Source: a virus. Taken from it: a DNA stretch of 64,000 nt. A program made the position numbers and the translations under genes. The stretch spans positions 64,001-128,000 of IMG/VR virus record IMGVR_UViG_3300045806_000063. One strand, given 5' to 3'. Positions 1 through 64,000 of this stretch are shown here, in pieces; positions within the stretch are counted from its first letter, which is position 1, and the number at the start of each line of letters is the position of its first letter. Under the pieces are notes generated by a model. That model was not told where the DNA came from. It worked only from the letters and a program-made list of their open reading frames with translations, and did not search any database.

Positions 1-754
1 AGAAGATTTACAGTTATCACTTGAAACTATAGTCACCTACGTGAATGATCTAGGAACTTCAATAGGGGCTACTGGACCTACAGGTGCTACGGGTTCTGTA
101 GGTCCTATTGGCCCTTCTCAATTTACCACTGTATCATCAGATTTTCAGATAGTGGACAACGTGCTAGAACTATATAGAGCTATTGCAATTAATCATTTTT
201 ATAATTCAGTAAATACTGTTGAAATAGGAACAACTATAACCTCAGTAGATTTAATCTGGTCTAGTAATAAAACTCCAACTACTATATCGTTAACTGGAGA
301 TGGGACAACCTCTCTTTTATTAACTGCTACGGGGCAGAATATTACAGGTCTGTCATTAACCTCTACAGCAACGTGGAACCTAACTATGTCTGATGGAATT
401 AATGAAGCTTCAGCATATACTACGGTTAATTTTGAACCATTAGCTTATTGGGGAGTCTCTTCATTAACGGCCCTTGATAATGCTGAGGTTTTAGCTTTAG
501 CATCTAGTGACTTTAGCTACGGTACATCCTTAAGTAATGTAGTTTATGACTGCACTGGAGGAGCATATCCGTACTATGTCTATCCTGCTTCATTCGGACT
601 ACTTTCAAATGTGACAGTAGGGGGTTTATCCTTCTCAGATTATGAAACAACTGTACTATCGTTAACTAACACTCAAGGCTTCACTCAGTCGTATAATGTC
701 GTTAGATTTAACGGACTTCAAACTGGTAATTCACTTAGGGTGAACTGGTCATGA
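1..754 (+). CDS. Virion/tail-fibre-associated protein with short collagen-like repeat (5' truncated)
   Basis: Frame is open from base 2 ([18 protein letters not shown]...), so the true start lies upstream of the window. G-x-T triplets ([17 protein letters not shown]), then a Ser/Thr-rich beta-type domain. Stop overlaps the next start (ATGA). Confidence 0.6.
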
Positions 755-2073
755 CAGGAACTACACCAATCGCAGGAACTAATATAGCGGCACCAGTGAC
801 GCCGTTTACTTCAGCAGATACTTACCCCACTCATTATTCCAAGTATGGACAAGGTGGTTGGCAGGAAATAGACACATTTACTGATACTGCTACTATCTCT
901 ACGGAAAGATTAGTGGTGGGGATGGCTGTTTCCTGTAAGGATACTGGAGAGGTCTACCGATTATTAGCAGACAGCTCCTGGGAACCGCTAGGAGTAATAG
1001 GTCCAACTGGACCTGCAGGTCCAACTGGTGATATAGGACCTACTGGTCCTACGGGTCCGACAGGCCAAGCCGCTTCTGGCAATCCTATTTATGTTCAAAC
1101 CATAGCTCCTACAAATCCAGTTCCTGGAGATATTTGGATAGATCCACTTTCCCCGTCTCCTGCCTTTGTAGGACCTACTGGTCCTGCTGGACCTACAGGA
1201 GTAAGTGGGCCCACTGGGGCTGATGGAGTTACTGGAGCGACTGGAGCAACCGGTTCGGTATCTACAATAGCTGCTGCTCGTAACACATCCTATCTGTTTA
1301 CTGACTTTATTTCGTCTACACCTGTTGGAATTGCTCCTTATAACACTTTAAGCATAGGAACTGAAGTACCATGGACAGGACCTCCTACGAGTCTACCTAA
1401 TGTAAACCACCCTGGAATAATTACGTTATATACTGGCGGAACTTCTGCAGCATCAGGAAATTCAATAACTAGTGATACTGCAGAATACGTCATTGCTCCT
1501 GTAGCAATTACTGCTAACCCAAATGGTACTCAACTAGACCATGTGGCTTGTGTACAGTTTAGTACATTTGATGCTACTGACAATTTCTTATCTGGGTTCT
1601 CAGATTCGAATGGAGCTAACTACGGTTCTAATGGTGTATTTTTCTATAAAGATACAGCGACCACAATGCGCGGATTCGCTTATTTACAAGGAGCTTGGTT
1701 ACCTGGTGTGACAGGATATGTACCTGCTGCAGTTACTGCTGGGGGCGCTGGAGCTCAGACAGTTACTTCATTTACCCCATTAGTAAATACATGGTACACT
1801 CTACACTTGATAATTTCTATGTCATTTTCAAGTGGTTTAGTCACTGTAGCTGACACCACCGATATAACCTTTACTATAACCGATTCTACAGACACTGTAG
1901 TTTGGACAGATACAATTACTCCAACTACTACAGGCGTTCCATCAGCAGATTATATTCCAGGTCCGGCATATCCTGTTAAAAGTCAGGTATCAGGATGGTC
2001 TACGGCTGGCACTAATGCTCCATTTTTAAATTTAGATTACATTATCACTCAGGTAAGTAATTTAGTTCGATAA
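751..2073 (+). CDS. Collagen-repeat tail fibre/whisker protein
   Basis: Two GPT collagen blocks. N-terminal DTYPTH..GQGG motif typical of phage fibre proteins. Thr-rich lectin-like C-terminus. Confidence 0.7.
1000..1257 (+). repeat. Collagen-like Gly-X-Y coding repeats (two blocks, ~1000-1070 and ~1171-1257)
   Basis: Recurrent ggtccaact/ggacctact 9-mers encoding GPT/GPA/GAT. Confidence 0.9.
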
Positions 2074-2089
2074 TTCAAAGGAGATTTAC

Positions 2090-2554
2090 ATGTCAAATTC
2101 TTTATATGATAGTGCTCGAATTGCATTCGGTACTGCTGGTATTAATTGGTTAGGAGATAACATTAAAGCCGCTATACTAACACCAGCTTATCCCGGTGGT
2201 AGCGTTTCCATCTCTGGGGATAGTGAGTTTACTGCCATTGCCCCGTATATACTGGCAGGTACAACTGCTAGCGTTACACTCACCACTAAGGTTACCTCAG
2301 TTGGCGCATTGGCAGGGGCAATGTCTTCTGATCCCGTTACCTTTGTAGCACTGACAGCTGGGCAGATTATAGGGTATATCGCATTATACAAAGATCCCGA
2401 CCCCACTAATATCAATGGTATTCCTGCGATTGGTAATCAGGCTTCATCTCCATTGATTGCTTTATTTGATTCAGGGTATGGGATTGGTGCAGGAACTAAC
2501 GGGAGTAACATTGAGATAACATGGGACCCGATTAACGGTATTTTTAGATTGTAG
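2090..2554 (+). CDS. Small phage virion structural protein
   Basis: GGAG RBS. MSNSLYD..R..F....INW..D.IKAA N-terminus resembles a widespread phage tail-module family (recognised from memory). Confidence 0.55.
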   Translation: MSNSLYDSARIAFGTAGINWLGDNIKAAILTPAYPGGSVSISGDSEFTAIAPYILAGTTASVTLTTKVTSVGALAGAMSSDPVTFVALTAGQIIGYIALYKDPDPTNINGIPAIGNQASSPLIALFDSGYGIGAGTNGSNIEITWDPINGIFRL

Positions 2555-2560
2555 AAATCT

Positions 2561-5500
2561 ATGAACCTTATACCTTTTCCCTTAAGTTATGACTTTAACT
2601 ACTGGAACTTTACTTACTCCACGTTAGCAGCAGGAGGTTCACAAGCTGGCATAACTGTTAGTACTGCCGAGTACATGAACCCTGCGAGTTCCTCTAACCT
2701 TACCACACAGATAGTCGCTGATGTAGGCTCTTTTGGCGGAGTAGATATTAGTATGGATCTACTCCCTAATACGGAGTATACGATAAGCTTTTCTGTAATG
2801 GGTATTGATAGCAATGTAGGACCTTTGGCTTTACGGTTATCATATTCTGCACCACCCGGTCCGCCTGAAATGTACTGGAATGGATCAGGAGTAGCAGGGT
2901 ATAATACAGCGGGAGATGTGTTTGAGTATCCACCACTCTATGTTCCAGGTACTGATTCTTATGTTCAGTACACATGGACACTCACTACGCCATCTACTTG
3001 GGTTACTGGATCTACAAATAACACGATATTTACTATCTATCTAACTGGCGCAACTGCACTATCATTCTACGGTTTAGAAGTTAACACAGGGCCAACTCCT
3101 GACACATACGTCGAACCTACTTCATTTGCATATGACATAGCGTCAATTCCATACCTTAACAATTATGTTGAACCGTATGCCGCATATTACCCGTCAGTGG
3201 ATTTATACAATAACATTGGTGAAAGACTCACTATACCATTTGATCCTAGTAGTTTAGCCACTACCACGATATTAGGTAAAAACTTTATCCCGTATGGGAA
3301 TACATTTGGGAAACTGTTAAACCCTACCACTTATGCATACACTGTAAATCCTTATTCAGGTTTAGTAGTCAATGCTAACACGGTATTAGCTCCAGTAGAC
3401 CCTATAAATAACCCAGCTTACTTAGGTTATTGTGCAGACGTATTAATGCCATCCTCTAATCCAGCACTGTTAACTAATTATAGTGGTGCTACGATAATCT
3501 GGCCTAATATTCCAGCTATGGTGATTGGAGATGTGTATACCGTCAGTGTATGGGCAAAAGCTAAATACTTACCATTAACCGCCTCAATAACAATGTCTCC
3601 TGGAGGAAATTGGTCTACTGGTATCCAGTCGCCAGGCTCTGAAGGCAATCTAGCAGATCCTGCATGGAAAACTCTTAATGGGTATTTCAGTATAATTCTA
3701 CAGAACGACACAAATAACGCAGGGCTAAGCAGTGATGAAGGAATTCCTTCGTCGATACATATCCCTACTGCTGATTTATTATTTACTAAACGTGCAGATC
3801 AAATTTCTGCTACTTCCATTAATGGAGTATCCTCCTTAGTAATGCAGAGTTATTTAACTGGATTAACTTACGATATATCAACAGTTCTAGAATCAACTTT
3901 ACCGGTAGATGTCTTAGCTGCTAAGTACGGGGTTGTTCTTTATCAAGATATTCCATATAACGCAAACCTTGATACTTACAATTATGATTTTTGGGCTAAA
4001 ATAGCTCAGGATCAGTTAGTGACTATCGGTGGTACTTCTTCGGTAGTTATCAATTCTGCAATCCATGCTGAAATAATTAGCTGGGCTATGATTTACACAT
4101 TACTAGATGGTAGTAAAGTAGTAGTGTTGCAGAAATGGTTTGATACACTTGAAGGAGATTCTTGGAGATGGCAACAGAGTTATGGATATTTAACCTACTC
4201 TAGTACATTACAAGATTTTACAAAACCTGTAGGGTTTGGCTTTGTTTTTAGTGGATCGTTGTCCATTTATGGAGGTCTTAGAATTTATGACCATAACCCA
4301 GCCGCTTCAGCTCCTTTAGTAATTGACACTGCGACTTGGACTAGATTTAATTTAACATTCACTGCCACGGAAGGAATGTCTGCCTTATCACATTTTTATG
4401 ACCAGCCTGGTATCAGTACAGGGTCATATGTAGCACCTCAAGACAATAGCTTAAACATCTATATATTTCAACCAACAGAGCCTATTCCTAATACTACATT
4501 TTTACCTTGGGCTCCAGTATGGTCGGCGGTAGAACTATATGGATTAATGATTAATGCAGGTCCTACCCCTGGGATTTATTTTCCTGATCCATCATCACCT
4601 GTAACCTATGGAACTAATGGGATTAAACCTCTAGTCAATACGTCTTCTCCTGCCATCTCATATGCAACTGGAGATATAACGATTTCTGTACCAGGCATTC
4701 CTGCGTGGTCAGATAAACCACATCATCCAATTGGTATAAATGTTACTGGATCTAACTCCTACTCATCAGCTTTAACCTTTTTAAATCTGATGAAGTTATC
4801 AACTGCTGGAAAGGTCAAGACTATCAATGATCCTACTGGTACTTGGGTTAATGGCCCTGTGCATGGCTGGAACCTTTATAGATCGATATCAGTGAATGGG
4901 ATAGATACGTCTTTCAATGTCTTAGATACCGAAGTAAATTTATCAGCTCCAACTTTTGTTACAGCAGCAACTACTATGACTAGTTTAGTTGCATCAGGTG
5001 ATAACTATACTGCTTTTAACCCTACAAACCTAGTACGAACTTTAACAGGTATAGGTGTAGCTCCAAACACAAAAGTAGTTGACTATGTTGTAAGTTTAGA
5101 TGGTCTCACTATTACATGGACAGTTGACACTCCATTTACAGGGGACTCTAGTGGGTCTTACCAGATACACATGGAATTAGTGGATAGCATTGATGCAATG
5201 GCATTAGACTCTGATGGATACCCTACCATCTTACCAGCAGGATATTACCTATATGGGATTGTTTACCGAAGCACTCCGTTGTCATTTATGATGGCAAATG
5301 TTTCCATATATGACATGCCTTATCTTCGCTCTGGACTCTATAAATTGACTTGGGATGGTACAGGGACTGTTAGTTTAAATACGAACATCTCCATGGTTCC
5401 AGCACAGTTTCCAGCTACTGTAGTATCTGGTACTTCAAATAGCGTTATATATTCAGTAGATTGCAGTGGGAATACCATTGATGGAATATCTACAGCTACA

Positions 5501-7069
5501 AAAAGCTGTTATGGTCCAACGACCACTATACCGATAACTGACAGTCAAACTGGTTTTGTAATAGCTATACTATCTACCGACCCAGGAGGAACAGGAGATT
5601 ATGTCAGAAACATTAAGTTGTTTGAAGTGGCTTATGAATCAAACGTATTAGCAGGTGAGATATTCTATCCTGAGTTTATAAGTCGTTTAGCTGATTTTAA
5701 ATGCTTGAGATTTTTAGACTGGGTACGCGGTGATTCATATCAGCCTTTAACTACAATTGAAAACTTAACAGTAGAATCTGAAGTTAGTTGGACTAATAAT
5801 AACATGGTTCCTTACAGTGTCATTATTAGCTTATGCAATCAATTGCAAAAGGACTGCTGGTTAAATGTACCACCATATTCAACAGATGGTGATGCATTCT
5901 ATAAACATATCGCTAACCTCTTTCAAACTACGCTGGATCAGTCATTACGTTTATATGTTGAATATGGCAATGAACAATGGAATGGCGGTTTAGGACCTGG
6001 TTACTGGCTAGATAAAGGGGCGGCGTACTACGGGATAGTTAGTCCTATAGTAAACCCTCCCAATCCTGCATTTTATAATGAGATGTATTTCTACGCAATG
6101 ATGTCCCAATATGTGTTCACTATCTTTGATGATATATTCTCTGGATTTAAGGGACAGTTAATACCTGTAAGGCAATGGGATAATCCTAGAACACAACGAC
6201 GGCGTCTATTCAGATGCTTAAGTACTATGATTAATGGACAGACCATTACTAGTCAGATATGGCAGTTTGCTTTACTCTTTACTAAGGGCGCATATGGGAT
6301 ACCATATGACGTTATAACACCTAACGCATATATCGATATTTTAAACGATCCAACATATGTTGCTAATCAACGGTCAGCAGCACCTGCTGAATACCCATGG
6401 ACTATGTCTGAACTAATACCTATCTACTGGAATCAGGCTAATGTACAGATGACCCAGGAGGCTGCGGCTACTGCAGGGATATTAGCTAGTCAACCGTTAG
6501 CAGGATACCCCACAGGGTTGTTAGGTGTAGATGCCACAGGTACGCAGTTTAACCCATTAATATGCTTTTATGAAGGAGGCATGGGGAGTGCCGGTCCTGG
6601 CCCGCATATGCTTCAAGGATTAACAGATCTATTACAAGGATACGATGGAGCTTTAGCGACTACGTATAACATTACACTAACACAGTTAGAGTGGTGGAAA
6701 AATACCATGATACCAATGATGTCTGGAGATACAGATGCTATCGTGTATAATATCTGGGAAACTGCTGGTAACTGGGGAGGGTCTGATCAATGGGGATTAG
6801 CAGACAAAGGACTGTATAGCGATACCGAGTATTATCAGTTTCCTAAAGCTACAGTCTTTACTCAGTCTTCAGGTCGTATGGGGTACTCTACCACGATTTT
6901 AAATGGAGCACCTCCAGGGTTAATGTTAGCGAAACCACAAGTAAGAATAGGGAATGCCTGGGTTCCTGCTTATAACGTCTATGTAGCTGATGAAACAGGT
7001 AATTGGATAATAGCAGGAGGCAATACCTTAAACGTATGGTTAGGTGGTGCTTGGACTAACCCACCATAA
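2561..7069 (+). CDS. Large tailspike-like protein: CBM-like domains plus C-terminal glycoside-hydrolase-like domain (putative depolymerase)
   Basis: CBM4/9-like signatures (PNTEYTISF, GDVYTVSVWAK, WTRFNLTF). IFYPEFISRL...LRFLDW...VPYSVIISLCNQL..DCWLNVP...LYVEYGNEQWN matches a GH-like 'cellulose-binding protein' motif set with an NE acid/base-like motif. Confidence 0.65.
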   Translation: MNLIPFPLSYDFNYWNFTYSTLAAGGSQAGITVSTAEYMNPASSSNLTTQIVADVGSFGGVDISMDLLPNTEYTISFSVMGIDSNVGPLALRLSYSAPPGPPEMYWNGSGVAGYNTAGDVFEYPPLYVPGTDSYVQYTWTLTTPSTWVTGSTNNTIFTIYLTGATALSFYGLEVNTGPTPDTYVEPTSFAYDIASIPYLNNYVEPYAAYYPSVDLYNNIGERLTIPFDPSSLATTTILGKNFIPYGNTFGKLLNPTTYAYTVNPYSGLVVNANTVLAPVDPINNPAYLGYCADVLMPSSNPALLTNYSGATIIWPNIPAMVIGDVYTVSVWAKAKYLPLTASITMSPGGNWSTGIQSPGSEGNLADPAWKTLNGYFSIILQNDTNNAGLSSDEGIPSSIHIPTADLLFTKRADQISATSINGVSSLVMQSYLTGLTYDISTVLESTLPVDVLAAKYGVVLYQDIPYNANLDTYNYDFWAKIAQDQLVTIGGTSSVVINSAIHAEIISWAMIYTLLDGSKVVVLQKWFDTLEGDSWRWQQSYGYLTYSSTLQDFTKPVGFGFVFSGSLSIYGGLRIYDHNPAASAPLVIDTATWTRFNLTFTATEGMSALSHFYDQPGISTGSYVAPQDNSLNIYIFQPTEPIPNTTFLPWAPVWSAVELYGLMINAGPTPGIYFPDPSSPVTYGTNGIKPLVNTSSPAISYATGDITISVPGIPAWSDKPHHPIGINVTGSNSYSSALTFLNLMKLSTAGKVKTINDPTGTWVNGPVHGWNLYRSISVNGIDTSFNVLDTEVNLSAPTFVTAATTMTSLVASGDNYTAFNPTNLVRTLTGIGVAPNTKVVDYVVSLDGLTITWTVDTPFTGDSSGSYQIHMELVDSIDAMALDSDGYPTILPAGYYLYGIVYRSTPLSFMMANVSIYDMPYLRSGLYKLTWDGTGTVSLNTNISMVPAQFPATVVSGTSNSVIYSVDCSGNTIDGISTATKSCYGPTTTIPITDSQTGFVIAILSTDPGGTGDYVRNIKLFEVAYESNVLAGEIFYPEFISRLADFKCLRFLDWVRGDSYQPLTTIENLTVESEVSWTNNNMVPYSVIISLCNQLQKDCWLNVPPYSTDGDAFYKHIANLFQTTLDQSLRLYVEYGNEQWNGGLGPGYWLDKGAAYYGIVSPIVNPPNPAFYNEMYFYAMMSQYVFTIFDDIFSGFKGQLIPVRQWDNPRTQRRRLFRCLSTMINGQTITSQIWQFALLFTKGAYGIPYDVITPNAYIDILNDPTYVANQRSAAPAEYPWTMSELIPIYWNQANVQMTQEAAATAGILASQPLAGYPTGLLGVDATGTQFNPLICFYEGGMGSAGPGPHMLQGLTDLLQGYDGALATTYNITLTQLEWWKNTMIPMMSGDTDAIVYNIWETAGNWGGSDQWGLADKGLYSDTEYYQFPKATVFTQSSGRMGYSTTILNGAPPGLMLAKPQVRIGNAWVPAYNVYVADETGNWIIAGGNTLNVWLGGAWTNPP

Positions 7070-7105
7070 CACTTCCCATGTAACTATAAGAAAGGATAAT
7101 TCGTT

Positions 7106-7417
7106 ATGAAATTAACAGATCTTAATCCACGCTGGGTGCAGTATAGTGGACAGAAACTTGGTATTATATTTGACTGCCCACACTGCAGACAAATTAGACT
7201 GTCAGTTGCTTTTCATCATGACTTTTTCGAGATAAATAGAAGCTTTGAACTAGACATAGAAGATCAATTTATACTTGCAACTAACCCATCTGCTAAAATC
7301 TGGACAGAAACAAATCCAGAACCAGATACGTTCGATAATCTAACACTAACCCCTTCCATTGACTGTTCTGCTAGTGGACACTGGCATGGTTTTATATCAA
7401 ACGGGTTCATTAAATGA
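7106..7417 (+). CDS. Small putative metal-binding protein (DUF6527-like)
   Basis: CPHC plus LTLTPSIDC...GHWHGFI.NG motif; AAGGA RBS. Confidence 0.55.
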   Translation: MKLTDLNPRWVQYSGQKLGIIFDCPHCRQIRLSVAFHHDFFEINRSFELDIEDQFILATNPSAKIWTETNPEPDTFDNLTLTPSIDCSASGHWHGFISNGFIK

Positions 7418-7448
7418 AGTGTACTGCTCAATAACGTAGCGGTTGATA

Positions 7449-7480
7449 AAGAATGGGTGACTATAATGTCACCCATTCTT
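7449..7480. terminator. Intrinsic terminator hairpin
   Basis: aagaatgggtgac-tataat-gtcacccattctt followed by T-rich run, after the 7417 stop. Confidence 0.75.
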
Positions 7481-7547
7481 TTAATTATTTGAAATCATTC
7501 TATGTCATACCAGTCGATATCATATTCTTCAATATAAGGAATTCAAA

Positions 7548-7988
7548 ATGCCTGCACAATTTACACCACCGTTCAATTTTGATACAATAGTAGGAGCCGT
7601 TCCTATTGATGACTTACAGCAAACAATTACTGCAATTGCTGCAGCAATCAATAACAATGCTGCCGCTACTCTGCAACTGCAAACAGCTACTTTGTCTACT
7701 GGCGTCTCCGGTATCACACTGCCTGCAAATTCCGCAATCACACAAATTGCTGTTCGTAATGCTTCAGATACCGCAGTCACTGCATTTACTGCTGGTACGA
7801 CCAGTTCTGGCACTGAAGTGTTGACCGCTACTGCCGTAGCTGCTAATGGTAACACTGCTAGTGCTCTTACAATCGTGCATTCTTCAACTTTGGAAGTTAG
7901 CGCTTTTGTACCCAGTACCGAACTGTTCTTTAACTGGGTAGGCGCTACTCCTTTGACAATAACCGTTGCTTACTTCATTGTCGGTTAA
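7548..7988 (+). CDS. Small virion structural protein (probable paralog of the 8034 C-terminal domain)
   Basis: Ala/Thr-rich. LPANSAITQI..N...AGTTSSGTEVLTA aligns by eye with [11 protein letters not shown]...[13 protein letters not shown] of the next gene. Confidence 0.6.
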   Translation: MPAQFTPPFNFDTIVGAVPIDDLQQTITAIAAAINNNAAATLQLQTATLSTGVSGITLPANSAITQIAVRNASDTAVTAFTAGTTSSGTEVLTATAVAANGNTASALTIVHSSTLEVSAFVPSTELFFNWVGATPLTITVAYFIVG

Positions 7989-8033
7989 GGTTAGTCCTGT
8001 ATACTCAATTTATTTTTAATAAGGATTTATTCT

Positions 8034-8633
8034 ATGCCCGATACTACTATAAAAACGATAAATAACGTAAAGTTAGACCATAACTTTTCTGTTCTGGATT
8101 CCCGAGTACATACACTTGAAACTACCCCATCTGGTGCCACCGGTCCTACCGGAGCCACCGGTCCTACCGGAGCCACTTCTGGCATCACTGGCCCAACCGG
8201 TGGTACTGGACCTACCGGTGGTACTGGACCTACTGGTCCTACCGGGGCCACTGGACCTACCGGGGCCACTGGACCTACCGGGGCTGCTGGACCTACCGGT
8301 CCTACTGGGGCTACCGGTGCTGCTGGCGGTCCATTGACCGCTACTGTTACCTTAGCTGCCAATGGCACTATCGACCTGCCAGCAAAGGCTGTAATTTCAG
8401 ATATTATCTTTGATAATCCATCTGGAACAGGCGTAACATTGACAGTTGGTACTACTCTGGGTGGGACAGATGTTGTGACCGCTGTTGAATTAGCCAGTGA
8501 AACTATTCAAGCTGTCGGAGCTGCAGGTTTAGGTATTCGTGCATTTTACAATATACAAACCCTGTATATCGATTCTGGATATTGGGGCACTGCATCTGCT
8601 ATCATTACTATAGCTTATACGCTGGCTGGTTAG
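8034..8633 (+). CDS. Collagen-repeat virion fibre protein
   Basis: About 20 G-X-Y triplets between short N- and C-terminal domains; AAGGA RBS. Confidence 0.75.
8133..8328 (+). repeat. Collagen-like GPT/GAT tandem repeat
   Basis: Near-tandem 18-nt units such as ggggccactggacctacc and ggtggtactggacctacc. Confidence 0.9.
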
Positions 8634-8647
8634 TCACTGTTAAAATG

Positions 8648-8683
8648 AGATTGTCTACCGTCCTTAGGGACGGTAGACAATCT
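8648..8683. terminator. Hairpin terminator ending the fibre operon
   Basis: 16-bp perfect arms agattgtctaccgtcc/ggacggtagacaatct, loop TTAG. Confidence 0.85.
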
Positions 8684-8737
8684 TTATTAATATACGACTT
8701 TTGTCAATTTTATAGTGCAATCAAATAGAGATATCTA

Positions 8738-11200
8738 ATGTTCTTTAAATCAATATACTTGAAAGGCTGTAAATCCTTACGAGTTTTAAGTAACACTGAT
8801 GCAATCCAAATCTTCCCAACTACTGATCTAACGATGGTACTTGGAACTAATGGTGGAGGGAAAACAAGTTTACTAAGACAGATAACTCCAGAAGGAGCTA
8901 CGGAGAAAAACTTTATAATCGGTGGTAGCAAGATAGTAGATATAACTCATCGTGGATCTGAATATAAACTAACTTCAATAGTTGGGAAAACACCAAAACA
9001 TACTTTTGTTAAAGATGGGACCATTATACATGAGAATGTGACAACCAGTGTCCATAATCAAAAGGTTGTAGAGGAGTTTAACTTCAGCCCAGTTATCCAT
9101 AAGCTTTTAATAGGTGACTTGCATTTTACTCAAATGACTCCTACTGATCGTAAGGAAATATTAACACTAATAAACCCACTAGATTTAACATATGGGTTAA
9201 AGTTTCATTCTGACCTTAAGGAACAGATACATGATACTCAAGCTGTGCTTAAGCATATAACAATTAAAAATGCTGATAACAGAACTAAGTTAAATGCATT
9301 AAAGGTACCAGCAAACATTAATGAAACAAAGGAAAAGATAGAAGCTGAAATTAGCAGACTGCTTCCCTTCTCTGTTATGGAAGTAGATAGCGTTCCAGGG
9401 ACTATCAGCGCCATGCAAAAACAGTTACAAGAGTTAGAAAAGAAGTTTGATAGGTTTGATAACAGAAGAGTTTCGTCTGATAAGATTACCACAATTGAAG
9501 ATTTAAATGAATATGTAAATGAACTTAGTACTGAGCGTTTAATTATTCAAACTGGGATTGATAACCTAAATAAAGAACACTTTGCTTTGTCTAGTATTGG
9601 TTCTGATATTTTAACTCAAGAAATGACAAAAGTGGAAATTGAAGAAAAGATATATTATCTAACTGAGACTCTGGCTAATAAATATAAAGTCGCCATAGAT
9701 ATCCATTTAGACGGAGCTGACTTAGATAAGATGCAGTTAGGCTATGGTAAGATAGGTGAAACCCTTCATGATATATGGAGTTGGTTACCTGCAGTAAATT
9801 ATACCCAAGAGGAAATTGCAGTTAAAAGAAAGCGTAATAGTTGGATTAATGAAATCGTCATCGATAAGGAAAGAGAGAATAGAGTACTGCAGTCTGACCT
9901 TGATCATTATAAAAACCCAGAATCAATTATGACCTGTCCAAGATGTAATACTCAGTTCATTAAGTCAGGTGGAGATCTAGTCACATTAATCAACCATACT
10001 AACATAACCTTTAGTGCAAATGTTCAGTTAATCGATGGCTTAAATAAGGAACGTGAAGCACTCTCTATTGAACTATCAGATATACTGGCACAAGAGGAGG
10101 CAGTTAGTCGTATCTCCTTACTAAAGCGATATACGGCGGAATGTATGGAGTTCTGGAGTGAGTTTAGTTTAGCGACTGACATTATATTCAAAAGAGACAT
10201 CACAGCTAATAAATTACACCGATATATTTCAGGAATAACATATGCTAAAGAAAAATTAGAATTGGAAGCAGAACTTAACAGATATTCAAATCATCTATTA
10301 GTAGCTCAGTCATATGGGGCACACACAGTAGTTCGAACTGAAGCTATCCAAACTGAAATAAATTACAAACTTGAAAAGGTGAATGAACTTAAGGATGAGT
10401 TATCAAAATGTATTAAATTAACAAAGTACATTAAACATTTTTCAGATATATCGGATCAGTATAGTGAACTGGTTAAAGCTCTTAAAGCTAAAGCAGTTGA
10501 AGAAGCAGAACAGTCTGTAAAGAAATATGCTAAAACTAAGATATCCGAACATTACAATGAGGTAGCTCAGCTTCTGCATGTCTGGAATAAATATAATGCT
10601 CTTTTAAATTCCATAACAGAGCTGGATGATGAGCAAGCTAAGTTATCTGAAGAATTAAAGAATCTACGGATAGCTGAAGTTATTATCTCCCCAGTTAAAG
10701 GTGAGATAGCAAGACAGATGCAGGAGTTTATTAATGAGTATACTTCAAGAATTAATCAGATAATAGCTTCTACCTGGTCGTATCATCTGGCTGTTGAACC
10801 ATGTCCAATAGCAAATGAAACACTGAACTATATATTTCCATTAACTGTGATGGATAAAAACATTAGTGATATTTCCGTTGGTAGTAAAAGTCAACGAGAA
10901 ATGATCAATCTAGCGTTTACGTTAGTCATGCGTGAGTATCTGGATCTTAAAGATTATCCCTTATACCTTGACGAATTAGGGGTAGGCTATGATGAAGTCC
11001 ATAGGTCTAACTATATAGAATTTGTAAAGGGACTGTTGAATAGCGACGATTGTAGTCAGATATTTTTCGTTAGTCATTACGATTCAATATTCGGAGCATT
11101 CGCTAATGTAGATACTGTTGTTCTTAATGGTGACAACATTACAGTAGACAGAGAAGTGAATCAAATTGTAATATTTAATGAGGAGTATAAAAATGTCTAG
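8738..11200 (+). CDS. sbcC: SbcC/Rad50-like SMC-family ATPase (phiKZ gp165-like)
   Basis: Walker A GTNGGGKT, coiled coils, CPRC zinc hook, signature SKSQ, Walker B LYLDE, H-loop SH. Confidence 0.9.
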   Translation: MFFKSIYLKGCKSLRVLSNTDAIQIFPTTDLTMVLGTNGGGKTSLLRQITPEGATEKNFIIGGSKIVDITHRGSEYKLTSIVGKTPKHTFVKDGTIIHENVTTSVHNQKVVEEFNFSPVIHKLLIGDLHFTQMTPTDRKEILTLINPLDLTYGLKFHSDLKEQIHDTQAVLKHITIKNADNRTKLNALKVPANINETKEKIEAEISRLLPFSVMEVDSVPGTISAMQKQLQELEKKFDRFDNRRVSSDKITTIEDLNEYVNELSTERLIIQTGIDNLNKEHFALSSIGSDILTQEMTKVEIEEKIYYLTETLANKYKVAIDIHLDGADLDKMQLGYGKIGETLHDIWSWLPAVNYTQEEIAVKRKRNSWINEIVIDKERENRVLQSDLDHYKNPESIMTCPRCNTQFIKSGGDLVTLINHTNITFSANVQLIDGLNKEREALSIELSDILAQEEAVSRISLLKRYTAECMEFWSEFSLATDIIFKRDITANKLHRYISGITYAKEKLELEAELNRYSNHLLVAQSYGAHTVVRTEAIQTEINYKLEKVNELKDELSKCIKLTKYIKHFSDISDQYSELVKALKAKAVEEAEQSVKKYAKTKISEHYNEVAQLLHVWNKYNALLNSITELDDEQAKLSEELKNLRIAEVIISPVKGEIARQMQEFINEYTSRINQIIASTWSYHLAVEPCPIANETLNYIFPLTVMDKNISDISVGSKSQREMINLAFTLVMREYLDLKDYPLYLDELGVGYDEVHRSNYIEFVKGLLNSDDCSQIFFVSHYDSIFGAFANVDTVVLNGDNITVDREVNQIVIFNEEYKNV

Positions 11201-12083
11201 TACTGATGATTTGGAAGCAGCTTTAGGTAAGGCTATGCAATTGATAGATAAGTTAAATAGCCGTGTAAACGAGTTAGAAAACCCAAAGACTACTCTGAAG
11301 GATATAGGGTATGGTACTGTACTAGCAGATAAAAATAACGACTCTAAGCACCTCTTAGTGCATCTCCATGAGGAGTTTCCAAATATGGAAGGTGATTTAT
11401 CATCACTTCATACTAGTGTTGAATATTCAGGGACTGATATTCATGGAGAGTCCTATAACCATACACTTCAGTTTAATAGTGGAGTTAAGGCGATCTGGCT
11501 TGAAAAACCTAACCAAGCCACTGCAGATTGTTTAGTCACAGGTCAACAGGTAAAGATGTATCAGGCAGGAGATGGAGATAAGTATTATTGGGAAGCATTA
11601 GGTAGACAAAAGGAGAAGATGAGAGCTGAGAAAAAGACATACGTCTTTAATGCTTCCAGCGCCCCTAAGGATACTGATATAAATGTAACTCCCGATAACC
11701 ACTATGTCTTTGAGATAAATGGCCAGGATGGTCATATCACTTTAACGACTTCAAAGGACAACGGAGAAGCTTGTACCTTTACGGTACAGTTAGATACAAA
11801 GAAAGGTGCATTTTCCATATCAGATAGTTTAAATAACCATTTTAATATCGATAGCGTAAATGCTAATTTCTTGTATCAGAATACTAAAGGTGGTAAGATT
11901 TCTGTGTCAGGAAAGGATATGGTATTAGAAGGAGAAACTCTTCATGCAAGTTTTACTAACATTATTTTAAACGGAGATACTCAAGTAGTAAAAACATTAA
12001 CAACTGCTAGCATCAAAAATAGCGGGGATATCGCCACTGCAACTATTGGTGATGTTCCGGTAGCTAATTACCAACATAGTTAA
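11178..12083 (+). CDS. Baseplate central spike/puncturing protein (phiKZ gp164-like)
   Basis: Lies directly after the SbcC gene as in phiKZ. OB-fold-like N-terminus, beta-repeat C-terminus ending in QHS. Confidence 0.6.
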   Translation: MRSIKMSSTDDLEAALGKAMQLIDKLNSRVNELENPKTTLKDIGYGTVLADKNNDSKHLLVHLHEEFPNMEGDLSSLHTSVEYSGTDIHGESYNHTLQFNSGVKAIWLEKPNQATADCLVTGQQVKMYQAGDGDKYYWEALGRQKEKMRAEKKTYVFNASSAPKDTDINVTPDNHYVFEINGQDGHITLTTSKDNGEACTFTVQLDTKKGAFSISDSLNNHFNIDSVNANFLYQNTKGGKISVSGKDMVLEGETLHASFTNIILNGDTQVVKTLTTASIKNSGDIATATIGDVPVANYQHS

Positions 12084-12224
12084 CAAGAGGAAACAAAATG
12101 AAATATCAAGTAAGGTGGCATTTTACTGATTGATGAATTTGAAACAGGGATGAGTCCAGACCTATTGGAAATATTCATTCCATAAACTTTTACACGTAGC
12201 TGACGTAGACTTAAGGAAAGCACA

Positions 12225-13820
12225 ATGAATACCAATCTAAAATGTTACATCAAAGGATCTCCGGAACAAGAATTTGACGAAACTGTTACTTATTCAGTTT
12301 TACAATTTTTACTAAACGATGAATCAAACTGCGCTGATCCATATCAGGCAAGTGTCGTTTTGGTGTCTGAATATGGTTTCGTATTAGTAAGACCAGTCCA
12401 TGAAATTTGGATCCTTGTTCCAGTTCCGACATTAATCCGGGTCAGATATGATCAGCCTGAATTTAGTTTTACTTTTGATAAAGTAGCTAGGGTAGAGATG
12501 GTTTGGCTCGATCCTGAAAATCCTTTAAGTGACAGGGCAATGGCGTTCACCTTTAAAGACCCATATCCTCCAGTGACAATTAATTTTGGATCGGATCTGG
12601 AGAATAATCCTGTTTACCAGGAGGCTAATCGTATCATGCTAAATTTAATGACAGCAGAACCACATAAGCGACCTGCTTCAGTTCTCCTCACTGATAAAAT
12701 AGAGAGTGATAAAATTGATGAAAGTCTGAAACCTTTATTTAAGGAGTCTGATAGAAGTATGATGCGAACAATGTATGGTTCTGCAGAGGCTCATGGGATG
12801 TTCAGTCCTTTCCCTCACCTAGATGAAAGTCTGAAACCTTTATTTAATATGGTTCGAGACTTTCATACAGAAACTATTGGTGAACTATCAGATAAAGAGG
12901 ATGGAGGGAATCAACTGGATGAGATGTCAGCTTATAAAAAATATGTAAAGGAACAAGAGGCTGAAGATGTTAAACCTTTATGTGAACTACGGCATACGGT
13001 AGTGGTAGCCAAGGCCGAAGAAGATGTAGCCGCCATGGTCAAATCTCTAGAAGGACCATCTAAGAAATTAAAAGGTATGACGGATCAGATAAATTTACTA
13101 CAATTGGTGGCTGACCATGAAGCTTCTGCCGGGAATGAGTTATCTCAGATCGTGCCCAAATATCCCGATGGGTTAGTGGCAGAACCAGATGGGGGGGATA
13201 AAGCGAGTGATGATTTATGCGAGTTCCTTCGGCGAGCGTACGAACGTTTAAGTAAGGATAAGGAATTAAATTTGAACAGTCCTGAGGGGTCTATCAGTTC
13301 TGAACATCTTCAAGAAATCTTTGATGAAAATAAAACGGAGCCTGATAGAAGTATGATGCGAACAATGTATGGTTCTGCAGAGGCTCATGAGATGTTCAGT
13401 CCTTTCCCTCACCTAGATGGAAGTATCAAAAGTTATTGTCTGGACTTGAATGAGTTACCTAAGGAGCTACCCACACCCTCGGGTAGAGATGTCGTAGTAC
13501 CTCAAACCGCTGAATGTATGAAAGTTTTGTCTGATTCAGTTCAGGGTGTAGATGAGAGAGCTGACAAGAAGATTGATGAAGCTTACCAGCGTCTTAATAA
13601 TGATGATTTGCGTGAGTTACAAGAGCCAGCCATTGAATGTTTATCCAAACATAAGTGGGAACCTCATCAGGACTCTCACTACTATCTACGTTATCTACGC
13701 CTTCGCAGTTGGGAGGAGGGTCCTAAACAATCATCTGGTTTCAGTGGCCAGAGTAAACCTCAGCCATGGCCTTTTGAAATTCTTATAAAAATCTTAAATA
13801 AATGTAAAGGTAAGGGTTAA
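12225..13820 (+). CDS. Hypothetical acidic protein with internal duplication
   Basis: 531-aa ORF with AAGGA RBS; repeated DRSMMRTMYGSAEAH.MFSPFPHLD. Confidence 0.75.
   Translation: MNTNLKCYIKGSPEQEFDETVTYSVLQFLLNDESNCADPYQASVVLVSEYGFVLVRPVHEIWILVPVPTLIRVRYDQPEFSFTFDKVARVEMVWLDPENPLSDRAMAFTFKDPYPPVTINFGSDLENNPVYQEANRIMLNLMTAEPHKRPASVLLTDKIESDKIDESLKPLFKESDRSMMRTMYGSAEAHGMFSPFPHLDESLKPLFNMVRDFHTETIGELSDKEDGGNQLDEMSAYKKYVKEQEAEDVKPLCELRHTVVVAKAEEDVAAMVKSLEGPSKKLKGMTDQINLLQLVADHEASAGNELSQIVPKYPDGLVAEPDGGDKASDDLCEFLRRAYERLSKDKELNLNSPEGSISSEHLQEIFDENKTEPDRSMMRTMYGSAEAHEMFSPFPHLDGSIKSYCLDLNELPKELPTPSGRDVVVPQTAECMKVLSDSVQGVDERADKKIDEAYQRLNNDDLRELQEPAIECLSKHKWEPHQDSHYYLRYLRLRSWEEGPKQSSGFSGQSKPQPWPFEILIKILNKCKGKG
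12748..13424 (+). repeat. 83-bp direct repeat (12748-12830 and 13342-13424) plus 25-bp repeat (12717-12741, 12822-12846)
   Basis: Direct comparison: 2 mismatches in 83 bp. Confidence 0.9.
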
Positions 13821-13822
13821 AA

Positions 13823-14719
13823 ATGAAAGAGTATTTTGACTTAATTAATGCCATCCAAAAGGACGGAGAGTTTACTGGAGATAGAACTGGTATGGGAACT
13901 CAATCTCTTTTCGGGTATCAGTACCGGATTGATTTAAGAAAAGGATTTCCATTACTGACTTCTAAGAAGATGAATTATAAAAAGATCTTTTTGGATATGC
14001 TTTGGATGTTATCAGGTTCAACGAATGTAAAGGACTTGCATAAAGACGGAGTTCATATTTGGGATTCTTGGGCTACCGAAGATGGTAATCTAGGTCCTAT
14101 CTATGGAAAATTGTGGAGGAGATGGTCAGCTGGTAGGGTTAAGACAGATAGTAGATTTTGCCCAGAAAATATGGAGACTACATTATCAATTTCAACTAGA
14201 GTGATCGATCAGATTAGTACGGTAATTGAGAAGATCAAAAAGTTTTCAAATTCAAGAGCTTTAATTGTAACTGCATGGGATCCTGATACAGTACCGGATG
14301 AATCAGTCAGTCCCCAAGAGAATGTAAGACAAGGGAGACAATCTCTAGCATCATGTCAGACATTGTTTCAGTTTAAAGTCTACGGTAATCATTTAGATCT
14401 TCAGTTATATCAAAGGTCGGCAGATTGTATGCTAGGGGTGCCGTATAACCTAGCAGAATATGCATTGTTACTTCACATGGTGGCTCAACAGTGTGACCTG
14501 GTTCCTAGGTTCTTCATTCATAGTTTCGGTGATGCGCATATTTATAATCACCATCGTGAAACTGTAGCGTATCAGTTGACTAGAGAGCATGATCTTTATG
14601 ATCTACCTACTCTGGTTATTAAGAGAAAGCCTGAATCAATCTTTAAGTACACTTTGGATGATTTTGAAATTATTGACTATGAGTGCCATCAAGCTATCGA
14701 GTTTAAAGTAGCAGTTTAA
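13823..14719 (+). CDS. thyA: Thymidylate synthase
   Basis: DRTGMGT, GFPLLTSKK, LGPIYG, LASCQTLFQF, YQRSAD, GVPYN, HSFGDAHIY motifs. Confidence 0.97.
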   Translation: MKEYFDLINAIQKDGEFTGDRTGMGTQSLFGYQYRIDLRKGFPLLTSKKMNYKKIFLDMLWMLSGSTNVKDLHKDGVHIWDSWATEDGNLGPIYGKLWRRWSAGRVKTDSRFCPENMETTLSISTRVIDQISTVIEKIKKFSNSRALIVTAWDPDTVPDESVSPQENVRQGRQSLASCQTLFQFKVYGNHLDLQLYQRSADCMLGVPYNLAEYALLLHMVAQQCDLVPRFFIHSFGDAHIYNHHRETVAYQLTREHDLYDLPTLVIKRKPESIFKYTLDDFEIIDYECHQAIEFKVAV

Positions 14720-14729
14720 TTATTACATT

Positions 14730-14760
14730 TAGTCTCCTGTCATTAAATGACAGGAGACTA
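14730..14760. terminator. Palindromic hairpin (TAA centre)
   Basis: tagtctcctgtcat-taa-atgacaggagacta. Confidence 0.8.
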
Positions 14761-14777
14761 TCTAATGGAGGAATAAA

Positions 14778-15029
14778 ATGAAAAAACCTATAACTGTAAT
14801 TAAATCAACCTTTGAACAAAGGGAGGAACGAAGAGAGTTAGAAGAAGATATTAAGGATAATATCCGAGAAGTGATTCATTCTATTTTAATAGGTACTGTT
14901 GATACACATTTCGTAGGAGACATCGATGTAACTGTACGTGGTAGCAGGGAAGGTATAGTTCGTAAATCTAGTCTTACTATAAGGGTTGAAAACCCAGTAA
15001 CTTATACAAGGGCCAATACGATAGAATGA
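14778..15029 (+). CDS. Hypothetical protein
   Basis: GGAGG RBS; stop overlaps the next start. Confidence 0.7.
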   Translation: MKKPITVIKSTFEQREERRELEEDIKDNIREVIHSILIGTVDTHFVGDIDVTVRGSREGIVRKSSLTIRVENPVTYTRANTIE

Positions 15030-15277
15030 AAATCATATCACATCCTGGTGAAACAATAAAAGTTCTTTACTTTGAACCTTTAAATGTATCTCAGGCTACA
15101 TTTGGTAAAATGGTAGGTATAGATCAGAGAACAGTTTCAAAATTATTAGCAGGGAAAATTCCCATTACTACTAATCTAGCTACCAAGTTAGAGCGTTCAA
15201 TAGGCGACACTGCTGCAAGTTGGCTATTGCAACAACAGTGGTACGATTTAGCACAACAGAGGAAAACTAATGATTAG
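15026..15277 (+). CDS. higA: HigA-family XRE HTH antitoxin-like protein
   Basis: HPGE start, HTH (SQATFGKMVGIDQRTVSKLLAGK), WLLQQQWYDL end, all typical of HigA/VapI. Confidence 0.85.
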   Translation: MKIISHPGETIKVLYFEPLNVSQATFGKMVGIDQRTVSKLLAGKIPITTNLATKLERSIGDTAASWLLQQQWYDLAQQRKTND

Positions 15278-15644
15278 TACACAACGTAAGTCTACCTTTG
15301 AAAGCAGAGAATATAATAGAAAGTGTCTGAACTACTATCGGCAAAGTTTTGCCGATAGTTACAATGGGTTAGAGGCTGAAGTAATAACGAGATATATCCG
15401 ACATGCGTCATCATCTATTGCAAAGGCAAGTAGATTATTGACCTATGGTCCTCTTTATGGACATATGGTGGATTGCTTCATAAATACCTTGACAGACGTA
15501 GAATTGGATATAAAAGATTTACAAGAAGAAGGTATAATCGAATCTGACCAGTATGCTAATATGGTAGCGGAATCTAAACTTTATAGACCGCCGCTAACTT
15601 CCTTACATAGAGAAGTGCTAGAGAATACTAAGTGGTCTTTTTAA
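15270..15644 (+). CDS. Hypothetical protein
   Basis: Translationally coupled ORF. Confidence 0.65.
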   Translation: MISTQRKSTFESREYNRKCLNYYRQSFADSYNGLEAEVITRYIRHASSSIAKASRLLTYGPLYGHMVDCFINTLTDVELDIKDLQEEGIIESDQYANMVAESKLYRPPLTSLHREVLENTKWSF

Positions 15645-15658
15645 ACTGGAGATATTAA

Positions 15659-16168
15659 ATGGCAATTTCAATAGTGGTTACGATAGATCCTAATGGGGTA
15701 ATTGCTCTTAATGGGGATCTACCTTGGCAATACTCGAAAGCATTAGAACACTTTGCTCCTATCACACGAGCTATGCCTGTTGTATTAGGGTTCAATGCCT
15801 TCCGCTGTACGTCTAACAGTATCAAACGTACCCATAACTTATACTCTCTTTCACGTCGCAATACGGAAGGATTAGTTCAATTGATGGACGGTCTCTTTAC
15901 TTCAAATAGTCTGGAGAATGTAATAGAAGCTGAAGCAAAGATAGGGAATACTGATTTAGTAGTACTTGGAGGGTATGATCTGTTTGAATTAGTCCTCCCA
16001 TTTGCGGTAAGGATCTATTTTACTAAGATGCATCTTCCTGTAGAATATACAGAAAAGGATACCATTATTAAATTTCCTCAATTCAGTAAACGAGAATGGG
16101 AGTGTACCGAATTAGTTCGTGCAAAGGACTGTAGTCATATAACGTATACACGGAAAGTTCAAAAATAG
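15659..16168 (+). CDS. folA: Dihydrofolate reductase
   Basis: VIALNGDLPW, VVLGFNAF, VLGGYDLF, IYFTKMH, FPQF..REW motifs; near thyA. Confidence 0.88.
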   Translation: MAISIVVTIDPNGVIALNGDLPWQYSKALEHFAPITRAMPVVLGFNAFRCTSNSIKRTHNLYSLSRRNTEGLVQLMDGLFTSNSLENVIEAEAKIGNTDLVVLGGYDLFELVLPFAVRIYFTKMHLPVEYTEKDTIIKFPQFSKREWECTELVRAKDCSHITYTRKVQK

Positions 16169-16172
16169 TTAA

Positions 16173-16186
16173 AAGATATATTATCT
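16173..16186 (+). promoter_or_regulatory. Putative early (virion RNAP) promoter
   Basis: aagatatattatct matches a motif found 9 times upstream of accessory genes. Confidence 0.6.
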
Positions 16187-16234
16187 GAGAGATGCAGCAA
16201 GTTCTGCATCTCCCTTATTCATTTTGGAGAATTT

Positions 16235-16429
16235 ATGGAAATCAGTAGAGTGAGAGTATCTTTAGAGGATCTTGATTTTTGTCTAATGGAGTTACAATCA
16301 GAAGGCACTCCAGCAATAGGTGTAGCGCCTGTGGATAACGACCCTGAAATGGTTGAGGTAACATATATCTCCAATGATACTGGAGAGGTTAAAAGAACTT
16401 CTAATTTATGCGCAAAGTTAACAGACTAA
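16235..16429 (+). CDS. Hypothetical protein
   Basis: GGAG RBS, downstream of the promoter motif. Confidence 0.65.
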   Translation: MEISRVRVSLEDLDFCLMELQSEGTPAIGVAPVDNDPEMVEVTYISNDTGEVKRTSNLCAKLTD

Positions 16430-16602
16430 ATTCAATGCTAAGAAATATTAAATTATTTTCTATGATGATTATAGAGGACGCTGTTACAATTGCTGGAATC
16501 TTTATTCTGTTAGCCATCGCTACGATCATCTATGGTTTAATTTCCTTGGCATTCTGGTCAGTGGTTTTTACATTTATAGGTGCAGGAATCTCTATCTTTT
16601 AA
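16408..16602 (+). CDS. Small membrane protein
   Basis: Two hydrophobic segments in 64 aa. Confidence 0.5.
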   Translation: MRKVNRLNSMLRNIKLFSMMIIEDAVTIAGIFILLAIATIIYGLISLAFWSVVFTFIGAGISIF

Positions 16603-16684
16603 ACTATCGCACATACCTTGCGGTGATGAAAATCGAGAAATTGATGCCAGGAACAAAAGACGAGGATATTAGTAATTTCAATTG

Positions 16685-16723
16685 ATTGATGATGCAGAGC
16701 CCTAAGGGCTCTGCATCATCAAT
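16685..16723. terminator. Bidirectional palindromic terminator between convergent genes
   Basis: attgatgatgcagagccc-taa-gggctctgcatcatcaat. Confidence 0.85.
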
Positions 16724-16813
16724 AAACTATTTTACTTTTTTTATTTTCAATTTAATCCGTTTGAATATACCTTTGAAAATCAAAAAGAATACTTCAATGA
16801 ATAAGTTCCTCAT

Positions 16814-17638
16814 TTATCTTCCTAATGTTTTTATACGTTTTAGACTTTCCGTATGAGCGTATGCAGCCACTTTAATTAAGTGGATCACTAATGCCAATAG
16901 TTCGAGTTCTTTAGCTCCTTGGTATACCAAGGTCGAGATCATTTGAGATTTAGCCTGACTAAGAGACGATAAATGATTTTCATTTTTTCTTTCAGCATCT
17001 GCTAGCTTTCTAAAGTTATTAGATAACTCTTCAGCCTTTTCAGATAACTTCAAGCTTATAATTTTACCAGCTGCAGTCACTGTACCATCGATTAATTTTT
17101 CAATAGTCTTTATACCAGTTGAATCTTTATAGATATCGTAAAACTTTCTTTCAGCCAAAGCTTCATCACTTCCTCCACTCTGATTAAAGAACCCTTGTAA
17201 TTGTTTTAAATTCTCCTCAACTGAATCATCGTAGGTTGGTAATAGCCAGATCTCATCTGCATAATTAGGCTGTGTTGCCATTTTTAAAGCCCATATATTT
17301 AAAGGGTCAATCAACCTAACACCTACGTCTTTGTAACTGACTATTATTTTATCCAGTAGTTGTAGATATTCAATGTACTTACCCTGTACATATTCTGGGG
17401 TATAAATCGTAAAATGTTCAAGTTCAGTCCTGCTAAACTTTGAAATGATACTTACTGCTTGAGCTGAATCAGAAGCAAGCAAGTTAGCAGGAGATGCAGT
17501 AGCTAAAAACTGAGGAACCAATTTACTGACATACCCTGAGAAGTACTTTGTAATCTTTTCAATATTAAGTCCTTCAAGTCCTATGTCTGGATGACTGTAA
17601 AGATCAGAAGATAGGAGAAACGCATTATCGTGTGGCAT
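16814..17638 (-). CDS. Probable processed head protein (phiKZ gp119-like by position)
   Basis: Divergent from the DnaB-like gene as in phiKZ. N-terminal G20-L21-E22 candidate propeptide cleavage site. Confidence 0.55.
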   Translation of the reverse strand: MPHDNAFLLSSDLYSHPDIGLEGLNIEKITKYFSGYVSKLVPQFLATASPANLLASDSAQAVSIISKFSRTELEHFTIYTPEYVQGKYIEYLQLLDKIIVSYKDVGVRLIDPLNIWALKMATQPNYADEIWLLPTYDDSVEENLKQLQGFFNQSGGSDEALAERKFYDIYKDSTGIKTIEKLIDGTVTAAGKIISLKLSEKAEELSNNFRKLADAERKNENHLSSLSQAKSQMISTLVYQGAKELELLALVIHLIKVAAYAHTESLKRIKTLGR

Positions 17639-17711
17639 GGAAATTCCTTAATAAAAATGAGTGAAAGCTATTTTATAGTAAACAAATAACAATGAGCAAT
17701 GAGGATTAGAT

Positions 17712-19232
17712 ATGAGTTTTGGTTCAAGAGTACCTTCCACTCCAATTTTAACACCGATGTATAACCTCGGATATATGTTAGACATTCCAACCGGCGAATA
17801 CCATGAAGGAGAATATGGGAATTATGTGCTCAATGGCGGCTGGGGTGACATTATGTCAATCACTGGCATTGGTCACAGTTATAAGTCAACAGAGAACACC
17901 TGCTTTGAACTTAGGGTATTAGACCGTTACCTTTGTGCAGAAGCTCATAAGTATGATTCGGAAAATGTTATGTCTCCAAGTCGTGCAAATGAACTAGGTA
18001 TCCGTATGGTCAATATCAGCAAAATAGATTTCATGGATCCAGATGACCCAAACATTGGTAGATATACCATTTCATCAATGGGAACAGTTACTGCTGATGG
18101 TAAAGTGTTTTACGGTGATTTATTCCAAGAACAAGTGCAAAATTATGCTTTAGAAGTATTTAAAGATAAGAAAGCGAAGTTATACACTACTCCTTTCTTT
18201 ATAGGAAAACATCAGGTTAAGGTTAAAAAACCATTGTTCCTCTCATACGATTCCCTTTCCATGCTGAAGTTCAGTAAGATAGAGGAAGGTGTGGTAGAGG
18301 ATCATAAACTTGGAGATAGTGAACAGAATACGATAGCAATGACAGAAGGTAGACTCAAAACGCAGCTGAATAACTCAATGCCTGCATTATGTAGGATGGC
18401 AGAAATTCGTATATGCATGACTGCTCATACCCAGAAAGTAGGAGGGATAGTAGGTAAGTTTGATGCTCCTAAACAACGACTAATCTATGGTAAACGGGAT
18501 TACGAGATTAAAGGAGTAGGTACCTCTTTCATTAAAATCAATGGTCTTATTATAGATATTCAGTCTTGTGATAAGTTTAACAATAAAGAAGCTAAGACTG
18601 GAGTGATGTACCCTCTAGTAGAATCCGATAGAAGTGAGCACTGTACTGATTTGAATCTGCTAACAATCGTGATAGCCAGAAACAAGACTGGCTCATCAGG
18701 TATGACAATTAGTCATATAGTGTCACAAAGAGAAGGTATATTAGAACATCTTGGTATGTTTAAAACATTAAGAGATCATGGACCTGGTATAGGGTTTGGA
18801 ATGACTGGGGATAAAACAAAGCAAAGCCATGTTATGGTTCCTGATATTACCTTAACCCGCACTACTGTTAGAGAAAAGATCAACAATAGCTACACTTTAC
18901 GAAGGGCATTTGAAGTAACATCAGAACTCCTGCAACAGCGCTATATCTTTTCCCCTGAATCAAACATCTACTGGTGCACTCCAGAGGAACTGTACAAAGA
19001 TATTAAAGAGCAAGGGTATAACTGGGAAACTCTGTTAGGAAAGTCAAGATACTACTGGGTCTTTAAAGAAGAAGAACATATGAACCTACCACAGTTAACA
19101 ACAATGGATTTATTGAGAATGCGAGCTGGCTTATATACACCTTACTGGTTAAAGTCAGATTTTATTGAAAAAGCAAAAGGTAAGTTAAGAGAAGTACTCG
19201 ATACTATACCAAAAACAGAATTGAGGGGCTGA
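17712..19232 (+). CDS. dnaB: phiKZ-type DnaB-like replicative helicase (gp118-like)
   Basis: N-terminal LDIPTGEY...NGG, Walker A-like GIGHSYKST, Walker B LSYDS, ICMTAH, RNKTGSSG, C-terminal TMDLLRMRAG.Y.PYW. Confidence 0.85.
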   Translation: MSFGSRVPSTPILTPMYNLGYMLDIPTGEYHEGEYGNYVLNGGWGDIMSITGIGHSYKSTENTCFELRVLDRYLCAEAHKYDSENVMSPSRANELGIRMVNISKIDFMDPDDPNIGRYTISSMGTVTADGKVFYGDLFQEQVQNYALEVFKDKKAKLYTTPFFIGKHQVKVKKPLFLSYDSLSMLKFSKIEEGVVEDHKLGDSEQNTIAMTEGRLKTQLNNSMPALCRMAEIRICMTAHTQKVGGIVGKFDAPKQRLIYGKRDYEIKGVGTSFIKINGLIIDIQSCDKFNNKEAKTGVMYPLVESDRSEHCTDLNLLTIVIARNKTGSSGMTISHIVSQREGILEHLGMFKTLRDHGPGIGFGMTGDKTKQSHVMVPDITLTRTTVREKINNSYTLRRAFEVTSELLQQRYIFSPESNIYWCTPEELYKDIKEQGYNWETLLGKSRYYWVFKEEEHMNLPQLTTMDLLRMRAGLYTPYWLKSDFIEKAKGKLREVLDTIPKTELRG

Positions 19233-19233
19233 T

Positions 19234-19530
19234 ATGGCTAAGGCAAAAGAAAATGTCATTCATTCCATTAGATTAATGGCAATGGCATCGTTTGACACTG
19301 ATAAAGTAAGATCATTAAATGAGTTGTTAAACCTACCAGTAGAAGGTAATAAGGAGGACAATGGTAGTCAGATCGATAACATTAATGCTAGCTTAGAAAC
19401 AGTATTACGGAATCATGCTGATACCACGGATATACGCTTACATCTTGAGCCTACCTCAGATGTTAAAGCTTATGTTAATATGTTAAAGGTATCCGTACTA
19501 CCAATGATGATAGAGAAAGGAATTCTCTAA
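19234..19530 (+). CDS. Hypothetical protein
   Basis: Coupled ORF between the helicase and the RNAP beta-C gene. Confidence 0.7.
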   Translation: MAKAKENVIHSIRLMAMASFDTDKVRSLNELLNLPVEGNKEDNGSQIDNINASLETVLRNHADTTDIRLHLEPTSDVKAYVNMLKVSVLPMMIEKGIL

Positions 19531-20195
19531 TGAAACGTAGAAAAGAAGCCACTGAGTATTGGATTAATTTAATCACTGATCTAAAGAAAGGCAATCAAAA
19601 CATTGCCTTTTACACAAAGTATCTAAATAACTTATCAGACAAAGCTTTTGATGATTTAGTGGACTTATGTGATACTGGTAATAAGATTTTACCTTACTAT
19701 GCCCCGAATATAACTGAACCAGATCTCGATGTTGCAGACTGTATTAGAGTAGGTAAGAAATTAAAGCTTAACTTCTTCCAACGATACATAAAGACCTCAC
19801 CTAGTACGGGAGTTAGACGTTTAACACCTAAACGGTACCCTGTTTTATTAGTTCCATGGAGACGTTTATCGCAGCATGTATCAATTAAAAAGTCAGTAGC
19901 TGAAGATACAAAGCATATTGATAATTTATCAGGGCAGGTTATTGGAGCTAGTAAGACTGCAAAGATGTCAAATCCTGAGCTACAGGTATTAGATGCTAAA
20001 AATCTTCATCATGGAATATATGAGCTTGCTGGTGTAAAAGGGGGTAATGTTAAAGGACTAAAGCTAGCACAGCGGGATATAATTAATCATGGGACATTCT
20101 CACTTGAGGATATAAAGAATTCAGGGCATCGTGCCAAATCACTTGATACAGCTAACGCAATACTGCGTGGTATGTTATATGACTCCAACTTATAG
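19530..20195 (+). CDS. Virion RNA polymerase beta C-terminal subunit (phiKZ gp149-like)
   Basis: SNPELQVLDAKNLHHGIYELAGVKGGNVKG aligns by eye with the RpoB C-terminal [30 protein letters not shown]; size ~220 aa. Confidence 0.7.
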   Translation: MKRRKEATEYWINLITDLKKGNQNIAFYTKYLNNLSDKAFDDLVDLCDTGNKILPYYAPNITEPDLDVADCIRVGKKLKLNFFQRYIKTSPSTGVRRLTPKRYPVLLVPWRRLSQHVSIKKSVAEDTKHIDNLSGQVIGASKTAKMSNPELQVLDAKNLHHGIYELAGVKGGNVKGLKLAQRDIINHGTFSLEDIKNSGHRAKSLDTANAILRGMLYDSNL

Positions 20196-20203
20196 GAAAA
20201 ACA

Positions 20204-20815
20204 ATGCAACTGACTAATAGTTTAAAACATCAAATCGGTACAACCGCTTATGACTCTGCGGTAGCATTGATTAAAAAATACCCTTCATTAACCAAAAGAG
20301 AAGTAGCTCATCTACTAGGTCAGTGTTCACAGGAGAGTATGAACTTTCTGCGAGTACGTGAAAACCTGAACTATAATGCTGCAGGTCTTTTCAGTATGTT
20401 TAAGTCTCATTTTAGCACCCTTGCTTCAGCTGAAGCATATGCGCATAATCCTGAAAAAATAGGAAACTATGTATATGCTAATCGTGAAGGTAATGGAGAT
20501 GAACAATCTGGTGACGGTTATCGTAATAGAGGGGTAGGTTATATCGGACTTACCTTTAAAAACAACATTGAAGCCTTTTGTAAGTTTGCAGGTATACCAT
20601 TGGATACCGATCCAGACAAGATAGCTTCGAATTATTCCTTAGAAGTAGCGCATTACTTTTTTCATGTTAACCATATCTATCCGCTATGTGTTGATGTGTC
20701 AGAAGCTGCAGTGGCTAATGTTACTCGTAAAATCAACAAAGGTCCTCTGGGAGAAATAGGTTTTGATCATCGATTAGCAAACACAAAACTATACGATACT
20801 CTGATAAACCCATGA
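20204..20815 (+). CDS. Glycoside hydrolase family 19 endolysin
   Basis: AHLLGQCSQES, ENLNY, YANREGNGDEQSGDGYRNRG.GYIGLTFKNN GH19 motifs. Confidence 0.92.
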   Translation: MQLTNSLKHQIGTTAYDSAVALIKKYPSLTKREVAHLLGQCSQESMNFLRVRENLNYNAAGLFSMFKSHFSTLASAEAYAHNPEKIGNYVYANREGNGDEQSGDGYRNRGVGYIGLTFKNNIEAFCKFAGIPLDTDPDKIASNYSLEVAHYFFHVNHIYPLCVDVSEAAVANVTRKINKGPLGEIGFDHRLANTKLYDTLINP

Positions 20816-21597
20816 GACCATTAAGAATAATTGTTGAACTGGATGCGTTGTTTGATACCTATCTAGCATGTGTCCACATGCTAGATCGTACGCATACTGA
20901 ACCACTAATAATGGCAGGGTATCGAGAAAGATACCATAACGACCTATCATTACTTTATAACAAGATAAGTGATAAACATGTCAAAGATTTATATTCTAAA
21001 CGTGATTTACCAATGTTGAAGTTTTCATTTTCAACTAATATGGTAAACCTTTTAGCAGATAGAATAATAAAATCAAAACTCTTAGGGGATCAAAGCCCTG
21101 AAAGCCGAGACATTCAGATTATCTTTAACACATATCCGTACAATTTAACGAGTGCTATTGTTAGAGAATATGCGATTGAATTATCTAATGTCTTAAACAC
21201 CAAACAAATTAGCAGGATACACCTTCCTCCTGAAGAATTAACTCCAACATTTTTAAAGGATTCATATAGTCGTCTGATACTAGCTAGGTTAGATGACTGG
21301 ATGATAGCACAAACTGAAAACTTAAAACAATTACCAATTCCATTATTTACAGTGATAGCTCCTGGGTTTATAAAAGATCCGGTAGGACTTGCAGCAGAGA
21401 TGCGGAAGAAAGGAATTCCCACTGATGACAATAATCTAAAGAGATATCTATCCGGAACCCTTAATCATATTAAACAAACTCTATCCAGTGTAATAGATTT
21501 AGAGTTCTATGATCTATCAGATTTTAGCATGACTATCCCTAGCTTATCCACTTTAACTGATGAAGAAAACGATGAAGGTAATAATAGCGGGGAGTAG
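20812..21597 (+). CDS. Conserved jumbo-phage hypothetical protein (degenerate HAD-like N-terminus)
   Basis: IIVELDALFDT N-terminal motif; coupled ORF. Confidence 0.55.
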   Translation: MRPLRIIVELDALFDTYLACVHMLDRTHTEPLIMAGYRERYHNDLSLLYNKISDKHVKDLYSKRDLPMLKFSFSTNMVNLLADRIIKSKLLGDQSPESRDIQIIFNTYPYNLTSAIVREYAIELSNVLNTKQISRIHLPPEELTPTFLKDSYSRLILARLDDWMIAQTENLKQLPIPLFTVIAPGFIKDPVGLAAEMRKKGIPTDDNNLKRYLSGTLNHIKQTLSSVIDLEFYDLSDFSMTIPSLSTLTDEENDEGNNSGE

Positions 21598-21949
21598 AGG
21601 CATAACTGATTACGGCATTTTGTGTAAGGCCATAAAAGAAAGTCAGTTTGATGAGGATCAGGGAATAACCAGCATAATTTCAGGTCTAGCTAAAGGACCT
21701 GATTCATTAGGTAGACTATATGGTAAATACTTTAATATACCAGTGATTGATATGCCTGCTAATTGGGATTCAGATGGTAAAGCCGCAGGCTTCATAAGGA
21801 ATCAGGCTATGGCTAATCTCTGTGATCATGAGGATGCATTAATTGCTATCTGGGGTGGAGTTTCTAAAGGTACGTCTGATATGGTAAACCGAGCAAAGAA
21901 AAGAAATATGAAAATTTTTATTTATCAAATGGAGATATTGAATGAATGA
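21560..21949 (+). CDS. SLOG-family (YspA/DUF2493-like) protein
   Basis: KVIIAGSR, IISGLAKGPD, GKAAGFIRNQAM, SKGTSDM motifs. Confidence 0.85.
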   Translation: MKKTMKVIIAGSRGITDYGILCKAIKESQFDEDQGITSIISGLAKGPDSLGRLYGKYFNIPVIDMPANWDSDGKAAGFIRNQAMANLCDHEDALIAIWGGVSKGTSDMVNRAKKRNMKIFIYQMEILNE

Positions 21950-22244
21950 CAATGAAATAAATGATATGATTAATACTTCAGCAGAATTACTTCTGTTGTA
22001 TTTCCATCATGATGCCTGTGCACCATGTAAAGCTTTTAAACCTACTGTAAATAAAATAGTAGGTAAATTCAATGGTAGAGTAAAAATCATTTCAGTAGAT
22101 GTAACTGAGAGTAATCTTGGGCAGTATTACTCGGTACAGTCAGTACCTACCTTTGCCTTAGTGAAACAAGGTGTGACTTATGAGATTCATTCAGGTAGTA
22201 TGAGCGAAGCCCCATTAACCAAACTGATTCGGGAATACGTTTAG
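21942..22244 (+). CDS. trxA: Thioredoxin
   Basis: CAPC active site, VDV, VQSVPTF cis-Pro motif. Confidence 0.85.
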   Translation: MNDNEINDMINTSAELLLLYFHHDACAPCKAFKPTVNKIVGKFNGRVKIISVDVTESNLGQYYSVQSVPTFALVKQGVTYEIHSGSMSEAPLTKLIREYV

Positions 22245-22251
22245 ACATTAC

Positions 22252-22284
22252 ATTATCGCAGACACTTAAAGTGTCTGCGATAAT
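22252..22284. terminator. Palindromic hairpin (TAA centre)
   Basis: attatcgcagacact-taa-agtgtctgcgataat. Confidence 0.8.
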
Positions 22285-22317
22285 AGAGTATCTTTTACTG
22301 TTTTTCAATATTTAATT

Positions 22318-22332
22318 AAACATATATTATCA
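22318..22332 (+). promoter_or_regulatory. Putative early promoter
   Basis: aaacatatattatca. Confidence 0.65.
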
Positions 22333-22371
22333 TCATGCGTAAACATAATTGAATATATTTGGAGACTACGA

Positions 22372-22893
22372 ATGGCTACAATGGTTAGAAACGGATTTAA
22401 AATTACACTTAGAAGATGGACTGCTATAAGACAGACCTTGTTAAGTATCATTTGGTCAAGAGAAGATTATCAAGCTCTAGCCAAAGTAATCATTACTAAA
22501 AAAATGGTATTGGGCCCTGAGGTATTACTAAATGTCGATTTTAGAGATAGAGAGTTGTCAGTTATTACTGATGACGAAACCTGGCTGGCATTAGATACAA
22601 AACTGTTAGGTGAATCAATCTATAAAGATACCAAGGATAAACATCATTCAATTGGACATCTTCTGCGCTATATTTATCAGGATTTAAAACTAACAGCTTT
22701 AATAACTCCAGAGGAAGAAAAAGCTATATGTGGAACACTAGCTTCAGTATACACTGGGGAGATTATAGAAACAAGCTCCAGTGAGTCTTTTGAGAAAGAT
22801 ACTCTGGAATTTAATATTCATTATCATAACTGGTTATTTGTACTTATGCTAATCGAGATTATATCTCCTTTAGATATAATCCCTTCTGAGTAA
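22372..22893 (+). CDS. Hypothetical protein
   Basis: GGAG RBS, follows the promoter motif. Confidence 0.7.
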   Translation: MATMVRNGFKITLRRWTAIRQTLLSIIWSREDYQALAKVIITKKMVLGPEVLLNVDFRDRELSVITDDETWLALDTKLLGESIYKDTKDKHHSIGHLLRYIYQDLKLTALITPEEEKAICGTLASVYTGEIIETSSSESFEKDTLEFNIHYHNWLFVLMLIEIISPLDIIPSE

Positions 22894-22895
22894 TT

Positions 22896-23288
22896 TTAAA
22901 GATCTTCCTCATCGAAGATATCAGTCATCAGGATATCGTCCTGTGTAGTAGATAGCTGTCCTGGAACTGGTATGACCTTTGGTAGTTCTAATGCAAATTC
23001 TGCTGCTCTACCCACTATATTGGTTAGTGATGGAGTAAATGTTAGCTCTGCATTATCCAATACTTCAAGAACTGCATTAGCTACCTTCCGTCTCATCTCG
23101 GAGGATGCTTCTTCTTGTTTCAGTCGTTGTTGTGTCAGTGCTGTTCTGCTTAATGCAGAGGCTGCACTGACTCTTTCTTTAGGAGGCATATCAGTAGCTG
23201 AAGCTATCTCTACTAAAATTCGCTGAGATAATGATATTACTTCAGTTGTATTGGTTACATCCACAACTGTCTTATTTTCGTTAGACAT
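22896..23288 (-). CDS. Hypothetical protein
   Basis: Fills the gap between convergent/divergent genes; GGAG RBS on the minus strand. Confidence 0.7.
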   Translation of the reverse strand: MSNENKTVVDVTNTTEVISLSQRILVEIASATDMPPKERVSAASALSRTALTQQRLKQEEASSEMRRKVANAVLEVLDNAELTFTPSLTNIVGRAAEFALELPKVIPVPGQLSTTQDDILMTDIFDEEDL

Positions 23289-23307
23289 TTAAAGCTCCGA
23301 GTATTAA

Positions 23308-23817
23308 ATGATAATAAATTATTTATTAAGCCTATTACAGCCAAAACATAAGGACGTATCTGAACATCAAAAATATTTAGACATTCTTCATAGTGATGGT
23401 CTCTACATTGATAAATGCATGGGAGTATCAGATCTACTAAATGGCATAGTAGTTGAAAATGTTAGCTATGCTACGATGCGGGAACGCTATATAATATCGT
23501 ATGTGGAAAACTTAGCTAGTCTAATTACTAGTTTAAAGACCCACCACAGTAGCTTATTAGCTACTGGTAACTGTAACATCTCACCTGCTTGTGACTCTGT
23601 AGAGTATCGGTTAGATGTATGGGTTATGGACGACATTGCCTTGTATGGCTATATTGGTATCATTGAAGGCTGGAAGATAGCATTATGGTATATTACTGAA
23701 ATTAGTAGTTTAACAAAAACAAAGATACATCGAAATTATGTTAGCCGTTCCCTTTATAAGGAACTGGACACATTCTTATCCTTAACTGAGTTTCTAATCA
23801 GGGAAGTTCTAAAATGA
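23308..23817 (+). CDS. Hypothetical protein
   Basis: 169-aa ORF coupled to the next gene. Confidence 0.65.
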   Translation: MIINYLLSLLQPKHKDVSEHQKYLDILHSDGLYIDKCMGVSDLLNGIVVENVSYATMRERYIISYVENLASLITSLKTHHSSLLATGNCNISPACDSVEYRLDVWVMDDIALYGYIGIIEGWKIALWYITEISSLTKTKIHRNYVSRSLYKELDTFLSLTEFLIREVLK

Positions 23818-24407
23818 GTAAATCTACAAACCCCCTTACCAGGATAGTCGATTCTGGGACTTATGGTATTTTAACTGCTAGGTTGGCATTAACAAAAATA
23901 TTTAGACACTTAACAAATCAGGTAGTCGGTACAAAGGAGACTGAACTACACAGTAGGATGGATCTATGGATAACTAGGACGTACAAGAGTACATTACCTA
24001 GAGAAAGGAGTAGTCTTAAAGGTAATACCGCTAATGCATTAGCGGCAGATAAGATGACATGGGGTACGTTTGCTAAGGGAGTTGATATATTAGGATTCCC
24101 CAGTTTGTATATCAAAATGATCTTTCTGAAAAAAAATGCAGAATTAAATGGAGTATACACGAATAATAAACTGTATAAAGCAATAGTGGCTGGAGATGAG
24201 TTTGATAAAAAGGATATTATATTACATTCTCAAACCTTTAACTTTGCTGACCACTCTTTACTATATGAGCTATGGTATAACAAAACTGCTCAAAAGTTCA
24301 TTAAGATAGAGAGTACCAAAGCCTTTAAAGAGATCAATGAGTTTAATGAAGCAGATGCATACATACCTGACATTACTGCTGAATATTCAAAAGACCAAAT
24401 AGACTAA
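23814..24407 (+). CDS. Hypothetical protein
   Basis: 197-aa ORF ending just before a palindrome. Confidence 0.7.
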   Translation: MSKSTNPLTRIVDSGTYGILTARLALTKIFRHLTNQVVGTKETELHSRMDLWITRTYKSTLPRERSSLKGNTANALAADKMTWGTFAKGVDILGFPSLYIKMIFLKKNAELNGVYTNNKLYKAIVAGDEFDKKDIILHSQTFNFADHSLLYELWYNKTAQKFIKIESTKAFKEINEFNEADAYIPDITAEYSKDQID

Positions 24408-24410
24408 GGG

Positions 24411-24442
24411 TATGACACTGGGAGATATCTCCCAGTGTCATA
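24411..24442. terminator. Perfect 32-bp palindrome
   Basis: tatgacactgggagat|atctcccagtgtcata followed by a T-run. Confidence 0.85.
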
Positions 24443-24470
24443 ATCTATTTTTTTTATAAAAGGATACAAC

Positions 24471-26594
24471 ATGAACATTAACGGAATGCCTACATCGCTA
24501 TTACCTAATATGTCAAATATTTTACCAGTAATGCCTAATCTTAACATAATGAATTCATTGTCAGGATTAACTATACCTACCATACCTAACCTAGGCATTA
24601 TAACCCCGCCGTTCCCTATGGCAGTTAGACCAATAATACCTACGGTAAATAGCTTTAGAAGAACTCCATTTGCAGAAAGCAATTTAATAGACCCATTCAA
24701 AACTTTTGAATTAGCTGTTTTAACTGAGGAACAATTAGCAGTAGATGTAATAACAGATACAATAAATACGATTTTACCACCTGAGATGGTAAATGAAATA
24801 TTAGCTATGCCAGATTTTGTAGACTATCTGTTAGCTACTGGACAGGATATAATGGGCGTCCTAGGTAATATCATGAATCAGCTTCCTTCACTCTCCTCTT
24901 TAGGTAATTTATTGCGAGCATGTCCAATCATGAGCGTGATTAATTCAATCGCTGGGGTAGTTAATGCTGCGATATCAATGGGTCTATCTTTAGTTCATTT
25001 TGCTGAAGGGGCTATAATCGCCACATTCCAATTTATCAGTAATGTAGCTAGTGCAGTTAACTCTGTAATTTATAATGCAGAATTTATGGTAGGATCTGTT
25101 TTAGCAACAGTTGGAGCTATCGCTAGTGTAGGAACGAGTATTCTCTATAGCGCTGCATTAGTAGCTGGTGTAGCTAGTATGATGATTGGTACTGGGATTT
25201 CACTCGTAAGTACTCTAGCTACTATAGGGGTAGGTAGTGTAGCTGCAATAGTAGGAATTAGTTCAATGATGTCCTCTTCTATATTTGGCGCTGTTGCTAC
25301 AACTGTAGCCTTATTACCATTAGCGGTTGCTTCTAGTATAGGTATGGCTGTAGGAACTATAGCTGCTGTTGGCGCATCGGTATTAGTCAATGCTGTAGCT
25401 GGTTTAACCAATGGTTTAGTGGTAGGTGCTTTATCGACTATTGCTGCTGTTGGCGGCATGGCGGCTATAGCTACTTATAGTGCACTGGCTGCTATCTATT
25501 CACCTGTTGTAATGGCCTCTAGCTTTACTAATATAGGGTATTACAGTAGTGGGCAGATGGGTTACATCTCTAGCTGCTACAGCGGTTATAGTGCATTTAA
25601 TCTAAATGCTATTATCCAAGAGTTTTCTCAATTTGCTTTACTGGATTTACAGAATTTTGCACTTCAGTTAAGTTCAATGGGAATTCCTTTATATTTGGAA
25701 CAATATGGTAGTAGCCCGTATTTACCTTTGGTAAGGTTTGCTCAAAGTTATGGTAGCTCAATAATTAATATTGGAATAACTGCAGTACAGCATAATGCGT
25801 CGTATACTCTGCCTGTTTTTAGTCAGGATAATAGAGCTCATGCAATACAGTTAATTACTGTGCTGAGTGCTGTAGGAGGCACTTATGCTCAGACCCTTAC
25901 TACCTTCGGTTTAACTGATTTAAATGCCGCTAACGCTGAGCTAGTCGGCTTAATTAGCACGTTTGGTGAGACCGCAGTGTTAACATCAGTAGGGTCGTTA
26001 GTTACTGCTTTAACTACCACATCTGCGGCTAGTTTAATACAGTTAGTTGATAGCACTTCTAGTTACCCTAGTAAGACTTTATCTTCAGCCTTCAGTGCGA
26101 TGTCTCAACTGACAGTAGCTAACATTCAATCTATCGTATCAAAACTTTCCTTAACTGAATTAGTTACTTTAATTCACAATTTCAATATAACTGGGGAAGT
26201 ATTAAACTTCCTAATTAGACAACTAACTGAACTAGCCGCTAAAGTAGGAGATGTAAAAACAGTTTCTTCATTAGTTAGTAATTATCCAAATGTCTTATCT
26301 AATGACTATCTAAAATACTTAGTCACTACCATTTTAGCTAATTATAAAATCGGCGCAGATGAAGCATCTGCTGGTTTAACAGTAAGTGCTATTAACCTTA
26401 CCAACGGTCTGTCACTTATCCTATCTACATGGAATACTACAATTAGAAACAATGAAACCGTCTATGATATAACTTGTTTATTAACAGCAAGTCATGACTC
26501 TTTGCTTACATTATCTTATAGTTCAACCTTTGCAGATTCTGCTATATTGCAAATGGATAATGTGTATAATTTACCCTCTTACTTAGCAGCATAG
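24471..26594 (+). CDS. Probable virion protein with long hydrophobic Ala/Gly/Ser/Val-rich helical region
   Basis: 707 aa. Pro/Asn/Met-rich N-terminus, ~190-aa nearly charge-free centre, helical C-terminal domain. Confidence 0.6.
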   Translation: MNINGMPTSLLPNMSNILPVMPNLNIMNSLSGLTIPTIPNLGIITPPFPMAVRPIIPTVNSFRRTPFAESNLIDPFKTFELAVLTEEQLAVDVITDTINTILPPEMVNEILAMPDFVDYLLATGQDIMGVLGNIMNQLPSLSSLGNLLRACPIMSVINSIAGVVNAAISMGLSLVHFAEGAIIATFQFISNVASAVNSVIYNAEFMVGSVLATVGAIASVGTSILYSAALVAGVASMMIGTGISLVSTLATIGVGSVAAIVGISSMMSSSIFGAVATTVALLPLAVASSIGMAVGTIAAVGASVLVNAVAGLTNGLVVGALSTIAAVGGMAAIATYSALAAIYSPVVMASSFTNIGYYSSGQMGYISSCYSGYSAFNLNAIIQEFSQFALLDLQNFALQLSSMGIPLYLEQYGSSPYLPLVRFAQSYGSSIINIGITAVQHNASYTLPVFSQDNRAHAIQLITVLSAVGGTYAQTLTTFGLTDLNAANAELVGLISTFGETAVLTSVGSLVTALTTTSAASLIQLVDSTSSYPSKTLSSAFSAMSQLTVANIQSIVSKLSLTELVTLIHNFNITGEVLNFLIRQLTELAAKVGDVKTVSSLVSNYPNVLSNDYLKYLVTTILANYKIGADEASAGLTVSAINLTNGLSLILSTWNTTIRNNETVYDITCLLTASHDSLLTLSYSSTFADSAILQMDNVYNLPSYLAA

Positions 26595-26603
26595 GCAGAT
26601 ACC

Positions 26604-27194
26604 ATGACCCCTTCAACTCTATTCATTGCATTAATTTTATTCACTGTATCTAATCTAGTTTTTAGATACTGGCGAGAAAGGTATATCCTTAAATCGGTAA
26701 ACTCGTTAAAGATATTGAAGTTAATTGACAATGTAGCAAACTGTAATGTTAAAGAGATCCAGACGATGTGCGATGAGGTAGTAAAAGAATTCCCCTACTT
26801 TGCCAGTACCATAGACGCTCTGTATAGTTATTATTACGCACTTGATGTCCTTAAATCTGAATGCAGTCATCACACTCATGCTGGTTTAAATACGAATAAG
26901 TTACAGGTTATGCCATATCTGATGTTATACAATCAAACCCCTACTAATACTACTGCCGAAATGATTCTTTCTATTCTTGCTATGCGAGTTAAGATACTGG
27001 CTGTCATAAATTATCCCAGTGTGAATAAAGCTAAAAAAATATACATCTTAACTATCTTAAGTAAAACACCTGAAGACCTTCGTGGTTTATTTGATACCAT
27101 GAATAAATTACACCTGATCCATAAAGGGTTAGGGTTAACTGATAAATGCTCATCATTATATCCAAAACATCAATATGCGGTTCATACAAGGTGA
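26604..27194 (+). CDS. Membrane-anchored hypothetical protein
   Basis: N-terminal hydrophobic helix followed by RYWRER. Confidence 0.65.
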   Translation: MTPSTLFIALILFTVSNLVFRYWRERYILKSVNSLKILKLIDNVANCNVKEIQTMCDEVVKEFPYFASTIDALYSYYYALDVLKSECSHHTHAGLNTNKLQVMPYLMLYNQTPTNTTAEMILSILAMRVKILAVINYPSVNKAKKIYILTILSKTPEDLRGLFDTMNKLHLIHKGLGLTDKCSSLYPKHQYAVHTR

Positions 27195-27297
27195 CATAGT
27201 AAAATTGACAATTAAAGGTCAGTTTGATTTCGTATTACACTGCTGTAATTGTCAGATTGTAGACTTTAAGATTCCAGCCTATATTCAAAAAAAATTT

Positions 27298-27312
27298 AAA
27301 CATATATCATCT
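27298..27312 (+). promoter_or_regulatory. Putative early promoter
   Basis: aaacatatatcatct after an A/T tract. Confidence 0.65.
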
Positions 27313-27429
27313 AAGTGAATGAACCTAAAACATTCATTAAAAAGATCTACCAAAAACCTCCAAAGAGTTGCCGTTGCTCACAATCAACGGCTATTTTTTT
27401 GTCTTGGTATAATTTAAAGGAGAGTAAGA

Positions 27430-27870
27430 ATGGCAATAAAGTTAGCGCTGATTGAAATGATATCTACTGATCCCAGTTTAACACCGAACCAGATATATAC
27501 TCTGGTAAAAAGAATTAGAGCAAAAGAGTTCTCTTCGTCGGAAGAGAACTCTTTTGCAGCTCTTTTACCGTCTCTCATAAGAGAGGATACGGAAGTGGGT
27601 AGTAAGTCAAGGATTAGATCAGTAGAGGATCAGATTGTGATTTTCTGTAATCGGTATCATATCGGTACTGTTACTGATGAACGAGTTCTGCCATTAGCGA
27701 GATGTCATCCAGATATGGAACGGCAATCTACAAAGAACCGTTTAATCTACGCTAGAGATAGTGTACGAGAGAGTACCTGGTATCGAAAGATTGTAGACGA
27801 GTTGGGAGTTGGTGGAACGCTAAATTCCTCAGCGATAACCTCTATATTTGGAAGGAGTATTAAGAAATGA
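27430..27870 (+). CDS. Hypothetical protein
   Basis: AAGGAG RBS. Confidence 0.75.
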   Translation: MAIKLALIEMISTDPSLTPNQIYTLVKRIRAKEFSSSEENSFAALLPSLIREDTEVGSKSRIRSVEDQIVIFCNRYHIGTVTDERVLPLARCHPDMERQSTKNRLIYARDSVRESTWYRKIVDELGVGGTLNSSAITSIFGRSIKK

Positions 27871-28280
27871 AACCAAGTAGATTTAATAGATTTCTGCTGG
27901 AAGTTTATTGGGCCGGACGATCCGATAATAACGAAACAACCAGACGAGGGATGGCTGTTCTGGAACGGATGTTGATGTCTGGTAACTATCCTGAGTTATC
28001 TCTGGATAGTTTTGTAAAAATACTGTCAGTGGAAGATATGAGTATTTCAATGACTGGCAGATACCAGAAAATAGTAGTAGCTTACTACGGGCTGGATCAT
28101 AGAAACAAATGCAGTTCTACTGCTGAACTTGCATTACAATATGACGTAAGTAAGAGCAGGATTAACTATCTCAGACATGCTGCTCTGAAGAAGTTAGCAA
28201 AATTAGTCATCTTTAAAAACTTGCACCTTCTGGTGCAGGTAAAGATGATGGTAGACGCATTAGCTGGCGAATCAGCTTAA
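27867..28280 (+). CDS. Sigma-70 region 4-like HTH protein
   Basis: QKIVVAYYGL...STAELALQYDVSKSRINYLRHAALKKL matches the region-4 pattern; no region 2. Confidence 0.7.
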   Translation: MKPSRFNRFLLEVYWAGRSDNNETTRRGMAVLERMLMSGNYPELSLDSFVKILSVEDMSISMTGRYQKIVVAYYGLDHRNKCSSTAELALQYDVSKSRINYLRHAALKKLAKLVIFKNLHLLVQVKMMVDALAGESA

Positions 28281-28308
28281 ATTTTGTTTTAATTAAAGGA
28301 GAAAAGAA

Positions 28309-28593
28309 ATGAGTCTTTATATATTGTGCCACCGCGATAAGAGAAAATGGTTGAGTGAGAATGGGAGTAGATTAGATTATACTCCTGCTACCGTCAAGGA
28401 TGGAGGTGAGAGTACATTACTGGTAGCATTCATGGACGATTATTACTACCCGTCCGCAGCCCTCCTTTATAACAAGGAAGATCTACACTACTTTAAAGGT
28501 TATGGTATTACTCCACAGCCGATATGGTATGCTGTTGAAATTAATAAGTTAAAGGAGGTGACTATTCCATATTACCATAGATTAATGGAGTAA
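28309..28593 (+). CDS. Hypothetical protein
   Basis: AAGGAG RBS. Confidence 0.7.
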   Translation: MSLYILCHRDKRKWLSENGSRLDYTPATVKDGGESTLLVAFMDDYYYPSAALLYNKEDLHYFKGYGITPQPIWYAVEINKLKEVTIPYYHRLME

Positions 28594-28600
28594 CGTGAAT

Positions 28601-28635
28601 AATCAGAGGACTCCCGGAATGGGAGTCCTCTGATT
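28601..28635. terminator. Bidirectional terminator between convergent genes
   Basis: aatcagaggactccc-ggaat-gggagtcctctgatt. Confidence 0.85.
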
Positions 28636-28655
28636 AACTTCATATATTTTTTCTT

Positions 28656-30887
28656 TTAGTGCCCAGTAATATGTCCTTGCTTAACAAAGAAAGAGACTAT
28701 ATCCCCTCCTGCAGTTCCACGAGCCCATGTCATAAGGTTATCCATAGTCCAAAAGCTATCAAAGTTCTGTTGTTTTTTAGCATTTCTTATACGCCACCGA
28801 TTACTTGCATAATACTGATCAGCAAGTCCTAATGACGACCATACTGCCATCAAGTCAGTAAACTTAGTATCTTCATCAAACATAGATACCGCATAACCTG
28901 TTCCGGCTAAACTAATAATATCTTTTAATGATAAATCAACAGTAATCGGGATATGTGTAATGCTCGATAAATCCTTTATTGTAATATGAACATCTACTGC
29001 AATTGGCTGACCAAATTCATTCCAGCCTAGATTTCCAGCACCACGGGTAATGCTAAAACTAGTTACAATACCAGTCTGAATTTGGGCATAGCCCTTTTGC
29101 CACATTTTGCAATAAAATGGATTAGAGTAAGCAGCCCTGCCTGCTGAACGAGCGGCTGCAAAAGGCAACAGCATGGCTAATGGGAAGTATATGTTTTGTA
29201 ATAGGGCAGTAGGATGACCAGACCAGGATCTAAGAGGTATCACATATGAAGTGCTAGGCATTGTTACGTCAGAGCTATCCCAAAATTCTGGAATGTCTAC
29301 AAATGCTCTGCCGCCTAACATTGCTAAACCTGATAACCCTACAGCGTCTGCTGTCCCTTGTACTACTTTACTGGCCAAACCTAGAAAGGACTCGACGCTA
29401 TCTGCTATAAAACTATCCCCGATATTACCATTAGCTACAGAAAACAATTTCTCCCTATTAACACGTGACGTGTCATTCATTTTACCTGCGATATCAGATG
29501 GTTTAGTGGTACTAGAAAATGACTCAGATACTGTACGCTCATAGTCTACTGCAAAGCTTACAAATGCAGATCCGTCTCTCAGTTCTGCTTCCATATAGTC
29601 AGCATATTTTTGTAGATGATCAGCTACTGTCATAGATAGCTGTGTTTCCGCTTTTAAAATTGAACTGACAGATTTATTATCTTTAATTGAAGTAGCGGCA
29701 ATAGCAATAGTCTCTCCTTGTTTATCTGTAGTTTGGACTGCAGGTTTATTAAATAACAAAGTATCAACCAAGAAGGTGCCCATACCGGCCACTGTAAGTG
29801 CATACCCTGCCAGCGAACTATGGATATCAGGGTAGGTCATTGGTGGCACATCATTAGGCTGTAATCCAGTTTGAAGATATGTATTAATTGCAGCTGTAAC
29901 ATCGGCAAGTTTAGGGTATGAATTCTTTATATCCATCAGTTTTCTTTCATGTGCATCTGCTAGTCGCTCATATCTAGTAGCAACCGCTTTTACGTTAATA
30001 CTGCCTTTTTCATCTAGAAAGACATCAGGTAATACTCTGACTAGTTCTGCTAGATCAGCTTCATCATTAGGGCTATTAGCATCTTTGGTTAATGATGTTT
30101 TGTCTATGATAGTAGCGCCATCGTTACCTTTAATTAACGACCCTGGATTCAAACCACCTTGCTGTCTTAAATTTACAGTGATAGCATTCATTATACCTTG
30201 GACAGTTGACCAGTATATTGCCATCGTTGGCTTAACATAATAGAACTTACTCAATGGTCTTCTAGCTAAGTCTGCATATATCTTTTTACCAGTAGAGTAA
30301 GCAAAGCTTGATAACATATATAAAGGAGCTATAGCAAAACCTACTACATATCCTACAAATGCACCAATGTTAAATGCCATCCCTCCAACTACACCAGTGT
30401 TAATCATATCAGCATGATAAGGGTCATAGAACCCAGTCATGAAATTCGTTAATGAGTTAGTAATAGGTGTACCTGCCTGAAGAGTGATATACTGAACATT
30501 AGCAGCTATTTTTTCTGCATACCATCTACCCTCACCTAGTGTCTTATTCTGATCTAATCTACCTGATTTTTTACCAGTATAGTCTAAGTTGGTTTGTACA
30601 GTTGCAATGATCGAGGACAGTTTAGGATCTGCAAACCTGCAAGCTTGTGGTTTAGGGTTCATCACTTTACTACCACCTAATGCTGTATCTTCAAACATTA
30701 AACTAGCATATGAAAGCGATTGATTAAACCTCCATGAACCATCAGTGTCCCGAGCCATACCCCCAGCTGCACTACCTCGATACGGTACGAAGAGGGATTG
30801 TCTGATCCATCCATTATCCTGCAGCTGTGTTAATGTAGATGAACTGCTATAAGTAGTCATAAAGTTTCTCACCTTTAAAGTAAACAT
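28656..30887 (-). CDS. Baseplate/tail structural protein (phiKZ gp182-like)
   Basis: Near the gp181-like gene. WIRQS, DTALGG...NPKPQ..RFADP, G.VTSFSITRG.GN.GW motifs. Confidence 0.7.
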   Translation of the reverse strand: MFTLKVRNFMTTYSSSSTLTQLQDNGWIRQSLFVPYRGSAAGGMARDTDGSWRFNQSLSYASLMFEDTALGGSKVMNPKPQACRFADPKLSSIIATVQTNLDYTGKKSGRLDQNKTLGEGRWYAEKIAANVQYITLQAGTPITNSLTNFMTGFYDPYHADMINTGVVGGMAFNIGAFVGYVVGFAIAPLYMLSSFAYSTGKKIYADLARRPLSKFYYVKPTMAIYWSTVQGIMNAITVNLRQQGGLNPGSLIKGNDGATIIDKTSLTKDANSPNDEADLAELVRVLPDVFLDEKGSINVKAVATRYERLADAHERKLMDIKNSYPKLADVTAAINTYLQTGLQPNDVPPMTYPDIHSSLAGYALTVAGMGTFLVDTLLFNKPAVQTTDKQGETIAIAATSIKDNKSVSSILKAETQLSMTVADHLQKYADYMEAELRDGSAFVSFAVDYERTVSESFSSTTKPSDIAGKMNDTSRVNREKLFSVANGNIGDSFIADSVESFLGLASKVVQGTADAVGLSGLAMLGGRAFVDIPEFWDSSDVTMPSTSYVIPLRSWSGHPTALLQNIYFPLAMLLPFAAARSAGRAAYSNPFYCKMWQKGYAQIQTGIVTSFSITRGAGNLGWNEFGQPIAVDVHITIKDLSSITHIPITVDLSLKDIISLAGTGYAVSMFDEDTKFTDLMAVWSSLGLADQYYASNRWRIRNAKKQQNFDSFWTMDNLMTWARGTAGGDIVSFFVKQGHITGH

Positions 30888-30914
30888 AGAATTAATAGAT
30901 TCAATTTAATCTCA

Positions 30915-31001
30915 TTTATATATCATCTAGATGAGATTACTAAATAGTGATTCTTAAGTAGTCATTCTTTTAATAGCAAAATTTGTTAGGAGATATAGAT
31001 T
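30915..31001 (+). promoter_or_regulatory. Conserved cassette leader copy A (early promoter, TCATCTAGATGA palindrome, RBS)
   Basis: Near-identical to 41075-41158 and 54190-54274. Confidence 0.85.
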
Positions 31002-31775
31002 ATGAGTACTGAAATGACATGGGCAGATAGACAAGGAAGCCGTGATCGGAAAGCATGGTTACTCCTTATAAAGGAAGGACAAGTACTATCCTTCCGGGGG
31101 AGTGACATCCCTGGAGTATGTGCCGTGGTTGGTACAGACTACAAAAAAGACGGTAAGTGGAGTTTCACCACTTACCGTCTGCTGTTGGCAGAAGGGGTTA
31201 GTGCCGTCCCTGGCAGAGCAGGCTGGGAAACCGGCCGGTTTACTGAAGGGTTAGGATCAGCTATGGGCTGTAAAACTCCAGATACATGGAGTGAAGTAGC
31301 GGGGCTTCTTGGAGTCTCAGTACCCAGCTGTATGAGCTGGATGCGGGTGTCCATACCTTCCGCTGCCGAGCGGTTGGACAAAGTGGAAGAGGCTATTCAG
31401 ATGCTGGAAACAGCATCTGATTCTGCTGATCAGAAGGAGAGCATCACCGTAACACTATCCTTTGGTTGCCCCACTCGTCGCCAAAGCGACGAGGGCTACT
31501 GGGATGCACCAAAGGAAATACCAGGGTATAAAGGATCAATCAGTAAGATTGACCCTGAGGAAGGATGGTATGAAGGGAATATCCGCGTTAGCGGGATTAC
31601 CGGAACAGTAATATCCGCAGTACACTCCCGAGGGAGAGCAGGCGGGTACTATGACATTACCCTGGCAGTGGTGCCTGGGAGTGAACTACCGAACCAAGCT
31701 TGCCCAGTAGGACCGGTAGGACCGGTAGGTCCACTTACTCCTTTCCAACAGGGGTTAAAATCTCTATGTAAATAA
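31002..31775 (+). CDS. Hypothetical cassette gene A (GC-richer)
   Basis: AGGAG RBS in the conserved leader; visibly higher GC than its flanks. Confidence 0.8.
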   Translation: MSTEMTWADRQGSRDRKAWLLLIKEGQVLSFRGSDIPGVCAVVGTDYKKDGKWSFTTYRLLLAEGVSAVPGRAGWETGRFTEGLGSAMGCKTPDTWSEVAGLLGVSVPSCMSWMRVSIPSAAERLDKVEEAIQMLETASDSADQKESITVTLSFGCPTRRQSDEGYWDAPKEIPGYKGSISKIDPEEGWYEGNIRVSGITGTVISAVHSRGRAGGYYDITLAVVPGSELPNQACPVGPVGPVGPLTPFQQGLKSLCK

Positions 31776-31782
31776 TGAATGT

Positions 31783-31818
31783 TACTACAGGGAGGAGCCT
31801 AGGCTCCTCCCTGTAGTA
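31783..31818. terminator. Perfect 36-bp palindrome, CCTAGG centre
   Basis: tactacagggaggagcct|aggctcctccctgtagta plus T-run. Confidence 0.9.
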
Positions 31819-31824
31819 TTTTTT

Positions 31825-34800
31825 TTAACTTACGGACATATCTACCATAGGTGATATTGGTTTGATAGGTGGTGGTGGGTTAGCACTTACTGAACTATTG
31901 TTAGGTTTCGGAGCTTGCTGATTACCAATGAGAGCATTTAATGATTTAATACCATTATCGATAGATGCTAATATACCGCCACTTACATCACGTTGTTGAG
32001 CTGCTGCATCGGCAGTGGTTGTTATAGCCTTATGTAAAGGAGCTATATCCACAGGGGGAGTAGAAGAACCTGCCCCAGTATCTGTAGTGCCTGATGCTGA
32101 AGCATTTGTCGTATCAGCACTAGCCGCATTATCCGTAGCACTAGCTATGGCGGTAGGTGGCATTGGGTTAGTTCTTTTAGTTCCATCTAATCCAGCAGCT
32201 GTTGAGTCTGGTACTGGGGCAGGAGACCCAGTATCTGAACTAGGCTTAGGACTAATTCCTCCGCCAGCACTGGCCATAAACTTTTCAGCTAATGCTCCAC
32301 GAACACTCTTTTCTTTTTCGGTATCTCCAGGCCTTTCATAAAACTGAGATACAATAGCGCCAGCGTCTGCCGGACTGGTAGCATTCTTTAGTTTATCACC
32401 AGCTCTTTTTTCACTATTTTTAAGTTCCCAGTCTACGAACTGAAGTTCTTCTGCTAGACTAGCCCCTTGGATAGATTTACCAAATACCTTTTGGAATATA
32501 GCTTGTCGATCTGGGTGCCATTGACCTATCCCATATGCCTTTCCACCATCTCCCACTACATCTGGTCTAAAACCAGATTCGGTACTGATGTTAGCTGCTA
32601 TACCAGCCGCTTGTGCTGCGGGCCATCCTAATTCCATTAGTACAGAAATGGCATATTTTGCTTTATCTAATAGACCTTTCCCAATATTACCAGCGGCAGT
32701 GGTGATCTTACCAATTCCGGTTTCAATTGAAGTTGTAGCTTGTGAGGCTAATGCTGTAGCTGGTTTATAGATATTTTCACTAACATAGTTAGATGCTCTA
32801 TCGGCTAATTGTCCTACTTGATTTTTAATATTATCCCAAGTACTCGGACTCTCAGATTCGGTTTCATCTTTATTTTTTTCTTTAGATGGATCTTCCCATG
32901 GAAGTATCTCTCTTGGAGGCTTAATGTTATCTGTATTTTTAAGAGTCTTATCGTCTATCATTCTTATACCTGCACGAATCATATCTGATAAGGTATTAGC
33001 TAACTTTAAGTTGTCAGCTAAAGGTATATCTCCGAAAGGAGATTGTTGTTCACTAAATGGATTTGCACCAAGGCGAGATTCAGCATCACCGAATTGTACC
33101 ATATCTAGAAACGCTGTACGTTTTTCAGCAGTTTGGTTATTTACATATTCAAGTTCTGAACTGATTGTTCTAGCGGCTATTACATGTTTAATATATACAG
33201 GCATGAAACGATATGAGACCCATCTGGCAAACTTATTAAAAGCATTCTGATCAGTAGGGTTGTTATTAAAACGTGAAGCGTAATCAGTCCACATCTCTGG
33301 AATGGTCTTTTTAAAGTTAGGTCTACCTTCCTTGGATATAACTACATAATCTGCTATTTCAGATTCAAAGAATCTTATTGTTCTAACCGCATAACTGTTA
33401 TCTATCGGTATACCATACTGGAGATATCTTAATTTCTCCATATCGTTTAATGGTGAGAAATTCATTAGCTCAGCAGTGCCGTACCAGGCAGCAGTGCCTA
33501 CTGCCGCAACACCTAATGCTGCAAGAGTCTCTGGAAACGCCATAACAGCAGCAGTAGCTGCGCCGAATGCGGTTATTTTGGCTAGTCCTCGTATTAGCCC
33601 ACCAGCTATCCCGCCAGACTTTGCCTTACTTAATAGCCAAGTTGCGGTAGCTCCTACCACTCCAGCAGTTAGAGTACTTGGTCCATCTACCTTCTCATCC
33701 TTATCATCATTCTCTTCTGGTTTCTCTGTTTTTTCTGCAGGGGTAGAGTTAATTGATTCTTTAGCAGGTTTGTTAGATGTTAAGTCTGGCATTCCATGGT
33801 TCTTTTTTTTGCTATTTCTTTTCTTGACAATATCATTAGTTCCGCCTTCTCTATCAGCTTCCTTACTTTCCTTATCTTTGATAGGAAAGGCTTCTTGCAT
33901 ATGAGAGTATATCTTATTTAGAAGTTCCTCTACTTTAGTATCGTGACTAACTATAGTGTCTGTAAACTCAGCTACCACATTACTGATACCAGCTGAAACA
34001 GTGGAGTAAACTCCTGCTAAAGGCCTGATAGCCTTTTTCATTAAACCAGTTACTTTTTTGACTAGTTTAGTATTTTTAATACGGGTATTTAATCTAGAGA
34101 GTGCATCAATCGCTTTCATAATTAATCTAGGTAAACGAATACGCTTTCCAGTTAAAGCATCGAACACTCCAGCCTTAACTTCTTCATTACTTAAGACCTG
34201 TTTAGGTTCAGGGCCAGTAATGTCATAGACTGCTCCTCTAATGGCGTAAATGGTATTTATCACCTTACCAGTTGCAGCATCAATATAACCACCTTTCTCC
34301 ATAACCGATGCTAGTATTCGAGGTACAGTATCTCCTGCTACACATAAGTCTTTAAGTACATGGGTTTTTTCCCATAGAGATTTTAATCTAGCTATAGGCG
34401 ATTTTGCATTAGCATAATTTTTAATGCGTTGTATATTACCGTTTAACCCATGACCTTTAATGCCGGTATAAGCATCAACGATATTGTTCTTTGTGTTAAC
34501 AATGAATGGTTTTCCCTTTTCGTCAATCAGCCCTTCAAGATAATCCGCAGCACTTATAATCGTTTCGCCATGTCTATTAACTACAGCGCCTCGTATGTCA
34601 TCATAAGACTTTATTACTTTCTGTGTTATCTTGTCATAGTACTCGCCATTTAATAACCCTTCTAAACTCAATGCAGGAATGTGTTTAGTGTTTTTCTTAT
34701 AGACAGCCTTAATTGTTCTAAATGCTCCGCCTTTAGAACTAAGACTATCCATGGTTTTTGTAAATTTACCACCAGCCCATGTTGCAGCCGATTTAGCGAA

Positions 34801-37335
34801 GTCTTTACCTTTAGTGATTCCGGTGCCTAATAAACCTAACAAACTACCTATCAAACCTAAACCACTACCAGCTAATCCTACAGTCCCATCTGCTAAACCA
34901 AATAAACCACCTAATAGTTTGCGTATACTTGAGGTTTTACCACCAACTTTCTCATAAAGATTTTTACTACCTTCAGAAATCTTCGATCCTAAACCGTGGA
35001 ACATGCTTTCGCCATTAGATCCACCAGAGATATACCCTGTAGGTTTTTCTAATATCTTTTCCAGCATTGAAATTATTCTATCGGTATTACGAGATTGAGA
35101 ATTGACTATTCTATCAGCATCTTTACTAAATGATACTTGAACCTCTTTCTTCTCAGCTCTAGGTTTTTTAGATTTGTATTCTTTCTCTTCTTCAAAGGAG
35201 TCTTCCTTAGTAGATTTAGAACTTGATTTCCTGCCGGTAAATTTTCTCTTTATTTTAGCGAATAGAGAATCTTTCTTTTTAGCTTTAGCTTGAGGAGACC
35301 CTATAGATTCATCGTCCATATAGTCATTATAATCCCCCTTCTCTAATAAGGCTTTGACTAGACTCCATATGTATTCGTCGTTTACTCCGTGGTCATTGAC
35401 AATTCCCATCTGCCTTAAACTATCAGTATCTCCGACCATATAGTGAGTATTTAATATCTCTTGAGCTCCACCAAATGACTCACCTAATCGTTTAAAGTGT
35501 TTAGTAGCTTCTGAGTAGCGTTCACTAGATTCTTTATTACCAGTATGTTTCCATTTAGTTCTTCCTGTATTTAGATTTGTACCATTTTTCTCCACTCCAT
35601 AGGTGCTAGCAAAAAGATCTGCAATAGCAGGATCTATATCACTAGGAAGACTGAAGCTGTCAGCATATTCTGCTGGATCAAATTTTCCTTTCTTCGCCTC
35701 CCTAGCTAAAAATAATCCTAATTTAATTCGTTGATCAGGAGAGATCAGTGTATTATCTGGATCTAACTGTTTGATTATACCTTGTATTTCATGGTTAATA
35801 CCTGAGCTAAGGGTACCTTTAAAGTTTTTGGCTACTTCCTTATGTCTCTCTTTCATTCCTAAAAACTTTTCAGTTTGAGTAGAATATACTATTCTATCAC
35901 TCTTTTCATCTGAACCTGAAAGTATATTGTAAATGTCAGATTCTTTCTGTAAGATACGACTTAAGTACCCAGGTAATATGTCAATCAGCGTACGACGCTC
36001 TAATACACCCCAGGGAACAGCTGTAGTGGCGTCATATTCTAGTCTTCTATTAATCTGGTCATGTTGGTTAAGATCTATATTGGCAATGCGATCTAAGAAT
36101 CCCCAACCTCCTAGACCTCCAGATTCTCTCATTCTACTATATATATCTGCTGGTATAGTAGTTTTTTTCCTATCTAGCCAATTAGCACCTTTAGCAACAT
36201 TGTCTGGTAAATTAGGGAAAACTCTACCTAATGCTGAAATTATATTAGCACCATGTTTTTTTCCAAGTAGTTTGGAACTAAACGCTAAAGCCTCATCCGC
36301 AGCTCCTTCGCCCATCATTTTGTAAATGTCAGCTCCTGGCATCTGACTCATCATTTGCATCATGCCCATCTGTGAAGTTAAATCAGATATGCCAGACAGG
36401 TAATCCTTAGTCTCGTTAGATATCCCTATTTTCAGTTTACGAACTATGTCGCCTAGTCTATTTCGGCTATACTTTTGTAAACTACCGATAAGCATAGTCT
36501 TAGTCTGATTAGCAAATAGTTCATTATTGCTGACCTTTACTTCATTAGGAAGAGCCGTGTTGTACACGATATCTTTTAATTGTTCAAACTGCGCTTTGGT
36601 TGATTCATTGGTTAATGTTAACAGTTCTTTAGTTGCATAGTACTGACGGTATTGTATCTCTAATGTCTTCTTATGCCAAGCATTAAGAATAGTGTCTTGG
36701 TAACCTACTACTCGTGAAAGTAGTTTAGTTTGTGCGGAGTTATGCCCTGCACTATGTTCAAATTGCTTCTTATTAATAGCTCTATCTAATGTTGTGTGGG
36801 CTATTTGCTCTTTCTGTTGTGCATCAGCTTGTGCTTGCTCAGCTCCAAAAATACCCTGTAACATTGATGCAACATCAGAATCTTCCTTATTGTCATCATT
36901 ACTAGAGCTACTCCCGCCACTGCCGTTATCTGTTAAGGCACTTTCTAATCGGCTAGCTAGACCTTTCGGTAGTATTTTATTGGTAAATGGAGTAAAAGTC
37001 TTAAGTGCTGCTTTAGCAGATTTAAATGCAGGTTCGGCATCCCTTTTAGCCGAATAAAAGATACTAGAAACATCATTCGCTACACTCTCCAGACCTGTAT
37101 AAGCATCCGAATAGGATTTACCTAATGTGGCGAAAGCTAAACCAGCGGCAAATTTTCCAGCACCTTTTTTAGAAGCTATAGTACTCCTAAAGCTGGAAAT
37201 AGCTTTAATATGTGCTTTTCGGTTATCGACGACATCTGGGTCAAAGCCACCCAGCTCCATACTTAGATCATCATCATCCTCAAAGTTATATTCCTTCTCT
37301 TCAAGGAGGTCCTCTTTATCTCTATTTTTTGCCAT
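31825..37335 (-). CDS. Tail tape-measure/lytic protein with C-terminal phage tail lysozyme domain (phiKZ gp181-like)
   Basis: 1836 aa. AQAAGIAANISTESGF..., AYGIGQWH, ELQFVDWEL, FYERPG lysozyme motifs. Divergent from beta'-N as in phiKZ. Confidence 0.85.
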   Translation of the reverse strand: MAKNRDKEDLLEEKEYNFEDDDDLSMELGGFDPDVVDNRKAHIKAISSFRSTIASKKGAGKFAAGLAFATLGKSYSDAYTGLESVANDVSSIFYSAKRDAEPAFKSAKAALKTFTPFTNKILPKGLASRLESALTDNGSGGSSSSNDDNKEDSDVASMLQGIFGAEQAQADAQQKEQIAHTTLDRAINKKQFEHSAGHNSAQTKLLSRVVGYQDTILNAWHKKTLEIQYRQYYATKELLTLTNESTKAQFEQLKDIVYNTALPNEVKVSNNELFANQTKTMLIGSLQKYSRNRLGDIVRKLKIGISNETKDYLSGISDLTSQMGMMQMMSQMPGADIYKMMGEGAADEALAFSSKLLGKKHGANIISALGRVFPNLPDNVAKGANWLDRKKTTIPADIYSRMRESGGLGGWGFLDRIANIDLNQHDQINRRLEYDATTAVPWGVLERRTLIDILPGYLSRILQKESDIYNILSGSDEKSDRIVYSTQTEKFLGMKERHKEVAKNFKGTLSSGINHEIQGIIKQLDPDNTLISPDQRIKLGLFLAREAKKGKFDPAEYADSFSLPSDIDPAIADLFASTYGVEKNGTNLNTGRTKWKHTGNKESSERYSEATKHFKRLGESFGGAQEILNTHYMVGDTDSLRQMGIVNDHGVNDEYIWSLVKALLEKGDYNDYMDDESIGSPQAKAKKKDSLFAKIKRKFTGRKSSSKSTKEDSFEEEKEYKSKKPRAEKKEVQVSFSKDADRIVNSQSRNTDRIISMLEKILEKPTGYISGGSNGESMFHGLGSKISEGSKNLYEKVGGKTSSIRKLLGGLFGLADGTVGLAGSGLGLIGSLLGLLGTGITKGKDFAKSAATWAGGKFTKTMDSLSSKGGAFRTIKAVYKKNTKHIPALSLEGLLNGEYYDKITQKVIKSYDDIRGAVVNRHGETIISAADYLEGLIDEKGKPFIVNTKNNIVDAYTGIKGHGLNGNIQRIKNYANAKSPIARLKSLWEKTHVLKDLCVAGDTVPRILASVMEKGGYIDAATGKVINTIYAIRGAVYDITGPEPKQVLSNEEVKAGVFDALTGKRIRLPRLIMKAIDALSRLNTRIKNTKLVKKVTGLMKKAIRPLAGVYSTVSAGISNVVAEFTDTIVSHDTKVEELLNKIYSHMQEAFPIKDKESKEADREGGTNDIVKKRNSKKKNHGMPDLTSNKPAKESINSTPAEKTEKPEENDDKDEKVDGPSTLTAGVVGATATWLLSKAKSGGIAGGLIRGLAKITAFGAATAAVMAFPETLAALGVAAVGTAAWYGTAELMNFSPLNDMEKLRYLQYGIPIDNSYAVRTIRFFESEIADYVVISKEGRPNFKKTIPEMWTDYASRFNNNPTDQNAFNKFARWVSYRFMPVYIKHVIAARTISSELEYVNNQTAEKRTAFLDMVQFGDAESRLGANPFSEQQSPFGDIPLADNLKLANTLSDMIRAGIRMIDDKTLKNTDNIKPPREILPWEDPSKEKNKDETESESPSTWDNIKNQVGQLADRASNYVSENIYKPATALASQATTSIETGIGKITTAAGNIGKGLLDKAKYAISVLMELGWPAAQAAGIAANISTESGFRPDVVGDGGKAYGIGQWHPDRQAIFQKVFGKSIQGASLAEELQFVDWELKNSEKRAGDKLKNATSPADAGAIVSQFYERPGDTEKEKSVRGALAEKFMASAGGGISPKPSSDTGSPAPVPDSTAAGLDGTKRTNPMPPTAIASATDNAASADTTNASASGTTDTGAGSSTPPVDIAPLHKAITTTADAAAQQRDVSGGILASIDNGIKSLNALIGNQQAPKPNNSSVSANPPPPIKPISPMVDMSVS

Positions 37336-37360
37336 TATGTTCTCTCTCAGGAGTTAAAAT

Positions 37361-40300
37361 GTGAATATATCAAGACTACCATTTAATGTAAAACTTTTAG
37401 CCAATGACGCAAGTGCTATAGCTGGAGAGCTTGCTGTTGAAAATTTAGATATATTTAGTTCAGACAATCAATTTAACTCCGCAGGACTCTATAGTTCGGA
37501 GATATTTGGTGAGGTCGGAACTGATAAGCGTCTAAAGTCATTTGGCTTTATAGATATGCGTACTGAAATTATGCATCCTAAAATCTTTATGGAGTTGTGT
37601 AAACTCAAAGCCTTATATGAGGGTATACTCTCAGGTAGAGCTTACGCCGTATGGGATGAAAAAGCTAAAGATTTTGTTGGATCAAATGTAATCGACGGGC
37701 AAACTGGTTACAGTTTTTTCATGAATAAATTTTTAGAAATTATTCATGCTACAAACGATTCCAATCTTAGAGAACTCAGGATAATGCTCCTGGATAAATC
37801 TAAAGACAAATGCATGTATCGCTACTATCAAGTTATCCCTGCAGGACTTAGGGATATTGAACTAAATACACAGGAGAGGCCTAAGGAAGATGAGATTAAC
37901 ACCATCTACCGTAAATTAATTAGGGTCAGTAATACGATCTCTATCCACAACCGAAAATCTAATGATCCAATTTTAGATAACCCAAGAGGGCTATTACAGA
38001 CTGCAGCTAATAACATCTATGCACACCTTGAAGCTATCTTCTCTGGTAAACGTGGATGGTATCTAGATAAAGTAATAGCTCGTAATGTTCATGGTAGTAC
38101 TAGGAATGTTGCTACAGCAATGGACCCCTCTCCTGTACGTGTAGGGTCTAAAGAAGCATTAACCATAGACCACACCATCATTGGATTACATCAGTTCATG
38201 AAGGGCGCTGTTGAGCTTACAATCCATGATATACGCAAAGGGCCTATGCGGGATGTTATTGAATTCATGCCATCTATGGCATATGTCGTAGATAGTAAAA
38301 CTCTGCAAAGGAAAACAATTTTACCCAGTAGGTTTACAGTAGATAACTGGGGAACTGAAGAAGGTATTGAAAAATTAATCAATGGATTTGAAAAACCATA
38401 CGCTAGACATAAACCTATCTTGGTAGATGGGGATTATGCTGCATTACTGTATCGTGATACTAAACATTATAGAGTCTTTTATGATATAACTGACCTACCC
38501 AATGGTTTCTCCAAAAGCAATGTAAAGCCTATAACCTGGGCTGAAATGTTTTACCTATCTGTATATGAAAGTGCCGCTAAAGTAGGAGGGTATAACACTC
38601 GGTATCCTGTCGCTGGAATGGGTAGTTGTTATTGTAGTAAGTTATTTTTAGAGACTACTGTTAAATCAGATAGCTTAATTGAACTGGATGATAAGTGGAA
38701 TCCTACTAACAAAGATATCACACCTATTCATATGCCTCAAGCTGGTTTAGCATTCTTAGATAGTTCATCAGTACATATCAGTAAAGAACCAGACCTAGGA
38801 CTAGATCATGATGGTGATACATTCTCATTACCTATTGTGGTTTCAAAAGAAGCTATAAAAGAAGTAGATGATTATCTTAACTCACCTGAAGCATTTTTAA
38901 ATGAATCTGGAGGATTAAGATATGGTATTAATAACAAGATATCAGTAATGGTCTTAGAGAATTTTACCAGAGGATATTTCCCTAGCAGTCATGGGTTAGA
39001 GTCCTTAAATGGTACACCTGAAATCAGTCCAGCTACTAAAAAGGACTCAGATGATCTGGTTAAGTTAGCAATAACAATGATGGAAGAAACCCCATTCTTA
39101 TACCTTGGCTGGGATAGCGAAGACCAAATGGCACGACATGAGAAAAAACAACAAAAGAGGTTTATCGAATCAGCGTCAGGCGATATGCTATATTTTACCT
39201 TAAAACTTAAAGGTAAAATAATCGGTTTTATACGAGCCGCTATTAACAGTAAAAAGAAATCAGCTAATTTTGCAGTTGGTGTACTTAAAGAATATCATGG
39301 ACGTGGATATGGTAAGATGCTAGTCTTATACTTAATTCAAGTTCTTAAGGATAAGAAAGTTAACACTCTGACACTCAGTGTAGATAAGAATAACACAGTA
39401 GCATTAGGGTTATATCAGCGATTAGGATTTGTAGTAATAAGCGATTATACTTTTGAACAAACTCCAATGTATAGAATGTCTCTAGACTTAACCGATTATC
39501 ACTCATTTGGTATAGAGTCTTTATTTGGTGATGATGCAGAAGATATAGAAATCTGTGGGGTTGCTGATTGTACTGAGGTTATTGACTCTAACCATTATGA
39601 CATTAAAGGAGAAATAACAAAAGCCGTTCATGAAGCTGCTACCTCTCCTTTAAACACTTTAGATATTCCATCTGAAGCTATGTATAAAGCTGGTAACTAT
39701 AAAAAACCTTTAATTGATTTACATGGGTTAAAGATTAGAATAGAAAACCCACAAGGGTCAGTTAGATCTGGAACTGACGCAGATGGTAATGCGTGGTCTA
39801 ATCCAATCATGCATCATTATGGATATATCCTAGGAACTGATGGAGCCGATAACGACCCACTAGATGTATTCATTGGTGAACATCCCGAATCTCAAAGTGT
39901 CTTTATTATAAACCAAGTAGATCCTAAGACCCGTGAGTTTGACGAGCATAAGGTAATGCTAGGATTCAATTCAGCACTATCTGCTGAAGAAGGATACCTT
40001 AAGAACTATGAACTTGGTTGGAATGGATTAGATTCAATCGTAGAGACTGATATAGATGGTCTTAAAGATCTCATCAGCATAAATGAGTTTGATGATGAAA
40101 TAACCGACAACGATTTAGATGACTTTGGGTTAGAATCATTAGGATCAGGTCTACTAATCAGAGCTGCAACTATTGATGATAAAGAAGTTTTAAAATCCAT
40201 GCTAATTGAGGAAGCAATAGATTCTTATCTATATGAACCTGACTGCCTCTATCTAGCATTTAACAATAATGAATTGATTGGTTTTATCGGATGTGAAGTA

Positions 40301-41005
40301 AATCCATTTAATTCTAAAGCAGTTATGTCAATTGGAATCTCCGAATCTAATTTAGCACAAGGGGTATCTCTTATTCTAGTTGACACACTTGTTCAGTCCT
40401 TGATGGATAGAAAAGTGCGACATTTAATAACAGCCATACCATCCACATCTCCTGATAGCTTAGCTCAGTTTGAGTACTTAGGTTTCAGAATCATAAAACA
40501 CGATACCATTAATAACTTATATGCATTACAACTCGATATACAAAAACCAACTGCTTTAACTGTTTCAGTAAATAGTTCAGGATGTAACTATGGGTTAGAG
40601 TCTCTTAATAGTTCTGAGTATTATTACCATGGCAGCCCTAAGAGAAATGTCTTAACCTTACAACCAAACCCGTCAAGAGTACTTAATGGAGAGACAGCAG
40701 TATTTGCAGGAGAATACTGGACGGCTATAGCGTACACCAGATCTTGGTCTGATGAAGACTTTATACAAGGAACTATAAATGGCGCTCCATATATGAAGGA
40801 ACGATATGAGGGAGCATTCAAGAAAGTCTATGATGGTGGAGGCTGGGTGTATGCTGTTAGTAAATCCGATTTTCATCATGATCCAAGATTAACTAATTTT
40901 GAATATATCTCAGAACATCCTGTTAGAATTATAGGATCTGAATACATAAAAGACCCTATTCAAAAACTTAAAGAATTAGGAGTCAAACTTCAGTATTACA
41001 AATAA
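37361..41005 (+). CDS. rpoC: Virion RNAP beta' N-terminal subunit (gp180-like) fused to GNAT, InPase-like, GNAT and ART-like domains
   Basis: aa 1-547: GLYSSEIFG, VIPAGLRD, GKRG...RNV, RYPV, DHDGD. Remainder: four extra domains joined by G[LI]ES linkers at 38993, 39509, 40127 and 40592. Confidence 0.88.
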   Translation: MNISRLPFNVKLLANDASAIAGELAVENLDIFSSDNQFNSAGLYSSEIFGEVGTDKRLKSFGFIDMRTEIMHPKIFMELCKLKALYEGILSGRAYAVWDEKAKDFVGSNVIDGQTGYSFFMNKFLEIIHATNDSNLRELRIMLLDKSKDKCMYRYYQVIPAGLRDIELNTQERPKEDEINTIYRKLIRVSNTISIHNRKSNDPILDNPRGLLQTAANNIYAHLEAIFSGKRGWYLDKVIARNVHGSTRNVATAMDPSPVRVGSKEALTIDHTIIGLHQFMKGAVELTIHDIRKGPMRDVIEFMPSMAYVVDSKTLQRKTILPSRFTVDNWGTEEGIEKLINGFEKPYARHKPILVDGDYAALLYRDTKHYRVFYDITDLPNGFSKSNVKPITWAEMFYLSVYESAAKVGGYNTRYPVAGMGSCYCSKLFLETTVKSDSLIELDDKWNPTNKDITPIHMPQAGLAFLDSSSVHISKEPDLGLDHDGDTFSLPIVVSKEAIKEVDDYLNSPEAFLNESGGLRYGINNKISVMVLENFTRGYFPSSHGLESLNGTPEISPATKKDSDDLVKLAITMMEETPFLYLGWDSEDQMARHEKKQQKRFIESASGDMLYFTLKLKGKIIGFIRAAINSKKKSANFAVGVLKEYHGRGYGKMLVLYLIQVLKDKKVNTLTLSVDKNNTVALGLYQRLGFVVISDYTFEQTPMYRMSLDLTDYHSFGIESLFGDDAEDIEICGVADCTEVIDSNHYDIKGEITKAVHEAATSPLNTLDIPSEAMYKAGNYKKPLIDLHGLKIRIENPQGSVRSGTDADGNAWSNPIMHHYGYILGTDGADNDPLDVFIGEHPESQSVFIINQVDPKTREFDEHKVMLGFNSALSAEEGYLKNYELGWNGLDSIVETDIDGLKDLISINEFDDEITDNDLDDFGLESLGSGLLIRAATIDDKEVLKSMLIEEAIDSYLYEPDCLYLAFNNNELIGFIGCEVNPFNSKAVMSIGISESNLAQGVSLILVDTLVQSLMDRKVRHLITAIPSTSPDSLAQFEYLGFRIIKHDTINNLYALQLDIQKPTALTVSVNSSGCNYGLESLNSSEYYYHGSPKRNVLTLQPNPSRVLNGETAVFAGEYWTAIAYTRSWSDEDFIQGTINGAPYMKERYEGAFKKVYDGGGWVYAVSKSDFHHDPRLTNFEYISEHPVRIIGSEYIKDPIQKLKELGVKLQYYK

Positions 41006-41013
41006 CCTCTACC

Positions 41014-41046
41014 TATCACCATATCTGCTAAGTAGATATGGTGATA
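41014..41046. terminator. Hairpin terminator
   Basis: tatcaccatatct-gctaagt-agatatggtgata. Confidence 0.8.
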
Positions 41047-41074
41047 ACTTTTCTTATATTCAAATAATTTTCAT

Positions 41075-41158
41075 TTATATATCATCTAGATGAGATTACT
41101 AAATTAGTATTTCTTAAGCAGCTATTCTTTTAATAGCAAATTAGATTTGGAGAATGAA
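41075..41158 (+). promoter_or_regulatory. Conserved cassette leader copy B
   Basis: atatatcatctagatgagattactaaat...ttcttaagcagctattcttttaatagcaaa...ggag. Confidence 0.85.
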
Positions 41159-41524
41159 ATGAAAGCAATTACAGTGCCAGGTACAATGGCGTCCATGTTA
41201 TCCATCCTGGATTCCCAATTCGGGAACGAAGGTGAGAAGAATTACCGTGCCTCTGAGGAGGTACGAGTGGTAACTGTGGCTAGTAAACCGCTGAAAAATA
41301 GCACGGTAGTCAAGTTCCTGGTACAGTCCACTAAGGACTACCAGTTAGTGGGAGCGGCACAAGCTACTCTCACAGAAGATGGTAAGAACTACGACTACAC
41401 GAGGCTAGTCTGTACCAATGCAATATACGACCCTAGCGGCTTAGGCTTCTCACTAGTAGGGTTCAGTGAGGAGGACCTAGAAGGGTGGGATCATTTTGAG
41501 GTGGAGCCACTGGCTATCCTCTAA
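41159..41524 (+). CDS. Hypothetical cassette gene B (start probably ATG 41159 rather than TTG 41147)
   Basis: GGAG RBS 6 nt before the ATG; GC-richer. Confidence 0.75.
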   Translation: MKAITVPGTMASMLSILDSQFGNEGEKNYRASEEVRVVTVASKPLKNSTVVKFLVQSTKDYQLVGAAQATLTEDGKNYDYTRLVCTNAIYDPSGLGFSLVGFSEEDLEGWDHFEVEPLAIL

Positions 41525-41536
41525 GTAGGACTTTGT

Positions 41537-41568
41537 GGAGTGAGGAGAGCCTAGGCTCTCCTCACTCC
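41537..41568. terminator. Perfect 32-bp palindrome, CCTAGG centre
   Basis: ggagtgaggagagcct|aggctctcctcactcc. Confidence 0.9.
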
Positions 41569-41580
41569 CATCCTGTTTAA

Positions 41581-41620
41581 TTATTTTTTTTCTTTTAAAT
41601 TGTAAACATATATTATCTGA
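41581..41620 (+). promoter_or_regulatory. 40-bp repeated early promoter block
   Basis: 39/40 identical to 54620-54659; contains aaacatatattatct. Confidence 0.8.
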
Positions 41621-41658
41621 TAGCTATAACGTAATTAAATTTATTTGGAGAATAAAGT

Positions 41659-42060
41659 ATGAAAACTAAACAATGTGAACAAAACCCATTCGCCGTTTGG
41701 TTAAGGCTATTCAGAAACCAACGCGGTTACAGTCTGGAAAGACTAAGTTGTGAAGTTGAGTGTGGTATAAGCTATCTTTCGAAAGTAGAATTAGGTAAAG
41801 TCCCTACTCCTTTCTGGTTACCAGACCGCTTGCTAGAACTATACCCACTTCTAAGTCTTAATGAAGAGTTTAAAAAAGCATTAATGTTAGGAGACTTTAC
41901 TACTCACACTAAAGGCAATGGTCAGACAAGAGAAATGCATATTAATAAATCAACTGTTATACGACTGTTTAATGGAGTAATTGATAGTCTGAGTGATCAA
42001 GGTCTAATTGATTTATGTAATCTTTTACTAAAGTTCCAACCTACTGTTACGGAGAAATGA
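41659..42060 (+). CDS. XRE-family HTH regulator
   Basis: LRLFRNQRGYSLERLSCEVECGISYLSKVELGK. Confidence 0.85.
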   Translation: MKTKQCEQNPFAVWLRLFRNQRGYSLERLSCEVECGISYLSKVELGKVPTPFWLPDRLLELYPLLSLNEEFKKALMLGDFTTHTKGNGQTREMHINKSTVIRLFNGVIDSLSDQGLIDLCNLLLKFQPTVTEK

Positions 42061-42440
42061 TGTCAATGAATAGCAAATTAATATCCCCCTTTGGGAAAAG
42101 GTTACGGAAGTTTAGAATTGATACTGGGATTACTCAAGCCGAAATGGCTAAAGCATTAGGGTATTCATCTTCCTTTTTGTCAAATCTAGAATTGGGTAAA
42201 GTTAATGCAACCAAGGAAATGATAGACAAGTTACTAACAACATTCGAAAGTTTACGACCATTCGAATATCAGTTAAGAAAGTTGGCATCCGAATCTCAAG
42301 CCAGAATAGATATTCACACATACAACCTATCCCTCGATAGAAGAAAATTACTGAGCTTAATGGCTGCAAACATAACGCATCTGTCAGATTTTCAAGTAAA
42401 GAGATTTATAGATTCTTTAAACCACGTTACGGAAAAGTAA
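42057..42440 (+). CDS. XRE-family HTH regulator (paralog)
   Basis: FGKRLRKFRIDTGITQAEMAKALGYSSSFLSNLELGK; shares the C-terminal VTEK. Confidence 0.88.
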   Translation: MMSMNSKLISPFGKRLRKFRIDTGITQAEMAKALGYSSSFLSNLELGKVNATKEMIDKLLTTFESLRPFEYQLRKLASESQARIDIHTYNLSLDRRKLLSLMAANITHLSDFQVKRFIDSLNHVTEK

Positions 42441-42446
42441 AAGTAA

Positions 42447-43130
42447 ATGAACACCACATCCCCTGATGTTAATATCCATAAATTAGCCTTAAATATAGAG
42501 GCTGCTGTTAAAGAAATATCATTAATGGAGAAAGAACTTAGAACTATGAAGAAAGATGGGATCTTAATCCCAGATAAACTGAATCAGTTAATTGATTCCT
42601 CAAAAAAGAGACTGAAGAGACAACGCAGAGAAGTCAATAGAATGATCTGTATAACTGATTTCCAGAAGGGGTTAGAAAGATATAAAGAATTTTTCAGCTT
42701 TACCTGTTGGGAACCAACTCCTTTTGCTATGGTGTCTCGTGAGGTTATCGAGTCTACGTCTTTGGAAGTAGGTGAGTTAGTTTTTATAATATACCCACGA
42801 GATGCGTTGAGTTCTGAAGTTCCTGTTGAGTTCGGTAAAGGACATTTTTGTCTAGTAGTAAAATGGGATTTTACCGACACACATGCAATCATTGAAGACT
42901 CGTTTACTGGAAGACGATTTGAAGTTGATAAGCGTTACATTTATCCTAAATCCACGATATGTAATCAGATAATAAATCTTTTCACATTACAAAGCTGTCT
43001 AGCGAAAGAAGATCTTGCTCAGCAGACAGATACTCTCTGGGATGCCGGAGGATCTATCATTAGATATGGTAAATTAATTAACGATAGACGAATATCGGCA
43101 ATGTGTGAAAGTTTCACTAAAATCAAATAG
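42447..43130 (+). CDS. Hypothetical protein
   Basis: 227-aa ORF, N-terminal coiled coil. Confidence 0.7.
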   Translation: MNTTSPDVNIHKLALNIEAAVKEISLMEKELRTMKKDGILIPDKLNQLIDSSKKRLKRQRREVNRMICITDFQKGLERYKEFFSFTCWEPTPFAMVSREVIESTSLEVGELVFIIYPRDALSSEVPVEFGKGHFCLVVKWDFTDTHAIIEDSFTGRRFEVDKRYIYPKSTICNQIINLFTLQSCLAKEDLAQQTDTLWDAGGSIIRYGKLINDRRISAMCESFTKIK

Positions 43131-43163
43131 CAATAACTTATTTAATATAACTGGAGTAAAAAA

Positions 43164-44129
43164 ATGAATAAAACTGAACAACTAATTTGGATCGATATCG
43201 AAACTACTGGATTTGATCCAAGATCAGATAAAATACTGGAAATTGCAGTAATAGTAACTGCACCTGATTTAATCGTAGACGATAGTAAGGTATTCACTTC
43301 TGCTATCAGAAAGGCTAAGTTTCAGTTAAAAGAAATGACAGAATGGTCCACTAAGCAGCATACTGAAAGCGGTCTCATAGCTAAGTGTCTAGATAATGCA
43401 ACACCAGTTATGACGGAAGTGGAAGCTCAGATACTTGAGTTCTTAAGTGTTCATACGGAAAAGGGCAAATGTCCAATAGCGGGCAGTAGTGTTTGGTTTG
43501 ATAAAGCTTTTCTCCAGTATCAAATGCCGTCACTGTATGACTGGTTACATTATCGGATAATCGATGTGTCCTCCATCATGCGTTTCATCAGAATGTATGA
43601 TGAACTCCCTCCAAGTAAAAAACTAAAACCGCACACCGCATTAGCTGATTTACAAGAAAGTATTGGGGAATTTAGAGAGTATAGAGATTCTCTATTTCCA
43701 AACTGGGCAGGGGGGTTATCAGTGCCCGACCTTTATCCACAATCCGCTACTGCAGTAGCGGCAAGGTATAAGAGAGAAGAAGAGGAGTCGTGGAAAAAAG
43801 AACATAACTTTAAGAAAGTTTTCACTGGATTCTTTGATGCTCCGCCTCGTGGATTTAAAGGTATAGATCTTAAAGATTCAGAGGTGCATAAAGAGGAAGA
43901 GGTGGTGCAAGATTCCTCTCAAACTATTTTCGATATACGCACTGATAGATTGTTAACGACCACGATGGTTTGTAACAAATTAGAAATAGTTAGAAGTACC
44001 CTGTACAACTGGATGAATGACTCCCGTAAGGAGTTTCCAAAGCCTATCGATAAGGCTGTACTAGGTAATCAGTGGTCAGAAAAGACGATTGATGAATGGG
44101 TTATGAAGATGAAAGGGGTAAATAAGTAA
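43164..44129 (+). CDS. orn: Oligoribonuclease (DEDDh) fused to a C-terminal AlpA-like HTH
   Basis: LIWIDIETTG.D...ILEIA, IAGSSVWFDKAFL, HYRIIDVSS, HTALADLQES. C-terminus LLTTTMVCNKLEIVRSTLYNWM...FPKP...W....IDEW. Confidence 0.88.
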   Translation: MNKTEQLIWIDIETTGFDPRSDKILEIAVIVTAPDLIVDDSKVFTSAIRKAKFQLKEMTEWSTKQHTESGLIAKCLDNATPVMTEVEAQILEFLSVHTEKGKCPIAGSSVWFDKAFLQYQMPSLYDWLHYRIIDVSSIMRFIRMYDELPPSKKLKPHTALADLQESIGEFREYRDSLFPNWAGGLSVPDLYPQSATAVAARYKREEEESWKKEHNFKKVFTGFFDAPPRGFKGIDLKDSEVHKEEEVVQDSSQTIFDIRTDRLLTTTMVCNKLEIVRSTLYNWMNDSRKEFPKPIDKAVLGNQWSEKTIDEWVMKMKGVNK

Positions 44130-44665
44130 TGGAAAAAACAAATGTAGTATCCTTATCCGAGGCAAGATTTAACAAACGACTAGATAAGGTTCTGGAAAAA
44201 GGTGAAGTCTTTATTGGGATCGAAGAGAATAATGGTAATATAGGTAAATTAGTCCTACCATTTATCATTGACCTATTGTCAATTACTGATCCGGTAAACG
44301 TTGAACTGGATGACATGGTCTTTGGATATAGTCATATTTCTTGTGTGAATCTTAGTACTGGAGAAATTACAGATGCTGATAGTTTCGTTACATCCGGAAT
44401 CTCATACACTTTATGTGAAAAATATACTGGAGCAGATACAGAATACCGTATTTCATTTAGACCAACGATGCCGGATGATCTGTCTCAGGCTGTCTCAAAA
44501 TTAAGAGTAGCTGAACTATTGAATCTTAATATCGTCATCCATGATAAACGATGCATTATTGTTAAATCATTTGAATGGAGTACAAATAAACTAGACGGTA
44601 CAGAAGAGTGGTTTTATGAAAAAGGCACGGGAATGTCTTTAATCAGGAAGTTTCTACCCTCGTAA
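44129..44665 (+). CDS. Hypothetical protein
   Basis: Coupled ORF. Confidence 0.7.
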   Translation: MEKTNVVSLSEARFNKRLDKVLEKGEVFIGIEENNGNIGKLVLPFIIDLLSITDPVNVELDDMVFGYSHISCVNLSTGEITDADSFVTSGISYTLCEKYTGADTEYRISFRPTMPDDLSQAVSKLRVAELLNLNIVIHDKRCIIVKSFEWSTNKLDGTEEWFYEKGTGMSLIRKFLPS

Positions 44666-44743
44666 ACTATCAGGTAGTAATAATAAAAGAGTTGAAGGTA
44701 TGTTATGAAGCACTATTTCATACCTTCAACCTGAGAACTAAAT

Positions 44744-44986
44744 ATGAAAATATCTGACTACGACGTTCGTCTGACAATTCATTTTGTAGTGGATGTGTAT
44801 GTCAGACGTTTTAATAACGGTGAGTTATCAGAACATGATAAAATGGTGCATTATAATTTAGCTAGAGGGAAACTTAGTGGTATTGAACTACTTATTCAGA
44901 ATAGTAAAGCACTGACTGAAATAGTTACGGATGCTAAACTTCAATTACTGAAATTAAAACCATTGATTAAGAGTAGAAAGACATGA
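44744..44986 (+). CDS. Hypothetical protein
   Basis: 80-aa ORF coupled to the next gene. Confidence 0.6.
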   Translation: MKISDYDVRLTIHFVVDVYVRRFNNGELSEHDKMVHYNLARGKLSGIELLIQNSKALTEIVTDAKLQLLKLKPLIKSRKT

Positions 44987-45378
44987 TACAATATTTAGAA
45001 GGAGTAAAATATGAAATCCCAGTACCATTAACAACTGAAGTACTGGATGTAGTTTTAACTGATACATTTCTTGAATTTGCCCATATGGGGATGATTGGAA
45101 TAGCGCCGCTAAATGAAGAAGATACTGCGGCATTATTCATCCTTTATAGATGGCCTATGGAAACTGCACAATCGTTAGTTAGAGAAGTGCAGTTAAGGAG
45201 ACCTGGTGTTTCTTTGATGGTAATCAATCTATCAGACGGTATGTTATTGGACTTACAGAAAGAACCAGTAACTGTAAGTGTAGACACCATGCCGTACACT
45301 GTAAGAATTCAGTATACTGAAACTGCTAAGAGTGGTAAAAAACGTGTTATGATTGAATCTGCACCTGGTCTACATTAA
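44983..45378 (+). CDS. Hypothetical protein
   Basis: 131-aa ORF ending before a palindrome. Confidence 0.65.
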   Translation: MIQYLEGVKYEIPVPLTTEVLDVVLTDTFLEFAHMGMIGIAPLNEEDTAALFILYRWPMETAQSLVREVQLRRPGVSLMVINLSDGMLLDLQKEPVTVSVDTMPYTVRIQYTETAKSGKKRVMIESAPGLH

Positions 45379-45387
45379 AATCCGCTA

Positions 45388-45429
45388 TATCATATCCACT
45401 CAGAGCTTAAGCTCTGAGTGGATATGATA
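45388..45429. terminator. Perfect 42-bp palindrome, CTTAAG centre
   Basis: tatcatatccactcagagctt|aagctctgagtggatatgata. Confidence 0.9.
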
Positions 45430-45485
45430 GTCGTTATTTTTTCTTATCTTTTATATGAATCGTTTGTAATGTTAATTAATCTGGA

Positions 45486-48400
45486 GTGGTAATGAGTTCT
45501 CTACTAAAAATAAAAGAATTTGAAACAAGATTTACTGTAAATCAAATAACGAAAATATCAGGATCATTCAAAAAATTTACACCTGATGTAATGTTTTTAC
45601 CTGAGAATGCAATGATTCATTTCATTGCTGAGACTAGCACTGAACTAGGTATTGATAAAAGTTTTTCACTACTGAGAAACTACTACAATGCTACGACCAT
45701 TTACCATGTTAAAGAACTTAAAGCAGTAGTAGGCTCTCCTTCTGCAGTTAGAGGGACTACAATTAAGCAACTGATAATTGCATACCATCGTACTCATCTA
45801 GAGATTAAAGAGTTATCTAATTTGGATAGATCTGTGTCTCTTGAAAAGAATCCAATCGTTGTAAACTATGCATTGTTAGCTAGAGTGTATAGTTATCCAA
45901 AACACGTCTTAAGCGAATATCATGAGTGGATGAATATACGAACCACTATGTGGGATACGATAGCTCAGATTGGTAGTAGGCGAGAACATTTTATTCGTTT
46001 TAAATTACCACTTCATCTTCAAACTAAGAATGAGTTAAACAAGTGTTTATCAGGGTTTAATTCTAGTGACTTAAACAACTTCCACACTAAAGATGATTTT
46101 GATTTAATGGAGTTATGGCAGATACTACATCCTCAAATTGAAACTCCAGTAACAAAGATTAGTGACTCTATATTGAGTAATGTATTTTTGACCTTTATTG
46201 AATCTGGGGTAATAGCTATAATTTCTTTAGGGGAGTTAATAGAATGGGCAGTAGAGGACTATGAGACTGCTACGAATAGCTTTCATAAATTCTTGGATAC
46301 CCTGATAGGGTTAAGAAGTCCTATTGATCTGAAGCAATTAGAATCTGATTCTGCTGACTTAGCTGATCATGTTGATGTTGATAGTAAAATAGTAAAGCTG
46401 ATTAATGCACATGGTGAAGTAGGAAATATATCCCATGGTGAACAGAAAGCTTTATTGAAATTATCAGAAAGATATAAAACCATAAAAGATCCAGCAGGTT
46501 CTGGTTTTACAGTAGAAGAATTAACGAAAGGTCCTCAAAATAAACCAATACTGAGAGAAGCTTTAATAAATGATCCTGCTGGTGTTATTAATCAGGATAT
46601 GCTTTATTCAAGTGTAGATTACAAAGAAAAAGCATATGTAAAAGATGTAATGCATAAAAATATGCTGCAAATGATTCTAAAATTACAGGATGGCGGCATC
46701 ATCATTAAGGATATAAAACTTAACAAAAGAATAGATGCAGCTAACAAACAGTTTGAATATACAGTAGCAGTGACTCCTGTAGCCGGGGAAGCTAGTACAT
46801 TGCCAATAACTATACCGGTTATAGAACCTGACGGAAGTTTCCTGCTGGGGGCTACTAAGTATAGGTTAGATACTCAGAAAGGTGAAATGCCGGTAGTAAA
46901 GACTAAAGCGAACACAGTAGCCTTAACTAGCTACTATAGTAAAATCTTTATAATAAGAACTGAATCTGCAAACCTAAACTATAGCAGATGGATTAGCAAA
47001 ATACTATTAAATCAGAGTGAAGCTGGAGGAGTGGTAACTGACTTAATTCATGGGATATCACACATAACCGATAAAGTCCCTAGAGGTTACTCAGCTATTG
47101 GTGAGAACTATAAGAGTTTCACAGTAAAAGGACAGTATGCTTTTACTTTTGCTTACTCTGACATTAACACTAATTTTACACCAGAAGAAGTGACTACCTT
47201 TGAACAGATGAAACTCGTACCTTGCGGTAGAGATTTAAAATCAAAATCACCTATTGGGATGGACGCTGAAGGTAAAATATATTTGGTTGTTATCAAAGAT
47301 AAAAATGATGGTATGATTTATTTGGGAACTATTCCAAATTTAATTAGTGAAGATCTTGGTAATGGTCCTAATGAGTTTACTGAGTTTGGTATGTTTGGTA
47401 AAAGGGTACCTATCATCTTAGCTTTAATGATGAGGGATGGTCTTGAAAAGACTCTAAAAAATTTACATGTAGAGTATAGCATAAATCCAGTTGCATCAAC
47501 CAGGATAGTTTTTGACCCTACTAAGCTTATCTTAAAGTGTAAAGATTCCACATACATCATAGACATAACTAACCCTTTCAGACGATTAATAGTTTCAGGG
47601 TTATATGTGTTAAGGGATATAAGTACACGATATAAAGCTATCGACTTTAACCATACTCAGTCCTATGGTTCAATATTCTCTGCTATTGGGTTAAGCTCCC
47701 ACTATATTAAAGAAATTGATTTAATGTGGGATATGTTTATAGATCCAATAACTGAAGAACTTTTAACAGTGACAAAAGAACCTACCAATTTTAAAGACCT
47801 GCTATTACATGCTAGCGACTTGTTAATAGATGACCATATACCTGATGTAACTAGTGTTAGGAATAAAGGTTATGAACGTATATGCGGAATGGTATATCGT
47901 GAACTCGTATTAGCCATGCGCGAGCATAGAGGCAAAGGATCATCAGTTGGTTCAAAGTTTACACTAAATCCTAATGCGATAATGATGTCGATACAACAAG
48001 ATCAAACACAGACATTAGTCGAGGAATCAAACCCTATACATAACCTGAAAGAAAAGGAATCAGTAACATGTGTTGGTGCAGGGGGACGAAATACTGATAC
48101 GATGATGCATAAGGATCGTGGGTTCACTAAACATGATTTTGGTATTTTATCTACTGATACTCCTGACTCTGGAAAGGTAGGGGTTCGTGGAAGTTTAGCA
48201 CCTGATGCAAACTATACTTCGGTGTATGGTACTGTGGAGGCTCTAGATCCTGCGACAGCTAAAAACCCAGTACAAGTATTAAGTACCTCAATGTTATTAG
48301 CTCCTGGAGTTACCCATGACGATGGTAGACGTGGCAACTTTATAGGTATTCAAAATAGTCACACAGTAGGATGTGAAAATTATGATGCTTTACCTTATTG

Positions 48401-49448
48401 TACAGGATATGAAGAGGTAGTAGCAGGTAGAACCGATGAACTCTTTGCAATAAAAGCTAAAGAAGATGGAACTGTTGAAAAGGTAACTGCTTCCATGTTA
48501 ACCGTTATCTTTAAAGGAGCAGGAAAGGTAAACTATGAAATCGGTGTACGACACGGTGTTGCTTCTGGTAAAGTTACTCCTCATAATAGAGTAACTGATC
48601 TTAGAGCTGGTGATAAATTTAACAAGAATGATATTTTGATATGGGATTCAGGTTTCTTTGAAAGAAGTTTAATAAATCCTAACAACGTAGTTCATAAACA
48701 AGGGATCTTAGCTAGGTTTGTTTTTGTTGACAATGCTTTAACCAATGAAGACGGCTGTGTTATCACTGATAAGTTTGCATCTAAGATATATACCATGAAA
48801 ACTAAGTTACATGCCATTATCATAGATTTTGATATGATAGTCCATAATTTAGTCACTGTCGGAACAGAAGTCACTCCTGAAACCATTCTATGTACCCTGG
48901 AGGGGTTTGTTCACGATGCTTTACAAACTAAAGATCCTGAGGCTATAAAGGCTTTGTCTGACATTAGTGCTGGTAATCCTAAAGCAAAAGTCTATGGTAA
49001 AATAACTAATATGGATATGGTTTACTATGGAAAGATAGAGGATATGCATTCTAGTATGCAGGAATTAGCTACCAAGTTTGATAACAGTAGGGCTAAACGT
49101 GTGAATACTTTTAACCTTGACGAAGCTAAGACTGGAAAGATCTCAAGTTCGATAAGGGTAGGTGGTATTAAACTTGAACCAAATCAAATGGCTATCAGGA
49201 TCTATATCGATGATATACTGGATATGAATACTGGTGATAAAGGTGTAGTGTGTCATCAATTGAAGACTACGATATCTTCAGTCACTCCAGATCCAATAAC
49301 AACTGAAGATGGACAGGAATTAGATGGCGAGTTTGCTTACATGTCAATTAGTAACCGAATCGTCGAGTCTGTTATTATAGTTGGAATGGCGTGTGAGATA
49401 CTGGCTGCTGGTACTAAAAATATGGTAAAGATTTATAAATCACATTAA
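45486..49448 (+). CDS. rpoB: Virion RNAP beta N-terminal subunit (phiKZ gp178-like)
   Basis: TPDSGKVG, HDDGRRGNFIGIQNSH, EDGCVI, GDK..VCHQLK motifs of RpoB. Confidence 0.92.
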   Translation: MVMSSLLKIKEFETRFTVNQITKISGSFKKFTPDVMFLPENAMIHFIAETSTELGIDKSFSLLRNYYNATTIYHVKELKAVVGSPSAVRGTTIKQLIIAYHRTHLEIKELSNLDRSVSLEKNPIVVNYALLARVYSYPKHVLSEYHEWMNIRTTMWDTIAQIGSRREHFIRFKLPLHLQTKNELNKCLSGFNSSDLNNFHTKDDFDLMELWQILHPQIETPVTKISDSILSNVFLTFIESGVIAIISLGELIEWAVEDYETATNSFHKFLDTLIGLRSPIDLKQLESDSADLADHVDVDSKIVKLINAHGEVGNISHGEQKALLKLSERYKTIKDPAGSGFTVEELTKGPQNKPILREALINDPAGVINQDMLYSSVDYKEKAYVKDVMHKNMLQMILKLQDGGIIIKDIKLNKRIDAANKQFEYTVAVTPVAGEASTLPITIPVIEPDGSFLLGATKYRLDTQKGEMPVVKTKANTVALTSYYSKIFIIRTESANLNYSRWISKILLNQSEAGGVVTDLIHGISHITDKVPRGYSAIGENYKSFTVKGQYAFTFAYSDINTNFTPEEVTTFEQMKLVPCGRDLKSKSPIGMDAEGKIYLVVIKDKNDGMIYLGTIPNLISEDLGNGPNEFTEFGMFGKRVPIILALMMRDGLEKTLKNLHVEYSINPVASTRIVFDPTKLILKCKDSTYIIDITNPFRRLIVSGLYVLRDISTRYKAIDFNHTQSYGSIFSAIGLSSHYIKEIDLMWDMFIDPITEELLTVTKEPTNFKDLLLHASDLLIDDHIPDVTSVRNKGYERICGMVYRELVLAMREHRGKGSSVGSKFTLNPNAIMMSIQQDQTQTLVEESNPIHNLKEKESVTCVGAGGRNTDTMMHKDRGFTKHDFGILSTDTPDSGKVGVRGSLAPDANYTSVYGTVEALDPATAKNPVQVLSTSMLLAPGVTHDDGRRGNFIGIQNSHTVGCENYDALPYCTGYEEVVAGRTDELFAIKAKEDGTVEKVTASMLTVIFKGAGKVNYEIGVRHGVASGKVTPHNRVTDLRAGDKFNKNDILIWDSGFFERSLINPNNVVHKQGILARFVFVDNALTNEDGCVITDKFASKIYTMKTKLHAIIIDFDMIVHNLVTVGTEVTPETILCTLEGFVHDALQTKDPEAIKALSDISAGNPKAKVYGKITNMDMVYYGKIEDMHSSMQELATKFDNSRAKRVNTFNLDEAKTGKISSSIRVGGIKLEPNQMAIRIYIDDILDMNTGDKGVVCHQLKTTISSVTPDPITTEDGQELDGEFAYMSISNRIVESVIIVGMACEILAAGTKNMVKIYKSH

Positions 49449-49462
49449 AAGGAATATAGTAA

Positions 49463-49642
49463 ATGAATTTAACTTCTGAACAACAAAAGTTTAAAGAAAG
49501 TAAAGTGGCAGCAGCAATAACAGTTGATCTGGCTACCGAAATACTTAAACTGGTAGCTAATAAAACAATGGCTAATCAGTTAGATTTGAATGCATTGCCG
49601 GATATCGCTGCAAGTGCATTATCTTCCTCTATTAACGTTTAA
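49463..49642 (+). CDS. Small 59-aa protein not in the ORF track
   Basis: AAGGA RBS; MNLTSEQQKFKESKVAAAITVDLATEILKLV...SINV*; fills the gap between beta-N and the next gene. Confidence 0.6.
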   Translation: MNLTSEQQKFKESKVAAAITVDLATEILKLVANKTMANQLDLNALPDIAASALSSSINV

Positions 49643-49651
49643 GGTGCTGCA

Positions 49652-51070
49652 ATGTTAAATGAAAGAAATCTGAAATTAGGTCATGAGATAGCTGCATCCT
49701 TGGAGTACAGTAATAAGAATCTTCTTCCAGTTCCTCAAGGGCCGATTGATACTATTATGAAGGCCTTATATCTTGATAATGCCACGATTGACAATGGTAC
49801 GATCCTTGAAGTCGCTGAAGTTAAAACTTCCGTCATGGGCAGTTATGAACAGGTACTAACGAAAGTTGCTCACACCTATTCAAACATCGTAAGCAATATA
49901 GTGAATGCTGCACGCAACACTGTAAAACCGTTAGTGGATAGAATCTTTGAAGAGGTTCATAAAAGTAATCAGAGTTCGCTACTGGAAGGAACAAATCTGT
50001 TTAAAGAAATTATTCAACTGGTACCACCAAGAATACTGTATGATGAACAGTTCGTTAATCTATTGGGTGAATACAAAGAAGTAATTTACCCAAACCTGAA
50101 TGAACTGAAAGATATCCTGCCAGTTCTTAACCATGTGTTCAGTTCAGACGAACTGTACGACCTTACCTTGACAGGGAGTCCATTAATCGATGGTAAGTTG
50201 AGAGAAGTAATTAAACCTAACTCAGTACTGTCATTGGCTCCAGACTACAATCATAGTGCAGATATGATACCTTTCATTCCTGCACTTACGCTATTTATGT
50301 TATTACAAGGTGTAATAAATCGACGCTCTGATAAAGTAGATTCCATGTTCGAAGGAGAGTTACTTGAATCTCAAGTACTGAGTATGCGAAATGCAGTAGG
50401 TGGTGCCTTACATCGTCTGTCTAAAGAGTTTATAGATGATATCGAACAAAATCGTATCTTCTGTAAACGTCCAAGACTGTACTGTGTTTCACCTGAGATG
50501 CACGACTATGATCAGGAACAAATATATGTATATGCAAAAGCATACCAGGAATGGATTGCTGGAAGTAATGGATCTATCGAGGCATTATTAGGGTTTGTTG
50601 CAGAACATCCAAATGAACTGTTTAATGAGAACCTTATAAAGGATGCAAAAAGATATGAAGAGATTTATCATCAAAAAATCAGATCTTTGGATATCGTCAA
50701 ATCATTAAACGATATCACTCGTATCAGAAAAATTACTCACACCATCATGGAAAGTTATCTGAATGTAAATAATGATGGTACAACTGCTGAACTAATTTTA
50801 CAGCATCAAAGATTAGCAGCAGCTATTGCTCATGATTACCATGGTCCTAATGATCTCGTACCTTATCTGATTAAAGTGGTAGCACGAACATTGTACCCTT
50901 CATTTAATTCAAAAATAGAAGAATTGAATAAGTCTGATGTTAAAGATGTTTTACTTGAAACATTTGCACTGACTTCTGATGTTGCTGAACCTGATCATGA
51001 GATGGCTTTATTTATAGCCACTACCAGGTTAGTGATGAAAAAGTTATCCAAAGAACTTATAATAGTCTAA
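49652..51070 (+). CDS. Virion/head structural protein (phiKZ gp177-like by synteny)
   Basis: Position between the gp178-like and gp176-like genes. Confidence 0.6.
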   Translation: MLNERNLKLGHEIAASLEYSNKNLLPVPQGPIDTIMKALYLDNATIDNGTILEVAEVKTSVMGSYEQVLTKVAHTYSNIVSNIVNAARNTVKPLVDRIFEEVHKSNQSSLLEGTNLFKEIIQLVPPRILYDEQFVNLLGEYKEVIYPNLNELKDILPVLNHVFSSDELYDLTLTGSPLIDGKLREVIKPNSVLSLAPDYNHSADMIPFIPALTLFMLLQGVINRRSDKVDSMFEGELLESQVLSMRNAVGGALHRLSKEFIDDIEQNRIFCKRPRLYCVSPEMHDYDQEQIYVYAKAYQEWIAGSNGSIEALLGFVAEHPNELFNENLIKDAKRYEEIYHQKIRSLDIVKSLNDITRIRKITHTIMESYLNVNNDGTTAELILQHQRLAAAIAHDYHGPNDLVPYLIKVVARTLYPSFNSKIEELNKSDVKDVLLETFALTSDVAEPDHEMALFIATTRLVMKKLSKELIIV

Positions 51071-51780
51071 TGGATATTACTCATTTAAAACGTAACCCTG
51101 ATAAAGTTAAAGAGGCTATGAAGGAGGTAGGGGATTCATTAATCGCTGTAAAGCCTTTAAAGATATATCTGCCGGAACATTATGGTAACATAGGGTTCTT
51201 TAACTTAGGTGAAGTAACTACTATGGTAGCTGTCTGGGGTGTTGTAGTAGATGACTACTATGAGTTAAGTGTTGCTGCCACCATAGGCATCACTGCGCCA
51301 TCTAATGTTACTGTAGTGACAATAAATGGCTCTAAGTATTATGAACTCAGTTATGAGAAACATGATAAAATCTGGGTAAACTTAAACATGGTAAAGGTGA
51401 ATACATTATTCCTGATACTATATCAGGAATTTATAGCTAAAGCTAACATCCCATGGTACATGAGCTATGAACAAATTGGACTCATCAGTGAGACTGCTCA
51501 GTTACATGCTGATGCTAATCTAGGTACTGACTCTGCTATTATAGAACTGATGATAAGTGCTACAGCTAGACAGCATAAAGATAAAAAGGAATTTATTCGA
51601 CATCAAGCTAATGTCTCACCTGATACCGTACCAGCGTATATACCTTTAACTTCGGTAGCCTTCCAAGTTACTAATACCTTTGCTAAATTAGCCGGTGGTT
51701 ATTTTAATGAAGGTATGACTAGCGCATTAGTGTATCCAACAACAACCAATGAACCAATTGAAACAATTCTTAGAGAATGA
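51070..51780 (+). CDS. phiKZ gp176-like protein (reported virion-RNAP-associated subunit in relatives)
   Basis: MDITHLKRNPDKV..., PWYMSYE, KLAGGYFNEGMTSALV..., IETILR; directly upstream region of the protease. Confidence 0.6.
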   Translation: MDITHLKRNPDKVKEAMKEVGDSLIAVKPLKIYLPEHYGNIGFFNLGEVTTMVAVWGVVVDDYYELSVAATIGITAPSNVTVVTINGSKYYELSYEKHDKIWVNLNMVKVNTLFLILYQEFIAKANIPWYMSYEQIGLISETAQLHADANLGTDSAIIELMISATARQHKDKKEFIRHQANVSPDTVPAYIPLTSVAFQVTNTFAKLAGGYFNEGMTSALVYPTTTNEPIETILRE

Positions 51781-51788
51781 GGTAACAA

Positions 51789-52124
51789 ATGTCTAACCCA
51801 AGATTAGGATATCGACACACTTTACATATACCAACCGTCATACCTTTAAGTGGCAGTAATAATGCACCAGTCATAACCACTACAATGGTATGGTCTGTAG
51901 ATAATGATGCACTTGCCACTATATCACAAAATGGTGAACTCTTACGGAACTTATCTGCAGACACTGGTACGGTTACAGCTACAGTAACTGGCTTCTATCG
52001 TAACACAGCTAAGGGAGTGCAGGAGGATGTTAAACAATGTCCATTTCGTGGTAGTGTTGCATTTACCTTAATTCCTCTCACTGAACTAGAACCAGTTACT
52101 GATATAAAGATGTCATTTAGTTAA
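51789..52124 (+). CDS. Ig-like (Big_2-type) domain protein
   Basis: VWSVDNDALATISQNGEL...GTVTVTATVT pattern. Confidence 0.6.
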   Translation: MSNPRLGYRHTLHIPTVIPLSGSNNAPVITTTMVWSVDNDALATISQNGELLRNLSADTGTVTATVTGFYRNTAKGVQEDVKQCPFRGSVAFTLIPLTELEPVTDIKMSFS

Positions 52125-52148
52125 ATTATTTACAGTTAGGAGATTTAT

Positions 52149-52472
52149 ATGAGTGAAGAAGAACAACCCTTGCCAACTGATGATAGCATTAGTGTAGGGA
52201 CATATGTAGGTACCGTGCGTAGAATCCCTGTAGGTTTTTGGAGATCTATGTTAACAGGGCCTGATAACAATAGTATCGACATTGCTCGCTTTGGGTTATT
52301 GCTCACTATTGGTGTAGCATTAGGTCTAAGTGTTTATGTGGTCATTATCACTAAGGTATTTGTGATTGCAGAATTTGCACAAGGAATGGCTACTCTATTA
52401 GGTTTTGGTGCAGCTGCTATTGCGGTTAAACACCACACTGAACCCAGAATCGATTCAGTATCACAACAGTAA
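52149..52472 (+). CDS. Two-TM membrane protein (holin-like candidate)
   Basis: Two hydrophobic helices; AGGAG RBS. Confidence 0.55.
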   Translation: MSEEEQPLPTDDSISVGTYVGTVRRIPVGFWRSMLTGPDNNSIDIARFGLLLTIGVALGLSVYVVIITKVFVIAEFAQGMATLLGFGAAAIAVKHHTEPRIDSVSQQ

Positions 52473-52481
52473 TTATCACTT

Positions 52482-52515
52482 ATACTGCAATTGGCATTAA
52501 TGCCAATTGCAGTAT
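52482..52515. terminator. Perfect 34-bp palindrome
   Basis: atactgcaattggcatt|aatgccaattgcagtat. Confidence 0.85.
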
Positions 52516-52551
52516 GTTATGTAGTTTTATTTTTCATAAGCAAAAGAGAGA

Positions 52552-53397
52552 ATGATCATGCGTCACGCAAAAAAACACCAACTGGATAACCTTTATGCAA
52601 TGGTCTGTAAATGGAAGTTGGATATCCTACTGGAAGAACTTAAAAGACGGTCTCAAGAGCCTTTAATTAGCGAACAAGAGATCAACGATTTCAGAACTAA
52701 TATACCTAACCTCACACAGCTCCAACGTGAAACAGTCTTAAAGTCTTTGTATCCAGCTCCAAGCTCTAATAACAACTCTGAATATCATTACTTTAGTAAG
52801 TTAAAAACCTTAGGAGTGGTACGTGTTGAGATATTGAAATTACTCAATGTAAAAAAGGATTTGATCTTACCAGCAGCTCAGACCTCATTTATACATAGGA
52901 CGTTAAATGAAACACCAAGTACTATTCAAACCATGCACCGCCTCCTGCTTAAATATCATCAGATTATTGATTATATAATCCCTAGTCAATGGGAGGTCTT
53001 TAATACCCATATTCTGAACCCTACACTAATTCCAGCTCCACATACTCTGTCTAACCGACTGTACTTTATCCTTCAGTTTATACTCAAAACTCCAGAGGTA
53101 GATACTTCGGAAGTGTTGGAAATGATCAAATTACAAACAGGTATAAAACGTCTTTTTAATAGTGATGGCGAAATCTGCGATGGATTAAATTCCGATAGCG
53201 ATAAGTTTAATAAGGTAGTCTACTGGACGCCTACTGCTATGAACGAGTTTAATAAAATCTATAATGAACTGGTAGGTATACAGCGTGAACTATACGATAC
53301 TCATGGGATAAATTTATACAGAATAGGAGATAACACATGCCAATTGCCGAATACCGTACAATGGCTTATGGCGGGGCCAACCCTTGTAGTAAGCTAG
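52552..53397 (+). CDS. Hypothetical protein
   Basis: 281-aa ORF overlapping the protease start. Confidence 0.65.
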   Translation: MIMRHAKKHQLDNLYAMVCKWKLDILLEELKRRSQEPLISEQEINDFRTNIPNLTQLQRETVLKSLYPAPSSNNNSEYHYFSKLKTLGVVRVEILKLLNVKKDLILPAAQTSFIHRTLNETPSTIQTMHRLLLKYHQIIDYIIPSQWEVFNTHILNPTLIPAPHTLSNRLYFILQFILKTPEVDTSEVLEMIKLQTGIKRLFNSDGEICDGLNSDSDKFNKVVYWTPTAMNEFNKIYNELVGIQRELYDTHGINLYRIGDNTCQLPNTVQWLMAGPTLVVS

Positions 53398-54125
53398 AAA
53401 CAGATAGTAACGGGTATCGTAAATGTATCGTTGGCGCTTTTGATGTAATGTCAAGGAATGGACACCGATATCCTGGAACTGAAAGAGTTTTAGCTCTTTT
53501 TGATGAAAAAAGTCATTTCATGATTGGAGTGAGAGAAGGTAACTGTAGAGGAGAGTCTGATCACCCTAATTTAGTTGGGTTATCAATTCCTCAAAAAATC
53601 CATAGGTTGGAACAGATTGAAGACACTAGAGTCTGTGTGCATCATAAGCGTTTCATACTGGATCATGGGTTAGATGAACATAGAAACAAAGTAATATTAG
53701 TCTACAGTTGGCTGAAAGGTTCTGGTGCATTAGGACATGTAACTGAACAACAGTTAGATAATCCTGACGAGAATATATCCTTTAGTGTACGTTCTTTTGT
53801 TATAGATACCCTGCAGAGTGGGATTAAGCATAAAGAAATAACTAACATTATAACCTATGACAAAGTTAATCAAGCTGGATTATCATTCACAACTAAATTC
53901 GACACAGCAGCACTGCGAAATTCTAGTGTTGGTCTTGAGAACTTGAATGATGATGGTTTTGTATTTAGCGATGCTGATCTAGATCTTGCTATACGTGAAT
54001 CTAGAAGTGCTGGAGTGGGCAATGAATCAAATGTCGCTAGGTTAGTTCAAGTGAAAGATTCATTAGGTTGGACAAAAGTACAATCGATAAATCCAGCTTT
54101 CCTTAACTGGAGATCCACGATATAA
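53337..54125 (+). CDS. Head maturation (prohead) serine protease (phiKZ gp175-like)
   Basis: SRNGHRYP, RGESDHP (His), VCVHH, ISFSVRSF (Ser), ITYDKVN; C-terminal GLEN/GNES candidate self-cleavage sites. Confidence 0.85.
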   Translation: MPIAEYRTMAYGGANPCSKLETDSNGYRKCIVGAFDVMSRNGHRYPGTERVLALFDEKSHFMIGVREGNCRGESDHPNLVGLSIPQKIHRLEQIEDTRVCVHHKRFILDHGLDEHRNKVILVYSWLKGSGALGHVTEQQLDNPDENISFSVRSFVIDTLQSGIKHKEITNIITYDKVNQAGLSFTTKFDTAALRNSSVGLENLNDDGFVFSDADLDLAIRESRSAGVGNESNVARLVQVKDSLGWTKVQSINPAFLNWRSTI

Positions 54126-54134
54126 GTCTTATTA

Positions 54135-54170
54135 CATTATCACTCCAGCATTAATGCTGGAGTGATAATG
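54135..54170. terminator. Perfect 36-bp palindrome
   Basis: cattatcactccagcatt|aatgctggagtgataatg. Confidence 0.85.
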
Positions 54171-54189
54171 GTATATTCAAAATTTTTTC

Positions 54190-54274
54190 AAACATACATT
54201 ATCTAGATGAGATTACTAAATGGTTTTCTTAAGTAGCTATTCTTTTAATAGCAAATTAGATTGGAGATAAGATT
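54190..54274 (+). promoter_or_regulatory. Conserved cassette leader copy C
   Basis: aaacatacattatctagatgagattactaaat...ttcttaagtagctattcttttaatagcaaattagattggag. Confidence 0.85.
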
Positions 54275-54556
54275 ATGAGTACAGTACAACCTGCACGTGT
54301 ATTAACTATGACCCGCATGACAGTATTAAATATCGTATTTATCCACTTTTACCTCCGGACGGAAAATGGACCAGCGATGGTCGGACATGCCGCAGTGCGG
54401 CCAGGAGAGAACTATGGAGTAGTGGTACGTCTGTACCACTACCTAATGGGGATAACTGACGAGGCCATGGCCGGCCGCCTGGCCGCACCTTTCATAGATG
54501 ACGACTCGGAGGGGTGGGAGGAAGTAACGATAGAACAATTAGCGGCTAATAGCTAG
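54275..54556 (+). CDS. Hypothetical cassette gene C (GC-richer)
   Basis: RBS in the conserved leader; starts MST like cassette A. Confidence 0.75.
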   Translation: MSTVQPARVLTMTRMTVLNIVFIHFYLRTENGPAMVGHAAVRPGENYGVVVRLYHYLMGITDEAMAGRLAAPFIDDDSEGWEEVTIEQLAANS

Positions 54557-54580
54557 CCACTAATTGCTCGATCGCAGACA

Positions 54581-54602
54581 GAGGAGATCCTAGGATCTCC
54601 TC
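54581..54602. terminator. Perfect 22-bp palindrome, CCTAGG centre
   Basis: gaggagatcct|aggatctcctc. Confidence 0.85.
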
Positions 54603-54619
54603 ATTCCTTCCTAATCTAC

Positions 54620-54659
54620 TTATTTTTTTTCTTTTAAATTGAAAACATATATTATCTGA
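54620..54659 (+). promoter_or_regulatory. 40-bp repeated early promoter block
   Basis: 39/40 identical to 41581-41620. Confidence 0.8.
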
Positions 54660-54697
54660 GTGATAGTCCGTAGTTAAATTTATTTTAAATTAGTTAA

Positions 54698-55231
54698 GTG
54701 GTGAATAGAATGAGCGAAACAGAGAAAAGGAAATTAGAGAGAAAAGAACTGTCAGTAATATTATTGGTATTTAAAGCACTGATGAAATATAGCAATGATA
54801 CTGTATGGTCACAGTTTGTTGATATATCGGAAAGAACAATACAGGGCACCGCTCTACATGAGGAATGGTTATCTGTAACGACCTTAGTAGTACATATGCC
54901 AGAATTATATGCCAGATTAGCGGCGTGTGGGCGTGTAGAAGAAATGTCAAAACTAGACCAATTACTATATAACTCGGTTGTATACATGACTGATGGCGGG
55001 GTCGGGTATAGATATGTTTTAACTAACCTCATTACTTCGTGTCATGACGTTCTTTCCGCAACACAACATGACGAATTGCATGTTGATGAAAATTATCATC
55101 AAGCAATAAAAATCTATGAAGAGTTATTGACTCTTTATAGTGTGATAGCGCGGGATACTGGAAATGATCGTAAGGATCCTCCACTGCCATTCGGTATCAT
55201 TGAGGATATAACCATAATGAGACGTGTATAA
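54698..55231 (+). CDS. Hypothetical protein
   Basis: ORF after the promoter block; the start may be ATG 54710. Confidence 0.65.
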   Translation: MVNRMSETEKRKLERKELSVILLVFKALMKYSNDTVWSQFVDISERTIQGTALHEEWLSVTTLVVHMPELYARLAACGRVEEMSKLDQLLYNSVVYMTDGGVGYRYVLTNLITSCHDVLSATQHDELHVDENYHQAIKIYEELLTLYSVIARDTGNDRKDPPLPFGIIEDITIMRRV

Positions 55232-55836
55232 TGTTAGAAAGTTTAATTAGTTTTAAATGTGATCTAGATGCTGGGAGGATGCCTGAATGTTCTCCTAAAG
55301 AAAAAGAAAAATTCCAAAACTTTTCTAAGGAATATTTAACCAAGAAAGGATTGCCGGTGAAGGTCGTCAATGATGACCTTTTTAAGCACGTGGACGGCTG
55401 TAGACAGGCCTACATAGCTTCAGAGTTAACACCACTAACACAGGGAAACTTATCCTTGTTAGGTGATAGTTTTAACCCTGAGGTAGGTATTACTAGAGTT
55501 CACTTAGAAAGATGTATAACCTCAAGAAATGTGATAACTGGATCACACCAACGAAGCGTCCCGATAGAGAACGACTGTGGGGAAATTGGGATTGTACTTG
55601 ATTTAGGCGGTGGACGCTGTAGTCTTCATGCTGGTACCATTAATCAATCGTTTGAAACGAATGACAAAGGAGAAATTAAACGCAACTTCCAGGTTGAGTT
55701 TGATGAGTTATTAGAAATGGTCTCTCTGCTTGAAGAATCTTACACTTTACTAATGGAAAACTGTAAAGGTGAGTTAGGTGATGCAAAGGAAGGTGATCAT
55801 GTAGCGGTTGTTTCTTCAGTAGTAGGGATCTTTTAA
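55231..55836 (+). CDS. Hypothetical protein
   Basis: Coupled ORF. Confidence 0.7.
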   Translation: MLESLISFKCDLDAGRMPECSPKEKEKFQNFSKEYLTKKGLPVKVVNDDLFKHVDGCRQAYIASELTPLTQGNLSLLGDSFNPEVGITRVHLERCITSRNVITGSHQRSVPIENDCGEIGIVLDLGGGRCSLHAGTINQSFETNDKGEIKRNFQVEFDELLEMVSLLEESYTLLMENCKGELGDAKEGDHVAVVSSVVGIF

Positions 55837-55852
55837 ACTCATAGATAATTGA

Positions 55853-55866
55853 GAAATATATTATCA
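55853..55866 (+). promoter_or_regulatory. Putative early promoter
   Basis: gaaatatattatca. Confidence 0.55.
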
Positions 55867-55947
55867 GTATGTCGATAAAAAAATAATATCGATGTCAGTA
55901 ATGTGTAGCAAACAGCTACTCAAATTTAACCAACAAGGATTTATCAA

Positions 55948-56379
55948 ATGACTGAAAATACTACAAATGCTACTGTAACTTCCATCACTTCAAGTCCTGC
56001 AAAAGCAAAGATCAAACATGCTGACGGTATAGTGACCGTCTCCGGTCTGAAACCTGAACAGTTCTTGCCTGAAGGCACTGATGCGGGGGTATTCGGTTTG
56101 GTTGATACAGCTCGCGATAATTTGCTGGCGACCGTACTGAATGCAACTACCGATTATGCTGAAAAGCATAAACTGGTCAATTACAATACCAAACCGATCA
56201 GCCTCGGTGGCGCTACCTCGGCAACACTGTCAGCAGTTGACCATAAGGTCACTTCTGATATCAAGCAGATTCACAATGCTGAATTGCAAGCCGCATATGC
56301 TAAGTCTGATGACTATGCGAAGAAACAACTGGAAGCCCTGAATGCTCCAGCAGTAGAAGAAGTAGCTGAAGCTGCATAA
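55948..56379 (+). CDS. Hypothetical protein, probably highly expressed
   Basis: Own promoter motif, AAGGA RBS, host-like codons (CTG, AAA, ACC), followed by a palindrome. Confidence 0.8.
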   Translation: MTENTTNATVTSITSSPAKAKIKHADGIVTVSGLKPEQFLPEGTDAGVFGLVDTARDNLLATVLNATTDYAEKHKLVNYNTKPISLGGATSATLSAVDHKVTSDIKQIHNAELQAAYAKSDDYAKKQLEALNAPAVEEVAEAA

Positions 56380-56398
56380 ACCCTTACCGGTTGTAAAT

Positions 56399-56436
56399 GG
56401 ATACTCCCACACTACCTAGGTAGTGTGGGAGTATCC
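56399..56436. terminator. Perfect 38-bp palindrome, CCTAGG centre; bidirectional terminator
   Basis: ggatactcccacactacct|aggtagtgtgggagtatcc between convergent genes. Confidence 0.9.
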
Positions 56437-56460
56437 TAACTTACTTATCTTATTTTTTTG

Positions 56461-57369
56461 TTATTCTGCAGGACTTGAAGTGTATCTATTAGGCGCTATT
56501 GTATCTGGAGTAATAGAAGCCAATGTACCAGCGGATGATGCTGCAACATTAGCGTCCATAGTGTTAAGTATGCCTGCAAGTTCTTGTGGTCTAAGATCTT
56601 GCAGATTAAGACTTTGCAAGATTGCATATGCAAACATTAATGGAGCTTGACCTATTTGACTATAAGCTGTGAATGTTAAATCTACATCCACAGACTTCAA
56701 TGATGCTGCAGTTTCTTTATATCCTTTAAGTTCGCCAATGCTGTCAGTGACTTGCCAGTTAGCAGATAACCATGCCTTTAATGGCCTTGTGAGGGTCATG
56801 TCAGGCTCAACAGCCAATACCACGAATGATTGGTCGGCTGGGGTAATTACTGGGCTACCTGCAGCAATGTAATTAGGATTTTGACAAATAGCTGGAGTTT
56901 GTAAATCGGGATCCATTAAATAGATACGAGAAAATTCAGTCCAGTATCGGGTGATAGATTGATTAATACGATCAGCGCCATATCCTAAAACTGGTTTAGA
57001 AGCCGCTCTAGAGGATCTAGTTATTGTTTCCAATACCTCATTAGCATTACCAATTGGAGTGGAGGCGCCATGTTCATTCGTCACTGTCATATCAAAACCA
57101 TCCACTTTAATTGGATAAGTTTCAATCATGTTTTTCAGCCAATCGACTTCTTTCTGTGGATTAGTAGCATACTGAAATAATCTAGGTGCTGCTATTAGAA
57201 ACAGTCTTAAAGGCTGTTGTATATAAATTCCTGATGATGTAAAGGTCATCGGGATAGGCATGAATCCGTTTTGACCATTGATGGACAAATCAGTCATAGG
57301 CGACCTGTATTCGCCAGATAGTAACGGCGTTAATATATTGCTTTGTATAGCAGTAAGTGGTGTTGCCAT
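56461..57369 (-). CDS. Tail tube protein (phiKZ gp30-like)
   Basis: Directly downstream of the sheath. L.AAPRLF, LK.MIET.P.K.DG, MDP.LQ.P, EPD motifs. Confidence 0.8.
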   Translation of the reverse strand: MATPLTAIQSNILTPLLSGEYRSPMTDLSINGQNGFMPIPMTFTSSGIYIQQPLRLFLIAAPRLFQYATNPQKEVDWLKNMIETYPIKVDGFDMTVTNEHGASTPIGNANEVLETITRSSRAASKPVLGYGADRINQSITRYWTEFSRIYLMDPDLQTPAICQNPNYIAAGSPVITPADQSFVVLAVEPDMTLTRPLKAWLSANWQVTDSIGELKGYKETAASLKSVDVDLTFTAYSQIGQAPLMFAYAILQSLNLQDLRPQELAGILNTMDANVAASSAGTLASITPDTIAPNRYTSSPAE

Positions 57370-57382
57370 TTTACATTCCTCC

Positions 57383-59572
57383 TTAGAATGGTGATGTTGA
57401 AGTTACAGTGCCACCAGATAAATTACCTGTACGTGTAGCAACCACTGTAAACAAAGCTACGTCTTTCGTGACTCCGGCAGCTACAGTTAATACATTATGC
57501 CAACTAAAACCATTTTGAGTATCTACTTCTGTGAAGAATGTAGATGACGTTATAACCGCCTTACTGTTATATATACCGTTGATAGCATTGTAAATCAATT
57601 CATCAGATTTATCAATGAATATCTGCTGTGTAGTTAAGTCATCACGACCTACGAGTTGTCTCCATACTTTAGCTTGTTGCAGTGCTAAGTTGGCACAGAT
57701 ATGTCGTATTACATCAGATGTCAAAATCGACGTATCATTAGGGTAGATAGAGTGAATGAATGGGTAGAAATACTGATTCCCCATACCAGACGGTATACAG
57801 TAAATTGCACCATTGTTCCATGCCTCGTTTGCAGATAATGGTGTAAAGTTAGGACTACTTAATGATTTGAAATACTGCACACCGTTATTATCAGGCATGG
57901 TATAATCAAAGGTTCCGCCAACGGACATCACGCCATTACCAGCCCCCATATAAGCTGCTCGTTTCAACAGCATTTCTATGTTTGCAGTCATAGGAGTTTG
58001 ATAACCATCCACCAATAATCCAGCTTGCATAACCAGAGTGGCTCGATAAGCCGGAGTGCCAAAAGTAGGAGATTCAGCAAAGTTAAGAATAGACTGTTGC
58101 AGAATTGCCGCAGCTGATATTTCTTGAGCCTGGGTCAATAAAGGCCCACCGTCTACGTATGTGGCAAGATGGACCGAGGTGTTTTGACGAAGTGCCATCC
58201 ACTGTGGAAGAATTTCTTTAGTAGCAGACCCGAAACCAGTATCGTAAATTTCACTAAATGGATATTTCAGTATATTCGTTGCAGGGCAGGTATCAGTATT
58301 GTAACTGTATTGTGTCCAGTTTTGAATTTCAAGTTCATAGTCTGATGTTAACAAACTACCATCAGTACCGCCCATCATGTAATAGCTATTCCCAGATGAG
58401 AGAATACTCTCTGTTGCATCTATCTGGAATCCATAAGCGGTGCCACCATTAGCATCTGTAGCTGTTAAAAAGTCAAGCATCCAGATACTTGCTGGAGGAG
58501 TAGGGTTATTTGCCACCTCAGCTGCAAACAGCACGTTTAAGAATTCTTCAAGATTACTTTCAAATACAGTAACTGCACCGATAGGGCTAGTTATTGGCGA
58601 CGTACCTGTGTTAAAGCCATCATCAGACCAGTTTGTTACCAGACCTTGTATGGTTAAATTGAGGTTTGTAATTGGGTCATATGCGTTTGGTTTAAACATA
58701 AACTGCAAACTAGCACTACCTTTCAAATCTGGAATGATTAGAGGAGTGGAAGTATTTATGTTTCTGATAATTTGAGCATTAAATAATAACGCTTGCTGAC
58801 TTGCCACGGTACCGGTATTGCCCGGAAGTGGGTTATTAGGTGTAGCAGCCCACATATTGAAACCGAACATATTACCACCGACACCGGTAAAGGAATCCTC
58901 TACCATAAATAATGGGTATGTTATTTGACCTACCGAGTTAGCCCAGGTAATCGGTTGAGTACCACCTGCCCCACCAGTCCAGGTAATTGGCAATCCGTTG
59001 GTTCCAGTCCATGTATCAGTGCTGCTGCTGGTTAAAGTACCATTGAGTTCAGTTAACGACATACTACCTTGTGGTACTACAGTGTAACTAACCTTAACAC
59101 CGCCAGGTACGGGAACTGGAACACCATCTACCATTAATAACTCTGGTTGGTTAGTAGATGCGTTGTAAACTACCTTACCGTTCACATCTCTTTGATATTC
59201 GTAAATATCCGCACCGTGTTCGATTGTAGCAAGGACTACTGCTGATGCTTTTGTCACTGGTGAGCCTCCCACACCAGGAGTCCGAATGATTTTAACCATA
59301 CAGGGATTGCCTTTTTGCAATGTATCAACCAGGGCTTTGGTTTGGTGATTCCAATAAGGTCCTCTTTGATCGAACGCTGCTGAGCCAATTTGCTGCAAGG
59401 CATCTAAATAGCTCATAATAGCAAGAATGTCCTGATCATTCCCGTATGGGGAACGTATCATAAACAATGGAAAATGCTGAGGCTGTAACAAAGATATCTG
59501 AGTAGGGGCTGTCGTACTTTGATCATTAACCCCTGTAAAGGTAAAGCCTGGCAGGTTTGTATTTGTTGCCAT
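57383..59572 (-). CDS. Contractile tail sheath protein (phiKZ gp29-like)
   Basis: GVNDQS, PQHFPLF, G.AAFD.R..YWNHQT, MMGGTDG, YPFS.IYDTGF, GFSWH. Confidence 0.88.
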   Translation of the reverse strand: MATNTNLPGFTFTGVNDQSTTAPTQISLLQPQHFPLFMIRSPYGNDQDILAIMSYLDALQQIGSAAFDQRGPYWNHQTKALVDTLQKGNPCMVKIIRTPGVGGSPVTKASAVVLATIEHGADIYEYQRDVNGKVVYNASTNQPELLMVDGVPVPVPGGVKVSYTVVPQGSMSLTELNGTLTSSSTDTWTGTNGLPITWTGGAGGTQPITWANSVGQITYPLFMVEDSFTGVGGNMFGFNMWAATPNNPLPGNTGTVASQQALLFNAQIIRNINTSTPLIIPDLKGSASLQFMFKPNAYDPITNLNLTIQGLVTNWSDDGFNTGTSPITSPIGAVTVFESNLEEFLNVLFAAEVANNPTPPASIWMLDFLTATDANGGTAYGFQIDATESILSSGNSYYMMGGTDGSLLTSDYELEIQNWTQYSYNTDTCPATNILKYPFSEIYDTGFGSATKEILPQWMALRQNTSVHLATYVDGGPLLTQAQEISAAAILQQSILNFAESPTFGTPAYRATLVMQAGLLVDGYQTPMTANIEMLLKRAAYMGAGNGVMSVGGTFDYTMPDNNGVQYFKSLSSPNFTPLSANEAWNNGAIYCIPSGMGNQYFYPFIHSIYPNDTSILTSDVIRHICANLALQQAKVWRQLVGRDDLTTQQIFIDKSDELIYNAINGIYNSKAVITSSTFFTEVDTQNGFSWHNVLTVAAGVTKDVALFTVVATRTGNLSGGTVTSTSPF

Positions 59573-59740
59573 AATACTTCCTTAATTAAAGTTTAAAAAA
59601 ATTCACTTACCCTATAGGGGTGCACTCACACACTATAGGTTGGTATCTATATATAACGTAGTCATAAAATAAAAAACATAAACTGACAGAGTTGCCGGAG
59701 ATCTTATGTTTAAATTCATCACCTATATAAGGAGTAATGC

Positions 59741-60706
59741 ATGTCATTAGATCAGGGCGTAATTGAGGAAGGACTTTATAGTACTAACTACTTGGCATCA
59801 GAACAAGTAAAGGCCAAAACAATAATCAAACTTATAGGAAGAGATTATCTTCTTTTTAAAGATGATACATTAGTGTTCAAAACTATTAAACCGTCATATG
59901 GTGGAAGAGAAGGTAGAAGGGTTGTGGCGTTATTAGGAGATTTGCCAAACATACCTACATTTAATCATCCGATTTATCACAATGGAGTCTCATATATAGA
60001 TGCTAGAGCATTTATCAATAGACAAAGTGGTGAAATACGAAATCAAGGTGAGTATGATAATTTAATCAGAAGAGCTATTTTGGACATGCTCTGGATTGAA
60101 GAACGAGATATATTCTTTAGCGGACAAATCTTAAATCTGACAGCTAAAGTATTTAGTGAATGGGTAGGGGCAGGTGTAGAGAGAGGAGCTAATCTTGATA
60201 TGCGAACCGCTGGAAATGTCAAGGTATTGCTTATGGCGTATATCTTATTCCAGGCAGTGACTAAGAATGGAATGGGTGCAGAAGAACGCAGTGCATTCAT
60301 AATCAAAAAAGCAAGGGATATACTAGGTTTGCAAATGGAGTATGTGTTAACCTTAACTGAGACTTATCCAACTGCTTTCAGTGACATATATGAAAATCCA
60401 GGAAGAATATTCTTTTTAGTTAAATCATTGGCGGTGGTAACTAATGATGAGAGATTGAGCTTTGAAAGAACCCTTTATGATATCATTGGTAATGGGGCTA
60501 CGATGCAAAGTAACTCTCGTGAACTGGCATGTATCTCTATTGAAAATATACCGACCTTTGTAGCGCTGATGCACTTTGTTAATTTCCCTAGTATGAAGAC
60601 TACTAAAATTGGAAGTCCTCTTTTCCATAGTCGTACAAAATATGGTGATGTTTTAGAGAGATTCATTTCTCTAAATACTAGCTATGAGACAATAGATGCA
60701 AGATGA
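59741..60706 (+). CDS. Virion structural protein (phiKZ gp28-like by synteny)
   Basis: Divergent from the sheath, first of a conserved three-gene block. Confidence 0.6.
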   Translation: MSLDQGVIEEGLYSTNYLASEQVKAKTIIKLIGRDYLLFKDDTLVFKTIKPSYGGREGRRVVALLGDLPNIPTFNHPIYHNGVSYIDARAFINRQSGEIRNQGEYDNLIRRAILDMLWIEERDIFFSGQILNLTAKVFSEWVGAGVERGANLDMRTAGNVKVLLMAYILFQAVTKNGMGAEERSAFIIKKARDILGLQMEYVLTLTETYPTAFSDIYENPGRIFFLVKSLAVVTNDERLSFERTLYDIIGNGATMQSNSRELACISIENIPTFVALMHFVNFPSMKTTKIGSPLFHSRTKYGDVLERFISLNTSYETIDAR

Positions 60707-63228
60707 ATATAATCGAAACATTAATTTCTCATCTAAACAGAAAGGTATGGTATAACTCACTGTTGGATAGGACTGGCATTTACCGGTCTCTAATGTTATC
60801 CACTAACAGAGGTGGTGTAGATTCTATTAGTACACCATTGGTGAGTTACGATCTACCTGATAGTACAAACCGTTATATCTTAGTAACTCTCGATGTGGTT
60901 CCTGTTCAAGCTTTAAACCTTGATACTATAGGAACTGGATGGGTGCCTGTATCAACTTTAATTAGTAAAAATATCTGGTTTACTGCAGTCAGAAATGGTA
61001 GACGATTTACACTAGCTGGTGCATTTATAAAGATCACCGAACACAGTGAAGTGTTAATAGCTTTTAGTTATGCTAATAACTTGCAGGTTACTACTTTAAC
61101 CACGCCTATTTTTGTTAAGTTTTATAGCAATGCATACTTTGGCACTAACACTGGGAGAGGAAATACCTTATCCCTTTTTAGTTATACCTTTTCAGGTAGC
61201 AGTACACTCCTGAATTATAATACATTCTGCAGTACCAACATATCACCAGCTAACGCATTAGTGTTTAAAAATGGACTGTTTCTTCCAGTAGGGTTACCTG
61301 CGTATAGTTCGTTAATTCTAGGCGATATAGTGGAGTTCATTAATGACCCATCGATTACAGATGTTCATTTAATACCACTGACTTCAATGCCAGTATATAC
61401 GTCCGCAGCTGACTCAGTTAATAAAATGATAGCTTCATTAGATCTGGTAAATGATACGGCGTTTATACAGGATATTGACTTCTATGTGATAGGGACTACG
61501 GCAGGAGGAACTGTAGAAGGTTTAAGCTTTTTAAGATTAGACAATTCAGTCATTAGACAGTTAACCTATAAGGACTTTGGATTAAACTCACAACTGATCC
61601 AAAATGCAGTTACTGACTTGATATCCTTTACCGATGTTGTAGCAGCAACTGGGATTAACATTTTAATTGTAAGAAGAACTATTGGGATACCCAGAGTAGA
61701 TATCAATGACTCCAACTATCTCTCAGATCTAATGCAATTACCGGTAGTTATTAGGCAGAATGTAATGACTGGTGTAAATGCTAACTTACCAATATGGCAA
61801 GCTAGCAATATTGAATCATGTCCTTTTAATTCATTTATACAACATCTTAACTTACCTTATATCACAAGTAATTACTTCGGAGTTTACACACAACGCGAAG
61901 CTTATAACTATCTTGAAAACTTAACGAAACGAGATACAGGTAATTACTTTCTTCCACCCATCTGTTTAGGAACTGGTCAACTAGTTGAATTTGATTCATC
62001 TGGGAAAAACCCTACTTTAAATTTAGTTTCAACTATAACAGAAGGTTTAGGATGGGATAGTGATAAACATATATTCCTTCCCTTCACTGACTCGGTGAGT
62101 GGACTAGATATATTAATAGCCGCTAACGATGCCACTGATACTGTAGTCTCTGGTAACTTTGATATCCTCTGCTTATACAATGATGGAACATTGAAAATAG
62201 CTACACTTGGTATTGATTATACTTTAACTGATAATAACACTACTGACCTAACCACCATTACATGGTCAACAGTTGCAAAGACCTACCCTAGAGTGATACG
62301 CTCTGCTGCTAATGGAATAGCTTTCACTGTAACAGTTGATGAGAGTCAGTTAATAGCAGGAATCGATGTTTACAATGGATTTGTACCTGCGAATGATTTA
62401 GGCATGGGCAGTTTGTTAGTCTGGGCTAATGGTGATTATTTAATCTACGGATTAGATTATGTCATGTTTGAATCTAAACTGTTTATCTCGTCTCAGAGAA
62501 ACAGTTGGGCTTTACCTATGTCTTTAACTGTACTGTATGTTGGGCTCCCTAATACTCAACTTAGTTATCAGGATAATACTACATTCGGGTTTGTAAAATA
62601 CGAAAGTATTCTCGAAGATAGTGTCTATGATTTAATTGGTTTTAGAGATAAGTTACTAGTCGTAGATGGAGCAGTTTATGATTTAAACCAAATCAATGCC
62701 AAGGAACAGTATCAGGATAACGTAGACGTTAATACAAGCCCTTGGGTAAATGGTACCTCATTCGCTGTCATTGACCGTCCTCATGTTGCTAGAGTGGATT
62801 TAATTCTTCAGCTAACTAACACAGCTGTATATGAGTCTGAGATAGATGTTTCAGTATCCAATTTGCTAACAGTAGTTGATCCACAACCTATACCTTCAAC
62901 TGCAAATGTGATCCCACAGATGTACGTGGTAGTTAGTTTGCTTATGCAGAAATTAATAACTGACATAACGTCAGGTGTTCTCTTAGGGTTAGTGCTGGAG
63001 TCTTATACTGAAGAGACGTTATACCCTATTGTTGAACCTTATATATGGATGCTTCATGTTGATCTAACTCACGCAAACCTTGATACAAACTACGTGGTTT
63101 TTGCTCCATGTTGGAATGCTGGTCCTCAAACTGTTAGCTCTGTAGCATTTAGTTTTCTTAACGCCGTTAATACCATAATCTTAGGTGGTAAGGTGCAACG
63201 GCTCGGCTCTTACTTGTCAATTGGCTAA
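60703..63228 (+). CDS. Baseplate/virion structural protein (phiKZ gp27-like)
   Basis: 841 aa; NG.YLIYGLDY motif; synteny. Confidence 0.65.
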   Translation: MNIIETLISHLNRKVWYNSLLDRTGIYRSLMLSTNRGGVDSISTPLVSYDLPDSTNRYILVTLDVVPVQALNLDTIGTGWVPVSTLISKNIWFTAVRNGRRFTLAGAFIKITEHSEVLIAFSYANNLQVTTLTTPIFVKFYSNAYFGTNTGRGNTLSLFSYTFSGSSTLLNYNTFCSTNISPANALVFKNGLFLPVGLPAYSSLILGDIVEFINDPSITDVHLIPLTSMPVYTSAADSVNKMIASLDLVNDTAFIQDIDFYVIGTTAGGTVEGLSFLRLDNSVIRQLTYKDFGLNSQLIQNAVTDLISFTDVVAATGINILIVRRTIGIPRVDINDSNYLSDLMQLPVVIRQNVMTGVNANLPIWQASNIESCPFNSFIQHLNLPYITSNYFGVYTQREAYNYLENLTKRDTGNYFLPPICLGTGQLVEFDSSGKNPTLNLVSTITEGLGWDSDKHIFLPFTDSVSGLDILIAANDATDTVVSGNFDILCLYNDGTLKIATLGIDYTLTDNNTTDLTTITWSTVAKTYPRVIRSAANGIAFTVTVDESQLIAGIDVYNGFVPANDLGMGSLLVWANGDYLIYGLDYVMFESKLFISSQRNSWALPMSLTVLYVGLPNTQLSYQDNTTFGFVKYESILEDSVYDLIGFRDKLLVVDGAVYDLNQINAKEQYQDNVDVNTSPWVNGTSFAVIDRPHVARVDLILQLTNTAVYESEIDVSVSNLLTVVDPQPIPSTANVIPQMYVVVSLLMQKLITDITSGVLLGLVLESYTEETLYPIVEPYIWMLHVDLTHANLDTNYVVFAPCWNAGPQTVSSVAFSFLNAVNTIILGGKVQRLGSYLSIG

Positions 63229-63239
63229 AGGTATTTATT

Positions 63240-64000
63240 ATGTCAGGAAATGTAGAACAACAGAACCTCTTAGCGGGGTTTAGGGTATGGGATATATCTG
63301 AGGTATACCAGGGAACTGTCATTGACGGAGTGACACTACATGTGCCTAATGTTAATGACATGGTAGTGGATTGGACTAATGGGTTTTATAAGGTTACTGC
63401 TGTTAATAGTAGCAACATACCCACACTTCAATCTATTGACATGTCTCTCTTAACAGAGACACTTCAAGGAATCACACCAATAAATAGATTAGCACCTTAT
63501 CAGCAAATGATGAGAGCTTTTCTTAATACGACTGTAACTCCATTTGAAATGAATATAGATACTCAAATGGTTTTATACTCGGTAGCATATATCAAAGTAT
63601 TTTTGGGGGTAGATACCTCTCCAACTGGTACTGTGATTTCACAGATGTATAATGGGGAAGGTGTTTTCACTAGTGAAAATGTACCAACTGTGGCAATAGA
63701 TTCTACTAAACCCAATATTGTACAACCTGTTGGATTTAACAGCAGTATGGCGTTGAGCGATGGAGCTGTAGTAACTGCAATCTTCTATAATGTTAGTGGC
63801 ATTGTTGTTGGACAGCAGGGATTCTTAGTGAAGAACTCAAACCTTATCCGAGGCATTGGGCAGAATCAGGTTTATATCACTTCGGTAGAATTAGTCTCAA
63901 CTTTGTTAGATCCCATTGATGCCAGTATCATTAATGCGCCAGCTAACATTAGCATTAGTGGAGTTAACTTCCAAGCTCAGTTAAATTATAGCGATGGATC
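63240..64000 (+). CDS. Virion structural protein (phiKZ gp26-like), 3' truncated
   Basis: ATG at 63240, frame open to the window end (MSGNVEQQNLLAGFRVWDISEVY...HVPNVNDMVVD...); absent from the track because it has no stop. Confidence 0.7.
   Translation, partial: MSGNVEQQNLLAGFRVWDISEVYQGTVIDGVTLHVPNVNDMVVDWTNGFYKVTAVNSSNIPTLQSIDMSLLTETLQGITPINRLAPYQQMMRAFLNTTVTPFEMNIDTQMVLYSVAYIKVFLGVDTSPTGTVISQMYNGEGVFTSENVPTVAIDSTKPNIVQPVGFNSSMALSDGAVVTAIFYNVSGIVVGQQGFLVKNSNLIRGIGQNQVYITSVELVSTLLDPIDASIINAPANISISGVNFQAQLNYSDG

Follow-up and report, generated by a model that had tools for sequence, protein, structure and literature searches.

Sequence analysis of a 64,000-nucleotide stretch of viral DNA (the window; IMG/VR record IMGVR_UViG_3300045806_000063, positions 64,001 to 128,000) revealed a single gene in which a virion RNA polymerase (vRNAP) subunit of the phiKZ gp180 type is continued by four further modules, each preceded by the motif G-[LI]-E|S. 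The gene, its neighbours and its relatives suggest that the modules are likely packaged as piggyback cargo on the polymerase subunit and released from it by the head maturation protease.

A vRNAP subunit extended by four modules

The gene (37361..41005, + strand) encodes vRNAP beta'-N and the four modules as a predicted 136 kDa precursor of 1214 aa. It has a GTG start with AGGAG 7 nt upstream, a terminator-like hairpin directly 3' of the stop codon (41014..41046, +), and GC and GC3 values that are even over all segments; the reading frame is free of stops throughout, as the original prediction of one uninterrupted frame had it. The window derives from a single metagenomic record, and an assembly artefact might have joined separate genes. 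Such an error has a negligible probability, given that the frame stays open over 1214 codons with the motif at every joint, that relatives assembled independently (Logan, JGI and ENA) have fusions of the same design, and that the gp180 subunits of the cultured phages RP12, RP31 and FLC are extended too.

Residues 1-547 (37361..39001, +) form the vRNAP beta'-N core, an ortholog of phiKZ gp180 and SPN3US gp240. The gp180-family profile (phrog_2986) matches aa 2-536 with E 3e-162 over about positions 2-538 of a 539-position model, SPN3US gp240 matches at E 9e-89, the catalytic D-x-D-G-D lies at aa 482-486, and the predicted mass of the core product is 61.7 kDa; a search for sequence relatives of the core in the PDB found none. 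The gene adjoins orthologs of gp238, gp241, gp244 and gp245, and a separate nvRNAP beta'-N is encoded elsewhere (phrog_2987, C1:154689), so that homology and gene neighbourhood together sustain the earlier assignment to the virion, and not the non-virion, beta' subunit. The neighbours include vRNAP beta-N (gp178/gp241 ortholog, 45486..49448, +), which is without G[LI]ES and in which no cargo was seen, the vRNAP beta'-C-terminal subunit (gp244 ortholog, 51070..51780, +) and a divergent gp181/gp239-like tail protein with a lysozyme domain (31825..37335, - strand).

The linker motif and the head protease

The motif lies at G545-L-E|S548 (38993..39004, +), G717-I-E|S720 (39509..39520, +), G923-L-E|S926 (40127..40138, +) and G1078-L-E|S1081 (40592..40603, +), in each case followed by leucine, exactly where it had been predicted. 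Composition alone would give 0.075 copies where four are seen (Poisson P about 1e-6), and the motif is perfect at all four boundaries although the flanking sequences are without likeness.

Part of this repetition extends to the DNA. The sequence GGGTTAGARTC is common to three of the four joints and occurs three times in the window against 0.03 expected, other GLES sites of the genome use varied codons, and the chance of three of four joints sharing these codons is about 3e-4 (a post hoc estimate). Hence the repeat might act as DNA, as a recombination or cassette site, with the peptide motif as a by-product and the modules perhaps expressed from internal starts. We hold this to be very improbable: head proteins bear the same peptide motif in different codons, in-frame start codons are absent at the module starts, around three of the joints none was reported in a span reaching from about 30 nt upstream to 120 nt downstream, and a promoter scan gave promoter-like sites within chance level. 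The DNA likeness more simply records copying of the linker.

An S80 prohead protease with an intact triad (H76, S150, D175) is encoded at 53337..54125 (+; PF20034 E 1e-48). By alignment, its own G-L-E201 corresponds to E203 of SPN3US gp245, a mapped self-cut, and its G-N-E230 to E234. Seven of the eight other G[LI]ES copies in the genome lie in propeptide regions of the major capsid, portal and internal-head proteins. When orthologs of known cleaved head proteins were compared with the other ORFs, the strict motif was counted 7 times in 3,276 aa of the former vs once in 52,899 aa of the latter (P 2e-8); the tail protein at 31825..37335 carries, at aa 81-84, the only strict copy outside the head-protein orthologs and the gene under study. 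With regard to the cuts mapped in SPN3US (Table 2 of PMC10052503), gp45 E20 aligns with E9 here and the portal cut E161 falls near E170 here, and major-capsid homology to cultured phages sets in at aa 159-169, which is where the E170 site lies. The SPN3US cuts favour serine at P1', the residue found at all four linker sites. Thus, the proposal that the linkers are of the head-protease type gains support from the match to this genome's own head-protein sites. The mapped SPN3US cuts all remove terminal propeptides, and the nine substrates include no vRNAP subunit (PMC10052503), whereas the linker sites here are internal and flank whole domains.

The cargo modules

The modules were delimited by cutting the protein at the G[LI]ES motifs and were then profile-searched one by one; the boundaries proposed earlier hold. 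GNAT1 (aa 548-719, 19.6 kDa; 39002..39517, +) matches PF00583 above the cut-off (E 2e-18), has a canonical acetyl-CoA loop and shares 36% identity with the GNAT cargo of relative L103. It is followed by an inorganic pyrophosphatase of the polyvalent-protein type (InPase; aa 720-925, 22.7 kDa; 39518..40135, +; PF18823 E 1e-50). This module is common to relatives P0002, L009 and L103, is 40-56% identical to the InPase domains of numerous further viral contigs, and also matches DarB-like and other large virion proteins. GNAT2 (aa 926-1080, 17.0 kDa; 40136..40600, +) exceeds the PF00583 cut-off as well (E 2e-5), so the fold match stands, with an acetyl-CoA loop that is degenerate and not canonical. 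Among the modules compared, it matches GNAT1 best (E 1e-10); judged by sequence, it is probably a diverged copy of GNAT1 and may be inactive.

Module 4 (aa 1081-1214, 15.5 kDa; 40601..41005, +) has one profile match, a weak one to DUF6886 (E 0.047), and its look-alikes in the Atlas are standalone unnamed proteins of 127-140 aa and DUF6886 clusters. Homologues were found neither by word search, by tblastn on phages or plasmids nor by pattern scans, and no sequence relatives were found in the PDB. Single-sequence AlphaFold models were too low in confidence to use for module 4 (pLDDT 37.5, Foldseek without match) as well as for the cargo region (pLDDT 34). The original domain calls therefore hold for GNAT, InPase and GNAT; the ART-like call for module 4 reduces to a motif resemblance, from which an ART fold is suspected, and the Arr-ms profile gave no match. 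No Pfam or PHROG match to an embedded MPTase peptidase or an N4-like single-subunit vRNAP was obtained in the gene, of which module 4 is the only unassigned stretch long enough for either.

Cargo on gp180 homologues of relatives

Most homologues of gp180 stop near aa 540, those of sister lineages among them, and relatives otherwise bear different cargo behind sites of this kind, as had been envisaged for an alignment of the family. In the gp180 tree (FastTree, SH-like support) a clade of six (support 100) has cargo in all five members with a readable C-terminus, which are the closest relatives so readable, with differing content and order: InPase and two unknown modules in P0002, InPase (exon 2) in L009, InPase-GNAT-HAD behind GLE, GTE and GNE in L099 and L103, and an 85-aa module behind GNE and GLE in P0009. 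The joints in the clade are mostly G-x-E, kept despite the reshuffling of the modules. In L001 the gene that follows encodes a standalone paralog of the final cargo module, which shares its leader and GLE|S. More distant homologues, on separate branches of the tree and including those of the cultured Ralstonia phages RP12 and RP31, carry other cargo after ALE, SVE, AKE, SNE, KTE or GTE, and one bears it at the N-terminus. Several further long homologues were rejected as cargo cases, P0003-P0007 and P0265 owing to intein insertions and P0246 owing to fusion to further RNAP-like sequence.

The same comparison supplies evidence for a subunit that is packaged and injected largely uncut, with modules that would act while still joined to the vRNAP, through pyrophosphate removal next to the active site and acetylation of a nearby partner, and with G-L-E-S as a relic of the propeptides that the modules brought along or as a partly cut site. 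In five relatives (P0018, P0019, P0032, P0034 and P0037) a related GNAT is joined directly to the core without G-x-E|S, so a tethered GNAT is evidently tolerable, and the first junction of P0002 reads GLA, not GLE. An HD domain is likewise attached to a vRNAP subunit of Bacillus phages (PMC7598289), and fusions of gp180 to fluorescent proteins remain assembled (PMC10612078). Among the relatives, the phage's own protease motif was examined for RP12 and RP31. RP31 ORF39 has 664 aa with AVE|S and ALE|G beyond the core, and in the RP31 report (PMC5468394) this cargo-extended subunit is present in virions and listed at 74 kDa, the uncut size, vs 62 kDa if cut. The same table puts major capsid protein and portal protein near precursor size too and therefore discriminates poorly. 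Since perfect motifs at all four boundaries despite unlike flanks, together with G-x-E at most joints of relatives despite reshuffling, speak against it, we consider permanent tethering unlikely, though it is the rival that deserves most weight.

Proposed packaging, release and delivery

In the reading that we favour, piggyback packaging followed by release, the late gene would be translated into the 136 kDa precursor, whose first 547 residues are the obligatory virion subunit beta'-N, its family being shown by homology and synteny. The precursor would join the vRNAP and enter the prohead like any gp180, presumably in roughly 10 copies per particle, as the phiKZ virion contains about 10 vRNAP copies (PMC10612078); a C-terminal sfCherry2-gp180 fusion of phiKZ is both packaged and co-injected (bioRxiv 10.1101/2024.03.24.586471). 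The S80 protease would then cut after the glutamate of the four sites and yield a 62 kDa subunit of normal length and four free proteins of 15-23 kDa, which may remain in the head, go in with the DNA at injection and most likely arrive, together with the vRNAP, inside the early phage infection vesicle. There, to speculate, the InPase would probably remove pyrophosphate or a nucleotide-like substrate and so aid early transcription, GNAT1 might acetylate a target of phage or host origin, and putative activities of GNAT2 and module 4 might contribute; the host-modifying or anti-defence role suggested earlier for the cargo is hypothetical.

Cutting could also serve to discard the tail. In the producing cell, new vRNAP builds up in the cytoplasm, and gp180 stays there through late infection (PMC10612078); the tail could act in that compartment and be trimmed as a C-terminal propeptide, leaving the prohead, with the core alone injected. 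Propeptides of 111-254 residues are removed during maturation in giant phages, and T4 Alt sheds a C-terminal piece (PMC5694885). This explanation is improbable, as no G[LI]ES lies inside any module, so cutting would give intact domains and not fragments, as InPase domains of the PF18823 type are found chiefly in polyvalent proteins that are packaged in virions (PMC5512222), and as a cytoplasmic task would make fusion to the vRNAP needless.

For piggyback delivery, the gp180 C-terminus may be pictured as an evolvable dock at which modules that already possess a cleavable propeptide end come, go and change order, perhaps through recombination within the brief stretch of linker DNA that they share. 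With somewhat better than even confidence, we extend this to nucleus-forming phages in general, in which the gp180 terminus would repeatedly and independently have become a modular, protease-released dock; the clade's rapidly reshuffled enzyme cassette would enter the early infection vesicle on injection, at a fixed stoichiometry, and would aid transcription in the first minute or counter host defence ahead of any phage gene expression.

Relation to known systems

Polyvalent proteins (Iyer et al. 2017, PMC5512222) likewise combine at least two unrelated conflict-type domains per chain, draw InPase and GNAT from the same domain pool, and have been proposed to be packaged, injected and released by proteolysis, the N4 virion RNAP being part of one. 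Here, in contrast, the carrier is a phiKZ-type multisubunit vRNAP subunit, no embedded MPTase was detected, and release is predicted to depend on an explicit, repeated motif that the head maturation protease would cut. Substrates of S80 proteases (phiKZ gp175, SPN3US gp245) and of T4 gp21 (Alt, IPI-III, capsid targeting sequence) are also head-packaged and injected, and the S80 ones are cut at S/A/G-x-E with serine next by a protease of the family encoded nearby here. Those are, however, single proteins that lose terminal propeptides and are targeted by a short leader, whereas here the targeting signal would be a whole essential subunit and internal sites are predicted to free several folded enzymes.

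The gene shares its subunit and its neighbourhood with phiKZ gp180 and SPN3US gp240, of which engineered gp180 fusions are packaged and injected, but these cultured models stop near aa 540, and here a natural 670-residue extension of four modules with cut sites follows. The Bacillus jumbo phages AR9, PBS1 and BpSp also have an enzyme domain on a virion RNAP subunit, namely a single N-terminal HD domain on vRNAP beta-C, with no protease linker described (PMC7598289, PMC7824862). In the Ralstonia phages, RP12 ORF42, RP31 ORF39 and FLC gp43 are gp180 orthologs extended beyond A-x-E|S by one ParB-like module, annotated just as RNAP subunits, with no comment on the extension in the accessible part of the source, and listed at uncut size. 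Our literature searches, mainly of openly available papers, found no paper describing the polymerase-cargo architecture. The carrier-plus-cut-site design can be regarded as a variant that extends delivery by polyvalent and ejection proteins.

To our knowledge, few injected enzymes of these phages have been described. A natural carrier with a cut site would give a direct answer for one route by which phiKZ-like heads select proteins for packaging, and mis-annotated "long RNAP subunits" would become a catalogue in which phage enzymes of the first minute can be searched. The design is testable in the cultured Ralstonia phages and suggests how jumbo-phage particles might be loaded with proteins of choice in the laboratory. 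The genome described here, 181 kb with terminal repeats, lies under the 200 kb jumbo line and has the Chimalliviridae features Chimallin, PhuZ and two RNAP sets (phrog_4795, partial, E 3e-13; phrog_4733; RNAP matches).

Virion RNA polymerase subunit extended by four modules

The source genome, a 181 kb viral record with direct terminal repeats, belongs to a phiKZ-like nucleus-forming phage, since it encodes chimallin, PhuZ and two RNA polymerase (RNAP) sets, a complement it has in spite of its small size. The identity of its gp180 homologue to that of any cultured phage is about 40% at most. The ORF at 37361-41005 (+) is an ortholog of SPN3US gp240, its neighbours are orthologs of gp238, gp241, gp244 and gp245, and the non-virion beta'-N is a separate gene in the record, so that by orthology and gene order it is a subunit of the virion RNAP (vRNAP). 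About eight small genes (41014-45485) lie between the vRNAP genes for beta'-N and for beta-N; in SPN3US, RP12 and most relatives these two genes adjoin each other. An out-of-frame ATG-TGA (37359-37364) overlaps the GTG start of the ORF, and a divergent tail gene begins just 25 nt from it.

Our analysis demonstrated a single frame of 1214 codons without stop, of which residues 1-536 match the gp180-family profile phrog_2986 over its entire length. Modules delimited by motifs follow: a canonical GNAT (GNAT1), a polyvalent-type InPase, a degenerate GNAT (GNAT2) that may be dead, and a fourth module of 134 aa. G[LI]ES occurs at aa 545, 717, 923 and 1078, each time followed by leucine, against 0.075 copies expected from composition. 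The coordinates and linker motifs of the original prediction were thus correct; its ADP-ribosyltransferase (ART) label for module 4 was not established, the only match being a weak one to DUF6886. Elsewhere, a 707-aa ORF (24471-26594) without Pfam match matched GNAT2 twice, each time weakly (E 0.003).

Linkers resemble head-protease sites

A whole-genome scan revealed eight strict G[LI]ES copies outside this ORF, located in the major capsid protein (aa 41, 168), the portal ortholog (aa 168, 207, 287), an internal head protein (aa 54, 111) and the N-terminal part of a gp181-like tail protein (31825-37335, -; aa 81-84). Orthologs of known cleaved head proteins hold seven per 3,276 aa versus one per 52,899 aa elsewhere (P 2e-8). 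Cut sites have been mapped in SPN3US (PMC10052503 Table 2), where the protease self-cut E203 and gp45 E20 align exactly with GLE-201 of the S80 protease (53337-54125) and GNE-9 here, and portal E161 aligns near, not exactly with, GLE-170. For the capsid and gp53/gp54 propeptides the alignment is too poor to place cuts exactly; major capsid homology to cultured phages starts at about aa 160-170. Because of this enrichment, these alignments and the intact His-Ser-Asp triad of the protease, the linker is, as had been proposed, the phage's own head-protease motif in its best version, which makes it a predicted cut site. Small proteins at 16814-17638 (-) and C1:10629-10976 of the record, which have GLE|G (at aa 22) or GVE|S (at aa 17) near their start, are probable further substrates. 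The tail-protein GLES may be cut or may have arisen by chance; SPN3US gp239 has A-Y-E at aa 76.

Cargo is reshuffled among relatives

Among several hundred gp180 homologues, most stop near aa 540. The closest six form a single clade (support 100) whose sister lineages are without cargo, and all five members with a readable end, this protein included, carry it, mostly behind G-x-E. P0002 has an InPase plus two unassigned modules, joined at GLA, SLE and GLE, L009 an InPase behind GTE and GNE, L099/L103 an InPase, GNAT and HAD phosphatase behind GLE, GTE and GNE, and P0009 an 85-aa module behind GNE and GLE. InPase and GNAT1 are homologous throughout the clade in differing order. With an open frame and such recurrence, an artefact is hardly credible; comparative evidence supports the architecture well as real.

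A standalone 239-aa gene next to a gp180 homologue (L001:5683-6402) is paralogous to the last cargo module of P0002 and a likely source of a cargo module. Its cysteine-rich leader, which ends in GLE|S, suggests that modules are at first normal head proteins carrying a cleavable propeptide and are chained later. Three of the four joints (38993, 40127, 40592) share 11 bases, GGGTTAGARTC, suggesting copied or recombined linkers. Codons vary at the other GLES sites of the genome, unlike at these joints. That the repeat matters at the DNA level is very improbable.

Distant-branch homologues carry unrelated cargo behind ALE, SVE, AKE, SNE, KTE or GTE, and P0162 (L016:574-1080) has a 170-aa N-terminal module (phrog_10766) with SLE|S directly ahead of the RNAP core. 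In RP12/RP31, the only distant phages whose own motif was compared, A/G-x-E is also found at protease, capsid and portal. P0246 runs about 310 aa into apparent additional beta' sequence, as though a vRNAP subunit were fused to it. In many relatives (L009:3266-3814, L099:4402-5027, L010, L100, L101) an intron or intein, one intron with a NUMOD1 homing-endonuclease-like ORF, splits the gp180 D-x-D-G-D catalytic motif; none does in this genome. Gene callers break such genes, concealing cargo in exon 2.

Proposed delivery and function

Work on phiKZ (bioRxiv 10.1101/2024.03.24.586471) showed that C-terminal fusions of gp180 with sfCherry2 are packaged and co-injected, and that vRNAP is active in the early phage infection vesicle; mCherry-gp180 joins vRNAP, present at about 10 per virion (PMC10612078). 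Hitch-hiking on gp180 therefore works in this analogous case, and the cargo is very likely packaged by way of vRNAP. Cutting at the four sites would probably follow, yielding products of 61.7, 19.6, 22.7, 17.0 and 15.5 kDa that would be co-injected. The same cuts could free a tail that is simply discarded, which we consider improbable.

If delivered, the InPase may aid the phage's own early transcription, as vRNAP is delivered to a membrane vesicle; Iyer et al. proposed such a role for this domain (PMC5512222). GNAT1 could conceivably acetylate phage or host proteins, for which phage Rac is a precedent (PMC7824862). An anti-defence or host-modifying function, as originally proposed, is possible. 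The ORF would work like polyvalent proteins and the T4 and giant-phage ejection proteins matured by head protease; in contrast to both, the carrier is an essential multisubunit-RNAP subunit and internal head-protease sites would free whole enzymes. A Bacillus-phage vRNAP subunit with one fused HD domain is already known; no account of cargo-bearing gp180 with head-protease linkers was found in the open literature.

The cultured Ralstonia phages RP12, RP31, FLC1-1B and FLC4-3B (L106:12001-13995, L107:9010-11025, L108:26300-28294), with a gp180 of 664-671 aa whose ParB-like tail (PF08857 E 0.001) is preceded by one or two A-x-E sites, offer a ready test system. A fusion that stays tethered and uncut is unlikely, though less so than a discarded tail: GNAT is fused without obvious cut site in P0018, P0019, P0032, P0034 and P0037 (mid-distance, three branches), and the extended RP31 gp180 (ORF39) was found in virions and is listed at 74 kDa, its uncut size (PMC5468394 Table S3). 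This listing argues weakly against cleavage, since two other proteins also stand there close to full length, the major capsid protein with 75 of 76.8 kDa and the portal ortholog with 100 of 102.7 kDa, whereas their A-x-E sites predict about 64 kDa and 71-80 kDa, respectively.
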